NCBI GenBank assembly: GCA_002269645.1
Contig: NIVC01001823.1
Location: 169,783-233,782 of the forward strand
Direction of reading: 5' to 3'
Origin: Macrostomum lignano
Taxonomy: Eukaryota
Length of the DNA stretch: 64,000 nt
The notes below the pieces were generated by a model. It was not told where the DNA came from, ran no database searches, and saw only the letters and a list, made by a program, of their open reading frames with translations. Shown piece after piece: positions 1-64,000 of the stretch (the stretch's first letter is position 1; each line of letters begins with the position of its first letter). The position numbers and the translations under genes were made by a program.

Positions 1-719
1 GAGAGTGGGGGGAGGACGGGCGAACTTGGTTGGCCGGAAAATCCAACGCTTAGCCGACCATTTAGAAGAATAAACCAAGGTCAGAGTGGGACCTCAGGGG
101 AATCCCCAGCGCGCTCACCCCACCAGCCCCACCCCATGTTCTAAATTTAGCCCGTACAATGATGGCACTACAAACTGTAAGCCAAAGCGAGATGGTGAGA
201 CACAAGAAAGGACAAGGGACCTCAAAGTATTCATTCTCTGCGATCGCTCGTTTTGTCTAAATGTCTGAACTCAAAAATATAACGTTCTCTAATGTTTTCT
301 AATATTTCGTATTAATAACTCCTTTCTCCTGTAATCGCTTTGGATGACTCGCTTTCTTTAATATTAATCCTTGGATTTGATTTTGGCATAAAAATCGAGT
401 ATCAAACATCAAAAAAAAGAATCGTCAATCAACAGTCAAGGAGTCAACACACCTAATGGTAACGAATTTTAATTAGGTCAGCAAACCTTCAGTTTGGGTC
501 ATTAGTAGCTTTGAGTCCAGAGTTTTTGTCTTAGTGGCTTAGTGAGTCACGACTCACCAGTCACAAAATTCAAAATTGATTGACATAAGAAAATTTGAAA
601 ATGACATTTCTTGGCTTGTTCAGTGACTTCAGTCGTCAAGACGAGAAAGAAAAAGTCAAGAAATTTCTTAGAAATCCCTTCCTAAGTCTGTTAATAGCGC
701 AGATAAACCAGAAACTCAC

Positions 720-891
720 CAGAAGAGATGCCGCATACGGGCGGCACCCACATGCCTGACTTGATGAGGCCGAGCCACTCCGAGGTGATCAAAGTGTGAC
801 TCCGCTGAGCCTGGATCACGTTAATCAGCAGGCTGACGCCGACGCCCAGCAGGAACAACAGGCAGACTCGGATGATGAATTTCACCGACAT
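720..891 (-). CDS. INSIG: INSIG (insulin-induced gene) first coding exon, copy 1; later exons would lie left of the window
   Basis: MSVKFIIRVCLLFLLGVGVSLLINVIQAQRSHTLITSEWLGLIKSGMWVPPVCGISS resembles INSIG TM1-TM2 ([28 protein letters not shown]...WWVPPCCGTAA). Ends at a G|GTGAGT donor (intron starts at 719). Confidence 0.8.
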
Positions 892-1405
892 TATTTTTAA
901 ACTGGTTTTGCTGAATGAACGAATGACTCAAGAGTAAATCAATCTACTAGAGCTCACAATCAGAAAGTTCTTCTCTATCTTTTCTCTCTTGTCTTGCTTG
1001 GTCTTTCGCTTAAGAAAATCGAGGCATATATATTCATGACCTCAGCTTTCTATTCAACCTCAAGGGATTCCCTCTCTCAACCAATAGGAAACCGCCGTTA
1101 AAAAAAGACAAAACTCGTTCTATTTAGCCTACTGTTAGTAGGGGCATGAGAAAAGCCAAAGTATAATTTATATTAGAGTTAGATACAAAAAGCGAGAAGC
1201 TAGTCGATTTTGTAGTTTTGTTGACAAAACAACAGCTGCATAAATATTGACTGAAAAATTCTGAAACCTGCACTCCAGCGACGCCAAAATATAGTAATTC
1301 AGCGATAAAATGAGCCAATATTGTCAAGGCTGTCGTCGCCATAGATTTTGTGGTGGGGACAAAGCAAAACACTAAAATGAAACATGATGGACTTAAATTC
1401 ATTAG

Positions 1406-1735
1406 GTACTCATTTTTGCGGGGTAGGAACTCATTTTTGGGCCGCAGGGCACTCATTTTGACGCCGCAGGCACTTTTTTGGCGCCGCAGGGCATTTGGCA
1501 CCGCAGTCAGGCACTCATTTTGGCGCCGCAGGGCACTCATTTTGGCGCCACAGGCAGGCACTCATTTTGGCGCCGCAGGGCACTCATTTTGGCGCTTTAG
1601 CCACTCATTTTAGCGCCGCAGGCAGTCACTCATTTTAGCGCCACAGTCAGGCACTCATTTTAGCGCCACGCACTCATTTTAGCGCCGCAGGCAGGCACTC
1701 ATTTTAGCACCGCAGGCACTCATTTTTGCGCCTCA
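1406..1735. repeat. Minisatellite, 21-25 bp unit (ggcactcattttggcgccgcag...)
   Basis: Tandem units are directly visible. Same family as 3776-4195 and 9327-10056. Confidence 0.95.
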
Positions 1736-3089
1736 TTTAACATTGAGCAGTTTCATGTAATTTTATGGAATCACAGTGAATCACATCTTTCTTTTCTTCT
1801 AACAGTATTTTAGTCACTTTTTGTTGAACACCAATATGAGCATGTACATGAATTTTGACGTTTACATTTGAATGCATTAACTATTAACATTTAATAAATG
1901 AATCTAGGTGATGGTGTGCAATGAAAAGCCAATAGTTTATGCTATCTCTTCTGTACAAACAATTGAGTCTTATAGTTACAATACGAGCTACATCAATTTA
2001 CACATTGTGATGCAGATGCAATCCCTGATCAGCCGCCATCATGTTGCGAAAGTGACTCTGAAAAGCCGGAGAAAGAATTTCAGCATGCAGACAGGGCCTG
2101 TCGGAAAGGTCTCAGACTACGGTAATGCTTAAGCAATCGCAGAAGCTCACGACCCCACCTGCCAATCTGCCCGAGACTGGCATGGGCTCTGCGTCCCAGG
2201 CCGCAACGACGGGGCTGCAGGTGACTGTCGGGCTACTGCTGAGCTGCTCGCTGACATCGTCGGCTGCTGGCACCGCTGGAGACTCGAGGTCTGAAGGCAT
2301 GGCTGATATATTTGAAGTAGTGCGTCCTCCTCCTTCTGAATGTTGCGCCTTCTCTTTCTATTAAGAGAGGGAGAGTGGGGGGAGGACGGGCGAACTTGGT
2401 TGGCCGGAAAATCCAACGCTTAGCCGACCATTTAGAAGAATAAACCAAGGTCAGAGTGGGACCTCAGGGGAATCCCCAGCGCGCTCACCCCACCAGCCCC
2501 ACCCCATGTTCTAAATTTAGCCCGTACAATGATGGCACTACAAACTGTAAGCCAAAGCGAGATGGTGAGACACAAGAAAGGACAAGGGACCTCAAAGTAT
2601 TCATTCTCTGCGATCGCTCGTTTTGTCTAAATGTCTGAACTCAAAAATATAACGTTCTCTAATGTTTTCTAATATTTCGTATTAATAACTCCTTTCTCCT
2701 GTAATCGCTTTGGATGACTCGCTTTCTTTAATATTAATCCTTGGATTTGATTTTGGCATAAAAATCGAGTATCAAACATCAAAAAAAAGAATCGTCAATC
2801 AACAGTCAAGGAGTCAACACACCTAATGGTAACGAATTTTAATTAGGTCAGCAAACCTTCAGTTTGGGTCATTAGTAGCTTTGAGTCCAGAGTTTTTGTC
2901 TTAGTGGCTTAGTGAGTCACGACTCACCAGTCACAAAATTCAAAATTGATTGACATAAGAAAATTTGAAAATGACATTTCTTGGCTTGTTCAGTGACTTC
3001 AGTCGTCAAGACGAGAAAGAAAAAGTCAAGAAATTTCTTAGAAATCCCTTCCTAAGTCTGTTAATAGCGCAGATAAACCAGAAACTCAC

Positions 3090-3261
3090 CAGAAGAGATG
3101 CCGCATACGGGCGGCACCCACATGCCTGACTTGATGAGGCCGAGCCACTCCGAGGTGATCAAAGTGTGACTCCGCTGAGCCTGGATCACGTTAATCAGCA
3201 GGCTGACGCCGACGCCCAGCAGGAACAACAGGCAGACTCGGATGATGAATTTCACCGACAT
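3090..3261 (-). CDS. INSIG: INSIG first coding exon, duplicated copy 2
   Basis: Same translation and donor as 720-891, shifted by 2370 bp. Confidence 0.7.
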
Positions 3262-3775
3262 TATTTTTAAACTGGTTTTGCTGAATGAACGAATGACTCA
3301 AGAGTAAATCAATCTACTAGAGCTCACAATCAGAAAGTTCTTCTCTATCTTTTCTCTCTTGTCTTGCTTGGTCTTTCGCTTAAGAAAATCTAGGCATATA
3401 TATTCATGACCTCAGCTTTCTATTCAACCTCAAGGGATTCCCTCTCTCTCAACCAATAGGAAACGGCCGTTTAAAAAGACAAAACTCGTTCTATTTAGCC
3501 TACTGTTAGTAGGGGCATGAGAAAAGCCAAAGTATAATTTATATTAGAGTTAGATACAAAAAGCGAGAAGCTAGTCGATTTTGTAGTTTTGTTGACAAAA
3601 CAACAGCTGCATAAATATTGATTGAAAAATTCTGAAACCTGCACTCCTGCGACGCCAAAATATAGTAATTCGGCGATAAAATGAGCCCATATTGTCAAGG
3701 CTGTCGTCGCCATGGATTTTGTGGTGGGGACAAAGCAAAACACTAAAATGAAACATGATGGACTTAAATTCATAA

Positions 3776-4195
3776 AGTACTCATTTTTGCGGGGTAGGAA
3801 CTCATTTTTGGGCCGCAGGGCACTCATTTTGACGCCGCAGGCACTTTTTTGGCGCCGCAGGGCATTTGGCACCGCAGTCAGGCACTCATTTTGGCGCCGC
3901 AGGGCACTCATTTTGACGCCACAGGCAGGCACTCATTTTGGCGCCGCAGGGCACTCATTTTGGCGCCATAGGCATTCATTGTGGCGCTGCAGTCACTCAT
4001 TTTAGCGCCGCAGGCAGGCACTCATTTTGGCGCCGCAGGCAGTCATTTTGATGCCACAGGCACTCATTTTGCCGCTTTAGCCACTCATTTTAGCGCCACA
4101 GGCACTCATTTTAGCGCCGCAGGCAGGCACTCATTTTAGCGCCGCAGGCAGGCACTCATTTTAGCGCCGCAGGCAGGCACTCATTTTAGCGCCTC
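3776..4195. repeat. Minisatellite (ggcactcattttggcgccgcag family), longer than its counterpart in copy 1
   Basis: Tandem units are directly visible, with more units than at 1406-1735. Confidence 0.95.
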
Positions 4196-5391
4196 ATTTA
4201 ACATTGAGCAGTTTCATGTAAATTTAAGGAATCACAGTGAATCACATCTTTATTTTCTTCTAACAGTATTTTAGTCACTTTTTGTTGATCACCAATATGA
4301 GCATGTACATGAATTTTGACGTTTACATGTGAATGCATTAACTATTAACATTTAATAAATGAATCTAGGTGATGGGTGTGCAATGAAAAGCCAATAGTTT
4401 ATGCTATCTCTTCTGTACAAAAATTGAGTCTTATAGTTACAATACGAGCTACATCAATTTACAAATTGTGATGCAGATGCAATCCCTGATCAGCCCCATC
4501 AGGTTGCGAAAGTGACTCTGAAAAGCCGGAGAAAGAATTTCAGCATGCAGACAGGGCCTGTCGGAAAGGTCTCAGACTACGGTAATGCTTAAGCAATCGC
4601 AGAAGCTCACGACCCCACCTGACAATCTGCCCGAGACTGGCATGGGCTCTGCGTCCCAGGCCGCAACGATGGGGCTGCAGGTGACTGTCGGGCTACTGCT
4701 GAGCTGCTCGCTGACATCGTCGGCTGCTGGCACCGCTGGGGACTCGAGGTCTGAAGGCATGGCTGATATATTTGAAGTAGTGCGTCCTCCTCCTTCTGAA
4801 TGTTGCGCCTTCTCTTTCTATTAAGAAATTCTGTGGGTAATGCCCTTTGTGACAATACAACACTTGCCCCTGCAATATTGAGTATACTTTTATGAACCTG
4901 ATCGGGTAAAGGCAGTGGCTATACTCGTATAGAAACGTTTAGCAGAAGCGCAGCTGCAAAGAAGTAAAGCATATAAGTATAGCTACGCTCGTATACATGT
5001 ACAATATTTTTTGCAGACCATTTGCAGGCTATTACGAGCACCCGTAGACAATTCCAATTCCCAAAGTTACTGGTGTTGTATTTGAGAAGAAAAAAATTCT
5101 GTTAGAGAAAGAAAACAGAGCGCAACTGAGCTGAGCAAAACTGAATCGATAATTATTGAACGGTCTACCAAGTCTGCATGGCCACTCGATCTATCAGAAA
5201 AATTTATGATCAGAGTTGTGTTGTGAGTCGATAGTTTTTTTAGTTAGGCGCCGCACTAGTCAGCTGTTCCCTTCGCCCTCGCCCCAGGCTTCTGTCTGCC
5301 GCTGGGCAGTTGTCTGTCCCTTCTCGCCTGTCCTCTGGCAGGGTCGTTTCATAAACCCTAATTTTCACAACGTCAAAAATAAGCAATGCAG

Positions 5392-5520
5392 CAGATTTCA
5401 CAAGACCTAAATTTCACAAGACCTGAATTTCACAAGACCTAAATTTCACAAGCCCTAAATTTCACAAGACCTAAATTTCACAAGACCTAAATTTTACAAG
5501 ACCTAAATTTCACAACGCCT
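5392..5520. repeat. 16-bp minisatellite (acaagacctaaatttc), about 7-8 copies
   Basis: Direct inspection. Confidence 0.9.
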
Positions 5521-5809
5521 AAAAACACTATAGAGATAAAATCTTTCTTCTACAATCCTTCTGTATCTCCATAGTGTTTTTATGGTGACTCGCGACGGGG
5601 GGTCCTTCATTTTTTGGTGCAATCGATTTCCCTCTATAAATGCAGACCCCCTTCATGGCTTGGCTCAGACAAGCGTTTCGGCGTCCTCCTCTATATCTTT
5701 CCGTTTCGTCCTGCTTGACTTTCTCTCTCGTCTTAGTTATTTGCTTCAAAGAGCTCGGCACCTCACCGAAGGCTGCAACTCTGCGGAGTTGGTGGCAGGG
5801 GGCGCTTTC

Positions 5810-7763
5810 ATTAGGCCGAAATTTCACTTCGCCGAAAAGCAGCCTCTTTCACTAGGCCGAAACTTCACTTTGCTGAAATGACTAGCACGCTCTTTCATAA
5901 GGCCGAAACTTCACTTTGCTGAAATGACTAGCACGCTCTTTCATAAGGCCGAAACTTCACTAGGCCGAAACTTCACTAGGCCGAAACTTCACATTGCCGA
6001 AAATCATTTTAGCAGCCTCTTTTACTAGGCCGAAACTTCACATTGCCGAAATGACTAGCACGCTCTTTCATAAGGCCGAAACTTCACTTCGCCGAAAAGC
6101 AGCCTCTTTCACTAGGCCGAAACTTCACTTTGCCGAAATGACTTGCACGCTCTTTCATAAGGCCGAAACTTCACTAGGCCGAAACTTCACTAGGCCGAAA
6201 CTTCACTAGGCCGAAACTTCACTTTGCCGATATGACTAGCACGCTCTTTCATAAGGACGAAACCATTTTAGGAGCCTCTTTCACTAGGCCGAAACTTCAC
6301 ATTGCCGAAAATCATTTTAGCAGCCTTTTTTACTAGGCCGAAACTTCACTTTGCCGAAATGACTAGCACGCTCTTTCATAAGGCCGAAACTTCACATTGC
6401 CGAAAATCATTTTAGCAGCCTCTTTTACTAGGCCGAAACTTCACATTGCCGAAAATCATTTTAGCAGCCTTTTTTACTAGGCCGAAACTTCACTTTGCCG
6501 AAATGACTAGCACGCTCTTTCATAAGGCCGAAACTTCACATTGCCGAAAATCATTTTAGCAGCCTCTTTTACTAGGCCGAAACTTCACATTGCCGAAAAT
6601 CATTTTAGCAGCCTTTTTTACTAGGCCGAAACTTCACTTTGCCGAAATGACTAGCACGCTCTTTCATAAGGCCGAAACTTCACATTGCCGAAAATCATTT
6701 TAGCAGCCTCTTTTACTAGGCCGAAACTTCACATTGCCGAAAATCATTTTAGCAGCCTTTTTTACTAGGCCGAAACTTCACTTTGCCGAAATGACTAGCA
6801 CGCTCTTTCATAAGGCCGAAACTTCACATTGCCGAAAATCATTTTAGCAGCCTCTTTACTATGGTCGAAAGGGGATGTGAACTTAAGCGTCCAAAATGGA
6901 ACCGCAAGCAAGCAGTGACGATTTCTCTGCACCAGTTTCTTTATTTTGACCTGAGTGTTACTGCTACTAAAGTGGGAGCACGATATGGTCACTCAGTTTT
7001 TTGTATGGAATATTTTTGGCATTCCTGACTTCATTTGGGGTTAACTTTGATTTCTTATTATTTTCATTGCATCTTCTGTCCCAGTCGGATGGACTTTTAA
7101 GTTGTAGAGTGCTTAAGTCCTTGACTTCTGTGAAATTCAACCCGTATGTTTTTAGTATCAAAAAGACAATGTACAATAGTATATGATTTTTTATATGCCC
7201 CCATATTGTCTCTCCTATCTTCCCCATTTTTTTCTTAAATTGCTCGCTCATACCCTTCAGTCTAGCCGCTAGCGGGAACGAGCCCTATACAGGCCTGGTC
7301 CTGTTGTCTGCTATTGGTCTGTGCAAGGACTCGTGGATCTAGCAGGTTCTAGTTCTAGATCTCTGAGGTCTGTTTAATGATTAATGATTAATAATAGTGA
7401 TTAGTTATTAATCAATAATAATAATTATAATAATAATATAATGATAATAATTATTAACGATTAAAGATTCAGTTTAATGTTACCATGTTAGTTTCGGCCT
7501 AGTGAAAATGTTTTTTTCGGCAAAGTGAAGTTTCGGCCTAGTGAAAGAGGCTCCTAAAATGGTTTCGTCCTTATGAAAGAGCGTGCTAGTCATATCGGCA
7601 AAGTGAAGTTTCGGCCTAGTGAAGTTTCGGCCTAGTGAAGTTTCGGCCTTATGAAAGAGCGTGCTAGTCATCTCGGCAAAGTGAAGTTTCGACCTAGTGA
7701 AGTTTCGGCCTAGAGAAAAACTATGCTAAATGATTTTTCGGCAAAGTGAAGTTTCGGCCTAAT
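5810..7763. mobile_element. Foldback-type non-autonomous element with long, internally repetitive inverted arms (5810-6860 and 7490-7763) and an AT-rich spacer of about 630 bp
   Basis: Left arm is built from aggccgaaacttcac units and the right arm from their reverse complement. Both ends read attaggccgaaa. The diagnostic variant gccgatatgactagcacgctctttcataaggacgaaaccattttaggagcc occurs in both arms. No clear TSD and no transposase. Confidence 0.7.
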
Positions 7764-9326
7764 AGATCAACTCGAATACTTCCCAGGAGAGCTCAAGGTA
7801 GGCAGCTCTAGTGACTGATTGGGAAGCGAACAGCAAAGTACTTCAGTTGGATACGAAAAGCGAGACAATGCAATTTTGAAAGCTTTGCTCACGAGTAATA
7901 ACAAACAGCATTAATGAGGTAATGACTAAAAAGTTCCAGAAAAGTGCCGTAAAGACGGTCTCTGACTGTTTTTACCCTGGCTGCCTCTCTGGTAGCTTGT
8001 CTAAGGGTTGTGCGCAATCCGATTGGCCTAGCTTCGGCTAGCCCAATAATTAAGGGTCCGCTCCGGAGGGGCTGTGCCCAGTCTAAATTGACTAAAAATA
8101 AAACCCTATTCTTTTTTCGTACTCCAATAATTTGGCCATCGGCCCTGGGTTAGGGGGGGGGGTGCCCGGAGTGAGTTGGATATCTGGACTGCAGTGTGGC
8201 TAGGACGGGACTGAGCCCCCCGGTCGTACCCGCCCTGCAGGAAAGAAAATGACCAATTCACAAAGGTGCACGGTAGACCCAGTAGACTGCCAGCCCTGAG
8301 GCTGAGCCCCGGGTACAGGTTTGAGAGGAGGCCTGTGTGGGTTCAGGTGCTCCTCCAGCTATGTTTTAGTCCTTTACAGTATTGTTTTTATCTTAACCCG
8401 GCCTATGTAGCCATCCAATTTCTCGGAGTTATGAGCTCTGCCCACTGCCCGGTCCATCCTGCTCTGTCCTTGGGTCCATCTACTGGCTCCTGCTGACGGT
8501 CCCTGCCTGCGTGTCTCTGGCTCTCATCCTGACAGTGGATTGGTGTCCTGGGAAGGATGTTCGTCCCGTACCGGGGACAACCGGCTGAGTCCGGTGTCCT
8601 CTTGCCCCTGGTGCCTCTTCCCGACCCCTTGGCCTGGCCCCCAATAATGAGCTGGATAGGCGATGCCCTTGTGGCTTGCAGCCCTATAGGAGGGTTTTCT
8701 GGTTTACCTCTTGATAGGAGACTCGCCCTCAGATACAAGCCTTCCAGAATCCAGACTCGCTCCAATAGTTAGCCCTTTCCAAGACTTCTGGGTTTACCCG
8801 CTCTTGGACGGCTTTTAGTAATAAATCCAATTCTGTTTTTCGCGCACTCCGAGGACTTGTCTGCTGGGGGGGGGGGGGGTGGCCTGGGTGGACTCGGTCC
8901 TAGCACCGTCCCTGATTCCATTGTTGGTTTGGCGGTGTCTTGTACCGTAGGTTTGGGTCGACTTCGCCCTCCCGCGCTTTATGCGCGGGCCCAATCTCCA
9001 TCTCTCGGGGTATCTCGGGCTCTAAAAACAGCTAATGCTGTGCCCCTGGCAGTGCCCCTCGCAGCAGAGCCCTTCCATGTGGCTGATCCGCGGGTCCCCC
9101 CTTAGGACCCTTTCGTTTAACAACAACAACAAAAAAGTTCCAGAGCATGCACGCCTGCCTCCTGCGACGCCAAGATAAAGTCATTCGGCGATTAAAATGA
9201 TCGAGTTCATGTTGTCAGGACTGTCGCCATGGATTTTATGGTGGGGGGGAATCAAAACATTATGCAGTTACATGGACTTACGTGTACATTCTAGATATTA
9301 TTTTTCGAACCTGCGTTGTTTAAAAC

Positions 9327-10056
9327 TTACTCATTTTGGCGCCGCAGACACTCACTTTGGCGCCGCAGGCAGGCACTCACTTTGGCGCCGCAGGCAGGCA
9401 CTCATTTTGGCGCCGCAGGCAGGCACTTACTTTGGCGCCTCAGGCACTCATTTTGGCGTCAGAGACACTCATTTTTTCGCCGCAGGCAGGCACTCACTTT
9501 GGCGCCGCAGGCAGGCACTCATTTTGGCGCCGCAGGCAGGCACCTACTTTGGCGCCGCAGGCAGGCACTCATTTTGGCGCCGCAGGCAGGCACTCATTTT
9601 GGCGCCGCAGGCAGGCACTCATTTTGGCGCCGCAGGCAGGCACTCATGTTGGCGCCGCAGGCAGGCACTCACTTTGGCGCCGCAGGCAGGCACTCACTTT
9701 GGCGCCGCAGGCAGGCACTCATTTTGGCGCCGCAGGCAGGCACTCATTTTGGCGCCGCAGGCAGGCACTCATTTTGGCGCCGCAGGCAGGCACTCATTTT
9801 GGCGCCGCAGGCAGGCACTCATTTTGGCGCCGCAGGCAGGCACTCATTTTGGCGCCGCAGGCAGGCACTCATTTTGGCGCCGCAGGCAGGCACTCATGTT
9901 GGCGCCGCAGGCAGGCACTCACTTTGGCGCCGCAGGCAGGCACTCATTTTGGCGCCGCAGGCAGGCACTCATTTTGGCGCCGCAGGCAGGCACTCACTTT
10001 GGCGCCGCAGGCAGGCACTCATGTTGGCGCCGCAGGCAGGCACTCATGTTGGCGCT
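9327..10056. repeat. 25-bp minisatellite (ggcactcattttggcgccgcaggca), about 29 copies
   Basis: 25-bp period (ggcgccgcag at 9601, 9626, 9651). Explains the stop-free ORFs 9197-10258. Confidence 0.97.
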
Positions 10057-10939
10057 TTCCGTGACTCATAAATTCTCCTGTCAATATGTTATAGCGCCGT
10101 TGGATGGAATACACAGTTTGCAGCTTCACAGCTTCAGCCATCGTGAAGTGTGGACAGCGCCAGCTATCACCTCTTCAAATTGCACTCACATCCAGCTCTT
10201 ACGTGTACTTTTCGTTGCCTGTCTTGTCATACAGTTAGGAGCCCACTGTGCTGCGTGATCTTGTTCTTCTAGTGCTTCATCTGAGGTAACTATAGCTCTC
10301 CCATCTTCCTCCAAAAGCTGGCTAGCTTCCTGATCCCTCGATCTTCTTCTTCAGCTTCTCTTTCCTCTTTTGCAGCCAAAGCGACACCATGCAGTGTGAC
10401 ACTGGAAATGACTAAATGGCTGCTCGGGATTATTAAATTTAGTTGCTCCAAAGCCCATCATAGTTTGGACCATATTTTAGACTACTGAGAAATTAATGGA
10501 TGTGGCTGAGCTTTGCACTGCAGGTGTCTATACAGGTCCTTGCCTATACAGGTCATTGGCTAAAACGATTTCGTTGTTCAATTTTTGTTTTTTCCTTAGA
10601 TGTGCAGCTTGAGAAAGTCGATCACATTGACTGATTTAAAACACACAACATTGGCAAACAGTTGTACATGTACAGTACAGCGAATTATGTACAACGCGTA
10701 TACGTCACGCATGCAAACATGTAACAAAAAACTTAATTCGACAGTCCTTTGTGCAGTCATTGCAATCAATGAGTCTGCACGTTCCCATACCACTGCGGTG
10801 GAGCCCGACTCCTCGCACTCGCTCGAATCGCCGTCGGTGCTCCTTGATGCGGCAGCAGGTCTTCGCGACCGAGAGCCGTCACTGTCACTGAGGATCACGG
10901 CGGTGGTGCGATCTAGCGATTCTTGAGATCTCAGCCGGC

Positions 10940-11900
10940 TGCACAGCTTGGCACGCGCAAACGACGCGCCTTACCGCGCGCACCAAGTCGCTGACCTTGA
11001 ACGTCGGCAGTGACCTCCTCCTGGCCGAGTTGAGCTTATTGAAGACTCGCTGTTCATCCTGTCTGGCGTCTTTGGCTGCAGTGTGCCGTCAGCGGGGTGC
11101 TCATTTTCTGGCCCATCATCAGCTCCGTCGGTGACACCCCGTCGATCAAGACTTCAGCTATGGTCACTCTGCGGACATGCAGATTCTTTTCTGGTCACTT
11201 CGAATGCAGGTCGCACAGCACCAGAATGAAGCGGACTTGAGTTCCTTCAAGATGTTGAATTGAAGCTCCTCCCAAGGTCGCGTCGGCCACTTCGTCGGTG
11301 TCAGCATGTATGGCTTGAAGTTTTTCTAGCTGAGAGCAGCTGGCAGGCCTCGTAGTGCCGCACGATTTCTTTCATTAGGCTGTCGATCTTTGATTTGGCT
11401 GTCGATCTTTGATTTGGCTGTCGATCTTTGATTTGGCTGTCGATCTTTGATTTGGATGTCGATCTTTGATTTGGTGGTCGATCGGGCCACCAGACCTGAG
11501 TCCTTCGTCAGTCTATCCAAAGTAGCAAATTAGCGGGAATCACCGCGCGCAACCGATTCACCAGGCACTTGCTATCATTCCAGACTGCGAGCTGTTCACT
11601 GATCCATCAGAACGGCTGCAGCTCTCCGACATAATCTGCAAGCTTGATGGAACTCGGCCCACTTTGCAGGGTTATCTCGATCGCCATGGCTAATTCACCG
11701 GGACCTGAACTGTAGAGATATCTTGAATTGGACAGTTTGGTGTCACGATATGAAGCGCCCCGACACTTGGAGCTCCGCCGAGTCCTCCTCACCGCAACCG
11801 TGATACGAAATAAAGTCCGGAACGATTATCTTCTTTCCCGGAACTTGGTAGATCTTGAATTGTCGTGCGCGAGCACCCGCCGCGGTGCAGTCTCAAAAAA
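10940..11900 (-). mobile_element. Degenerate Ty3/Gypsy LTR-retrotransposon pol relic (protease-like and integrase fragments)
   Basis: Minus-strand peptides in different frames. LQSGPSSIKLADYVGELQPF is protease-like. LTPTKWPTRPWEELQF resembles the integrase start (WPxRPWxRxHxDF). GVSPTELMMGQKMSTPL and RRRSLPTFKVSDLVRAV match the typical Gypsy integrase C-terminus. Motif recall only, no alignment. Confidence 0.5.
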
Positions 11901-14900
11901 CTGTACAGCACATGTAACAATATCAATTACTGTTATACTGAAGTATAACTCTGTAGCTACAGTGGTCCTTGCAAAAAATGTCCAACGGACAACTAAGTCA
12001 TCGAGTCAGTCATTGCTATTACGATGTGTATGTACTTCTTTGATCGAGATACATGTATGCCGTTCCAAGTGGATTTTCATTCTTCATAGGGAAGAGGAGC
12101 CTCCTAGAAAATTGAAAGCAATCAGCGAAGGTTTTTAATTTTATTTCTCTTTATTTTTGAGCTGTTGAATGCTATGCCTGTTGAATGGACATCGTCTCCC
12201 TCCAGTTGTAGCACTATACTATACCTTTCCTATTAATACCGGTCTGCGTTATGTATATCATAAACTATTTAAAAAAGCTTAAAACTAACGCATAGTTTTT
12301 CAAATAAAAGGTTTTTTAATTTTGTTATAAATTTTTTACAGAAAAAACAAGTTTTTAAAAACTTTTTGTTTTATTTTATGCAAAGTTAGCAAGTATTTTT
12401 TAATTTTTTCAATACTTGCAATTCCATTAACAACAATCCAAAAATTTAACAAAAACATCTTTTGAAATGCTTTAAACCTGTAATGTAGAAAACTACCGAA
12501 ACTCCTAACCAGCTAATTAGTAAAGACGAAAGACAAGTCCTAACCTAAAAATATCAGAATACTATAGGTTAACTGTAGCAGGTTTAGGTTTTACTTGTAG
12601 GTTCGTTAACTTTTTTTAGTACAAGTGTATGGCATTCCTCAAAGCTTAATATAATAATATGGAAGGCTTATTAAAAAAACCAATATGCTAACTATGCTAA
12701 CTAAAACGAGTTATTATGCTTGGCCATTTGGCCATTTAAAATAAAGAAACATTCCTGTCAACTATGTAGCTTTAAAGTAGGGCCTAACCATATATATTAA
12801 TGTATATTAGTATATATATCTAATAAATAAGTAGGCCTATCGCCTATACAGGGTCTAACAGGGATAGGCCTATATACATTGTCATTAGGCCTACATTGCG
12901 ATTGTCTTTGGTGAGCTATTTAGGCCTAATTTATGAATTTGGTATAGCCTAGTGCCTAGGCTAGGCCTATATTATGCCATATTGTTGCCATATCTCTAAC
13001 TAAATCTTTTTAAAAATCTTTTTAGACTTACTAAGCATTAAGGACAATTTAGACAAAATCTGCCACATGACTGAATGCTTAATAGGAAATAAGCATTGTG
13101 GGCAAACCTTGATGGGAAAAAACTTGCCAAGCAATTCACTCAGGCAAATTGGCATTGTCAAGATCCATAGGCCTTGGCCTACCGCCTAGGCCTAGTCAAG
13201 ATCATGGCATGCCTATGCCAGAATGAATCCTATCAAAAAAGTTTGCTTGCATTATCTATTGATCTGTTGAATCTGTTTCAGAGAATGAAGTGGGGATGGA
13301 GAAGATTTAGACTTTTAAATTGGCGGTTTGAATTGTTGGTTGACACTAGTAAGGTGGGGCGGATTCTATATCTAAATTTCTGCTGGCATTGTCTCGGCAC
13401 TCGTTAAGCTGGAAAATTGCACAAATTGTTGCGTTGAGTTTTCTCCTTGGATACTCTGTCTGCCTGGGTCCTCAATTCCAGGGGGAGGGTAGTTGTAATC
13501 ATAGTCAAGCAGTCTTGTAGTGGCCTAGGTTGTTCAGAATGGGTCATTAGACACCATAAACTCGTAATTTGTTGAGATTGCTAGTTGTGTTACTTTCAAT
13601 AGTAAAGTAGCGCTGCCACCACCGTAAATATCGTCTTATGGAATGTTAAGGGTCTCAAAGCTTTCTTTGAGTTGAGACTGATTGGTTATTTTATGCCTCG
13701 CGGGCAAAGAACTCAATATAAACTAGAGGCTTCAATTAAGACCAACTGGATAAATATTAATATAAAACTTATTATTATTGTTTGTTACTATTAGCGATCA
13801 ATTATTATTGTAGTCAATGATTAAGAAAATTATAATTTTCCAGGAGGTTAATAAGCAATTGACAAGTTAGTTGACTAATAAATGGATTTAGGCAATAAAA
13901 TGAATGTCGCACACTATTAAATTTGATGGATGATTATGAGACAGTGTGAAACAGGCAGTTAACTACAAATTCACAACTTAACTAAACAGAGGCAAGAGCA
14001 GGAAATAGCAGTAGTCGAAGGAGCAAAAGAAGAAAAAGTAAGTGCAATGATTTTTATACAAAATTGTTACATGGATCCAATTGGGAGAACACTGAGGGGA
14101 ACACTGAGGGGAACACAATTGGGAAAAAGGGGACAAACCCGGGAGGAACACAGCAAAACAAAGCGGGACCAAGGGAAGGGGCAACAATTGGACCAAAGGT
14201 GGGGGCAACGAGGGGAAAGCGCACAGTTCATCCAGGGAAGCAGAAATGATGTCAAATGTTGTCCCACCAGGTGGAGGCGCTTCGTGCGTCACCAACTGTT
14301 GCAGGAGCCCCAGTGGTAGACCGGCCTACCACAGAGAAAATGCAATGTAAATGTGTTTTAATTAAAAAAAGCTGTCAATAGGCCTATACTGGCAAACCAA
14401 TAAGTGCTATTAAAAATAAATAATATTCTAATTTTCTGTTTGTGAAAATATTTTTTGTTAAACATTTTTTCTTGGAACAAATTGTGTCAATTTTTTGTCT
14501 TGCATTGTACTGCACTAGATCCCTTCCCTTGCTTGCTGTTACGCCGGAAGGTGCCATTGTAGTGCATGTCCAACCCCTTTTTGTGCTGGAGTTTTCTATG
14601 AAAAAAGGCTATCTTCTTGACAATAGGTCAAGACCAAGGCACCAAGGCAAGACCAAGGCCAGAACAAATCCTATTAAAAAGTTTGATTGCACTATATGCT
14701 AGAATAGATCTTAGGGGGCCTATCAAATAAGATTGCTTATGCCATGTACTAGAACTTTTTTGTCAAAAAAACACAAACAAAAGTTAGTATAATACTTGTA
14801 TTTTCAGTTAAAAAATACTAGTAAAACTTATATTTGAATCTATTTTATAGAAAATATAATGTTGATATTAAATATATTTTATAAAAAGGTATCAATATAT

Positions 14901-16529
14901 TCAGAAGCTAAAAAATGCTCATTTTATATTAGCAAAATATTTGTTCTCTACCAGATTTTACCATTTTTTGTTATGCTCTACCTCTGTGCTATCTTTTTAA
15001 CTATAGAAAAATACAATGCTCTATTTGAATAAGTTCTTAAAGTTCCTTATTGGAACTTATAATTTTCAAAAACCTATAGACAGCAATACCAATGCAAAAA
15101 AGTTGCTTTAATATCTGACAAAAGTGCAAAAACATAATACCAAAGTTATGATATGAAAAATTGCAAAACATTGTGAAAATGACAAATGATGTCCAATATA
15201 AAAAGCCTAAAAAATGAAGTGTTCTGAAATGTTTTTAACTCTATATATTTAAAGTCTTAAATGATAATTATGTTACTCTTGTGGTATTGCTATCACTGCC
15301 ACCCATCAATTGCAATATGACACAATGTGCAATACTGCCTTCTACCACAATGTAACTCTAGTAAATATTGAAAATGCAATAGATGGTTATCTGAAATTTG
15401 TTAATTTATTCCAATAAGGTCAAAGTCCATAGATGCACATTAAACATCACACTGCACACTGAGTGCACCAAGCATAACATTGCATACCAAGCATCTTGCA
15501 AGAAGTATAAAGGGAAGTGGCCCTCATGGGTTAAGATTGCACAACAACCTCTTGGCCAATATCAAGAGGAAAAACTTGGTATTTAAATCTTGACTAGCAA
15601 ATCTTGTTAGACAATTTGTCTGTGAGGAAAAACCCATTGACTGAAATACATTAATATATTTTGTCCTTAGATTAGAAGACTAGAATTCAGTACAGATCAT
15701 GGCAAGTTTATACAAAAATAAAAATTCTAGTTTTATATTTTATGCTGACCTAAATAGGGCTAGGGACTAGCCTAAGGGCTGGACACTATTGATCCCTTAA
15801 TTTGAGTAACACTAAAGTAAGTTAAATTTTTAACACTAATTTGAATCAGTTTGAATTCAATGTATTTACATTTATGTCTAGATTATGATATATTCAGAGT
15901 ATTTGGTATCTAAGCCTATGGCTCTTTATTTTACCTTATTTTATATCTCAGGTTCTTAGCACTTTCTTAAATCAAGATTAAATTGAGAAAAGTATTTATT
16001 GATTGCAAGATTAAGATCTTGTCCAACCTCTAGACTGTAGCCTAATTCAATGATGCTAGTACCACATGCATGGTGTGCTAACTTTTCAAATTTAAATTCA
16101 ACTAGAATAGATAAGAAAACTTTTTTTATAAAGAACCAACTTCTAAATACTTTTTTAGAATTTCATAGAAAAAAACTTATAAAAATTGTAATACTGAATA
16201 TTCAAAAGTCAGGGTTTTTTTAATTTTAAATAGAAAAATAAAACAAAAAATGATGTAAGTCCTAGCTGTGTAAATAATAGGTAGATGCATTCCAGCAGAA
16301 TAACACAACAATAATTGTGGTATTAGTTAAAATGGATTATAATGCACTCACTATTAGATCCATTCCAACAGTTTGCTTACCTATTATTGAATTCATGCAT
16401 GCCCTCAGTCGGCAGGCGTTTCTCTCTGCCATCTTAGCAGCGTTCGACGAGATTTAAACTGAGATCTCGTGTGTTTTGAAGAATTTTCTCAAATCTTTTC
16501 TAAAAATTTCAATCGGTTTAGATTTCGGC

Positions 16530-17434
16530 ATGGATGCGGACTATGCAAACATCCCGGACGATATCGAAGGCTTCGATGCTCTGGCCGACCTGCCGCTGCA
16601 GAGCGCCGACGAGCAGACCCGGATGTGGCAGCAGCAGGGCCAGTACATGCTGTCCGACTCTGGCATTCACTCCGTCATGTCCGGCACCTCGGCCCCGTCC
16701 GTCTGCTCGCAGCCGATCGGAGGCTCGGACGAACTCGAAGCTCCCTGGCCGAGTGGGCCCGGACATCCCGGCAGCGTCGGCGCCGTTGAAGCCGCGTTCC
16801 CGCCGTCCGACCTGAGCGGCATGCTGAGTCCGGGCACCCCGCTGTCCAGCAGCGGCGGCACCACCAACACCCCGATCCCGCTGGACCAGGGCATCGGCGG
16901 CCCCGCCTCCAACCTCACCTCCATCGGCGGCAACTTCGACGAGGCGTCGGATTTGGCCGACGCGGCCTCGGCCCTGCCCGAACTGGTGCCGCTGCTCGAG
17001 GACGAAGATCCCGTGGTGGTCGGCCAGGCCTCCATGATGATCAACCAGCTGTCCAAGACTCGGCCGAATCTGGAGATCATCATCAACACTCCGGGCATGG
17101 TTGAGGCTCTGGTCAGGTCGCTGGACACGGCCGCTCCGGAGCCCGCCCGCTGGCTGGCCGGCACGCTGCATCAGATGTCGCAGACTCCCGGCGGCCTTGC
17201 CGTCATCTTCAAGACAGGCGGTGTGGCAGCCCTGATCAGACAGCTGTCTAGCAATATCGAAGTGATTCAGTTCTATTCTATTACCACTCTGCACAATCTG
17301 CTGCTGTATCAAGACGGCGCCAAGGAGCAGGTGCGCGAGTGCGGCGGTATTCCTGTCATTGTGGGCCTGTTGAAGAAGAATAATCAGAAATTTCTGGCCA
17401 TTTGCACCGACTGTCTGCAGCTGCTGTCGTTCAG
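16530..17434 (+). CDS. CTNNB1: beta-catenin (armadillo) coding exon 1 of 4
   Basis: Contains the DSGIHS phosphodegron and ARM repeats (LPELVPLLEDEDPVVV, FYSITTLHNLLLYQDGAK, KFLAICTDCLQLL). Phase-2 donor AG|GTTTAT at 17434/17435. Confidence 0.97.
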
Positions 17435-17499
17435 GTTTATGCATACATTGAATTTTTGCACTGTTTATTACACATTCAGATCCTCATTATGGTCCCAAT

Positions 17500-18065
17500 T
17501 TCGCATTTATACGAGTATTCCAATTCTCATGATCCCAATATCATGATCCCTTATCCCAAAGTTTATAATTCCAAATCTTCAAATTTCATAATTCCACATC
17601 CCAAGTCCCCTAGTCCCAGAATCCCAGATTCCAAACTACGAGTATCACATATCCCAAAGCCTATGACCATGATCCCACATCCTCAAACTTCAGTATCCCA
17701 AATCCCAATATTTCATAATTCCAGAATCCCAGATCCCAAAGAATCTCACATCATATTATCTCTTGATCCCACATCCCAGTCCCAATATCTCATGATCCCA
17801 GAATTCCAGATCCCAAAGTATCTCACATCCCAATATCTCATGATCCCAGAATTCCAGATCCCAAAGTATCTCACATCCCAATATCTCATGATCCCAAAAT
17901 TCCAGATCCCAAAGTATCTCATAATCCCAGATCCCAAGTCAATGATCCCATATCTTCAAATTTCATGATCTCACATCCCAAATTTCATGGTCGCTACATC
18001 AGTATTTCATAATCAAATTTCATAAGTCCCGATATAAGATCTTTATCCCTATTATTTTATGATCC
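17500..18065. repeat. Degenerate atcccag-rich repeat in beta-catenin intron 1, including a 48-bp triplication
   Basis: Repeated atccca(g/a/t) motifs; the QYLMIPEFQIPKYLTS x3 ORF is an artefact of this repeat. Confidence 0.8.
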
Positions 18066-18129
18066 CAATCAGAGAACTTAGATCCTCATCATCCCTAACA
18101 AAATATCCCCCATCGGTCACCGTCTGCAG

Positions 18130-18547
18130 GCATCCGCAGACCAAGCTTGAGATCTGCTCAGCCGGCGGCCCAGTGGAGCTGGTGCACATTCTGCTCAACT
18201 ACAACTACGAGAAGCTGCTATGGACTACCACTCGTGTGCTCAAGGTGCTCAGCGTCTGCCCGGAGAGCAAGGTGTCCGTGATCAGGGCTAACGGAATCGA
18301 CGCCCTGACCAAGCACCTGACCCGAGCTCCGCACGAGCCCCGCGGCCCCAACCCATCGCCGCGGCTGCTGCACAACTGCCTGTGGACGCTGAGGAACCTG
18401 TCTGACGCTGCCACCAGCCAGGAGATTGCCGGCCCCCTGTTCGAGCGGCTTATCAACCTGCTGGCCTCCTCAGATCACACTGTGGTATCGTGCAGCGCCG
18501 GCATTCTGTCAAATCTGACCTGCAATAATCAGAAGAGCAAGCAGCAG
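18130..18547 (+). CDS. CTNNB1: beta-catenin coding exon 2
   Basis: Acceptor tctgcag|G restores the Arg codon. Contains YEKLLWTTTRVLKVLSVC, NCLWTLRNLSDAAT and CSAGILSNLTCNN. Donor CAG|GTGAGC. Confidence 0.97.
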
Positions 18548-18739
18548 GTGAGCGTGTCAGCGGGTGTCATAAAAATGCCTAGATATTGAAGGTCAAAGCT
18601 TTAAACACTGGTGCCTTAGTTGCTTTGAGAGATATACATTTATGAGCTTTCAAATTGTTGGACATGCTGCCAAAGTTAGTGTCAGGTGACGCCTTAGAAT
18701 CAATTGATGTTAGGAGTTCTCATAAGGAATGAAAAAATT

Positions 18740-19500
18740 AGTGTGAGGAGTCGTCAAAAAGAATCAAAATTAGTGTCAGAAATCGTCATAAAGAATCAAA
18801 TTTCGTGTCAGAAGGCACCATAAAAAATCAAAATTAGTGTCAGAAATCGTCATAAAGAATCAAATTTCGTGTCAGAGGGCACCATAAAAAATCAAAATTA
18901 GTGTCAGATGGCGCCATAAAGAATCAAAATTTGTGTCAGATGGCGCCATAAAGAATCAAAATTAGTGTCAGAAGGCGCCATAAAGAATCAAAATTTGTGT
19001 CAGATGGCGCCATAAAGAATCAAAATTTGTGTCAGATGGCGCCATAAAGAATCAAAATTTGTGTCAGATGGCGCCATAAAGAATCAAAATGGCGCCATAA
19101 AGAATCAAAGTTCGTGTTAGAAGGCGCCATAAAGAATCAAAATTAGTGTCAGATGGCGCCATAAAGAATCAAAATTTGTGTCAGATGGCGCCATAAAGAA
19201 TCAAAATTTGTGTCAGATGGCGCCATAAAGAATCAAAATGGCGCCATAAAGAATCAAAGTTCGTGTTAGAAGGCGCCATAAAGAATCAAAGTTCGTGTTA
19301 GAAGGCGCCATAAAGAATCAAAATTAGTGTCAGAAAAGGTGCCATAAAGAATCAAAATTAGTGTCAGAAAAGGTGCCATATAAACAATCAAAACTAGTGT
19401 CAGGAAAGTGGCCATAAAGTATCAAAACTAGTGTCAGAAGGCGCCATAAAGAATCAAAATTAGTGTCAGATAACGCCAAAGAATCAAAAATAAGTGTCAG
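18740..19500. repeat. About 32-bp minisatellite (gtgtcagatggcgccataaagaatcaaaatt) in beta-catenin intron 2
   Basis: Direct inspection. Confidence 0.95.
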
Positions 19501-19579
19501 ATAATGGAACGTTTCCTAGAACTAGCTTTCGGTGACCTTAAATGACCCCAAGCCGCTGCTCAACTCAACCAAACCGCAG

Positions 19580-19912
19580 GTGTGCGCCAGCGGCGGCATC
19601 AAAGCCCTAATCGAGGCCATCAAGCGCTCCAACGATCAGGAGGACATCATCGAGCCCTGCGTGTGCGCCCTGCGCCACCTGACTGTCAGACACGACGAGG
19701 CCTGCCGAGCCCAGGAGTCGGTTCGCTTCTTCGACGGTCTGTCGGTTTTGTCTCGCTTGTTCGACGTGACCACCACCCTGTCAGTGCGCAAAGCCATCAT
19801 TAACCTGGTGCGCAACCTGGCTTTGTGCCCTGGCAACTGCGCCGATCTCAGGGAGAAGGGCGTTGTGGCTCAGCTGTGCGGAGTGCTGCAGTCCGCTTAT
19901 CGGGATATGCAG
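19580..19912 (+). CDS. CTNNB1: beta-catenin coding exon 3
   Basis: Acceptor ccgcag|GTG. Contains EDIIEPCVCALRHLT and LVRNLALCPGN. Donor CAG|GTCTGT. Confidence 0.96.
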
Positions 19913-20074
19913 GTCTGTTGGGTGGGGATTGTAATAATTGTAAATTATCTCATCCCTGTTCTGTGGGATTTCAGTTTCTTGACAATCCCCAATTTCTGGG
20001 ATTTTAGTTCCCTATTCTTATCGATCAATGCTTAAAGATACCATATGGAAAGATGCCTGTCTTTTAAATATCCT

Positions 20075-20430
20075 CCGGATTATGATTTATGAGATCCCAG
20101 CCCTTCAAGTATCCACTCAGATTATGATTTATGAGATCCCAGCTCTTTAAATATCCCCTCCAGATTATGATTTATGAGATCCCAGCCTTTTAAACATCCC
20201 CCAGATAATTATTTATGAGATCCCAGTCTTTTAATATCCCTTCCAGATTATGATTTATGAGATCACAGCCCTTTAAATATCCCCCAGATTATGATTTATG
20301 AGATCCCAGCCCTTTAAATATTCCCCCGATTATGATTTATGAAATCCTAGCCCTTTAATATCCCTTCCAGATTATGATTTATGAGATCCCAGCCCTTTAA
20401 TGTCCCCCCCAGATTATGATTTATGAGATA
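20075..20430. repeat. About 40-bp minisatellite (cagattatgatttatgagatcccagccctttaaatatccc) in beta-catenin intron 3
   Basis: About 9 copies visible. Confidence 0.93.
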
Positions 20431-20545
20431 CCAGTTGATTTATAAAGATCCCCAAATTCAGACAGATCCCACTAAGATCCCAATAGATGTTGAGCTCCCA
20501 AAATTTCTGCAAACGCTAGAGAAAAAAATGGTGGCCCCATTGCAG

Positions 20546-21394
20546 GTCGCCGCCAACGGCTGCCCACCCGAGACGGCATCTGGCAGAATCCGAGCCAGTC
20601 GCTGCGACGACCTGGCCGAAGCTTGCTGCGGCGCCCTGCAGCTGTTGGCCAGGGACCCCGACAGCCGGGCGGCTCTGTCTCAGCACTGCTGCCAGCTGCT
20701 GTGTCAGCTGCTGTTCCTGCCGACCCAGACAGAAGCGGTGCCCAGAGCTGCTCTCGGGCTGCTGTGGGAGCTGAGCTCGCAGCAGGAGGTGCCCAACTAC
20801 TTGGCCAGCCATGGAGTGGTTTTGAATCGCCTGGCTGAGCTGGCTCAGCACGGCACCAGCGAGCCTTGTCGGCAGTACGCCGCTCTGCTTCTGCAGCAAC
20901 AGCAGCAACAACAGCAGGCTGGAAGCAACAGCAGCAACATGATGCAGAATCTTCTAGTGGAAGCTTCTCCACCTTTGCCAATGCCGACTATGCCTCAGCA
21001 GCCTCCGCCACCTCCGCAGCCTCCTCAGCATCAGCAGCAGATGATGTACCAGCAGCAGGGCTTCCAGACTCTGCAACACTATCCGCAGCCTCTGCAGCCT
21101 CAGCCGCAGCAGCAGCAGTACCAGAGAATGCCTGTGAGCATGGGCAGCTACCCTATGATGCAGCAGCAGCAGCAGCCTCCGCAGTATCATCACCCAGGCA
21201 ACAATGGCAATGGCTACTACACCCTGCCTCATCACCATGGCGGCCACCAGCAGCACCAGGCCTGGCAGCAGACCAGCAGCTCATCCGGACACAGCTCCGG
21301 GTTTGCCAGCCCAATGCAGCACCAGCAGCAGCAGCACATGTACAATATGCCACACTCCATGTCTGGCGGGCACACGCCAATGTTCGAGGATTAA
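20546..21394 (+). CDS. CTNNB1: beta-catenin coding exon 4 (ARM 11-12 and Q/P/H-rich tail); spliced CDS 2505 nt = 834 aa
   Basis: Acceptor ttgcag|GTC. Contains EACCGALQLLARD and QYAALLL. TAA at 21392-21394. Exon lengths 905+418+333+849 keep the frame. Confidence 0.93.
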   Translation, partial: VAANGCPPETASGRIRASRCDDLAEACCGALQLLARDPDSRAALSQHCCQLLCQLLFLPTQTEAVPRAALGLLWELSSQQEVPNYLASHGVVLNRLAELAQHGTSEPCRQYAALLLQQQQQQQQAGSNSSNMMQNLLVEASPPLPMPTMPQQPPPPPQPPQHQQQMMYQQQGFQTLQHYPQPLQPQPQQQQYQRMPVSMGSYPMMQQQQQPPQYHHPGNNGNGYYTLPHHHGGHQQHQAWQQTSSSSGHSSGFASPMQHQQQQHMYNMPHSMSGGHTPMFED

Positions 21395-21864
21395 ATTCGA
21401 CTGGGCCAGACCGGACAGACTGTTGTTGCTTCGTACACTTTGCTTCACGAACAGTTTTCTCTTGTTGAAATTTTTGTTTCTGTTTGTGTTGTGTTTGTTT
21501 ATTATTTTATTTTTAAATCCCAAACGTTTTTATTCAAGAAAATCACTGCGTAGGCGGCCCCCTCCTTCGGTTTCAACAGCCGCCGCCTCCCTCGCTAAGC
21601 TCTCGTTTTGTTGTTGTCGTGTTTTTCTGCTATTTTCGAATTTTCTGATAAAGCCTTTTTGCGAGCGTTTTCATTTTCTTCTCTCTCCAAAGTTTCGATT
21701 GTTAAAGTTGGCCGGGATGCACCGGAAGTGCTTGGACTTCTGCATCTCCTTTCCGACTTTGGTTTCGCTGTGCAATTCGCACTTTTCTTCTGTCTTTGTC
21801 CAGTTTCTTTTGCTGCATCCCAAGTCGAGGCTGAGAAGGCTTCTTTCAGATGCAGCAAATTGGC

Positions 21865-21878
21865 GTTGCCATGGTAAC
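21865..21878. promoter_or_regulatory. RFX X-box consensus match GTTGCCATGGTAAC, downstream of the beta-catenin stop
   Basis: 14-bp match to the X-box palindrome. Function is not shown. Confidence 0.35.
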
Positions 21879-22784
21879 TAATCTGTTGTTGTTTTGTGTT
21901 TTATTGTGTACTTTTAATTAAGTTGTTTTCTATTTTTAATAACCAAACTAATAATAATAATACTAATAATCTGTAGTACTACTGATTGAATTTCTAATAT
22001 AGCTTTCGCCAGTGCCTATTTCTGCTATAATTGTACAAACAAATCAATCAGCCTTTTAGCTTTGCCTCTTCTATGCATAGAACTGAATTGCTGCAGAAGT
22101 GCTAATCCTGTACTGTGCCTTGCTAGCACAATATTTATATTCATTTATTTATTTATTTTGACAATATTTACATGTACTGCCTTATTAATTACATCTGCTA
22201 TCAGCTCTATACTGCCTTCTGTCTGACTGACTTAAATATTTCATCACACCTGTACCTGTCTGTAGCCGTGGCGCCTTTGAATTCTTTTATCGATATAACC
22301 GCATCAACTAGCCTTAATCCCCATGAGTTTAGATTAATCCCTTGTCCTTTTAGCTAGTTGCTCATTATGGCCATAGTTAATTCTTAAAAACCAGTGCGGA
22401 ACTGCTTTGTAAGCCTTATTATATAGTATATCTTTCTGCATAAATATTGTGTGAATTTCGTACACGCGAACTTTTAAATTTTAATAATTTCAACTGTTCG
22501 TTTCGATTGGAAAGTTTTCAAGTGTATAAATCATAAATCACTATTTGTTAAAAATCGCTGTCTATGATCGTAAAACTATATTATTAAGTGCAAAATAATT
22601 TGGCTGCAGTTTTTGGTTTTGAAATACACCATCTGCATCTGTGAGAATGCTGCTTTGTTAAAATAAGTGCGACAGTGCTCTTCTCTCTGCGAGTCTGCAG
22701 TTTTAAACATTACATTTTGTTCTTTGAAATTTACTGCGTAGTTTTTTGTTTTATTAATGTGGCCAGAAACGATAAGAGAGGTTA

Positions 22785-25430
22785 AGAGAGATCATAGAGG
22801 AGAAGAGAGATCAGAGAAGAAGAGAGATCATAGAGGAGAAGAGATATCATAGAGGGGAAGAGAGATCATAGAGGGGAAGAGATATCATAGAGGAGAAGAG
22901 AGATCATAGGGGGGAAGAGAGATCATAGAGGGGAAGAGAGATCATAGAGGAGAAGAGAGATCATAGAGGGGAAGAGAGATCATAGAGGAGAAGAGAGATC
23001 ATAGAGGGGAAGAGAGATCATAGAGGGGAAGAGATATCATAGAGGGGAAGAGAGATCATAGAGGGGAAGAGATATCATAGAGGGGAAGAGAGATCATAGA
23101 GGGGAAGAGATATCATAGAGGAGAAGAGAGATCATAGAGGGGAAGAGATATCATAGAGGGGAAGAGATATCATAGAGGAGAAGAGAGATCATAGAGGGGA
23201 AGAGAGATCATAGAGGGGAAGAGATATAGAGGGGAAGAGAGATCATAGAGGGGAAGAGAGATCATAGAGGGGAAGAGGGATCACAAAGGAAAGAGAGATC
23301 ATAGAGGGGAAGAGATATCATAGAGGGGAAGAGATATCATAGAGGGGAAGAGAGATCATAGAGGGGAAGAGAGATCATAGAGGGGAAGAGAGATCATAGA
23401 GGGGAAGAGAGATCATAGAGGGGAAGAGAGATCATAGAGGGGAAGAGAGATCATAGAGGGGAAGAGGGATCACAAAGGAAAGAGAGATCATAGAGGGGAA
23501 GAGAGATCATAGAGGGGAAGAGAGATCATAGAGGGGAAGAGATATCATAGAGGGGAAGAGAGATCATAGAGGGGAAGAGAGATCATAGAGGGGAAGAGAG
23601 ATCATAGAGGGGAAGAGAGATCATAGAGGGGAAGAGGGATCACAAAGGAAAGAGAGATCATAGAGGGGAAGAGATATCATAGAGGGGAAGAGAGATCATA
23701 GAGGGGAAGAGATATCATAGAGGGGAAGAGAGATCATAGAGGGGAAGAGAGATCATAGAGGGGAAGAGGGATCACAAAGGAAAGAGAGATCATAGAGGGA
23801 AAGAGAGATCATAGAGGGGAAGAGAGATCATAGAGGGGAAGAGAGATCATAAAGGGAAAGAGGGATCACAAAGGAAAGAGAGATCATAGAGGGGAAGAGA
23901 TATCATAGAGGGGAAGAGAGATCATAGGGGGGAAGAGAGATCATAGAGGAGAAGAGAGATCATAGAGGGGAAGAGAGATCATAGAGGGGAAGAGAGATCA
24001 TAGGGGGGAAGAGAGATCATAGAGGGGAAGAGAGATCATAGAGGGGAAGAGAGATCATAGAGGGGAAGAGAGATCATAGGGGGGAAGAGAGATCATAGAG
24101 GGGAAGAGGGATCACAAAGGAAAGAGAGATCATAGAGGGGAAGAGAGATCATAGAGGGGAAGAGAGATCATAGAGGGGAAGAGGGATCACAAAGGAAAGA
24201 GAGATCATAGAGGGGAAGAGATATCATAGAGGGGAAGAGAGATCATAGAGGGGAAGAGAGATCATAGAGGAGAAGAGAGATCATAGAGGGGAAGAGAGAT
24301 CATAGAGGGGAAGAGATATCATAGAGGGGAAGAGAGATCATAGAGGGGAAGAGAGATCATAGAGGGGAAGAGGGATCACAAAGGAAAGAGAGATCATAGA
24401 GGGGAAGAGAGATCATAGAGGGGAAGAGAGATCATAGAGGGGAAGAGAGATCATAAAGGGAAAGAGGGATCACAAAGGAAAGAGAGATCATAGAGGGGAA
24501 GAGATATCATAGAGGGGAAGAGAGATCATAGAGGGGAAGAGAGATCATAGAGGAGAAGAGAGATCATAGAGGGGAAGAGAGATCATAGAGGGGAAGAGGG
24601 ATCACAAAGGAAAGAGAGATCATAGAGGGGAAGAGAGATCATAGAGGGGAAGAGAGATCATAGAGGGGAAGAGGGATCACAAAGGAAAGAGAGATCATAG
24701 AGGGGAAGAGATATCATAGAGGGGAAGAGAGATCATAGAGGGGAAGAGAGATCATAGAGGAGAAGAGAGATCATAGAGGGGAAGAGAGATCATAGAGGGG
24801 AAGAGAGATCATAGAGGGGAAGAGGGATCACAAAGGAAAGAGAGATCATAGGGGGGAAGAGAGATCATAGAGGGGAAGAGAGATCATAGAGGGGAAGAGA
24901 GATCATAGAGGGGAAGAGAGATCATAGGGGGGAAGAGAGATCATAGAGGGGAAGAGGGATCACAAAGGAAAGAGAGATCATAGAGGGGAAGAGAGATCAT
25001 AGAGGGGAAGAGAGATCATAGAGGGGAAGAGAGATCATAGAGGGGAAGAGGGATCACAAAGGAAAGAGAGATCATAGAGGGGAAGAGATATCATAGAGGG
25101 GAAGAGAGATCATAGAGGGGAAGAGAGATCATAGAGGAGAAGAGAGATCATAGAGGGGAAGAGAGATCATAGAGGGGAAGAGATATCATAGAGGGGAAGA
25201 GAGATCATAGGGGGAAGAGAGATCATAGAGGGGAAGAGAGATCATAGAGGAGAAGAGAGATCATAGAGGGGAAGAGAGATCATAGAGGGGAAGAGATATC
25301 ATAGAGGGGAAGAGAGATCATAGAGGGGAAGAGGGATCACAATCACAAAGGAAAGAGAGATCATAGAGAGAAAAAGAGATCATAGAGGGGGGGGAGAGAT
25401 CATAAAGAGGAAAGAGAGATCATGAAGAGA
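22785..25430. repeat. 19-bp purine-rich satellite (gagagatcatagaggggaa), about 2.6 kb, with recurring variant gagggatcacaaaggaaa
   Basis: Direct inspection. Confidence 0.98.
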
Positions 25431-26334
25431 GATCATAACGACAACGAGCACGCATGAGCTAAGCCACCAAGAATGGTTGTCCTCAAATTTTAATATCTTT
25501 AGATTAGAATCCTCATGGCTCATTCATTCCTTAGCATATTCCAGATTTCAGTACTGTGTCCGTTCACTTACTATGATAGACTGGGTTAATTTGTATTGGC
25601 CTGGCTTCTGGGGGGGGGGGTGCGTCATAGAGGAAAGCCGGAAAAACTTTCGCGTATATTATATACATAGATATACACATGCAGACTTTACCAGACAGGG
25701 TAAGGCAGGATAGGATGCTTAACAGCTAGTCTGTGTTAACCTGGCCTGGGTTACAGCGGCTCTGCAGGGGGTCATAATGCAATACGTACCAGTATTGCAG
25801 AGAGAGAGAATAAGTGTTTATTGCATGCAGCCTTACTTCACGTTTGGGCACTGCTTGTACTGCTTGAACTCTCTATCTCTCTCTCTCACCCCTCCCTCAC
25901 CCTCTGCAGCGTACTTTCGTCCCCATGCTTTTTTATCTAAATTTCTCTAACCCTGCATTTTATTATAATCTATATGGTCTCTATATATGGTGGTGGTGGT
26001 GTTGGGGTTAACTGTGCAGTGCAGTTCTGCGCCTGTCTCCCCCCTGGCTCCTCTTCCCTCGCGCTTGTGGGGGTTGGGGCTGCGGGTCTGGCCGCGGGTG
26101 CAAGCTGGGTACTTACTGGTTACTGAAAGAGCTTCATGGCTTGATTGTTCAGTTTTGCTTGCCCGTGAGGTTTACGCTGGCTGCGAGTTTTTTCAAGTGG
26201 CCAAGGACTGCTGCAGAAGCTGGAGTCTGGAGTGGAAAAGGATAGCGCTTGTGTAATTGTACTTGGAATGGGTTTTGTTGAAATTGTTAATATTTGTACT
26301 CATTGTGGCCTTCAGTGAACCTCGGTGAAATGAT

Positions 26335-27070
26335 TCTCATGTTGGCGCCGTGATTCTCATGTTGGCGCCATCATTCTCATGTTGGCGCCGTGATTCTCAT
26401 GTTGGCGCCGTGATTCTCATGTTGGCGCCATAATTCTCATTTTAGCGCCTTCGGTTCTCGTTTTGGCGCCTTGGGGTCTCATTTTGGCGCCACAGTTCTC
26501 GTTTTGGTGCTACGATTCTCATCTTGGCGCCTTGGGTTCTCGTTTTGGCGGCTTGGGGTCTCATTTTGGCGCCACAGTTCTCGTTTTTGGCGCCACGATT
26601 CTCATTTCGGCTCTCATTTTGGCGCCTTCGGTTCTCGTTTGGCGCCACTATTCTCATTTTAGCGCCATCGGTTCTCATTTTGGCGCCCTCGGTTCTGATT
26701 TTGGCGCCTTCGGTTCTCGTTTTGGCGCCACTATTCTCATTTTGGCGCCTTCGGTTCTCATTTTGGCGCCATCGGTTCTCATTTTGGCGCCCTCGGTTCT
26801 GATTTTGGCGCCTTCGGTTCTCGTTTTGGCGCGACTATTCTCATTTTGGCGCCTTCGGTTCTCATTTTGGCGCCTTCGGTTCTCATTTTTGGCGCCACGA
26901 TTTTCATTTTAGCACCATGGTTCTCATTTTGGCGCCACGATTATTATTTTAGCGCCATCGGTTCTCATTTTGGCACCACGGTTCTCATTTTAGCGCCATC
27001 GGGTCTCATTTTGGCGCCACGGTTCTCATTTTAGCGCCATCGGGTCTCATTTTGGCGCCACGGTTCTCAT
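26335..27070. repeat. 20-21-bp minisatellite (ttcggttctcattttggcgcc)
   Basis: Direct inspection. Shares the core ctcattttggcgcc with the 9.3-10 kb array. Confidence 0.95.
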
Positions 27071-27524
27071 TTCACTCCATATACTAGATCCTCGATGCCC
27101 TTGGCGGTCGGCGCTCACTGCTACAGAAGGTTTATCAAGTGCACGCAAGGGATGGAGGGTTGGTTCTGTTTGTTTGAGATCCGCCAATCCCAGTTCCTCT
27201 CTTCCCCTTTAAGGCTCCTCCTTTCCCCTTTTCCATCTATGAATATGACTGACGCTATTCCTGGGGAGTTCCTTCCTTTTTCCGAAGTCCAACTAAGAAA
27301 GATATATGACCTACCCGAATCCCAGCCCAGCCCACCAATTCTTTCTTTCCTCTCTGTGCGCCTTTTCCTCTCTGGTCTGGGTCCCGTGCTCGCATGGACC
27401 TTAGGAATTAACACCTGGACTGGATTCTAGCCTATAACACGGTCGTAATCAGCCTGGCTAAAATTTAGAAGGGTGAATTGTTAAATCAGCTGGGATGTTT
27501 AATGCTTTAAATGCCTTTTATCAC

Positions 27525-28760
27525 ATCCTGTGGCGCTAAATCCCATCCTGTGGCGCTAAATCCCATCCTGTGGCGCTAAATCCCATCCTGTGGCGCTAAA
27601 CTCAATCCTGTGGCGCTAAATCCCATCCTGCGGCGCTAAATCCCATCCTGTGTCGCTAAACCCAATCCTGTGGCGCTAAATCCCATCCTGTGTCGCTAAA
27701 CTCAATCCTGTGGCGCTAAATCCCATCCTGTGGCGCTGAATCCAATCCTGTGGCGATAAATCCCATCCTGTGGCGCTAAATCCCATCCTGTGACGCTAAA
27801 TCCCATCCTGTGTCGCTAAACTCAATCCTGTGGCGCTAAATCCCATCCTGTGGCGATAAATCCCATCCTGTGTCGCTAAACTTAATCCTGTGGCGCTAAA
27901 TCCCATCCTATGGCGCTAAATCCCATCCAGTGGCGCTAAATCCCATCCTGTGGCGCTAAATCCCGTCCTGTAGCGCTAAACTCAATCCTGTGGCGCTAAA
28001 TCCCATCCTGTGTCGCTAAACTCAATCCTGTGGCGCTAAATCCCATCCTGTGTCGCTAAACTTAATCCTGTGGCGCTAAATCCCATTCTGTGGCGCTAAA
28101 TCCCATCCTGTGTCGCTAAACTCAATCCTGTGGCGCTAAATCCCGTCCTGTGGCGCTAAACTCAATTCTGTGGCGCTAAATCCCATCCTGTGGCGCTAAA
28201 TCCCGTCCTGTAGCGCTAAACTCAATCCTGTGGCGCTAAATCCAATCCTGTGTCGCTAAACTCAATCCTGTGGCGCTAAATCCCATCCTGTGTCGCTAAA
28301 CTTAATCCTGTGGCGCTAAATCCCATTCTGTGGCGCTAAATCCCATTCTGTGGCGCTAAATCCCATCCTGTGTCGCTAAACTCAATCCTGTGGCGCTAAA
28401 TCCCATCCTGTGGCGCTAAATCGCATCCTGTGTCGCTAAACTCAATCCTGTGGCGCTAAATCCCATCCTGTGGCGCTAAATCCCATCCTGTGGCGCTAAA
28501 CTCAATCCTGTGGCGCTAAATCCCGTCCTGTGGCGCTAAACTCAATTCTGTGGCGCTAAATCCCATCCTGTGGCGCTAAACTCAATCCTGTGGCGCTAAA
28601 CTCAATCCTGTGGCGCTAAACTCAATCCTGTGGCGCTAAATCGCATCCTGTGGCGCTAAACTCAATCCTGTGGCGCTAAACTCAATCCTGTGGCGCTAAA
28701 TCCCATCCTGTGGCGCTAAATGCCATCCTGTGGCGCTAAATCTCATCCTGTAGCGCTGAA
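27525..28760. repeat. 20-bp minisatellite (tcccatcctgtggcgctaaa), about 60 copies
   Basis: Stays in register with the 60-base lines throughout. Confidence 0.98.
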
Positions 28761-29152
28761 GTAAAAATTGAAAACACTTTTGAAACTTGCTGAATGTCTA
28801 GAAATTCAAACTTTTTAATTGGTTTCAAAACCATGTCTACCGCTACAACCAGAAGTCCTTGGTCGCGGCTTCTAAGCTACATTTAGTTTTAAACGAAAAA
28901 CACCAAGTTTCTGATCCTCTTCCCTAATAAGGCTTTTTCCCGGAGCGAGCGGAAAAAAGTTCTTTACAAAAGCGAACTTCCCGAGACTGCGAAACAGACC
29001 AGCGTATTTTCTATTTGAAAAGCGACTGAAGTTACGGAAGTAGCAGACTGTGGAAAATTTGCGCGTACAATAATATCCTGCGTGTACATGAATTGCTGCG
29101 CATGCAGCTAAACTGCAGGGCCGCAGGCTCGTAATTAGGGTTGCCATCGTTA

Positions 29153-29830
29153 GGAGCACCAGGTGTTTTAGCACCAGGGGTTTTAGCACCAGGGGCTTTA
29201 GCACCAGGGGTTTTAGCACCAGGGGCTTTAGCACCAGGGGTTTTAGCACCAGGGGCTTTAGCACCAGGGGTTTTAGCACCAGGGGCTTTAGCACCAGGGG
29301 TTTTAGCACCAGGGGCTTTAGCACCAGGGGCTTTAGCACCAGGGGCTTTAGCACCAGGGGTTTTAGCACCAGGGGTTTTAGCACCAGGGGTTTTAGCACC
29401 AGGGGTTTTAGCACCAGGTGTTTTAGCACCAGGGGCGCCAGGAACAGGGGTTTTAGCACCAGGGGCTTTAGCACCAGGGGCTTTAGCACCAGGGGTTTTA
29501 GCACCAGGGGTTTTAGCACCAGGGGTTTTAGCACCAGGGGTTTTAGCACCAGGGGTTTTAGCACCAGGTGTTTTAGCACCAGGGGCGCCAGGAACAGGGG
29601 TTTTAGCACCAGGGGCTTTAGCACCAGGGGCGCCAGCACCAGGGGCGCCAGCACCAGGGGCGCCAGCACCAGGGGCGCCAGCACCAGGGGCGCCAGCACC
29701 AGGGGCGCCAGCACCAGGGGCGCCAGCACCAGGGGCTTTAGCACCAGGGGCGCCAGCACCAGGGGCGCCAGCACCAGGGGCGCCAGCACCAGGGGCGCCA
29801 GCACCAGGGGCGCCAGCACCAGGGGCGCCA
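29153..29830. repeat. 15-bp minisatellite (agcaccaggggtttt grading to agcaccaggggcgcc)
   Basis: Direct inspection. Confidence 0.97.
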
Positions 29831-30383
29831 CAGCTGCCGTAAAGGGCGCTAAATCAGCTGGGCAAAAATGTGCCCATAAAATTCACCAGCCTAGTGAATG
29901 GGGGGGGGCAGCGGCCCCGGCGAGCCACATCATTAGCTCGAACAAGAGAGAACCTGATCAACACTGCACACTCGCACAGCAAATATGTGCGATGTCGCCA
30001 GTTTGCAGTTGTAAAATTATTAATTACCTTTTGCTTGCCCTAACATGTACATTGGGGGGGGGTTAAACCTGTTTAATCTGTGTTTTTCGATCTTTTATAC
30101 TGTAGGTAACAGCCGCCTCGCTGTGCTGCAGCATCAGTTCAACAGCACTTTGGATACCAGCAGCAGCAGCAGCAGTCAGCAGCGAATACACCATGCATGC
30201 AGAGCCTGCGCCCTATAAAAGATTTCATAATGCCTCCCTGCCTTGCTTTTCATTCTGACTGTTTACATGCATTTTACGGTCATGGTGAATATTTTTCTTG
30301 CTTTTTTCTTGTAATAGTTTCGTTAGTCTACTTGTAGTAGAAAGGCAGGTATTTTGCATCAAAATCTACCATGTCCCCAGGAA

Positions 30384-31510
<1,127 letters not shown>

Positions 31511-31621
31511 GATCCCTTCATTCCAGATGAAATGAAAATAGAAGTTCAGAAAAGCAGTGGATTTTATTCAATAGGATTCAACACAAGCTGAGCGCACAGT
31601 CGCAGGTTAAGCAAGGCTCAT

Positions 31622-31949
31622 TTAGCCCAGCAAGCCAGTCAGCATCTCAATGTAGGCCTGCGCCATCAGCAGAGTCTCAAATTTGCTCAGCCGTCTGCCG
31701 TGACCGCCGCAGCCTCCGAGCAGCGCTGCCGCCTCATCACCCTCAGCGGCCGGAATCGCCGCTCTGAGCTGGTCGAACGCCGCGTTCAAAGCGTTCATCC
31801 GACGTCGCTCCCGATCGTTGGCGGCGTGGCGTCGACGGACTCGGTCTGGTTGCTGCTGTCGCTGCTTCGAGCAGCTCGTCTGCTTCTTTGTGGCCGGTCG
31901 GCTGCTTGACTCGTGGTTGATTGCAGAGGTGAGCGAGACAGGTGGCTGC
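31622..31949 (-). CDS. atonal: Atonal-family bHLH transcription factor, exon 2 (bHLH domain)
   Basis: [29 protein letters not shown]...[21 protein letters not shown] matches atonal/Atoh1/7 (AANARERRRM..LN.AFD.LR..IP...LSK.ETLQMAQ.YI). Acceptor ctctcagcag|G. Symbol is family-level only. Confidence 0.9.
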
Positions 31950-31989
31950 CTGCTGAGAGCATGAGAAGACGGATGTTTAAAGGATTCGC

Positions 31990-32940
31990 GTCTCCGCAAT
32001 GATTCCCCCTCCCAATCGGTAGGAAAATTCCCTCGCCTCCGCAATGGTTTCGGCCCCAACGGCAGAAAAGTTCCCTGTCTCCGCAATGATTCCCCCTCTC
32101 AATCGGTAGGAAAATTCCCTCGCCTCCGCAATGATTCCCCCTCTCAAACGGTAAGAAAATTCCCTCACCTCCGCAATGATTCCCCCTCTCAATCGGTAGG
32201 AAAATTCCCTCGCCTCCGCAATGATTCCCCCTCCCAATCAGTAGGAAAATTCCCTCGCCTCCACAATGATACCCCTCAATCAGTAGGAAAATTCCCTCGC
32301 CTCCACAATGATTCCCCTCAATCAGTAGGAAAATTCCCTCGCCTCCACAATGATTCCCCTCAATCAGTAGGAAAATTCCCTCGCCTCCACAATGATTCCC
32401 CTCAATCGGTAGGAAAATTCCCTTGCTTCCACAATGATTCCCCCACAACGGTAGGAAAATTCCCTCGCCTCCGCAATGGTTTCGGCCCCAACGGCAGAAA
32501 AGTTCCCTGTCTCCGCAATGATTCCCCCTCTCAATCGGTAGGAAAATTCCCTCGCCTCCGCAATGATTCCCCCTCTCAATCGGTAAGAAAATTCCCTCGC
32601 CTCCGCAATGATTCCCCCTCTCAATTGGTAGGAAAATTCCCTCGCCTCCGCAATGATTCCCCCTCTCAATCGGTAGGAAAATTCCCTCGCCTCCGCAATG
32701 ATTCCCCCTCCCAATCAGTAGGAAAATTCCCTCGCCTCCACAATGATTCCCCCTCCCAATCAGTAGGAAAATTTCCTCGCCTCCACAATGATACCCCTCA
32801 ATCAGTAGGAAAATTCCCTCGCCTCCACAATGATTCCCCTCAATCGGTAGGAAAATTCCCTTGCCTCCACAATGATACCCCCAATCGGTAGGAAAATTCC
32901 CTTGCCTCCACAATGATTCCCCCACAACGGTAGGAAAATT
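31990..32940. repeat. About 43-45-bp minisatellite (ccgcaatgattccccctctcaatcggtaggaaaattccctcgcct) filling the bHLH intron
   Basis: Direct inspection. Confidence 0.97.
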
Positions 32941-32985
32941 CCCGAAAAGTCTCACAGATACATTGAAGGTCATTGCAAATCTCAC

Positions 32986-33182
32986 CTGGAGAAATCCAGC
33001 GGCTCAGAAGTCAGAGTCAAATTCGCAGAATTCCCCTGGCATTCGGGTTTGGCCGTCAGACTTGGCTGCCACTGCAGGCTCTTTGGCGATGCCGCGAAAT
33101 TACCAAAACTGGCTTCAGGACAATGAGCTTGAGCATTGCAGCAACTTGGACAACTGCTGCCCACTTTCAAATCGCTCTGCAT
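32986..33182 (-). CDS. atonal: Atonal-family bHLH, predicted exon 1 (spliced CDS 525 nt = 174 aa)
   Basis: ATG at 33182. Donor CCAG|GTGAGA at 32986/32985 is phase 2 and splices in frame to 31949. Confidence 0.7.
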
Positions 33183-36100
33183 TTCTGCTACTGTCGTGTG
33201 TCAATTGACTTTTAAAAGTGAGAGCTGAATTAATCTCGGGAACAAGGGCCGGACTGATGGGGTCCAGCATCCTTATAATTTATGATATATATATTTCTGG
33301 GGGATGTCGCGTGCTTGACCTCCCGATCGCGTGAAAGCCATTCGCGCAAAACTTCGCAATCTCGTCAATTCGAGGCTGAGAGTTACGTATAACTATTGCC
33401 CAATCCGATGGGAGTCGCAGCTCCGCCCCCCTCGATGGGGATGACGCATGACATTGAGGAGTGTCTGCTCCTAGAGACCTCTGCACCGTTTACGCGCTGT
33501 AATTAGCGTCCAATCAGTTATCAAATATTAAGGGGATTGCTAGAGACAGGTTGGGAGCTACCGCTGTCAGTGTTAAGACTGTTGACGATTCGAGAATTAG
33601 TCTGGAGTAGGGAATGGGGCATGCCAGCTTTCGCACGCAAACTGCAATTCGCTTCGAGCATTTAATCATGTCATTCATTTGCTGGGGCCGTCAGAGTCTA
33701 CAGACTCCCTAGAGCAGGGGTCGGGGCGAACTCCTGAGTCTGCTCAAGGTTTGTGTCTTCTCAACTCTCTTCTCCCCTCTTTCCTCTTCTCTCCTCTTCC
33801 CCCTATCTCTCCCCTCTCCTCTTATCTACGCTCGTATTTTCTCATTCACTCATTATATTCTCGCATCCTCTTCTCTTCTATTCTCTCTCATTTCCTATTC
33901 CCTATCGTATTCACTCTGGATTCTTTAATTATCTGACCCTTAAAGTAAAACAATTCCGACCCCTGCCCTTAAGAGCCACACATGCACACGTAGTAAGGAA
34001 CTGTTCTTACAGTAGCTAGATTTAGCATTCAGTATTTGCTGTTTCGCAGTAGCTATATGCGGCACATCCTACATGTAGTTCAACTTTTTCTCATTTTTTC
34101 TTTCATTTCGGCCAACTAATTCTTTGGGATAGAGAGAAGTTTGGGACAAGACACCAGCTGTACACATTGTGTATACGGGGCCAAGTTTAAACTTATTTAA
34201 GGCACCGAATCCAACTGCTAAAACATGTAGATTTAATATGCATGTACAGATTCGATACAGTAATCACAAATGCATGTGTTTCTATGAGCGCTATACATAT
34301 TGTGATATATGCGACTGCCTCATATACTATGCAATTTAGTGACTATCTATTAAATATTGATTATTTTACCGAACTTATTTTCGCGAAAATATTAACATTG
34401 ATTATTACTGTACATAAAGCTGAATTGCTAGCTATATTTTAATTTTTGAAAATAAAAATTATATATAAAACTTATAAAGTACATATATATATCTATTTGC
34501 ATAGAATCAGTTTTGTTATAATGACGCATTGTTTTCTTCACAAATTTAACCGGCTATTTTTAATTTATTTTTAGCAAATTATCCAATCCCAGAATACAGA
34601 GTACAGATAAGGTTAAATTTTAGATGCTTAATACGCTCGTAGATTAATTAAATTTTATAACATGAAAATAGTTTTATTTCAATTTTTTATTACGCTTCCA
34701 CTGAAAAGTGACACAAGTGTTGTCCTGGAGAAGTTATTTTGATACATTGTCAACCTCAGTTTTGAGTTTTGTAGGCCTGCCTATTGAATTGTACCATGCA
34801 TTAGCCTATGCCATAGGCTTGAATTATCTATGGCTATCTTGTTTGCATGTTGCTATGTGGGACTGTGGGTTAGGCTTAAATAAAAAAGTTAGATTTAAAA
34901 TTTCATCAAACTCTAGGCCCTATAGGCTATACTAATTAGATTTAGACTTATATTTGATGCAACATTGCTATTTTTGAGTCTTAATTCTTAAGTTGAGGTG
35001 CCAAACAAAATTTGGCCAAGAATAGGGCCTAAACATGATCAGATCAGCAAAAACAATGTTTCCAAAAATCAATATCATAGAAGCTTTAACATTAGGCCCT
35101 AAAACAATCTAATCCATTAAGACAATTTTCATAGACCATTTTTTCTTATGTATGGTTTCAAAGCACTTGTTCAATGTGTAAGCCTTATAACTTTTTATGT
35201 TGAAAATGTATAGGCCTAGCTAGGGCCAGATGAGCCAAAGACCAAAGCTCAAAATATACAATGGAAGTGCCTCAATGAACCTATTGAAGGCTAGTATGGT
35301 ACCATCAATGAAGAAGTGGATAGGCACCATCTTCTGGGTTCAGCAAGGGGTGATGCTAATCAAGTGGCTGTCAGAGAAGTGGATAGTCACAGGAGACTCC
35401 TACATTGCCATATTATGCTAGCTAAAAGAAGCAATCAAGGAGAAAAGACAAGGAAAGGTCACCAGGGGCATCCAGTTGTTCTATGACAATATATATATGC
35501 CCAACCCCAAAATTTCACCCATCTGGTGCAAGTGCAACTTAGTTTTGTCTAGATTTGTGACTTAGTTTCTCCCAATTGCAACTTAGTTCTTCCCAATTGC
35601 AACTTAGTTCCCCTAATTGCGACTTAATTTTTATATTGTATAGGCCTATGACTTTTTTTGCCTTTTTCTCTTTTCTTTTCTTTTTTTCTTTCATTTTTCC
35701 TCTCTTTTCTCCTTCCTTTCTTTTCCTTTTCTCTTCTCCTTTCTTTTCCTAATTTTTCATTTATTACATTTTCAATTTTGCAACTTAGGCCAATGGCCAT
35801 TTTACCCATCTAGTTTGGATAGGTTGGATGGGTGTTAGCATATACGAGTATGTGACAACACTTTGGCGCATACCTGTCACAAGGCGCAGGCTGCCATCTA
35901 CAAGCTAGGGTTTAAGCAGCTCCCTCACCCTGCTCATTTACCAAACCTAGCTCTATCAGACTTTTGGCTATTCTTAGTTCTAAAAAACTCACTTTAAGGC
36001 CACCATTAGGCTTCTATGACTGTATTAGCATCCTTGGTAAACCAGTGATGCAAAAACCAGGGTAAAGACTAGTACACTATGGGCATTTAGAAGCTACCAA

Positions 36101-37201
36101 AGTGCTAGGCCAAGTGTGTGTGTCACTGCATGGGAACTTTGTTGAGAAAGTATAAAATGATTAACAGTTAATCATTGTTTGTTTTGTTTCTAGGCCTAGT
36201 TAAGAAAGTAACAGGACTTTTTGATTTGCCCTCATATTCTACCCTAGGCCAAGGTGGAATTTTTGTTATTGAAAAAGTCAAGTTTATTTTTGTTAAAAGT
36301 GTATTAAACTTGTTTCATATAGTTATAGGCTATTTTTAGGTCTATAAACATACCAAGTTAAATGTTTTTTGGCATTTTCACAATATTGAATTGAAGTCAG
36401 AATTCTAAGATCCCAAATTCCTATGATTTAATAATTTTCTATCATGTCTAGAGATTAACCTATTGGTTTCCTAGGATCATAAAACCCTAGGATTTTGGGA
36501 TCTCTAGTATTGTGTAGCATTATAGAAAATTAGCTTTTATTATAGGATGGCTTCTTTAATCATTTTATTTTGTCATTATTGTTTCTATTTTGGCATATTT
36601 TAGTCTATTTCTTCATTTTCAAACTTATATATCACATCTTTTTTATTAGCTGGTGAAATTGAAAATGTATCATAAATTTTGCTATATAAAAATATTCATC
36701 TATATATCTAATATATCCTATTTTTCAGCATATAAAAAATTTGTAGGTACCTAAAATAAAGGAAGAAATTTCAATGTAATGATATATTGAATTAAAAAGA
36801 AAAATGATGGATTTTTATATTCAAGAAATAGTTCTATTTTTAGCCAAAAATCTTATATATATATGTAACTAAATCTTAATTATTAATAGTTCAGATATAA
36901 TCTTTTAGGTAGGTTTTGAATTAGATAGAGTGAATTAAATCATTATTATTTATAAACTGATTTAGTTCTATGAAAAGCTATTTCTTAGAAATTATAAGAC
37001 ACAATGACATAAGTTATAAAAGCAGCTTCAGTTTTGTGAGTCCTAATTATTATATATGGTTTTGCTATTATTTTTTAACTTCTATAGTATTTTTATTGGC
37101 ATTTCGATTATATAAAAATTTAATTTAATTATTAATTGAAATTAAGTGTATAATTAGTAATGAATTTATTCACCCCAACCCACCTGCTCTTCAGCTCCAA
37201 C

Positions 37202-37732
37202 ATGCACTGCATCGGCTCCAAGCTGCCATCTGTTGTCCGTCTGTGCCAGCGGCTCTGCATCCAACCGCTCAGCGGTGCGGCTCAGGCTCCTCAGCCAATT
37301 GTAAAGGCTGTCCTGCCCGACCTGCCCTACGACTACAGCGCCCTGGAGCCGGTCATCAGCGCCGATATCATGCGTCTGCACCACCAGAAGCACCACGCCA
37401 CCTATGTGAACAATTTCAACTCCGCCCAGGAGACTCTGGCCGCCGCTCTGGCTGCTGGCAAAGCTTCCGACATCATTGCCGTCCAGGCGGCTCTGCGATT
37501 CAATGGCGGCGGTCACGTGAACCACAGCATCTTCTGGAAGAACCTCAGCCCTCAGGGCGGTGGCGAGCCATCCCGGTTCCTTTTGGAGGCGGTCAATCGC
37601 GATTTCGGCTCGTTCAGCAAGTTCCAGGAGCAGATGTCAGCCGCCGCCGTGGGTGTTCAGGGTAGCGGGTGGGCCTGGCTGGGCTATAACTTCAAGACTG
37701 ACCGGCTGCAGATTGCCACCTGCGCTAACCAG
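37202..37732 (+). CDS. SOD2: Mitochondrial manganese superoxide dismutase, exon 1
   Basis: Transit-peptide-like N-terminus, then [38 protein letters not shown] and [10 protein letters not shown]. Donor CAG|GTCAGT. Confidence 0.97.
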
Positions 37733-37864
37733 GTCAGTGTCTACTTTTATAGCTGACCTTTGATATTTCTGAGTAGCTATTGACCCATGTGAGTAGCTAT
37801 TGACCCATCAGTTTGAGATGGGTTCATCTTAGCATGTCTTGATTCATGACCTGAGCAATCATGA

Positions 37865-37985
37865 CAGCACCAGAGCCAGTCCTGACCCACCTGTCAGCAC
37901 CAGAGCCAGTCCTGACCCACCTGTCAGCACCAGAGCCAGTCCTGACCCACCTATCAGCACCAGAGCCAGTTCTGACCCACCTGTA
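37865..37985. repeat. 30-bp minisatellite x4 (cagcaccagagccagtcctgacccacctgt) in the SOD2 intron
   Basis: Direct inspection. Confidence 0.93.
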
Positions 37986-38006
37986 CTCATTGAAATTGCA
38001 TTCCAG

Positions 38007-38192
38007 GACCCGCTAAAGGCCACCACAGGCCTGGAGCCGCTGCTGGGCATAGATGTGTGGGAGCACGCCTACTACCTGCAGTACAAGAACGTTCGCCCAG
38101 ACTACGTCAAGAGCATCTGGAAGGTGATCAACTGGGACGACGTGGAGAATCGCCTGGACCAGGCCAAGAGTGGCGGAGTTAAGCTGGCTTGA
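38007..38192 (+). CDS. SOD2: MnSOD exon 2 (spliced 717 nt = 238 aa)
   Basis: Acceptor ttccag|GAC. Contains the DVWEHAYY metal-ligand signature. TGA at 38190-38192. Confidence 0.97.
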
Positions 38193-38654
38193 ATTTCTTA
38201 GCGAATGCTAACAAATTAATATTAACTTATTTTTTGTGAATTCAGCTTTGTTCATCTTCTGTCTGCTTGTTTCATAACATTTTTTGGGTAGTTTGTTAAT
38301 CATCATAAATTATAACTTTTAATTTTAGCACAGAAACGACAAATGTAATTTATTTATTATTACTGCAAGTAGTAAGTTGTGGTTTTTTCAAATCATATTT
38401 CCTAGTAAGGACAGTTAGCGATTCTCATATTAAAATAATGTCATGCCAGTTAGTTTCACTGTCGTTAAACTTCCTCGTTAAGTCGTTACTAAGATGGGCT
38501 TAAAAATTTAAAGTTTGTTTATCTTATAATATATTCTGTAGTTTATTAAGTTTACCACTAACGTGACCCGGTTAAAATACATCCTTTTGAGCCTCGATGC
38601 TGCTCATTTTTGATTACTGATTGCTGAGTCTGCTTATTTATTTATCGATTTTAT

Positions 38655-38701
38655 GACAGACAGACAGACAGGCAGACAGACAGACAGACAGACAGACACT
38701 A

Positions 38702-38746
<45 letters not shown>

Positions 38747-38921
38747 CTAAGACAGACAGACAGACAGACAGACAGGCAGACAGACTGACAGACAGACAGA
38801 CAGACAGACAGACACTAAGACAGACAGACAGACAGACAGGCAGACAGACTGACAGACAGACAGACACTAAGACAGACAGACAGACACTAAGACAGACAGA
38901 CAAGCAAACAGACAGACAGGC

Positions 38922-38958
<37 letters not shown>

Positions 38959-38973
38959 CTACGACAGACACTA

Positions 38974-39044
<71 letters not shown>

Positions 39045-39115
39045 TAGCCAGTCAGACAAACGGACGGACAGACAGACAGGCAGACGCAGATAAACAGGCA
39101 GATAGACAGACAGAC
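38655..39115. repeat. (GACA)n microsatellite with gacactaa interruptions
   Basis: Direct inspection. Confidence 0.97.
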
Positions 39116-39314
39116 GATAGTAAATTACATTCGCATAATCAAAATCACTTTCAAAATCAAGATACAAACTCTCACTTAAAGTCTGATTAAATAGTTACCA
39201 ATTTCTCCACTAAATTTCCAGCTAACAGCTTGCTAAACCGGAGCCGCTCCTGTTCCTGAAGCAGCACACCAACTAGTCCATAGTAATAAAGATCTACAAA
39301 GACTACACACTAGC

Positions 39315-39328
39315 GTTTCCATGGAGAC
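39315..39328. promoter_or_regulatory. X-box-like match GTTTCCATGGAGAC centred on the MARVEL-gene ATG
   Basis: Its reverse complement GTCTCCATGGAAAC fits GTHNYYATRRNAAC. Confidence 0.3.
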
Positions 39329-39614
39329 CGACGCCTACAAAGCAACCACTACCGAGACCACAGCCACCCATTCCGAGGGACCCGGTGTCGGGCTGGACAA
39401 AGACTTTGTCCGAACCCCCCTCGGCATCGTGCTGATTGCGGCTTTCGTCTCGGCCGTGATTTTATTCATCTGCGGCACCGTCTTCCCCTGGTCCATTCAC
39501 GGCGGCGGCTTTGTTGCTTTTGTTGGCACCACCGCCGCTTTCGGCACCGGCATTCTGTTTGTCCTGTACCTGATCCGCCTGCTGCCCAAGATTCCCGGCC
39601 CCTTCGGGCTGGTG
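39321..39614 (+). CDS. MARVEL-domain 4-TM protein (CMTM/plasmolipin/MAL-like), exon 1
   Basis: LDKDFVRTPLGIVL resembles the MARVEL N-terminal motif and is followed by hydrophobic helices. Donor GTG|GTGAGT. Confidence 0.85.
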
Positions 39615-39629
39615 GTGAGTCACCCCCAG

Positions 39630-40205
39630 CTTGTCTGTAGCTTACTGTGCCTGTCTGTAGCTTACTGTACCTGTCTGTAGATTACTGTACCTGTCTGTAG
39701 CTTACTGTACTTGTCTGTAGCTTACTGTTCCTGTCTGTAGCTTACTGTACTTGTCTGTAGCTTACTGTACCTGTCTGTAGATTACTGTACCTGTCTGTAG
39801 CTTACTGTACCTGTCTGTAGCTTACTGTACCTGTCTGTAGCTTACTGTGCCTGTCTGTAGCTTACTGTATCTGTCTGTAGCTTACTGTGCCTGTCTGTAG
39901 CTTACTGTACCTGTCTGTAGATTACTGTACCTGTCTGTAGCTTACTGTGCCTGTCTGTAGCTTACTGTACCTGTCTGTAGATTACTGTACCTGTCTGTAG
40001 ATTACAGTACCTGTTTGTAGCTTACTGTATCTGTTTGTAGCTTACTGTACCTGTCTGTAGCTTACTGTACCTGTCTGTAGCTTACAGTACCTGTCTGTAG
40101 ATTACAGTACCTGTCTGTAGATTACTGTACCTGTCTGTAGCTTACTGTACCTGTCTGTAGCTTACTGTACCTGTCTGTAGATTACTGTACCTGTCCGTAG
40201 CTTAC
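39630..40205. repeat. 20-bp minisatellite (cttactgtacctgtctgtag) starting just after the exon-1 donor
   Basis: Direct inspection. Confidence 0.97.
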
Positions 40206-40656
40206 CTCCACACTGGAAAAAACCGGCAGGGGACCCATAGGAGCCAGAAGGGTTTTAGGGGCTAACCCCTATAATATTTCAGTAGCACCTGTACTATTTT
40301 TGTACTACAGTGCAGTAAGTGCAGTAAAACACTGGTGACTCAATGTCTCGATAAATAAAAAAACAATATATATATATCAGAATGGTAATTAATTATAAGC
40401 CAATAAGCCAAATAGCAGTACAAAACTAAATTGTTATTCTTGCTACTTAATTGCGGCTACGCTAATCAGAAAATGGCACTGCATGATTACGAAACAGCTA
40501 GTACAAACAATGTACCTGGATTGTTCCTGGAAACTTATGGCTGCTTTTACATGTACAAGCGTCTGTCTAAATTCGCTTTTTTCGTCCTAAATCCTGACGT
40601 CTAGAGCATAGATAAGGTGACGAAATATCAAGCACTCTTGCCGTGATGGGGTTTGC

Positions 40657-40737
40657 GATCGTGATGACGCTTGCGATCGTGATGACACTTGCGATCGTGA
40701 TGACACTTGCGATCGTGATCGTATTCGCGATCGTGAT
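40657..40737. repeat. 18-bp repeat x4 (gatcgtgatgacacttgc) next to the LINE 3' tail
   Basis: Direct inspection. Confidence 0.85.
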
Positions 40738-42257
40738 GGTGTTGTTTTTTACTCTCGCCGGGGTCAAGCTGGACGGACAGCAACAGGAACTTAGCGACTT
40801 CAATGGGGTTGCGCCACTGATCCGAAGGCTCCAGCTCGGTGGGGTGAGCCGGTCAGTTAAAGAGATGCAGGCTGTCATGCAAGGCCGCGCCACACTCAGG
40901 GCAGCTGGGAGGCGTCTCAGGGTTCAGCCGGTGCTGGTAGATGCGAAGCAAGGGGCTGAAACCTGAGCGCAGCTGGGCGAGCAGGCAGAATGTACGGCGC
41001 GGCAGAGAGCGTTCAGACTCGCAGATATCAGGGCGGAGACCAACGACGCGGTTAGGAGGTAGGCTGTCGATATAATCCAGTACGATGTGCGAATTTTGTG
41101 CTCGTCTCGCCCTGTCCCAGGCTGCCGCGTCGTCGATGACCGCCGGGGCGGTGACTGGCTGCCAGGAATCATCAAAGAACGGTGCTGTAAAGATGGACGG
41201 CTTCATGCGCCGGCGAGGAGCCGGGCAGGCGGAGAGATGATGACAGGGGTGCTCAGGGCAGCGGGAGGCCAGAAGGAACTGGAGAGAGGAGCCTGTTGTG
41301 CTGCTGGACCGGGAGCATCCGAGTCTCGCAGTGGAGGTCGGCCACGGCACCGCTGACGGTGCAGCCCGTGACGCACCGAATGGCCGCGTTTTGGACCGCC
41401 TGGAGCCCGGTCCAGGAGGAGGACGAGATAGTAGGTCCCCAAACAGGAGCATCGTAGTTGAGGATGCTGCGTGAAATCGCCCTAAAGGTGTTGAGAAGCA
41501 GCTCCTTGCAGCAACCCCAACCGCTGCCCGCCAAGCAACGGAGGACGCTATTACGCTTGCGGGCCTTCTGGGTCGTCGCGTTGACGTGGCGGCAAAACGT
41601 CATTTTCGGGTCAAAGATGACTCCCAGGATTTTAGGATAGAGGGCCTGGGGTAGTCTGAAGCCGTCAAAGTTGACCTCGAGGGCCCTGGCGTATTCCCGT
41701 TGGTGCCGAGATTTTACTACATTTTACTGCCGAGACCTTGAGCTTGCAGGCGTCGAGAAACGGCGCCAGACGCGCCAGGTAGACGTTAAGTTGCTCCTGG
41801 ATGCGCGAGATGGAAGCGGAAGACGCAGCCACAGTCAGGTCGTCGGCGTATCCGATAAGGCTTGAGTCAGGGTCGTCCGGCATAGGGGTGTCCTTCAGGT
41901 AGAAAGCGAAGAGAAGCGGGTTGATCGCGCTGCCATAGGGGGACTCCCATACGGACTTGGCGCCAGGCGGACTTGCAGTCGCGCAGCACGGTGCGGGCGT
42001 GACGACCAAGAAGGTAGTTGGAGAGTTGCAGGTTCGGCAGGTCGGAGTTAAAGATGTCGGTAATGAGCTCGTAGTGATCCACACAATCGATAGCGGCTTT
42101 CAAGTCGAGGGCAACTGTGCCTGTTCTCGCCGGGTGTTTAGCATGGCAGAAACCAGTGCTGATCTGCTCAACGAGCTGGCACAGGGCAGTGGTGGTCGAG
42201 CGCATCGGGCGAATGCCGTGCTGCCAGGCTGGGAGTTTCAGGTTATCTGTCAGCAGG
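40738..42257 (-). mobile_element. 5'-truncated, frameshifted non-LTR retrotransposon (I/Jockey-group-like LINE): RT, post-RT domain, C-terminal CxxC..H motif and aaaaacaac tail
   Basis: Peptides QHGIRPMRSTTTAL, VALDLKAAIDCVDH, GSAINPLLFAFYL, GYADDLTV, LAGSGWGCCKELLLNTFRAISRSILNYDAPVW, LQAVQNAAIRCVTG and CPECGAALHDSLHLFN are spread over several frames. Confidence 0.92.
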
Positions 42258-42287
42258 GGTTTCCCGTGTTGAGTCAAATTAAGCCGC

Positions 42288-42327
<40 letters not shown>
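42258..42327 (-). rRNA. 70-nt fragment of the universally conserved 18S rRNA core (orphan fragment, not a gene)
   Basis: Minus strand reads TAAAGGAATTGACGGAAGGGCACCACCAGGAGTGGAGCCTGCGGCTTAATTTGACTCAACACGGGAAACC, matching the canonical eukaryotic SSU sequence as I recall it. Flanks are not rRNA. Confidence 0.95.
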
Positions 42328-43520
42328 TTTGTTTCCACTAGGCTCATATAATGATCCTAAACCTTGCCTAGCGTAGCTCTAGTGTCAAAAAAGGGGTGGC
42401 ACTAGGCATATGGGCCTTAAATCCGAAAGGCCTTACAAACACGGCTTGAACCTCGGAGTGCTGAGATTTGTAATGTTTTTCCGACCTTGACTGGATCAAG
42501 TCCGAGTCCTTTCACTTTATTGAGAGTCGTGGTTAGAACCGTGTCCAAGGCACCGCACCGACAGCGATTCCAACGACTTTAACGCCGCCAGAGATGTTCA
42601 AAAGCTCGGCGACTTGACCCCTCAGACCTTCATATTTAGCCTCTTTAAACCGTTCCTTTGATTGTAGCACATTCTCATTCGATTCATAGGGTACAGTGAC
42701 GTCTATGATCGCTCCATCGTTGCCCTTCCTGAAAATCAGGTCGGGCTTAAAGTTCTCTAGATCTTTACGAACGAGCCGTTCTCTCCAAACTTCCCAACCA
42801 TTGTCCACCAGGGCTTTGCCAAGATAGCTCGTAATCCGCAATAAAATTGTGCCGGCGGCATTGGGCTAGTCTGGTAAACGGGCATTCATTCAAAACATGC
42901 TCAGTTTCTACCGCGTTTCCACAGCGACGGCATTTCAGAGTCTCAAAGTCTTGGGTGGATGAATTGGCGCGTCTCAACAGTTCTTGTAACCAACTTGTTG
43001 ATAGACACGTATTCACCCGCCTTCACTACACCGTCTTCGCCATGTAGCCAATAAGGTCTAACCGCGCTTTCCCACCGTACGCTCATGAGCTTCCCTCTGG
43101 GTGCTCAAATAGGCCTGCTCATATTTATCCTGTATAACCTTTTTTTGCGGATTTAACGTAAAGTCCACGAGTGAGACTACTTTCATAAGTTGGAATTTTT
43201 TCACTTATGTTGGCTACAACTGGGTCCGAAGAGCTCGCCATGCTTTCGCAGGCAGCACGCCGCATCAGCGGAATCGTGAGCTCAAAATCAGGTAGCCCGA
43301 GGCTTCTGTACTTCGAGAAGTACAGAGAAATCGGGTCCTCGCGGGGGAGAGCAGCAATTCTGGCCACTTGCTCCAGTCTCGGCACCAGTCCAGTTACTTA
43401 TACGAGTGCTAAAACTCAAGATAGCTTCTTACGATGATGCGGTGGATCCTTTAGCACAGCCAGAAGTTCTTCGACTTCCAACTCTGAGGCAGCTTGGTGG
43501 AAAAGGCATTCGTTCATCCT
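42328..43520 (-). mobile_element. 5'-truncated R2-clade (RLE-type) non-LTR retrotransposon: thumb region, CCHC knuckle, PD-(D/E)xK endonuclease and about 200 nt of 3' UTR; 3' junction is into 18S sequence (R8-like)
   Basis: Peptides LPREDPISLYFSKYRSLGLP..SSDPVV, KCRRCGNAVETEHVLNECPFTRLAQCRRHN and KPDLIFRKGNDGAIIDVTVPYE...KEAKY. Left boundary is sharp; right boundary is approximate. Confidence 0.88.
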
Positions 43521-45556
43521 CCGTCATCTCTTTCAGTTTATACAGATTTCACAAAATGACCCAGTTCTGACGATAAATAAGAGCACTCAAAACATAGCTT
43601 TACTCAATTGAGTAAGGCCCAATGCCGAAGCGACAAACCATTGCGTTGATTCATGGTTGCTCATATTCGATATTTGACTGATATATTCAAGAGGATGGAC
43701 AACAGACAAAAACATCCTACATGTAGATTATGAAGATAATCGGAAAATCTCTGTTCAAACAATTTATGAAAATTGGGGAAATTATCTAAAGAATTTTACA
43801 ACTTTGTAAATGTAACATTCAATAAAGCAAATGACCCATAAAGTTATTAATTTGGACTTCAATAAGACACAAATTACCTAAATTTTAGCAGCTATCGAGT
43901 CAATAATATTTTTTCCTAAGTATGTGAAAGCAAAGGAAAAAACAGTTCAGTTGGAAAACAAACCTAATTTCTGACCAAAGAAGCGACCATCTGGACCAGT
44001 AAGAGTCCAGATGCAAAAATCCTGTAAATTGTTGTCAATGATCAAAAAGCAAGTGACTAACCAAAAGAGCGGAAGTGAATTCAATGTACGAGCCGTACTC
44101 TATGTTTTCAGCATATTATCTGACAAGTGAAGAACAAAAAATGTAAGAATGTAAGAAATGTAAATGTAAAAATGTAGGCTGAAGGAACAAAAATGTAATA
44201 CACTAAATTTGTGAGCAGTGCTCACAAACATGAATCGCTAAAAATGATTAGATGCCAATGGAAACAAAACGAACTCAGACTCAACCTTCCCTTTAGGAGC
44301 ACCAGAAATCCATGATCGCGACACAGCATAATAACCAATAGAAAGATTTCCTGACGGGTAGGGATGCATTGACAAATCACGGCGAAATATCAAATCTTCC
44401 CCAGAAACTGAGTTGGAAGTGACTATTTACAACTGCACAACTTTACAATTAACAAGGCTTGAGAGAGAACTTAAAAAGAACGCATCACCATCAACTGATT
44501 ACTGACATGTTTTAAAATACCTCTTTCTGTCGGACACCTCGTGTTCTTAAGAACACCAAGATGGTTTTCAAACTGAAAAGCAAATAAATGAATCAAATGA
44601 GCCGTATAACCTAACAAACCCATGCAAATGCAACAATAAATGACAATTGTAGCTTAATGAATGTACACCAAACAACAATGACAAAATTGGAACCAAAATT
44701 TTCGAGAGATCGATGTGCACATTCATACGAATACCAATCACTGAACCTCGAAGAAGTAAATACATAAAATGCATAGTGTAGCTTGAGGAAGTGTAGATAA
44801 AAACAGAAATTTCAATCAGAGGCGACATGACTCACTGATTATCTTCACGATATGCTCGGTAAAATTAATCAGTGCGACTATCATGTACATGCAGTAGTTG
44901 GAAAAATCATTGCGATCCTAAATTCGAGTGGTTGTACAACGACAATATGAGCATTCTTTGGCTGCTGTATGACCAAGAACACCTTTAACAATAAGCACGA
45001 GCATGTGTATCACCAATGAGTCGCATTCTAACAACTTTGACATTACACCCAGAAATGTTCAAGCCAACGTAACAGCTTGACTTCCCCGACAAGTTTACGC
45101 AGAAACAACTGCAGATTGGCCCTTCACTTGGCCTTTATACAATGTTAAAGTGAATCACGTGAATGGAAAAGAAGTGCCTTCAATCAAATGACACTAAAAT
45201 TGGCCACAGGACTCAAGTCAGGAGCACTTCGAAAAGCGGCAGACGACCAAAATTTACTTCACAAGAGATAACAAATTGTTTATTTGTGGGATAGGTTAAT
45301 TAATTGATGTTCATAACAAAACTCAATGTTGTTCTTGAGTGAAATGTAAGCATAAGTTCCTGAACCAATGATAAAATTGGTTCCATACGAACGTCTCCTT
45401 AGTGTAAGATAAATGATAAAAAAATAATTAGAATCACGCACAAATGTAATTTTATCCCAAATGGCACTATTATTCTGACGCTTAAAAAACCCTGCTTGCG
45501 CACATACCAATAACCAATCTGATAATCTGCACACTCTCTTAATCCGACCCATTCAG

Positions 45557-45658
45557 ATCCTGATCTACCTGGCCGTGGTGGTCATTCTGAGCCTGATTGC
45601 TTTCATCCTATCGGCCGTGAACGGAAAGGGCATTGGCGGCGCCGCCATCGCCAGCGCT
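45557..45658 (+). CDS. MARVEL protein exon 2 (ILIYLAVVVILSLIAFILSAVNGKGIGGAAIASA)
   Basis: Acceptor attcag|ATC and donor GCT|GTGAGT, both phase 0. Encodes a TM helix. Not in the ORF track. Confidence 0.8.
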
Positions 45659-45719
45659 GTGAGTTTTTTGAAATAACTTCTGGCTAATTTTCAGAATTCT
45701 CCCTTACTGGGAATTCCCT

Positions 45720-46090
45720 ATTGCTGTAAAAAAATCCACAGGGGAACCCTTATGGGAATCCCTTTGAAAAACTCCTAATGGAAATCCCGATAAGAAACTC
45801 CAAATGGAAATCCCTTTGTGAAGCTCCTGTGGGAAATCCCAATGAAAAAACTCCTGTGGGAAATCCCAATGAAAAACTCCCATGGGAAATCCCTCTGAGA
45901 AACTCCCCTGGGAAATCCCTATGAGAAATCCCTATGATAAACTCCCCTGGGAAATTCCTATGATAACTCCCTGGGAAATTCCTTTGAGAAACTCCCCTGG
46001 GAAATCCCTATGATAAATTCCCCTGGGAAATCCCTATGAGAAATTTCCAATGGGAAATCCCGATGAAAAATTCCGTGGAAAATCCCTGAG
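45720..46090. repeat. Degenerate about 30-bp repeat built on gggaaatccc, in MARVEL intron 2
   Basis: Direct inspection. Confidence 0.85.
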
Positions 46091-46158
46091 CAATTTCAAT
46101 ATTTCGCACTAGCATAGGCTTCAAGTCAGCGAGAATCTCTGATGCCTCATTATCCCAG

Positions 46159-46344
46159 GTGTTCGCCGTTCCCACGCTTGGCCTACACGGCTACTTTGGC
46201 TTCCTGATGTTCCGCAAGTACCAGGTGCTGAAAAATCATTTCCACAAAGGCGAGTGCGGCCACAGCTACTCGGTCACCACCACCCAGCAGAATTACGAGG
46301 CCTCTCACCCCGAGGACGCCGCGCCGGCCTACGGCAACTACTGA
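46159..46344 (+). CDS. MARVEL protein exon 3 (spliced 582 nt = 193 aa)
   Basis: Acceptor tcccag|GTG. Encodes the last TM helix and cytoplasmic tail. TGA at 46342-46344. Confidence 0.8.
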   Translation: MFAVPTLGLHGYFGFLMFRKYQVLKNHFHKGECGHSYSVTTTQQNYEASHPEDAAPAYGNY

Positions 46345-46669
46345 CCTTGATTTGTTCATTCGACCGGCTAATGTTTAGTGTTGGCAATCTGATAATTGTT
46401 TGTTTTGAAAAACTTATGGACAGTCATGTTTCCATCATACTACTGACGAAACTTGACCATGCCGGCAGTAGAGTGTTGAGGATATTAACATATTTACAAT
46501 ATTATAGTAGCAAAATGTGCAATGAATCTCGTTTTTATTCCATTGTTATACAGCTATAGCTAAATTTAGTTTAAAAAACTGCGTAACATACTATTAGTAG
46601 TCAGTGGCGTATCCTGGAGCGTCTCCCTTGTTTGGCGACTGAGAAACTTCTCATGCTTGGATCGCTTAA

Positions 46670-47930
46670 TAGGTTGCTAGGACCGCTAAGTCGGTTGCTA
46701 TGGACACTGATTCAGTTTCAAAGGGCTGGAATGGTTGATATGGATGCCAATTCAGTTGCTAGGGTTTGCTAAATCGGTTGCTATGGCTGCCAATTCAGTT
46801 GCTAGGGTTTGCTAAATCGGTTGCTATGGATGTCAGTCAATTCAGTTGCTCGGATTTGCTAAATCGGTTGCTATGGATGCCAATTCAGTTGCTAGGGTTT
46901 GCTAAATCGGTTGCTATGGCTGCCAATTCAGTTGCTAGGGTTTGCTAAATCGGTTGCTATGGCTGCCAATTCAGTTGCTAGGGTTTGCTAAATCGGTTGC
47001 TATGGATGCCAATTCAGTTGCTAGGGTTTGCTAAATCGGTTGCTATGGCTGCCAATTCAGTTGCTAGGGTTTGCTAAATCGGTTGCTATGGATGTCAGTC
47101 AATTCAGTTGCTCGGATTTGCTAAATCGGTTGCTATGGATGCCAATTCAGTTGCTAGGGTTTGCTAAATCGGTTGCTATGGCTGCCAATTCAGTTGCTAG
47201 GGTTTGCTAAATCGGTTGCTATGGATGCCAATTCAGTTGCTAGGGTTTGCTAAATCGGTTGCTATGGCTGCCAATTCAGTTGCTAGGGTTTGCTAAATCG
47301 GTTGCTATGGATGTCAGTCAATTCAGTTGCTCGGATTTGCTAAATCGGTTGCTATGGATGCCAATTCAGTTGCTAGGGTTTGCTAAATCGGTTGCTATGG
47401 ATGCCAATTCAGTTGCTAGGGTTTGCTAAATCGGTTGCTATGGCTGCCAATTCAGTTGCTAGGGTTTGCTAAATCGGTTGCTATGGATGTCAGTCAATTC
47501 AGTTGCTCGGATTTGCTAAATCGGTTGCTATGGCTGCCAATTCAGTTGCTAGGGTTTGCTAAATCGGTTGCTATGGCTGCCAATTCAGTTGCTAGGGTTT
47601 GCTAAATCGGTTGCTATGGATGTCAGTCAATTTAGTTGCTCGGATTTGCTAAATCGGTTGCTATGGATGCCAATTCAGTTGCTAGGGTTTGCTAAATCGG
47701 TTGCTATGGATGCCAATTCAGTTGCTAGGGTTTGCTAAATCGGTTGCTATGGATGCCAATTCAGTTGCTAGGGTTTGCTAAATCGGTTGCTATGGATGTC
47801 AATTCAGTATTTAGGGTCGCTGATTCGGTGGCTATGAACACCAATTAAGTTGCTAGGGACGCCTAATCGGTTGCTATGAATACCAATTCAGTTGCTAGGG
47901 TTGCTGAGTCGGCTGCTATGAACGCCTTAT
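46670..47930. repeat. 43/47-bp minisatellite (gttgctatggatgccaattcagttgctagggtttgctaaatcg) with higher-order periodicity
   Basis: Direct inspection. Near-identical 60-aa ORFs recur through the array. Confidence 0.97.
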
Positions 47931-48639
47931 CGTGAAATGAAAGTTCCTGCGGTCGCCGCTGTTAGTATTTCTGCCTAAAAGTTTCAATAATTTTGTTTTT
48001 GCAGTTTGCTGCGTATTATTAGTATCTTATATATACATTATTGCTTGCTAATGCTATCCTCAATATGCAATAATATAATGTTTTATTACTGTGATTTTTT
48101 GTTTTATGTTAAAGTCGATCACAATCTTGATCCTGATCCTGTTATTATGTAAACATTTTACACCACTGTATGAAATTATATACGCCCCGTTTTATTTACA
48201 AAGCTTTGCTACTTAGGGTAGTTTTAGCAATCTTTTATCCATTGCAAAACTGTCACGAGTTTGTGCTGTTACAGTGCACCCTCATGTATTGCTGTTTCTT
48301 TTCTGCAACTAATCTGCTTTCTCTCAGCTGTTTCTATCTTTTTTCTTTGTTTTAATTTTTTTGTTTTTGACGCAATTCGGCATAATGAAAAAATGACACT
48401 TAATAGTTATTGGTATTATTTATTTGTTACTTGTGTTTAACCCTAACACACACTTTCTAACCTTCTCGCTAAACTATCGATTTTTACCAATTTTGACAAT
48501 ACTATATTGATTGATTGATTTGCTTTGATATTTACGGGATTTTACCGTTTAGATCAACATGCTATAAGTCACGAGGAAACCCCTGCTGTTGCTATAAAAT
48601 ACTATAAATAGACTACTTCTAGAAAACCTCATTTTTTCT

Positions 48640-49410
48640 ACCCCTCCGGCCAGCCACCGCACTCTAACCCCCATTTTTCTACCCTTCCGGCCAACCACCC
48701 CACTCTGACGCCCATTTTCCTACCCCTCCGGCCAGCCACCGCACTCTAACCCCCATTTTCCTACCCCTCCGGCCAACCATCCCACTCTGACGCCCATTTT
48801 CCTACCCCTCCGGCCAACCATCCCACTCTAACCCCCATTTTCCTACCCCTCCGGCCAACCATCCCACTCTAACCCCCATTTTCCTACCCCTCCGGCCAGC
48901 CACCGCACTCTAACCCCCATTTTCCTACCCCTCCGGCCAACCATCCACTCTGACGCCTATTTTTCTACCCCTCCAGCCAACCATCCACTCTGACGCCTAT
49001 TTTTCTACCCCTCCAGCCAACCATCCCACTCTGACGCCTATTTTTCTACCCCTCCAGCCAACCATCCCACTCTGACGCCTATTTTTCTACCCCTCCAGCC
49101 AACCATCCCACTCTGACGCCTATTTTTCTACCCCTCCGGCCAACCATCCCACTCTGACGCCCATTTTCCTACCCCTCCGGCCAACCACCTAACTCTAACC
49201 CATATTTTTCTACCCCTTCAGCCAACCACTCCACTTTAACCCCCAGTTTCCCACCCCTCTGGCCAACCATCTACTCTAACCCCCATCTTCCTATCCCTCC
49301 CTTCCGGCCAACCACCCCACTCTGACGCCCATTTTCCTACCCCTCCGGCCAGCCACCCCACTCTAACCCCCAGTTCCTGCCCCTCAGACAAGCCACTGCA
49401 CTCTAACCCC
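48640..49410. repeat. About 40-bp C-rich minisatellite (cccattttcctacccctccggccaaccatcccactctaac)
   Basis: Direct inspection. Confidence 0.95.
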
Positions 49411-49869
49411 CCAGTTTCCTATCTCTCTGACTCGTTATTTATCCGTGCTGGCCGAGAGTGACGTCAGGAGTAGTCCATTAGATGACAATTTGTTTACACT
49501 CATACAGTAGTTCTAAAGTATCTTTAGACAGCACCGCAGAATGTGACACTGTATAACATTTTATGTAGCAACTGCCCCTAAATAAAAATGCAATCTTGTC
49601 AGTAAATCACATCTAGTCGTTAATCGCATCCATAACCCTCAATTTTGTTTGATATTTAAGCAACGTTAATCATAGCTAATGAGTTTATTATGCAAACTAG
49701 CTATACCGCTACAAAAGCATATATATATAATAAATATGACAGTGCTATTAACCTCATACTTGTTCTGTAACATTTTTTAACTTGTAGGCCGATGTTGTTT
49801 CATTGAAATTGGCGAGCTGCTCTTGCGTCTCCTCTTGCTGTCTCTGAATTTTTACTTACAGGTGCGCGG

Positions 49870-50725
49870 TAGGCTGTTGAGATGTGCAGTGGGGTGCTGG
49901 GGCGTGCAGTGGGGTGATGGGGTGTGCAGGAGGGGGGCTGGGATGTGCAGTGGGGTGCTGGGGTGTGCAGTGGGGTGCTAGGGCGTGCAGTGGGGTGATG
50001 GGGTGCGCAGTGGGGTGCTGGGATGTGCAGTGGGGTGCTGGGGCGTGCAGTGGGGTGATGGGGTGTGCAGTGGGGTGATGGGGTGTGCAGTGGGGTGATG
50101 GGGTGTGCAGTGGGGTGCTGGGATGTGCAGTGGGGTGTGCAATGGGTTGCTGGGGCCAGTGGTGCGTGCAGTGGGGTGTGCAATGGGGAGCTGGGGTGTG
50201 CAGTGGGGTGCTGGGGAGTGCAGTGGGGTGCTGGGATGTGCAATGGGGTGCTGGGGCGTGCAGTTGGGTGCTGGGATGTGCAATGGGGTGCTGGGGCGTG
50301 CAGTGGGGTGCTGGGATGTGCAATGGGGTGCTGGTGCCAGTGGTGCGTGCAGTGGGGTGTGCAATGGGGAGCTGGGGTGTGCAGTGGGGTGCTGGAGCGT
50401 GCAGTGGGGTGCTGGGATGTGCAATGGGGTGCTGGGGCGTGCAGTGAGGTGTGCAATGGGTTGCTGGTGCCAGTGGTGCGTGCAGTGAGGTGTGCAATGG
50501 GTTGCTGGTGCCAGTGGTGCGTGCAGTGAGGTGTGCAATGTGTTGCTGGTGCCAGTGGTGCGTGCAGTGAGGTGTGCAATGTGTTGCTGGTGCCAGTGGT
50601 GCGTGCAGTGAGGTGTGCAATGGGTTGCTGGTGTCAGTGGTGCGTGCATTGGGGTGTGCAATGGGTTGCTGGTGCCAGTGGTGCGTGCAGTGGGGTGTGC
50701 AATGGGGAGCTGGGGTGTGCAGTGT
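49870..50725. repeat. G-rich compound minisatellite (gcagtggggtgctgggatgt, about 20 bp, grading into a 40-bp unit)
   Basis: Direct inspection. Confidence 0.95.
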
Positions 50726-51194
50726 GGGGTCCACTTTAAATCTTTCATTCCCCTTTGACCACAACTCAGAAATCAGTCAAACCATAGTACGAGTACAAAA
50801 TAAGCAAAATAAACTTCAGATAGATTGTTATTGAAATAAAAATTTACCTCAAAGAATCGTTACTATTGGTTTTGTAAGCAGGCACTTAGAAAGGTAAAGA
50901 ATTTTATAATTGTTTGAACCGGGAAAAGCTTACGAGCGTAATAAAACAACTCATTACTGCATGTTCTCCCGCTGGGGGCTTCCTACATGAACAAATATTT
51001 TTGCGGAGTAGCGCTCGTAAAATTAGCTAGTGCGGTGCGAACTCGCGCAAACCAAAGCCTTTCGAGCCTCCAGGCTCAGTTTCTCTTGGGATATTGAGAG
51101 GCCTGGCTTACTGGAGTCTTGACTTGTGTTTGAATCACATGTAAGTATAACTGGGGGTGCAGTGACTGCTGCGTGCTGAGGTAGCTAAGCTGTG

Positions 51195-51258
51195 TGTCTG
51201 TCTGTCTGTCTGTGTCTGTTTGAGTGTCTGTCTGTTTGTCTGTCTGTGTCTGTTTGAG

Positions 51259-51289
<31 letters not shown>

Positions 51290-51364
51290 GTCTGTTTGAG
51301 TGTCTGTCTGTCTGTCTGTCTGTGTCTGTTTGAGTGTCTGTCTGTCTGTCTGTGTCTGTTTGAG

Positions 51365-51395
<31 letters not shown>

Positions 51396-51406
51396 GTCTG
51401 TTTGAG

Positions 51407-51437
<31 letters not shown>

Positions 51438-51478
51438 GTCTGTTTGAGTGTCTGTCTGTCTGTCTGTGTCTGTTTGAG

Positions 51479-51513
<35 letters not shown>

Positions 51514-51528
51514 GTGTCTGTGCGTCTT

Positions 51529-51569
<41 letters not shown>

Positions 51570-51575
51570 GTGTCA

Positions 51576-51619
<44 letters not shown>

Positions 51620-51690
51620 TTCTGTGCGTCTGTCTGTGTGTGTGTGTGTGTGTCTGTCTGTCTGTCTGTCTGTCTGTCTTTCTGTCTGTG
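51195..51690. repeat. (TCTG)n microsatellite with tgtgtctgtttgag interruptions
   Basis: Direct inspection. Confidence 0.97.
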
Positions 51691-51718
51691 CATATCAGTG
51701 ACTGTTCATCCGTTAAAG

Positions 51719-52475
51719 TCATTTCCCTTGCACAGCAGCCGCAAGCGGTGCAGCTGTGGCGGTGACGGAGCCGCCCATCGGGCAGTCCTTGGCGAGGTGG
51801 CTGGCGGAGCGGCAGCAGCACTTGGGCAGTCGGCCTAGCGGGCAGCGGCGAGGTGGTCAGACACCTGGCCGCAGTTTGTAGCACCTGGCGAGAGAAATGG
51901 AAATCATCAATCATCTTTGTTTCAAGCGCAGCCTAAATTGTACTGGCAGTTGCGATTCAATGATGGAGTGGTGCATCAGTTTTTTCCCTCCGCGTGAGCG
52001 TCTTCAATGAGATCAGCACTGGTTTCTGAGCTGTCAATCTTCGTCTTCGTCAGCTGATATTGACCGGTTAGTCAGGACTTCACCTGCGGACACGCCGCAT
52101 GTTTGGAGTTCTGAGTTCAACTGTCAGTCAGGGCGCAGCCTAGTTCTGCACACGCTGCTGTGTATCAGGGATTTGCTTCACATGACTTCCTACTTCTGCC
52201 GGCGATCTCTTTTATGGAACTCCAGTATCCCTGCCTCTATCATTTTTCTCCTTGCAGTCTTCTCTCTCCCTCTCTCTTCCTCTCCCTTCTGTTTGCCAGC
52301 AGCGGTCGCAGAGCTCTTGAGCTGATGACGTGAGCCCGCGCCACCGCCGCCGCGGCACGGCGCCCCGTCGGTCATGGCGACCGCCGCGCCTCCAGGCCCT
52401 TCTCGGCTGCCAGGTCTCGAACTTCACCAGCTCTTCAGCGCAGAGGTGCCAAAATCCCAGCATGCAGATGGCGGA
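51719..52475 (-). pseudogene. LIN28: LIN28-like remnant: second half of the cold-shock domain (exon from 52475) and twin CCHC-knuckle exon (51884-51719), with several frameshifts
   Basis: SAICMLGFWHLCAEELVKFE / EKGLEARR / DGAPCRG lie in three frames (compare SKLHMEGFRSLKEGEAVEF..KGLESIRVTGPGGVFCIG). Acceptor ccag|GTGCTACA is followed by CY(N)[31 protein letters not shown], with indels. Confidence 0.7.
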
Positions 52476-52709
52476 CTTGATGAGGGATTTGGGAAAAGCA
52501 CAGCATAAATTAATGGGATTAATTATTACCCTCTTTAAAACTTATTCACGGACTAGCGGAAGTGTCGATCCGTCAGTTGAGTCGTATTTTTAAGTTCATT
52601 CCATTCTATGTGGAGCCGCTTCAACACTTTATGCTGTTTAAACACAACCCTATGGCAAACCGAGGTTCCTAAGGTTATTATCTCCAAATAAAACTCAAAA
52701 TAAAACATC

Positions 52710-53160
52710 ACAGAGACACGATAGCAACCAAACTTACTCAAGGAAACCCCATAGCAACCAAACCTACTTAAAGAAAAGAAATAGCAACCAAACCTACTCG
52801 AAGAAACCCCATAGCAACCAAACCTATTCAAAGAAAACCCAAAGCTACCAAACTTACTCAAGCCAACACCATAGCAACCAAACCTACTTAAAGAAAAGAA
52901 ATAGCAACCAAACCTACTCGAAGAAAACCCCATAGCAACCAAACCTACTCGAAGAAAACCCCATAGCAACCAAACCTATTCAAAGAAAACGCCATAGCAA
53001 CCAAGACTACTCAAAGAAACCCCATAGCAACCAAACCTACTCAAGCCAAACCCAAAGCTACCAAACCTACTCAAAGAAAATCCAATAGCAACCAAAACTA
53101 CTCAAAAAACCCCATAGCAACCAAACCCTTGCTCAAGAAACCCCATAGCAACCAAAAATC
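52710..53160. repeat. About 30-bp minisatellite (ccccatagcaaccaaacctactcaaagaaa)
   Basis: Direct inspection. Confidence 0.93.
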
Positions 53161-53514
53161 GGTACTATGGGTTACCGAAGAGTTGCGGGCAGCCTGGAGC
53201 AACGCCGGCGACATCGCCCAACAACCAGCGCTGACGGCAGCTCTGGCCATTCCACTGACTCCTGAGCACATGCAGGATTTTTTCCATCGGAATCGGCCAA
53301 CGAAAGCGAGTCTCCAAAAACTGAAAAAATAAAATGTCTCTTCGACGTCTCTTTCGCCTCGTTTTTATAAATACACACGGACTCACGGGTAGACCGAATA
53401 CCTTCTTTGTTCGAATATCGACGGGAAAAACCAAATACACAGATTATGCTAAAAATTTGCCCCTTTACTTGTAAAATCATTTTCCAAGGTAAAAAGTTAG
53501 TCTGGTGAGAATTT

Positions 53515-53765
53515 GGGTTAGATAAAAGATATGATTAGGGTTAGATAAGGGCGAGGATTGGGATTAGATAAGGGCGAGGATTGGGGTTAGATAAGGGCGA
53601 GGATTGGGGTTAGATAAAAGCGAGGATTGGGGTTAGATAAGGGCGAGTATTGAGATTAGATAAGGGCGAGGATTGGGTTGGATAAGGGCGAAGATTGGGT
53701 TTGAATAAGGGTGAGGATTGGGGTTAGATAAGGGCGAGGATTGGGGTTAGATAAGGGCGAGGGTT
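53515..53765. repeat. 23-bp minisatellite (gattggggttagataagggcgag)
   Basis: About 10 copies. Confidence 0.93.
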
Positions 53766-54354
53766 GGCGAATAGCTGAGATGTCAAGGCAAAGGTCAGAA
53801 CCTACATGTAGTTTAATCAAAAAATTGTATAAACTTTTTGTTGGCTCCCCAATGGGGGCACTGATTGCTAGTCCAATTTACTAAATCCGAGCTGAGATTT
53901 GTTTTTCTGCGTTCTAAAATGAGCAAATTGGCCAGCTAAGGGGATATCAGAAGATGATTTATTGCTGGGAAATCTTAAACAAGGTTGACAGCGAATAAGC
54001 CGCTTTATTTAAAATATTTAGGGGACAAACCTGGCAATGAAAACTGGATTAACCAGTTAGAAAATCGACAAAGAATACAGGAGGAAAATGTTTGCTCTAC
54101 TCGGCTGCATCGGTTACATGCGCCAGTCAATATTTTTCAATTTGCAAAAGTCTGTTTAACGTAGGCTTATATTCTCCTACGTATATAATAACCAGGAACA
54201 ATTAGTGCTGCCATTGAGACACCTGATGTCTGCGTGGCAGGAGGTGTGGCGCACCTTTTCGTGAGACCTGCTTTTCTCGTCTCTATCTGCATCCTGCGCC
54301 ATCTGCTTCCTCTCCTGTACTCTGGGTGCAGCTCTGATGCCCTACCAGCCATCC

Positions 54355-55485
54355 ACTCTGCTCTCCGTCACTCTCTCCCTGTTCTCAGTCACTCTCTTAG
54401 TGTTCTCTATCATCTCTTCCTGTTATCTGTCACTCTCTTAGTGTTCTCTATCACTCTTCCAGTTCTCAGTCACTCTCTTAGTGTTCTCTATCATCTCTTC
54501 CTGTTCTCTGTCACTCTTTTAGTGTTCTCTATCACTCTTCCTGTTCTCAGTCACTCTCTTAGTGTTCTCTATCATCTCTTCCTGTTCTCTGTCACTCTTT
54601 TAGTGTTCTCTATCACTCTTCCTGTTCTCTGTCACTCTTTCCTTATCACTATTTCTGTTATCTTTCACTTTTTGCTGTCGCTATTCCTGTTGTCTGTCAC
54701 TTTCCCTGCCACTATTCCTGTTGTCTGTCACTCTTTCCCTGTCACTATTCCTGTTGTCTGTCACTTTTTCCCTGCCACTATTCCTGTTGTCTGTCACTCT
54801 TTCCCTGTCACTATTTCTGTTGTCTGTCACTTTTTCCCTGCCACTATTCCTGTTGTCTGTCACTCTTTCCCTGTCACTATTTCTGTTGTCTGTCACTTTT
54901 TCCCTGCCACTATTCCTGTTGTCTGTCACTCTTTACTTGTCACCATTCCTGCGGTCTGTCACTTTTTCCCTGCCACTATTCCTGTTGTCTGTCACTCTTT
55001 ACTTGTCACCATTCCTGCGGTCTGTCACTTTTTCCCTGCCACTATTCCTGTTGTCTGTCACTCTTTACTTGTCACCATTCCTGCGGTCTGTCACTTTTTC
55101 CCTGCCACTATTCCTGTTGTCTGTCGCTCTTTACTTGTCACCATTCCTGCGGTCTGTCACTCTTTTCTTGTCACTATTTCTGTTGTCTGTCACTATTCCT
55201 GTTGTCTGTCACTCTTCACTATTCTCTCTGTCTGTCACTCTCCTTCTGTTCTCTGTCACTTTCTTCTTTTCTCTGTCACTTTCTTCTTTTCTCTGTCACT
55301 CTCCTTCTGTTCTCTGTCACTTTCTTCTTTTCTCTGTCACTTTCTTCTTTTCTCTGTCACTCTCCTTCTGTTTTCTGTCACTTTCTTCTTTTCTCTGTCA
55401 CTTTCTTTTTTTCTCTGTCACTCTCCTTCTGTTCTCTGTCACTTTCTTCTTTTCTCTGTCACTTTCTTCTTTTCTCTGTCACTGT
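54355..55485. repeat. Pyrimidine-rich compound minisatellite built on tctgtcact units
   Basis: Several nested unit lengths are visible. Confidence 0.93.
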
Positions 55486-55910
55486 TGTGATACACGAAGA
55501 CCATTCCGACATCCGTCGGATGAAGCCAAAGCCTCAATCGGCATCGAACCACCTGCCCAATTGCTGAATTCAATATTTGCGCCGAAAGTTAAAAAAACGT
55601 CTGCAAAGATTCGAGTGCGTGGGTCTTCTACGACGATTTCAGGTCATTAAATCTGAAGTTCAGTTACATGCAGAGCACCTTCCGAAAGTCACTTTAATGC
55701 TTAGCCGCTAACAACAGATCAAAACTAAGACGCAAAAAGGCAAACCGGCTAGTGGCTTTTCCTCTGAAAGAGAAAACCAGGCCGCCTTTTATAAGCGAGC
55801 TGCCGCGCCTATAATGACCTATTAGAGCAATTATCCAATCCAGCTTAGTGAGAAGGTGACCTTATTTCTCAAAGCTTATATGTTAGCAGACCTTTACAGA
55901 CTAGAGAAGC

Positions 55911-56200
55911 AGAGTTGCACAATTCCCATCTGAGAACTACCAAGATCAGAGTTGCACAATTCCCATCTGAGAACTACCAAGATCAGAGTTGCACAATTCC
56001 CATCTGAGAACTACCAAGATCAGAGTTGCACAATTCCCATCTGAGAACTACCAAGATCAGAGTTGCACAATTCCCATCTGAGAACTACCAAGATCAGAGT
56101 TGCACAATTCCCATCTGAGAACTACCAAGATCAGAGTTGCACAATTCCCATCTGAGAACTACCAAGATCAGAGTTGCACAATTCCCATCTGAGAACTACC
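55911..56200. repeat. 37-bp tandem repeat, about 8 apparently identical copies (agagttgcacaattcccatctgagaactaccaagatc)
   Basis: Starts at 55911, 55948 ... 56170. No spacers. Confidence 0.97.
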
Positions 56201-57002
56201 ATCATGATTTCTCCACGCCGCGCGCAAGCTATATCCAACGATTTTCTCCCCAATCGTATCAGAAATCCCAACTGGATTTGTGCAAAAGCAATTATTTAGA
56301 CGCAGGTGCGGAGAGCCAAATTATTTCTTCTTTCGTCAAAAGTTGATGAAGAATTCGAGACTGGCAAGACAAAGAAAAACTGAAACTTGAGACCGCTCCA
56401 CACAGGGCTGAAGACATGCAGCTCCTGCCCTACCCGCGCCTCCTGCAGCTCCAATGGCACAGATTTTCTTCTCAACAGAGATTACAGTATCCTTGAGATG
56501 CGCAGGTGCGCCTTCGCCTTGCATGACGGTAACTTATTCTATCTCACATGACATTCATGGCTGTTCTATCCATTCTATCCCATCATGGCTGGTCTATCCA
56601 TTCTATCCCATCATGGCTGTTCTATCTATTCTATCAGATGTTCTATCCATTCTATCAGCTGTTCTATCCATTTTATCAGCTGTTCTATCCATTCTATCCC
56701 ATCGTGGCTGTTCTATTCTATCTGCTACATCTTTAACTGACGCATACGCAGCAGCGCAGTTGTTAAATAAATCAAAGACAAAATTTGCATTAACGAAAGC
56801 AATATTTTTCATCCAGAAACGTCTCAACAATCTGACGTTGCACCAGTCAAACTGAACCGATCGGGGGTTGTTCAGAGCGAATTAATTATTCATGTTTTAT
56901 TTGACGCCTTTAATTATTTCAATCACTATTTTCAGTGCGTCTCTCTCAGACTGCGACAGGCTATGGTCACGAACAAGACAGTTTGCTAAACTCCACTCCA
57001 GC

Positions 57003-57122
57003 TCACATGGTGTAGTCTGGGAATTCAAAGATCACCTGCTTGCCAGTAAGGCTGCGATAGACAGACACGAAGGTGTCCAACTTGTGATCCACAGCTGTCT
57101 GGTTGGCCCGGTCCAGGTGCAC
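57003..57122 (-). CDS. RPS7: 40S ribosomal protein eS7, exon 3 (VHLDRANQTAVDHKLDTFVSVYRSLTGKQVIFEFPDYTM*)
   Basis: Acceptor ttccag|GTG. Matches the eS7 C-terminus. Not in the ORF track. Confidence 0.93.
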   Translation of the reverse strand: MHLDRANQTAVDHKLDTFVSVYRSLTGKQVIFEFPDYTM

Positions 57123-57231
57123 CTGGAACAATATTTAATATCCATAAAATATTAGGTAACAAATACTACTTACTTTACTGGCTACTGTGAGTAGACACTG
57201 CGACTAACCAAGCAACCAGGCAGCCTCTCAC

Positions 57232-57557
57232 CTTCATCAGCTGGGATCCGTCGACGCGAACCCGGGTCCGCTTGCCGACAATCTCGGCCGGGAAGACCAG
57301 ATCGTTCAGCACGGCGTCGTGCACGGCGGTCAGGGTGCGCGAGCGCGGCCGCTTCTGCTTCTGGTGGATCTTCGATTTCGGCGACTCTTTCGGCAGGATG
57401 CGGCGTTCGGCAACGATTACCACGTGCTTGCCGGAGTACTTCTTCTCCAGCTCGCGCACCAGCCGCACGTGGATCTTCTGGTAGGCGCGCAGCTGCGGCA
57501 CCGGCACCAGCAGGATGATGCACTTCTTGCCGCCCGACACCTCCACCTCCTTGGCGC
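57232..57557 (-). CDS. RPS7: RPS7 exon 2
   Basis: Contains [23 protein letters not shown] and [30 protein letters not shown]. Acceptor gcgcag|GC and donor AAG|GTGAGA. Confidence 0.97.
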
Positions 57558-57614
57558 CTGCGCAGTTCGGCGGGACGAGGTTGGCTTAAGCTCTCACTAT
57601 GGAGAGGATCTGGG

Positions 57615-58835
57615 GCAATTTGGGCGATTCTAGGGGGCGGAGGGGGCGATTCTAGGGGGGGGCGGATTGGGCGATTCTAGAGGGGGCGGATTGGGCGATT
57701 CTAGAGGGCGGATTGGGCGATTCTAGAGGGCGGATTGGGCGATTCTAGAGGGCGGATTGGGCGATTCTAGAAGGCGGATTGGGCGATTCTAGGGGGCGGA
57801 GGGGGCGATTCTAGAGGCCGGATTGGGCGATTCTAGGGGGGGGGGCGGATTGGGCGATTCTAGAGGGGCGGATTGGGCGATTCTAGAGGGGCGGATTGGG
57901 CGATTCTAGGGGGCGGATTGGGCGATTCTAGAGGGCGGATTGGGCGATTCTAGAGGGGCGGATTGGGCGATTCTAGAGGGCGGATTGGGCGATTCTAGAG
58001 GGCGGATTGGGCGATTCTAGGGGGGGGGGAGGCGGATTGGGCGATTCTAGAGGGGCGGATTAGGCGATTCTAGAGGGCGGTTTGGGCGATTCTAGGGGGC
58101 GGATTGGGCGATTCTAGGGAAGCGGAGGGGGCGATTCTAGGGGGGCGGATTGGGCGATTCTAGGGGGTGGATTGGGCGATTCTAGGGAAGCGGAGGGGGC
58201 GATTCTAGGGGGGCGGATTGGGCGATTCTAGAGGGCGGATTGGGCGATTCTAGGGGGGGCGGATTGGGCGATTCTAGAGGGGCGGATTGGGCGATTCTAG
58301 AGGGCGGATTGGGCGATTCTAGAGGGGCGGATTGGGCGATTCTAGAGGGCGGATTGGGCGATTCTAGGGGGCGGATTGGGCAATTCTACGAGGCGGATTG
58401 GGCAGATTTTAGGGAGCGGATTGTGAAATTCAAGGGGGGATTGAGAAAATCCTGGGGGCGGATCGGGCGATAATTAGGGAGCGGATTGAGCGATTCTAAG
58501 GGTGGATTGGGCGATTCTAGGGGGAGGGGCGGATTGATGATTCTAGGGGGCGGATTGAGGAATTCAAGGGGGCGGATTGAGGAATTCAAGGGGGCAGATT
58601 GGGCGATTCTAGGGGAGGGGCGGATTGATGATTCTAGGGGGCGGATTGAGGAATTCAAGGGGGCAGATTGGGCGATTCTAGGGGGAGGGGCGGATTGATG
58701 ATTCTAGGGGGCGGATTGAGGAATTCAAGGGGGCAGATTGGGCGATTCTAGGGGGAGGGGCGGATTGATGATTCTAGGGGGCGGATTGAGGAATTCAAGG
58801 GGGCAGATTGGGCGATTCTAGAGGGCGGATTGGGC
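57615..58835. repeat. About 22-bp G-rich minisatellite (gggcggattgggcgattctaga) filling RPS7 intron 1
   Basis: Direct inspection. Confidence 0.97.
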
Positions 58836-58883
58836 ATTCAACACTACTGGCAGAATACAATACTTAAGCACTGCAGAGCTCAC

Positions 58884-59052
58884 CAGTGATATGCAGTTCG
58901 CGGAGCATGCTCTTCAGATCGGAATTCTGCTGCAGATCCATCAGAGTCTGGGCCACTTGCAGCTCCAGATCTGTGGGCTTGTCGGGGGCGGAGCCTGGGC
59001 CCTTGCGATGAGCATCGTTGCGGGCAGATCTAATCAACTTGGTGGTTGCCAT
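58884..59052 (-). CDS. RPS7: RPS7 exon 1 (spliced 615 nt = 204 aa)
   Basis: Contains NSDLKSMLRELHIT. Phase-1 donor G|GTGAGC splices in frame to 57557. Confidence 0.93.
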
Positions 59053-59058
59053 GGTAAC
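59045..59058. promoter_or_regulatory. RFX X-box match GTTGCCATGGTAAC centred on the RPS7 ATG
   Basis: Same 14-mer as 21865-21878. Its reverse complement GTTACCATGGCAAC fits the X-box consensus. Confidence 0.35.
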
Positions 59059-60100
59059 TAGGGATTCTGGTGCTGTGGCTAGTGCATGCAGTGAAGTTAA
59101 ATAGACTAAAGAATAGGATTTCTATTTAGTTCATTCATACTTGAGTTAATAGAAAGTAAAGCATAAATTTACTCTTGGATGACTTTTTATAACTTTTAAG
59201 CAATTATTTATCTTTCAATGGTAATATTTTCAAAATAATTTTGCATTTCTTTACTATAGACAAAAATCCATCTATCCTCCATTCCATCCATACATCTTCT
59301 AATCTTCTAAATATACTAAATCTAATATACTAAATCTCTATCTAATCTTTCTTCTATGTATCTATCTTCTATCTATCTAATCTATCTTTCTTCTTCTAAT
59401 CTTCTAATCTAATCTAATCTTCTATCTATCTATCTTCTATCTTTCTAATATATCTAAATATACTAAGTCTCTAAGGTATGTATGTCAATAACGCCCTAGA
59501 GATTGCAATTCTTGACCGATTTTGATCGTGTTTTTGCTTAAAGATTCAAAATCTAATCTGAATAGATTAGATTAGATCTAAGATTAGATTAGAGATTTAA
59601 TCTTCTATCTTCTATCTAATCTATTCAATCTAAATATACTATATCTCTCATATTTGTTTGTATGCTTGAATGTCCATAACGCTCCAGAGATTGCAATTCT
59701 TGACCGATTTTGATCGCATTTTCGCCAAAAGATGCAAAATTGTCTGGAAAGAAGACAGTTAAAATTTCTTGTATCTGCTTCAATGCTAAAGGAAGAACTG
59801 CAGAGAGTGCTGAGGGGATAAGTGAGAATTGTTAATGAAACAGTTGTAGACTGCAAATGAAATGACTGCAGATTGCTGAGGGGAACTGCATATTGTCAAA
59901 GGGATCATTGAAGTCTGCAAAGGGGACAAACTGCAGACTGTAAAGTAGTTCCTCCAGACTTAAATCTAATTTATAGATTTCACTTAACTGAGAATTGGCT
60001 CTGCCTGCATGCAACCCGTGCACTGAGCAGCCTATCACTGCTGTGTATTTGACTGCAGTGCCAAAGCATATATGGCTGATTTTGTCACCCTCCGATCAAT

Positions 60101-60175
60101 AGGCGGAGTAGCCGCACTGTAGGCACTAGGAACAGGTTTAGGATAAGTGTAAGGTCCCAGGTTCGAGTCTGCCTC
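60101..60175 (+). other. tRNA-derived (SINE-head-like) remnant with a B-box
   Basis: aggtcccaggttcgagtc resembles the tRNA variable/T arm. No complete cloverleaf. Confidence 0.3.
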
Positions 60176-61861
60176 GCAGCGGACAATTAAAATTGAACTA
60201 ATTATTTCATTTTAGCTTGCGCTTCGACTAATTGGAAGTTTTTTGCTTAATTAACAAGGCGGATTGGTTATATTAGTTATAACTTAATGAACTATTTTTG
60301 CTATTTGGCACAAGTTGCTAAGCAAATTTGATTTGTAAAAATTGCTTTGAGTACATGTATTACGAGTGTACTGATCCCATCAATGGGTATATGGCATAGT
60401 TTCATGAAATTATGAAATTGCTAAACTGCAGACGGTTCTGAAAAAGAAACTACTGAAGGTATTGCTTATGAGCATATAGCAGCAGACTGCTGAGAGGGAA
60501 AACTGCCAACTAATTGGGAGAAAATGGCAGACTTCTGAGGCTAATAACTAACTATTGAGTTTTGAGTAGATAATAACTGTGGAAATTAAGTACAAGTTGT
60601 TGAGGGGATTACCGTGGGCTGCTAAGTGAAATATTTTTGCTAAGGGGACAATTCTATGCCGCTGAGGGTATACATGCTTCATTTTAATAAAAGTTGTAGA
60701 ATGAAAAGTGGATGATGAATGCCGGCTGCTAAGGAATGACTGCAGTCTATTGTGCAAGATTAGATGAAGGGATAATTTCAGGTTGTTGTGGGGATAAATG
60801 TCGATTTCTGGGGGTTAGGTTCAAACTGCTAAAGTTAATAACTAGATTCTTTCGACCATTCTTTCCTGTTGAAGGGGCTTATACACTCGTAATTTATTAA
60901 GCTTAGAGATGTTCTGAGAATTCAATTTCAATTTTCTAAAATTTGAAATTTTTTAGAGCGAATTTCAATTTAGAAAAAAATTTAGAAGTGAAAATTTTGG
61001 TAGTGTCTAAAGAGTCGCTAAAAATAAACTACTTTCTACTACATATACATGTATTACTTTTTGCTTAAGCAGTAAATTGAAAGTAAAAAAGTGAGTGTTG
61101 ATCATACTAAACTTTGTTTTTCTGAATTATGATTTCGGGAAATTTCAATTTTGATTTTGGAAAGTTAGCAAATTTTGATTTCGACGAAACTGCAGATCTT
61201 TTGGAACATCTCTAATAATCCTAAAGCACGGTAAAATAGTTTGACTCTTTTCTAAAGTGCACGTCCGCGGGTTTTTAACATTTATTCCAATAGGGTACCA
61301 AATTTAAAAGACTAAGTGATGGATTGAAATTAGATTTCCATTAGTAATCTTCGCCCCCCCATTGGGGGACATCTGTATAGAATCTCTGTTCTCTACAAGT
61401 AACAAAAAGATAGCCAAATAAAGCCTTCACAAAGAAAAGACAAAATACTCAAATGAAGTGCAATGCAAAAAGAAATCATCCCAAGACAGCAACTAACTAA
61501 CTCCTAATCCAACCCATAATTTAATTTTATTTATTTTAGTTTAAAATTTTGGGCTAACATTATTTAAAAGTTTGCTTTATTCTGTACATACTTTGTCAAA
61601 GTAAATGTAAAAAATTGTGCATTCAATAGTCAGAATGATATTTAGACTCTTGCAATGTTTTAAATAATCAGTCAAAATAAGAGTCAGAATGATATTTAGA
61701 CTCTAGCAATAGTGTTTAATAGGGCTTAATCAGTCAGAATATTCTAACCATTATTTTGACTTGTAATTTAACCGCATTACAAGTCGGAATAATGGTTGGA
61801 ATATTCCGAGTTGGACAAAGTTTAAAAGGTGTAACTTGATAGATTGATAGGCCCATAAATC

Positions 61862-62228
61862 CTGGGTTTTTTTTCGCCAGAGACAAGGTGCGAAATCGCA
61901 CCTTGTGCTAAATTTCAAGGTGCGATTTTAAGGCTCAGAGTGCAATTTCTCTTGAGTCTTGTTTCAGACAACTGGGAATGTATATTTTAATATCTTACAT
62001 AAGGCTATAGCCTATAGCAATGGCATAGGCTATATCGCCTATATGACTTAATAGGATTTAAAGAGTTCTTTTGTTTCATATTTTAAGGCAGTGCATGAAA
62101 AATAGCTTAAGTATGGTTAAGCCTTTAAAGAAAAATGGTTATAAGACCGCACCTACTTTTTTAATTTCAGGGTGCGATTTTAAAATTTAGGGTGCATACA
62201 CACACTCTGCGCACAAAAAAAACCCTGC
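61862..62228. mobile_element. hAT-type MITE, 367 bp, with an 8-bp target-site duplication
   Basis: TIRs are c(t/a)gggtttttttt...cagag and ctctg...aaaaaaaaccctg. cataaatc lies at both 61854-61861 and 62229-62236. Internal ggtgcgattt subterminal repeats are present. Confidence 0.8.
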
Positions 62229-64000
62229 ATAAATCCAAGAAAATTTCTACTAAATATATAAATTTCGGTATGACTAAAATATATTTTACTTTCATGTCCA
62301 TGCTTTTGCTTGGACAAAATGGGCAGGCTTCAACCTTCAACACAACATTGAATTGAGACGATACGCTACTTGAATGAATTTAACACTAGGTAAGTTGACA
62401 GAAAGTGTCATGAAAGTTGATTTAAAAAGTAGCTAATTTACTAAAAAATAAAACTATTCATTAAAGTTCAATAAGTCTGTTTTTAAATATTGTACGTACT
62501 TAACACTAACTAATAAATTCTTTCCAAAAAACCTTTACAACTATAGTTATTGTTGTTAAAACAAGCCTTTTAGCTAAAACCCTGATGTTAAATTTAAATT
62601 ATGAACTTCTTGAATTCTCAAATTCGTCACACAGTGATATCTACGTACAGTACATGTATTATCCTAGCTTGTTGGTTGGGCGATGATCTCACGGTCTCTC
62701 GCCAAGGATCGCTGGGCAGTTAGACGTATATCAAGGACAACTGAAGTAGTAGGACGCAACACTCGCGTATCGTGTAACTTTATTGGAGGCCTGGTCTTCG
62801 ATCACATGTATGTAATTTTCGAATAGTTGCACGTAGAAAGCTAATCTAAGCTTTGCAGCCTACGATTTTGAGGATTTGGAGCATCACGACAGATGGCTGA
62901 TTCTCTCCGTACTAGTCCTTTTAGAAAAATGTTTGCCAATTGCCTAGATATTCCTTGTACATTGTTGATAGGCACTTCGTTGGTAGCGGTCGAATCCTAA
63001 GCTTATGTACGTAGAATTTTGTACGGCTTACGGGCCTCAAAAAAATTTCCACGAAAGCTGAGTGTCGCGTCTATATATAACGTAACTTCAGCTGTCCTTG
63101 ATGTATATATGTAGATCAGGTCGGACTGCTACATCTAGCTGCTATGTCCAAACATGAACAGAAAAAGTCGAATATCGCCCCTGGATCTCACTTATCAGTA
63201 ACGCGACCTCAGCTAGGGATATGTGCAAGGTCCTAAGAAGGACCCGGAAACTATTTAGTCCTTTTTGGGTCTAAACCATGGATGAAGCTGGAATAGAATT
63301 CTATTCCTTCATCAATGGTCTAAACTGCCATAAGCTCTAGCAGCAGAGATATCTGGTCGCAAAGTGGTTTGATCCTCCCATTTGTCTTTCCCCTGTACGG
63401 CATATATACATGTAGGAGAGTATCGAAGTGCATCACGTCACCTTATACCCTTGATTTAAAAAGGCATGGCACGTCTCCTAAAACACCTACTATACGGGCC
63501 GTTAGTCCTTGTGGTTAATTATTATTATTAAAGGGGTTTGCGCGGGGCCGCGGCTTAATCGCGGCGCTTGCGCTACTGTCATTAGTTTTTATGCATAGTG
63601 TACGAATTCTTTTTCCATTTTATATTAGCCGTAAATTTTAAAAATCTTAGAGCACAGACTTTGTTTTGTGAACGCAAAATTTTGCGCACTTAATTAAACA
63701 TACTTTCATGATCGCCGCTCCATTCACTTACAAAACCGAACCGGAGGTGCTTTCAAAGATTTAACTGTTCGAATATGAATTACCAGTTTTCCTTGGTGAA
63801 AAAACAAAATAGAAGTGTATATATTTTATATCTCATGATACTGCAGCTTATTTCAAATACGCTATTTTTGCTCTATGAGTAAAACTGCATGAGTAAAAAT
63901 GGTGAACTACAATATAGTTTTGAAACACTATAAGTGATACAGAAGTTATTTAAATAATCAGCGTTTGTTTTATAAATTGAAACTTTCAAAAGCGCTGTAA

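What the first reader, a model, noticed from the sequence alone, without database searches (positions are those of the whole stretch)
40738..43520. Three-part retro-chimera (R2-like 3' end + 70 nt 18S + 5'-truncated LINE) in a protein-coding intron: probable RT template switch
Seen: all three parts are co-oriented on the minus strand and abut without spacer. The 18S sequence does not resume beyond the LINE tail at 40738, so this is not a LINE inserted into an rDNA orphon. Known: R2-type RNAs derive from rRNA co-transcripts and can carry downstream rRNA at their 3' end, and LINE RTs form chimeras by template switching (U6/L1-type). Inference: the LINE RT copied about 1.5 kb of its own RNA, then jumped to an element-18S read-through RNA, moving a site-specific element out of rDNA.
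Basis: partly seen in the sequence, partly recalled or inferred. Interest (0 to 1): 0.78.

Follow-up and report, generated by a model that had tools for sequence, protein, structure and literature searches.

The report
rDNA fragment nested inside a LINE
The apparent three-part fusion is an old LINE copy in a flatworm intron that was later interrupted by a piece of an 18S rRNA gene already carrying an R2-type retrotransposon, and a 640-bp deletion in this copy hides that layout, so this is ordinary nested junk DNA with one instructive junction.

Summary
The three parts are real, co-oriented and abutting: an R2-clade C-terminus with 3'UTR, 69 nt of 18S, and a LINE RT with a 3' tail.

The window is Macrostomum lignano (Mlig_3_7, NIVC01001823.1). 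Two paralogous loci, with 1-2% substitutions, carry the same insert plus 640 bp that the window has lost. That extra DNA shows the following:
- The R2-like piece is also preceded by 59 nt of 18S.
- The same LINE continues upstream of that 18S.
- LINE codons run colinearly across the insert.
- A LINE direct repeat, CCTGCTG (7/7; 11/12 over 12 nt), flanks the insert.

The layout is therefore LINE5' | 18S | 5'-truncated R2-like | 18S | LINE3' + tail.

Three rDNA units in the same genome carry a full-length relative with an intact 1156-aa ORF at exactly this 18S site, so the family is R8-like and 18S-specific.

The best reading is that a roughly 1.45-kb piece of an element-interrupted 18S gene, probably as RNA, was inserted into a LINE copy with a target-site duplication. 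The locus was later triplicated, and this copy then suffered the deletion.

A single template switch is excluded. A double switch with return is possible but less parsimonious. Interest is modest.

The parts
43582..43588 (-). Candidate outer target-site duplication, 5' copy (GAGTGCT)
   Evidence: This 7-mer equals the 7 nt directly after the LINE tail. About 3% of random 38-mers from the window have a prefix of 7 nt or more that occurs in this 340-nt zone. It is identical in all three paralogues. Support is moderate only.
43307..43581 (-). 5' segment of the 5'-truncated LINE (region before RT motif 0).
   Evidence: In L001 and L003 this sequence runs on without a break into LINE RT motifs 0-1 (tblastn P0001 aa 93-153, P0005 aa 171-214). 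By eye the frame reads ...FSKDNLIQAIKRSKPSKA.GLDGI.... The exact 5' end (43581 to ~43566) rests only on the candidate TSD.
43303..43306 (-). Junction of a window-specific 640-bp deletion (GAAG is either filler or a mutated GCGG)
   Evidence: L001 and L003 both carry about 640 bp here that the window lacks. That DNA holds LINE RT motifs 0-1, 59 nt of upstream 18S, and the first ~320 bp of the R2-like fragment.
42335..43302 (-). R2-clade (R8-like, 18S-specific) element: the remaining part of a 5'-truncated copy, with thumb/linker, CCHC, RLE and 3'UTR. It has several frameshifts.
   Evidence: PDB phmmer to R2 proteins gives E=1.4e-17. The RLE ORF is 86% identical to the intact 1156-aa M. lignano protein P0153. 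The DNA is 85-87% identical to the rDNA-resident element in L004.
42327..42334 (-). A-rich 3' tail of the R2-like element plus T (AAACAAAT)
   Evidence: The junction architecture matches the rDNA copies, which read ...CCTAGTGG(A)9T|AAAGGAATTG in L005 and L006.
42258..42326 (-). 18S rRNA gene fragment: the native downstream flank of the element's insertion site
   Evidence: Rfam SSU_rRNA_eukarya model 1146-~1214, 69 bits, E=4e-19. It is identical to the M. lignano 18S in L006 up to GGGAAA. There are 0 substitutions among the three paralogues.
42251..42257 (-). Inner direct repeat, downstream copy (CCTGCTG): LINE sequence duplicated at the insertion of the rDNA piece
   Evidence: The upstream copy survives in L001 and L003 as ...GAAAAACTCCTGCTG|GGCAGCC (18S). 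The downstream side reads GGGAAACCCCTGCTG|ACAGAT. The match is 7/7, or 11/12 over 12 nt.
40739..42257 (-). 3' segment of the LINE (RT motif 2a to the C-terminal CCHC), with frameshifts and an in-frame TGA
   Evidence: Pfam RVT_1. tblastn of P0001 aa 148-636. Joined to the upstream LINE segment of L001, it gives one open frame colinear with relatives.
40638..40738 (-). LINE 3' tail of 18-bp tandem repeats (CATCACGATCGCAAGYGT)n
   Evidence: TRF period 18, 4.8 copies. Copy number differs among paralogues: L001 is about 107 nt longer and L003 about 89 nt longer.
40631..40637 (-). Candidate outer target-site duplication, 3' copy (GAGTGCT)
39240..46344 (+). Host MARVEL-domain gene (NCBI gene model). 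The insert lies antisense in its first large intron.
   Evidence: L002 is 100% identical to window 27187-48192, with a gene model at L002 12054-19158 and a weak PF01284 hit. Exon-like ORFs lie at 39321-39620 and 45479-45673.

Best explanation
Shown.
- The locus holds a 5'-truncated APE-type LINE, about 2.3 kb plus an 18-bp-repeat tail. It lies antisense in an intron of a MARVEL gene of Macrostomum lignano.
- The RT coding region of this LINE is interrupted between motifs 1 and 2a by a roughly 1.45-kb piece of an rRNA gene.
- That piece consists of 59 nt of 18S, a 5'-truncated copy (last ~400 codons plus 3'UTR and A-rich tail) of an R2-clade element that normally lives at exactly this 18S site, and the next 69 nt of 18S.
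- The piece is flanked by a duplication of LINE sequence (CCTGCTG).
- The whole composite predates the triplication of this genome segment.
- In the window copy, a later 640-bp deletion removed the upstream LINE/18S/element junctions. This created the apparent three-part chimera.

Inferred.
- The rDNA piece entered as RNA. An rDNA unit carrying a 5'-truncated element, which therefore lacks the 5' processing signal, is transcribed as part of the pre-rRNA.
- Priming was helped by the short similarity between 18S (GGGAAAACTC) and the LINE (GAAAAACTC).
- cDNA synthesis ended 59 nt into the upstream 18S, and the staggered second cut produced the 7-bp (possibly 12-14-bp) duplication.

Open.
- The reverse transcriptase could be the R2-like protein, whose 3'UTR binding site is in the RNA, or an APE-type LINE protein acting in trans.
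- It is also unresolved whether the insertion happened at this locus or in a source LINE that was then copied here.
For: Structure.
- The paralogous loci L001 and L003 (1-2% substitutions from the window) carry the same outer and inner junctions plus 640 bp that the window lacks.
- The extra DNA holds LINE RT motifs 0-1 (tblastn P0001 aa 93-153, directly preceding aa 148-643 of the downstream LINE part).
- It also holds upstream 18S (Rfam SSU model 1071-~1141, E=7.5e-6). This is contiguous in 18S with the downstream fragment, which starts at model 1146.
- Removing the insert and one repeat copy gives an open LINE frame...LAKIFEKLLLTDDLKLPAWQHGFRPMRSTTTAL..., colinear with four relatives.
- The inner direct repeat is CCTGCTG 7/7, or AAAC[T/C]CCTGCTG 11/12. 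My estimate of the chance expectation at fixed junctions is about 6e-5.

The element is a resident of 18S.
- L004, L005 and L006 are three rDNA units on three contigs. Each reads 18S-5' | element | 18S-3' | 5.8S | 28S.
- The junctions are identical across these units.
- P0153 and P0213 are intact 1156-aa ORFs that match R2 proteins at E~1e-90.
- A distant relative in another organism (L007) sits at the same 18S site.

RNA origin.
- The element's native A-rich 3' junction is retained.
- The 5'-truncation junction has AGCTG microhomology, which is typical of rDNA copies.
- 18S and the LINE are similar (AAAACTC) at the 3' breakpoint.
- R2-family reverse transcriptases are known to start at RNA 3' ends without target homology and to make 5'-truncated copies. 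This is established knowledge, and Hydra R8 makes a 9-bp TSD (PMC6895275).
Against: - No empty site was available, so the order of events (LINE first, rDNA piece second) rests on nesting logic and the inner repeat alone.
- The observed 3' junction (GGGAAACCCCTG) is not the simple crossover product of the 18S seen in three rDNA units (GGGAAAACTC) and the LINE (AAAAACTCCTG). It needs two extra changes, or a donor 18S variant (GGGAAACC) that I did not observe.
- At its native 18S site the M. lignano element shows a small target deletion and no duplication. A 7-bp duplication is therefore not its usual signature and fits an APE-type enzyme or a DNA-repair route equally well.
- The outer TSD has only moderate support (p~0.03).
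- The fragment is 14% diverged from the three rDNA-resident copies, so its donor lineage was not observed.
Confidence: 0.6

Rival explanations
1. Double template switch during the LINE's own retrotransposition. The RT copied the LINE RNA from its tail to motif 2a. It switched at the AAAACTC similarity onto an 18S/element/18S transcript and copied 1.45 kb. It then jumped back to the same LINE RNA 7-14 nt downstream of where it left and finished the 5' part.
For: All parts are co-oriented. A 7-nt similarity between 18S and the LINE lies exactly at the 3' breakpoint. R2 and LINE reverse transcriptases are known to jump between templates (references listed in PMC7650587). A single candidate TSD brackets the whole composite.
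Against: It needs two switches, the second landing almost exactly at the point of departure with only 1-2 nt of complementarity (18S CCTCTCG|GGCAGCC versus LINE CTCCTGCTG). The duplicated CCTGCTG is what a staggered DNA cut gives without further assumptions. From memory, known LINE chimeras of the U6/L1 type do not return to the LINE.
Confidence: 0.15
2. DNA-level capture. A fragment of rDNA (chromosomal, extrachromosomal, or a free cDNA) was ligated into a staggered double-strand break in the LINE by end joining, and fill-in produced the short duplication.
For: 18S lies on both sides of the element, as in the genomic rDNA units. Microhomologies at the junctions are short. The element's own integration does not make duplications at its native site.
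Against: A 7-bp (or 12-14-bp) duplication is longer than usual fill-in products. The breakpoint at an 18S/LINE similarity and the 5' end inside 18S fit priming and premature termination of cDNA synthesis. No second rDNA-derived DNA piece was seen nearby.
Confidence: 0.15
3. Single template switch giving a three-part chimera (R2-like 3' end + 18S + 5'-truncated LINE).
For: It fits the window sequence taken alone.
Against: Both paralogues have upstream 18S and the continuation of the same LINE 5' of the R2-like piece. The window lacks them only because of a private 640-bp deletion.
Confidence: 0.02
4. Assembly chimera: rDNA reads mis-joined into a LINE.
For: rDNA and LINEs are repeats that assemblers mishandle.
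Against: Three separate contigs carry the same junctions together with locus-specific substitutions and indels. A gene model from a separate source (UniProt A0A1I8HEJ3, P0010) strings the LINE 3' part together with the same neighbouring genes, which implies the same placement.
Confidence: 0.01

Closest known systems
R8 (R8Hm-A/B of Hydra magnipapillata): the R2-superclade lineage that targets 18S rRNA genes
   Same: It is an R2-clade single-ORF element with RT, C-terminal CCHC and a restriction-like endonuclease. It is inserted in 18S at one fixed site in several rDNA units. Hydra R8 is placed inside the R2A clade (PMC5035012). P0153 matches R2Tg and related R2 chains better than the two 'Reverse transcriptase-like protein' entries 8gh6 and 8ibw, which I take from memory to be Bombyx R2. 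By eye, P0153 has three N-terminal zinc-finger-like motifs.
   Different: The host is a flatworm. At the native site there is no 9-bp duplication as reported for Hydra (PMC6895275), but an apparent loss of AAACT(T). I could not check whether the Hydra site is the same nucleotide position, because the original paper is not held. Sequence relatedness to R8Hm itself was not tested.
Nested transposable-element insertions (one element interrupted by a later insertion with its own target duplication)
   Same: The host LINE is colinear across the insert, and a short duplication of host-element sequence sits at both inner junctions.
   Different: The inserted unit is not a free element. It is a piece of an rRNA gene that carries one, with 59 and 69 nt of 18S on its two sides.
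LINE-mediated chimeric retrocopies made by template switching (U6/L1-type; from memory, Buzdin and colleagues)
   Same: Co-oriented fusion of an unrelated RNA-derived sequence to a LINE 3' part. The junction lies at a short similarity. A possible single outer TSD is present.
   Different: Here the LINE is present on both sides of the foreign piece with contiguous coordinates and an inner duplication. That class has the foreign RNA only at the 5' end.
rDNA insertion elements with rRNA flanks outside the rDNA arrays (R1/R2-type 'insertion-like' sequences in Drosophila heterochromatin; from memory) and non-site-specific R2 families of flatworms (R2NS-1_SMed, R2NS-1_CSi; PMC5035012)
   Same: R2-lineage sequence is found outside rDNA. 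In the Drosophila case it comes together with rRNA gene flanks.
   Different: This is a single small (1.45-kb), defective, TSD-flanked piece inside a LINE in a genic intron. It is neither a heterochromatic block nor an active dispersed family.

Membership tests
R2 superclade of non-LTR retrotransposons | Single ORF with RT followed by a CCHC motif and a PD-(D/E)XK restriction-like endonuclease | tested here: met
   The window fragment matches the C-terminus of R2/R2Tg chains at E=1.4e-17, with KPDLIF...IIDVTV...K motifs. The full-length relative P0153 (1156 aa) matches R2 proteins at E=2.8e-90 over RT and RLE, with RVT_1 at E=1e-33.
R2 superclade of non-LTR retrotransposons | N-terminal zinc finger(s) plus Myb DNA-binding region | tested here: inconclusive
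   P0153 shows three C2H2/CCHC-like motifs by eye. Pfam gave only a weak C2H2 hit. Myb was not tested. The window copy lacks this region because it is 5'-truncated.
R8-type (18S rDNA-specific R2 lineage) | Copies inserted at one fixed site of the 18S rRNA gene inside rDNA units | tested here: met
   L004, L005 and L006 each read 18S-5' | element | 18S-3' (from SSU model ~1117) | 5.8S | 28S. Their junctions are identical. The window and L001 fragment has the same two flanks.
R8-type (18S rDNA-specific R2 lineage) | 9-bp target-site duplication (reported for Hydra R8) | tested here: not met
   In L005 and L006 the upstream flank ends ...GCAAAGCTG and the downstream flank starts (T)AAAGG. AAACT(T) is missing and nothing is duplicated. 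In L007 the upstream flank runs to ...GAAACTT and the downstream flank reads (A)n T AAAGG.
R8-type (18S rDNA-specific R2 lineage) | Same nucleotide site as, and phylogenetic grouping with, R8Hm | not testable with these tools
   The original description is not held and no R8Hm sequence is available here.
Template-switch chimeric retrocopy (U6/L1-type) | The foreign sequence forms the 5' end, and the LINE part is 5'-truncated at the junction | tested here: not met
   The LINE continues upstream of the foreign piece in L001 and L003, with contiguous protein coordinates.
Template-switch chimeric retrocopy (U6/L1-type) | One TSD brackets the whole chimera, with none at the internal junction | tested here: not met
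   The outer 7-mer GAGTGCT is only moderately supported (p~0.03). The internal junctions carry their own 7-bp repeat.
Simple nested insertion | The host element is colinear across the insert, and host sequence is duplicated at both junctions | tested here: met
APE-type LINE (CR1/L2/Jockey-like group; clade not resolved) | RT domain with an upstream apurinic-like endonuclease, plus a C-terminal CCHC | tested here: inconclusive
   RVT_1 is present in the window copy. CPECG..H..H is seen by eye. The APE domain is absent here because of 5' truncation. It was found in one relative, P0006 (PF14529). No clade-level phylogeny was done.

The most novel reading that the evidence does not exclude
The insert may be a genomic record of ectopic target-primed reverse transcription of a read-through pre-rRNA/element transcript. 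On this reading, an RNA from an rDNA unit with a 5'-truncated R8-like element was primed at a nick in LINE DNA through a 7-nt similarity to 18S, 69 nt downstream of the element. It was then copied through the element into upstream 18S. That would show concretely how R2-superclade elements, together with pieces of rRNA genes, leave the rDNA. It would also show that their co-transcripts are usable templates away from the target site.
Probability: 0.4. Interest if true: 0.5.

Novelty: new member of a known kind. Interest (0 to 1): 0.3.

Why it matters
For the finding as posed, the main value is corrective. A striking 'retro-chimera' turns out to be a nested insertion plus a later deletion, and comparison with paralogues was enough to show it.

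Two modest points remain of interest to transposon specialists.

1. Macrostomum lignano carries a full-length, apparently intact R2-clade element at a fixed site in 18S rDNA. In the papers I could read, the only 18S-targeting R2 lineage reported is R8 of Hydra. A distant relative sits at the same 18S site in an unidentified organism.

2. A defective member of that family left the rDNA together with short 18S flanks on both sides and landed with a target duplication. This natural example bears on how site-specific elements and rDNA fragments get dispersed.

Nothing suggests a function for the host gene.

Tried and rejected
- A whole-window Rfam search at gathering threshold found nothing. The 18S pieces are detected only when short stretches are searched (one search missed the upstream piece).
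- blastn of the region against the window found no second copy of any part.
- The search for homologous proteins with a stitched R2-like translation found nothing. That query also wrongly included LINE sequence from 43400-43306.
- An exact look-up of the RLE ORF found no record.
- A 21-22-bp outer TSD (GAGTGCT..TCGTCA) was considered and rejected. Its 16/22 identity is incompatible with the near-perfect 18S flanks, and the extension is not significant on its own (p~0.05).
- The 8-nt 'duplication' CAAAGCTG at the element's 5' truncation point turned out to be element sequence homologous to GAACAGCTG of the full-length copy. It therefore reflects AGCTG microhomology and is not a target duplication.
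- The idea of a LINE inserted into an rDNA orphon was rejected, because 18S does not resume beyond either LINE end and the LINE is colinear across the rDNA piece.
- Metagenome scans for the inner junction and for the (A)nT/AAAGG junction found nothing. This is uninformative, since the host genome is probably not in that collection.
- The original R8 paper could not be read.
Full report
**1. What is in the window**

Read on the minus strand, the region contains three recognisable parts.

- A decayed reading frame ends in a CCHC motif and a KPDLIF...IIDVTV restriction-like endonuclease. By phmmer against PDB it matches the C-terminus of R2 retrotransposon proteins (9nl3, R2Tg 9dou; E=1.4e-17).
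- Next come a short 3'UTR and an A-rich stretch.
- Positions 42326-42258 match eukaryotic 18S rRNA (Rfam model 1146-~1214, 69 bits, E=4e-19 when searched alone). This match is not seen at gathering threshold in the whole window.
- From 42257 a LINE reverse transcriptase follows without spacer (RVT_1; 37-43% identity to RT/APE proteins). It has frameshifts, an in-frame TGA and a C-terminal CPECG..H..H motif.
Positions 40738-40638 are its tail of 18-bp tandem repeats.

**2. Where the window comes from**

- One LINE hit, P0010, is a UniProt gene model of Macrostomum lignano. It strings together the LINE C-terminus, antisense pieces of the neighbouring MARVEL and SOD2 genes, and the bHLH gene of this window.
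- The SOD2 gene of the window led to three M. lignano proteins (g1-g3) and their loci in assembly GCA_002269645.1.
- L002 is 100% identical to window 27187-48192. The window is therefore NIVC01001823.1.
- L001 and L003 are paralogous copies of the same region. They differ from the window by 1-2% substitutions.
- The NCBI gene model of a MARVEL-domain gene spans window 39240-46344 on the + strand. The insert is thus intronic and antisense.

**3. What the paralogues show**

- Both L001 and L003 carry the insert with the same junctions. Both also have about 640 bp that the window lacks at 43307/43302. Because two of three copies agree and the extra DNA is meaningful, the window has suffered a private deletion.
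- Read 5' to 3', the extra DNA first contains LINE RT motifs 0-1. tblastn places P0001 aa 93-153 there, directly preceding aa 148-643 of the downstream LINE part.
- It then contains 59 nt of 18S (Rfam model 1071-~1141, E=7.5e-6).
- It ends with the first ~320 bp of the R2-like fragment.
- The upstream 18S ends at ...GCAAAGCTG and the downstream 18S starts at AAAGGAATTG. These are the two sides of one site in 18S.
- The ancestral layout is therefore: LINE 5' part | 18S (59 nt) | 5'-truncated R2-like element (~1.31 kb) | 18S (69 nt) | LINE 3' part | tail.

**4. The LINE is one element, interrupted**

- The upstream LINE part ends ...GAAAAACTCCTGCTG. The downstream part begins, after GGGAAACC, with CCTGCTGACAGAT.
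- CCTGCTG is repeated 7/7. AAAC[T/C]CCTGCTG is repeated 11/12.
- Deleting the rDNA piece and one repeat copy gives an open frame...GPISFLSPLAKIFEKLLLTDDLKLPAWQHGFRPMRSTTTAL.... It aligns colinearly with four related LINE proteins across the junction.
- This is the signature of an insertion into a LINE with a short target duplication. It is not a LINE that was 5'-truncated at 42257.

**5. The R2-like element is a resident of 18S**

- A search of 1.84 billion representative proteins with the RLE ORF found P0153, at 86% identity and 1156 aa. It is an M. lignano protein (PAA49614.1) with two cluster mates.
- Their loci L004, L005 and L006 lie on three contigs. Each is an rDNA unit reading 18S-5' part, element, 18S-3' part (from model ~1117), 5.8S, 28S.
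- The junctions are ...GGTTGCAAAGCTG|GAAGCCTTCGGG... and ...GAGCCTAGTGG(A)9T|AAAGGAATTGACGG. The 3' architecture matches the window (GTGGAAACAAAT|AAAGG).
- P0153 matches R2 proteins at E~1e-90.
- A distant relative (P0155, 40% identity in the RLE) sits at the same 18S site in an unidentified organism. Its upstream flank ends ...GCTGAAACTT and its downstream flank reads (A)~85 T|AAAGG.
- In the literature I could read, the only 18S-targeting R2 lineage is R8 of Hydra (PMC5035012; PMC4838377). It is reported to make a 9-bp duplication (PMC6895275).
- The M. lignano copies show no duplication but an apparent loss of AAACT(T).
- I could not verify that the Hydra site is the same.

**6. The fragment itself**

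- It is 85-87% identical in DNA to the rDNA-resident copies.
- It starts at about codon 752 of 1156, at an AGCTG microhomology with the upstream 18S. This is typical of 5'-truncated copies formed inside rDNA.
- Some frameshifts are shared by all three paralogues, and others are private to one copy.
- The 18S flanks differ from M. lignano 18S at only about 1 of 128 positions in the inferred ancestral state.
- Hence the 14% difference in the element reflects a different element lineage and not great age.
- The 18S-down piece has no substitution among the paralogues, where about one would be expected. Its perfection is therefore not anomalous.

**7. Junction details and mechanism**

- M. lignano 18S reads CACGGGAAAACTCACCCGG in all three rDNA units. 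The LINE reads TTCGAAAAACTCCTGCTG. They share AAAACTC exactly where the 18S-down piece ends.
- My estimate of the chance of a 7-nt identity at a breakpoint, allowing a few nucleotides of slack, is about 1e-3. This suggests that annealing set the 3' junction.
- The observed junction (CACGGGAAACCCCTGCTG) is not the simple crossover product. It needs two extra changes, or a donor 18S variant GGGAAACC that I did not observe.
- The 5' junction (18S CCTCTCG|GGCAGCC versus LINE CTCCTGCTG|) has at most 1-2 nt of microhomology.
- The simplest account is target-primed reverse transcription at a staggered break in LINE DNA. The template would be a fragment of pre-rRNA from a unit carrying a 5'-truncated element, which for that reason lacks its 5' processing signal. 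Synthesis would begin at or near the AAAACUC similarity and stop 59 nt into the upstream 18S.
- Which enzyme did this is open. The R2-like protein is a candidate, since its 3'UTR binding site is in the RNA and it is known to start on RNA 3' ends without target homology. An APE-type LINE protein is the other candidate.
- Also open is whether this happened here or in a source LINE that was later copied into the intron.
- A candidate outer TSD (GAGTGCT at 43588-43582 and 40637-40631) has only moderate support (p~0.03).

**8. Rivals**

- A double template switch with return to the same LINE RNA would also give this layout and would use the AAAACTC similarity. It requires the second jump to land 7-14 nt from the point of departure with almost no complementarity. 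I give it about 0.15.
- Capture of an rDNA DNA fragment or free cDNA at a break is also possible, at about 0.15.
- An assembly artefact is excluded, because three contigs share the junctions while carrying their own substitutions and indels.

**9. Verdict**

The feature is a nested insertion of an rDNA piece (18S with a resident R8-like element) inside a LINE. It was triplicated with the genome and then partly deleted in this copy. It has no sign of function and is of a known kind. The modest interest lies in two things: the flatworm 18S-specific R2-clade element, and this concrete example of such an element leaving the rDNA together with rRNA flanks.

Noticed in passing
L004 4839-8309, L005 6001-9471, L006 ~3737-7409 (rDNA units of M. 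lignano): A full-length R2-clade element is inserted at one fixed site of 18S in three rDNA units. Two copies have an intact 1156-aa ORF (P0153, P0213). In the papers I could read, the only 18S-targeting R2 lineage is R8 of Hydra. The element's 3' end is ...CCTAGTGG(A)9-13(T) and there is no target duplication.
   Followed up: partly
L007 1-7352 (ENA ERZ18545484, contig ptg001001l): An unidentified organism carries a distantly related R2-clade element (P0155, 1039 aa, intact) at the same 18S site, with a ~85-nt poly(A) tail. Its upstream flank ends ...GCTGAAACTT and its downstream flank reads T AAAGG.
   Followed up: partly
L004 4577-4612: The 5' junction of this full-length copy has an extra 36 nt compared with L005 and L006. 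The extra stretch includes a second copy of 23 nt of upstream 18S (GGGGAAGTATGGTTGCAAAGCTG).
   Followed up: no
L005 1085-1247: A U1 snRNA gene (Rfam, 152 bits) lies about 3.4 kb upstream of the 18S gene in the same orientation, inside what should be the rDNA intergenic spacer.
   Followed up: no
window 31600-41400, minus strand (protein P0010, UniProt A0A1I8HEJ3): A public gene model named 'BHLH domain-containing protein' is a run-on artefact. It joins the LINE C-terminus, antisense translations of the MARVEL and SOD2 exons, and the real bHLH domain.
   Followed up: partly
window 40638-40738; L001 ~13850-14060; L003 ~13640-13830: The LINE tail of 18-bp repeats varies in copy number among the three paralogues: about 5 units in the window, and about 6 and 5 more in L001 and L003.
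   Followed up: partly
L001 ~15608-15610 and L003 ~15383-15385 (window equivalent 42295/42294): A 3-nt insertion (GAA) in the 18S-down fragment is shared by L001 and L003 but absent from the window. L001 and L003 also share many substitutions, which suggests they are the closer pair.
   Followed up: no
window 42833-42827 region versus L003 ~15910: A 7-nt stretch (TACGAGC) that breaks the R2-like frame is present in the window and L001 but absent from L003, where the frame matches P0153. This pattern is incongruent with L001 and L003 being the closer pair. It could be a microhomology deletion in L003 or gene conversion.
   Followed up: no
window 39632-40205, 38634-39167, 30298-31591, 23000-25500, 46670-47920: The window is very rich in micro- and minisatellites. 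A 20-bp unit occurs about 29 times in the same intron as the insert. There are long (ACAG/CTGT)n-type arrays, and a ~43-bp-period array at 46.7-47.9 kb. Composition skews are extreme at 23-25 kb.
   Followed up: no

Follow-up and report, generated by a model that had tools for sequence, protein, structure and literature searches.

A dead, 5'-truncated retrocopy of a putative R8-type retrotransposon joined to 18S rRNA sequence in Macrostomum lignano

On the minus strand of the 64-kb stretch of Macrostomum lignano DNA analysed here (the window), positions 42258-43520 carry the tail of an R2-superclade open reading frame (ORF), 5'-truncated and frameshifted, which adjoins 69 nt of 18S rRNA (42327-42259). 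This copy is very probably a dead, 5'-truncated and ectopic retrocopy of ~1.0-1.2 kb, derived from an 18S-rDNA-specific (R8-type) member of the R2 superclade with the life cycle and the template-switch origin proposed below. The initial annotation had described an element with a restriction-like endonuclease (RLE) running directly into 18S, and this is confirmed by direct reading of the minus strand, by Rfam, and by protein matches to R2; its proposal that an R2-clade family targeting 18S is present in the host is likewise supported by two full-length copies that lie in complete rDNA units and have the 3' junction seen in the window. As a resident rDNA insertion, the window copy itself does not hold up, being located outside rDNA with only 69 nt of 18S, followed by another LINE (element B) and AT-rich DNA.

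Along the minus strand, a CCHC knuckle is followed by the RLE, a 3' UTR of ~80 nt, a decayed A-tail, and 18S, and a C-terminal CCHC knuckle preceding a PD-(D/E)XK RLE is the arrangement of the R2 superclade (R2/R8/R9). The securely homologous part (Table 1) spans the last ~295 ORF codons, the 3' UTR, and the decayed A-tail. In an alignment of 20 proteins (A1), the window knuckle matches the invariant columns C989, C992, H1001, and C1006, and the RLE columns P1050, D1051, K1083, K1086, and Y1087 are also invariant, the RLE core residues of the window copy being K-PD-L (42748-42737), the D of IIDVTV (42703-42701), and K-Y (42637-42632). The conceptual translation matches the solved R2 proteins R2Tg (E=2.5e-14) and R2Bm (E=4.5e-6) over the CCHC and RLE region, and in an exhaustive HMMER search it matches an R2-like protein of M. 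lignano (E=1.6e-143); judged by sequence, the R2 identity of the fragment is far beyond chance. The window translation had no match in a word-indexed protein search, and Pfam, which has no usable RLE model, made no RLE call on the window, the only hit being a sub-threshold AHJR-like match. The profile version of the word-indexed search returned close relatives of the first sequence only. The window contains a single copy of the element, with five frameshifting indels (+1, -2, -8, +7, +5), one in-frame 3-nt deletion, and in-frame stops, and this copy is dead and without function.

Table 1. Coordinates of the features of the composite insertion and its surroundings in the window
Feature	Position	Strand	Basis
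R8-type (R2-superclade) element, securely homologous part	42328..43303	-	blastn/global alignment to L001 7423-8402; tblastn with P0001
Upstream continuation of the fragment	43304..43567	-	profile HMM; tblastn; composition
CCHC zinc knuckle CRRCGNAVETEHVLNEC	42882..42932	-	reading; aligned to CRHC...H...C of R2Tg
Restriction-like endonuclease core K-PD...D...K-Y	42632..42748	-	reading; R2 alignments; tblastn
ORF stop codon	42419-42417	-	direct reading
Element 3' UTR ending ...GAGCCTAGTGG	42335..42416	-	alignment
Decayed A-tail AAACAAA	42334-42328	-	direct reading
18S rRNA gene fragment TAAAGGAATTGACGG...CAACACGGGAAAC	42259..42327	-	Rfam; alignments; starts at the conserved 3' junction of the lineage
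Element B, unrelated non-LTR retrotransposon	40642..42258	-	Pfam RVT_1 on two ORF pieces; translation; Tandem Repeats Finder
Weak candidate TSD, upstream copy GAGTGCTCTTATTTATCGTCA	43568..43588	-	local alignment; at AT-rich/insert composition boundary
Weak candidate TSD, downstream copy GAGTGCT-TGATATTTCGTCA	40617..40637	-	directly after the repeat tail of element B

The nearest relative of the window copy is a 1156-aa M. lignano protein (P0001; 83% amino acid and ~86% nucleotide identity), of which two full-length copies are found inside 18S genes, in contigs L001 and L003. According to Rfam and the sequences themselves, both contigs hold complete rDNA units in which the 5' part of 18S, the element, and the 3' part of 18S are followed by 5.8S and 28S, and each copy is thus flanked by 18S upstream as well as downstream. 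Identity between these two copies is 99%, and the L001 element has one ORF (4839-8309). The encoded protein possesses three N-terminal zinc fingers, which align to the N-terminus of R2Tg, a reverse transcriptase (RT) domain (RVT_1, residues 515-770 in Pfam), the CCHC knuckle, and the RLE, and its best match is the A-lineage element R2Tg (E=2.8e-90). The single ORF, N-terminal zinc fingers, and central RT of the R2 superclade are therefore seen in the full-length protein, the window copy being truncated, while the Pfam domain Exo_endo_phos (the N-terminal AP endonuclease of R7 and the R1 clade) is absent from P0001, which has an RLE instead. Site-specific insertion in 18S, the feature of R8, is present in L001 and L003 with a 3' junction identical to that of the window; the canonical R2 insertion in 28S (TTAAGG/TAGC) is not found for this family, the element sitting in 18S and the 28S site of L003 holding a different R2-type element. 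Compared with L001, the window copy is identical at 755/874 coding positions and at 74/79 positions of the 3' UTR (blastn and global alignment), and its 3' UTR (42335-42416, with the end ...TATATGAGCCTAGTGG) has 94% identity to the rDNA copies. The coding comparison gives a dN/dS of 0.17 and a dS of 0.455, in contrast to the near-identical 18S part and 3' UTR, and we infer from this that the source of the window copy, once functional and under selection, was a subfamily or orthologue other than the rDNA copies sequenced in M. lignano.

Insertion in the 18S genes is in sense orientation at GCTGAAACT^TAAAGGAATTGACGG or, in longer notation, GCTGAAACT^TAAAGGAATTG (that is, ...AAACT/TAAAGGAATTG, with an upstream 18S flank of ...GCAAAGCTG(AAACT)). 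The full 18S fragment of the window reads TAAAGGAATTGACGGAAGGGCACCACCAGGAGTGGAGCCTGCGGCTTAATTTGACTCAACACGGGAAAC, starts at position 1186 of the Rfam model SSU_rRNA_eukarya, and is identical to M. lignano 18S at 67/69 positions, the aligned columns extending a few bases past its 3' end; its identity to the 18S of another eukaryote is 98.7% over 75 nt. It presumably corresponds to about positions 912-980 of E. coli 16S. The 3' junctions read GTGG(A)13/GGAATTG in L001, GTGG(A)9TAAA/GGAATTG in L003, and GTGGAAACAAATAAA/GGAATTG in the window, the two rDNA copies sharing the window's junction before GGAATTGACGG and one of them also keeping the window's T (A-tail/TAAAGGAATTGACGG). The terminus GAAACAAATAAA, initially noted as resembling the upstream target, consists of an A-tail mutated by two substitutions and of 4 nt (TAAA) that belong to real 18S; the sister copy in L003 has GTGG(A)9TAAAGG. 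The 64-kb window holds no other rRNA sequence, and no rRNA gene in it reached the Rfam gathering score.

The window copy lacks the element's 5' end, and the 5' junction is represented by its relatives. In L001, 26 nt of upstream 18S are duplicated in tandem, two transcript-like contigs (L011 and L012) begin within 18S, 30 nt upstream, and terminate in poly(A), and the 5' UTR of the M. lignano element contains 12 nt exactly complementary to upstream 18S, a match reached in 0-1/500 shuffles. The same junction phenomena have been described for R2 and hydra (PMC3774820). In Rfam, the M. lignano element, its 5' UTR included, matches neither a ribozyme nor another RNA family, and a long exact complement to upstream 18S is missing in most of the other lineage members examined. 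By analogy with R2 biology, elements of the family would lack a promoter of their own and be co-transcribed with pre-rRNA, the element's 5' end probably being freed by a self-cleaving ribozyme with a P1 stem that draws on 18S ~26-30 nt upstream. The protein would then nick the 18S site and copy the RNA through TPRT (target-primed reverse transcription), leaving an A-rich tail beside TAAAGG.

It is plausible that the fragment has its 5' limit at 43520, as initially set. Homology to the L001 element at the DNA level ends at 43303, with none in 43304-43567, and the R2-like ORF (thumb/linker, HRKKLS...LPREDPISLY...SLGLP) is recognisable up to ~43436: a profile HMM built from 20 proteins of the lineage gives an alignment starting at ~43331, with its envelope at 43373, and a tblastn alignment with P0051 reaches 43436. 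The GC content of 43304-43567 (47%) is element-like compared with the 33% GC of the flank, and the break in base composition, together with a weak candidate target-site duplication (TSD), places the end of the fragment near 43567, with 43437-43567 as a putative part of it. No TSD above chance was found around the DNA-homology break at 43303. The possibility that 43304-43567 is the upstream half of element B, into which the R8-type copy had inserted, was considered and rejected on three grounds, namely that this segment has no RT signal, that its GC content is unlike that of B, and that lineage proteins align to it as R2 linker.

Element B (58-62% GC) is 5'-truncated within its RT domain, directly adjoins the 18S fragment, ends in an 18-nt tandem repeat (40738-40642, Tandem Repeats Finder), and has no similarity to P0001 in tblastn; the R8-type fragment and B lie head-to-tail in the same orientation. 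The two breaks in GC content (43590 and 40640) fall on an imperfect direct repeat of 21 nt, which contains 4 differences in 21 nt and has a local alignment score of 12, a value that 107/2000 shuffles and 145/2000 random segments of the window also attain (p about 0.05-0.07), and which is only suggestive as a TSD flanking the composite. A single composite insertion, a one-event chimera with a weak candidate TSD, is the most likely reading of this arrangement. In this event, an element/18S co-transcript reaching 69 nt into downstream 18S would have been reverse-transcribed outside rDNA, most likely when the RT of the unrelated LINE, inserting B at an AT-rich site, switched from B RNA to the co-transcript, and the resulting insertion (R8-type tail and 69 nt of 18S, then B) would later have decayed by roughly 3-7%. 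Chimeric retrocopies formed by LINE template switching are known, for example L1-U6, and the R2 RT jumps between templates in vitro. The composite resembles L1-U6-type chimeras in having a 5'-truncated LINE on the 3' side, fused head-to-tail and in the same orientation to the copy of an abundant nuclear RNA within one insertion; it differs in that the captured RNA would be a retrotransposon/18S co-transcript and in that the flanking TSD is weakly supported. Two considerations count against a template-switch origin: template jumps usually land on the 3' end of an RNA, and no natural 3' end of 18S is known to us at 69 nt beyond the junction.

An origin at the DNA level, in which an rDNA "orphon" was moved with its element by recombination or repair and B inserted later into the 18S part with loss of the remaining 18S, appears unlikely, although the window also contains an rDNA-spacer-like segment (8450-9129, with 76-86% identity to the spacer of M. 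lignano), which indicates dispersed rDNA-derived DNA in the region, and the weakly supported TSD of a composite event would also fit such a history. Such an origin is opposed by the failure of 18S to resume, either directly downstream of the 69 nt or after the tail of B, and by the lack of a TSD flanking B alone, the end of the 18S fragment and the post-tail sequence having only a resemblance that is explained by the tail repeat unit of B. The 5' truncation and same orientation of both elements are, moreover, typical of reverse-transcription products, and the edges of the insert fall on sharp GC breaks. The value of the window copy lies in what it would preserve in fossil form, an element/18S co-transcript and possibly a template switch between elements.

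Elements of seven further clusters (P0003, P0004, P0155, P0169, P0028, P0024, and P0036), each <50% identical to the others and derived from metagenomic and other public assemblies, have one and the same insertion point in 18S, which is common to 8/8 members with readable flanks, the Macrostomum element included. In a Kimura-distance neighbour-joining (NJ) bootstrap tree, the 18S-site elements form one clade (bootstrap 98) apart from canonical 28S R2, the reference for which was P0029 (L013) with its canonical 28S junction. At the junctions of the lineage, no more than about -1 to +1 nt of the target site is deleted or duplicated. Because the Macrostomum element nests in this clade, with all flank-read members at one 18S position, an old 18S-specific lineage passed on by inheritance is more likely than a recent switch in Macrostomum.

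In the literature searched, R2-superclade elements are described as almost invariably 28S-specific, with R8 (18S, Hydra) and R9 listed as the sole re-targeted lineages (PMC5035012). R8 (R8Hm-A and R8Hm-B) of Hydra magnipapillata is an R2-superclade element residing in the genes for 18S rRNA (Kojima et al. 2006, via PMC5035012 and PMC3636483), and R9 of bdelloid rotifers is an R2-superclade element at a different 28S site (PMC5035012). In the literature searched, R8 is reported from Hydra only and the R8Hm site is given as "18S" without coordinates, and the recent surveys and reviews searched make no mention of 18S-inserted R2 relatives or of Macrostomum. The Macrostomum family is similar to Hydra R8 in its single-ORF R2-type organization with an RLE, its 18S rDNA specificity, its R2A-type N-terminus with three zinc fingers, and the upstream-rRNA tandem duplications at 5' junctions (PMC3774820), as in L001; it differs in that its host belongs to the phylum Platyhelminthes and that the lineage also occurs in many other eukaryotes. 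The R8-type label is putative, being given by 18S target and architecture, with Hydra R8 compared by description only. That 18S specificity arose in the Macrostomum family and its clade independently of Hydra R8, the family being convergent rather than R8, is quite improbable: the named relatives in cluster-name look-ups comprise only M. lignano and a butterfly R2-like protein, none from Hydra, but the presence of eight such divergent clusters at one site and in one clade argues for an old specificity under stable inheritance, the protein shows the A-lineage architecture with three zinc fingers, with R8Hm placed inside R2A by Kojima et al. (PMC5035012), and a second 18S-targeting origin in the same sub-lineage would be less parsimonious.

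Canonical R2 (28S, CTCTTAAGG/TAGCCAAATGCC; R2Tg and R2Bm) has the same protein architecture and catalytic motifs as the Macrostomum family and presumably the same life cycle of rRNA co-transcription followed by TPRT, and direct comparison of the sites finds a CTTAA(A)GG-like core in both targets, whereas the target is in 28S for the one and in 18S for the other. R7 of Anopheles gambiae is reportedly 18S-specific as well, and is said to belong to the R1 clade and to carry an AP-type endonuclease. R7 is alike in its 18S rDNA insertion but differs in having an N-terminal AP endonuclease, in contrast to the C-terminal RLE and R2-type zinc fingers of the Macrostomum family. R9 is similar in being an R2 derivative with a changed rDNA site, which is in 28S as opposed to 18S, and it has an exceptionally long TSD compared with the about -1 to +1 nt of the 18S lineage.

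It is hardly credible that the element is not site-specific and that its 18S piece is a chance flank, a copy-specific 3' transduction, or an assembly artefact, as the single copy in the window and the existence of non-specific R2 families in flatworms (R2NS-1_SMed, PMC5035012) might suggest, given the independent full-length copies with 18S on both sides in two M. lignano contigs, the same junction in seven other lineages, and the state of the window copy, which is 14% diverged from the rDNA copies and frameshifted and so is no mis-joined read from an active copy.

We lean slightly towards the broader view that R8-type elements form an old, monophyletic, and widespread branch of R2, which would always occupy one universally conserved spot of SSU rRNA beside the nucleotides of the central pseudoknot and coexist with 28S R2 in one flatworm rDNA unit, and whose co-transcripts may occasionally be captured by other LINEs into ectopic chimeras. 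If this is true, the R8-type lineage is more than a Hydra curiosity and would be a natural source of R2-type proteins for which 18S is a second safe-harbour target. The clade spans a model flatworm and at least seven other divergent lineages and offers a natural series for the change of DNA specificity in R2, which is of practical relevance since work is under way to engineer R2 proteins as tools that insert transgenes site-specifically. In L003, the canonical 28S site is occupied by the separate R2-type element (17961-20181) beside the 18S element, so the 18S and 28S types coexist as distinct families, and two rDNA specialists can share one rDNA unit.

On the minus strand of the window, a decayed R2-superclade ORF tail is followed by its 3' UTR and then, without a break, by 18S rRNA sequence, which confirms that the element-18S junction reported in the initial annotation is real. 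The fragment is identified as 18S because Rfam places it in SSU_rRNA_eukarya from model position 1186 onward, 67 of its 69 nt are identical to Macrostomum 18S, and it matches the 18S of another eukaryote with 98.7% identity over 75 nt. No rRNA gene was found at the Rfam threshold in the whole 64 kb window, and each of the three pieces of the feature is single-copy within the window. Assignment to the R2 clade is upheld by the frameshift-corrected translation, which across the knuckle and endonuclease span matches the solved R2 proteins R2Tg (E=2.5e-14) and R2Bm (E=4.5e-6), and by the nearest relative, P0001 (PAA49614.1 of Macrostomum lignano; 1156 aa, 83% identity, E=1.6e-143), the top match among 465 when 1.84 billion representatives were searched exhaustively with HMMER. 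The RT domain of P0001 is central, and the protein is itself best matched by the three-zinc-finger A-lineage R2Tg (E=2.8e-90) and carries N-terminal fingers alignable with those of R2Tg.

Features of the window copy and its surroundings, with U1 snRNA genes of M. lignano rDNA loci
Feature	Position	Strand	Basis
Flanking AT-rich DNA, 33% GC, upstream of the feature	down to about 43590	-	base composition
Decayed ORF stretch, 47-48% GC	below about 43590	-	direct reading and composition
CCHC knuckle CRRCGNAVETEHVLNEC	42932-42882	-	direct reading
RLE (restriction-like endonuclease) core	KPD 42748-42740; D 42703-42701; K.KY to 42632	-	direct reading
ORF stop codon	42419-42417	-	direct reading
3' UTR, 82 nt, ending ...GAGCCTAGTGG	then AAACAAA 42334-42328	-	
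18S fragment TAAAGGAATTGACGGAAGGGCACCACCAGGAGTGGAGCCTGCGGCTTAATTTGACTCAACACGGGAAAC	42327-42259	-	unbroken continuation of AAACAAA
Start of element B (second, unrelated LINE): different sequence, 58-62% GC	from 42258	-	
AT-rich DNA again	beyond element B repeat tail	-	
Minisatellites (window, kb)	22.7-25.5, 27.4-28.6, 29.0-29.9, 30.2-31.6, 38.6-39.1, 39.5-40.2, 46.6-47.9, 48.5-50.5, 54.6-55.3, 57.6-58.5		
U1 snRNA	L001 15908-16069; L003 5085-5247; L003 23135-23297	rRNA-gene strand	

The proposal that this host harbors an 18S-targeting family is borne out by two M. lignano contigs encoding the full-length protein, L001 (NIVC01003830.1) and L003 (NIVC01001214.1), whose elements (99% identical) split the 18S gene and have the 3' junction of the window copy. 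In L001, Rfam shows 18S sequence to about 4575; beyond the element the 18S resumes at model position 1118 (8376-9056), and 5.8S and the whole of 28S follow. L003 has the same layout. Rather than heterogeneous non-rDNA flanks, both loci have rDNA junctions, and the family is supported as 18S-specific. The 3' junction reads ...GAGCCTAGTGG(A)13 followed by GGAATTGACGG in L001, ...GAGCCTAGTGG(A)9TAAA followed by GGAATTGACGG in L003, and ...GAGCCTAGTGGAAACAAATAAA followed by GGAATTGACGG in the window copy. Comparison of the three revises the target-like terminus initially described, of which TAAA is already 18S (18S being GCTGAAACTTAAAGG) and the remainder is a short A-tail in which one A has become C.

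Further top matches, each representing a separate 50%-identity cluster, were sampled by contig. The 18S site is occupied by P0003 (L002, an ENA assembly with a complete rDNA unit), P0004 (L004, JGI metagenome), P0155 (L005, ENA), P0169 (L006-8, ENA), P0028 (L009/10, marine metagenomes), P0024 (L011/12, transcript-like Logan contigs) and P0036 (L014, ENA), and P0029 (L013, ENA) lies at the canonical 28S R2 site, with flanks ...GACTCTCTT and TAGCCAAATGCC. The 18S flank position is identical at all loci except L013; the 3' flank starts with TAAAGGAATTGACGG wherever readable, L001 being the sole exception, and the 5' flank ends in GCTGAAAC, GCTGAAACT or GCTGAAACTT. From these flanking sequences, the lineage target would be GCTGAAACT^TAAAGGAATTGACGG, with a duplication or deletion of -1 to +1 nt. 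A neighbour-joining tree on 919 columns unites all eight 18S-labelled proteins in a single clade (bootstrap 98%) and places the 28S element outside it. The target lies in the universal SSU 907-926 region, a few bases from central-pseudoknot nucleotides, which would explain the wide host range of 18S-site elements. Around the nick, a CTTAA(A)GG core is common to both targets, AAACTTAAAGGAATTG in 18S and CTCTTAAGGTAGCC for R2 in 28S (L001 8399-8412; L003 1970-1994), and could bear on how specificity shifted.

Targeting of 18S as a principle has been known since 2006 from R8. The only re-targeted R2 lineages given are R8 (Hydra, 18S) and R9 (rotifer, 28S) (PMC5035012). For flatworms, the R2s described are either non-specific or specific for 28S or a spacer (PMC5035012, PMC3636483), and neither Macrostomum nor R2s inserted in 18S come up in two texts from 2026, one a survey and the other a review. 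Compared with R8Hm by description, the M. lignano family has the same R2-superclade architecture, A-lineage fingers and 18S specificity, and what appears to be new for the R8 type on this comparison is a new host phylum and a broad environmental distribution. In addition, an R2-type (RLE) insert of ~2.2 kb occupies the canonical 28S site of L003 (17961-20181; flanks ACTATGACTCTCTTAAG and TAGCCAAATGCC) in the same rDNA unit as the 18S R8-type element, and M. lignano therefore has both families. P0158 and P0159, both UniProt models, are chimeric between the two element types. For a specialist, it would be useful and mildly surprising that the 18S lineage is so broad and that it shares one rDNA unit with R2.

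The 18S-site elements are sense-oriented within 18S, and no promoter is evident in them. L011 and L012, which resemble processed transcripts, begin 30 nt upstream, within 18S, and finish in poly(A), the upstream 18S is tandemly duplicated (26 nt) at the 5' junction of L001, and a 12-nt stretch of the M. lignano 5' UTR is perfectly complementary to upstream 18S (0-1 of 500 shuffles reach the same); because of these observations, the family probably works through a processed co-transcript with 18S, whose 5' end would lie about 26-30 nt upstream in 18S. The 5' processing step may be performed by a ribozyme, with no Rfam ribozyme match in the M. lignano element; HDV-like ribozymes cleaving in upstream rRNA have been described for R2 and hydra elements (PMC3774820), and their 5' end in upstream rRNA resembles the pattern of the 18S-site family. 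Homology to R2Bm and R2Tg suggests that the RLE/RT protein would carry out nicking and target-primed reverse transcription.

The window copy is identical to L001 at 86% of CDS positions (755/874), 94% of the 3' UTR (74/79) and 97% of the 18S part (67/69). From the coding differences, dN/dS is 0.17 (dS 0.455, dN 0.077), so that selection was acting while most of the divergence built up, in a source that was either a distinct subfamily or the orthologue of a related Macrostomum species. After insertion, neutral decay amounts to at most about 3-7%, with which five frameshifting indels are consistent, and the fragment is an ordinary dead retrocopy. Its initial 5' limit is reasonable because profile and P0051 alignments reach about 43436, across a poorly conserved linker region and past the end of L001 DNA homology at 43303.

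The initial reading holds for the 18S-targeting family, but the window copy itself is ectopic and lies in a same-orientation fusion with element B, which is 5'-truncated. Element B codes for a further reverse transcriptase from its middle to its end (Pfam RVT_1) and has as its tail an 18-nt tandem repeat, (CATCACGATCGCAAGTGT)n (40738-40642, minus strand), with no 18S sequence after it. At both GC boundaries lies a copy of a 21-nt imperfect direct repeat (GAGTGCTCTTATTTATCGTCA, 43588-43568; GAGTGCT-TGATATTTCGTCA, 40637-40617), which is marginally above chance (107/2000 shuffles reach the score). A single RNA-mediated event with a template switch is tentatively favoured, at a little under even chances; at an AT-rich site, the reverse transcriptase of element B would have copied B RNA first and then switched to an element/18S co-transcript. 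A DNA-level origin, with element B inserted later into an rDNA fragment, seems rather unlikely.

Element B (40642-42258, minus strand; non-LTR, 58-62% GC) has a C-terminal CPECG...H...H motif. The 8-mer CTGAAACT occurs at 42232-42225 (minus strand), about 27 nt into element B from its junction with 18S, and also directly upstream of the 18S insertion site (GCTGAAACTTAAAGG); its presence in element B may be a coincidence or a weak ectopic recognition cue. Elsewhere, 8450-9129 of the window matches the M. lignano rDNA intergenic spacer (L003 5737-6516; L001 547-1319) at 76-86% identity; it is either a spacer-derived fragment that has dispersed or a repeat that the spacer also contains, and it adjoins a 25-nt minisatellite (9303-10180) absent from the L003 and L001 spacers compared. 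All M. lignano rDNA spacers seen contain a U1 snRNA gene on the strand of the rRNA genes. The rDNA unit of L006, which comes from one of the hosts of 18S-site elements, has a linked 5S rRNA gene (777-898) between the 28S end and 18S. Minisatellite arrays with periods of 8-49 nt are unusually abundant in the window, and one of them, an 8/12-nt array at 30.2-31.6 kb, has an inverted second copy at 38.6-39.1 kb (88-90% complementary). An ORF end at about 37940-38192 (plus strand) reads as a typical Mn/Fe superoxide dismutase C-terminus and probably represents the final exon of a SOD2-like host gene.
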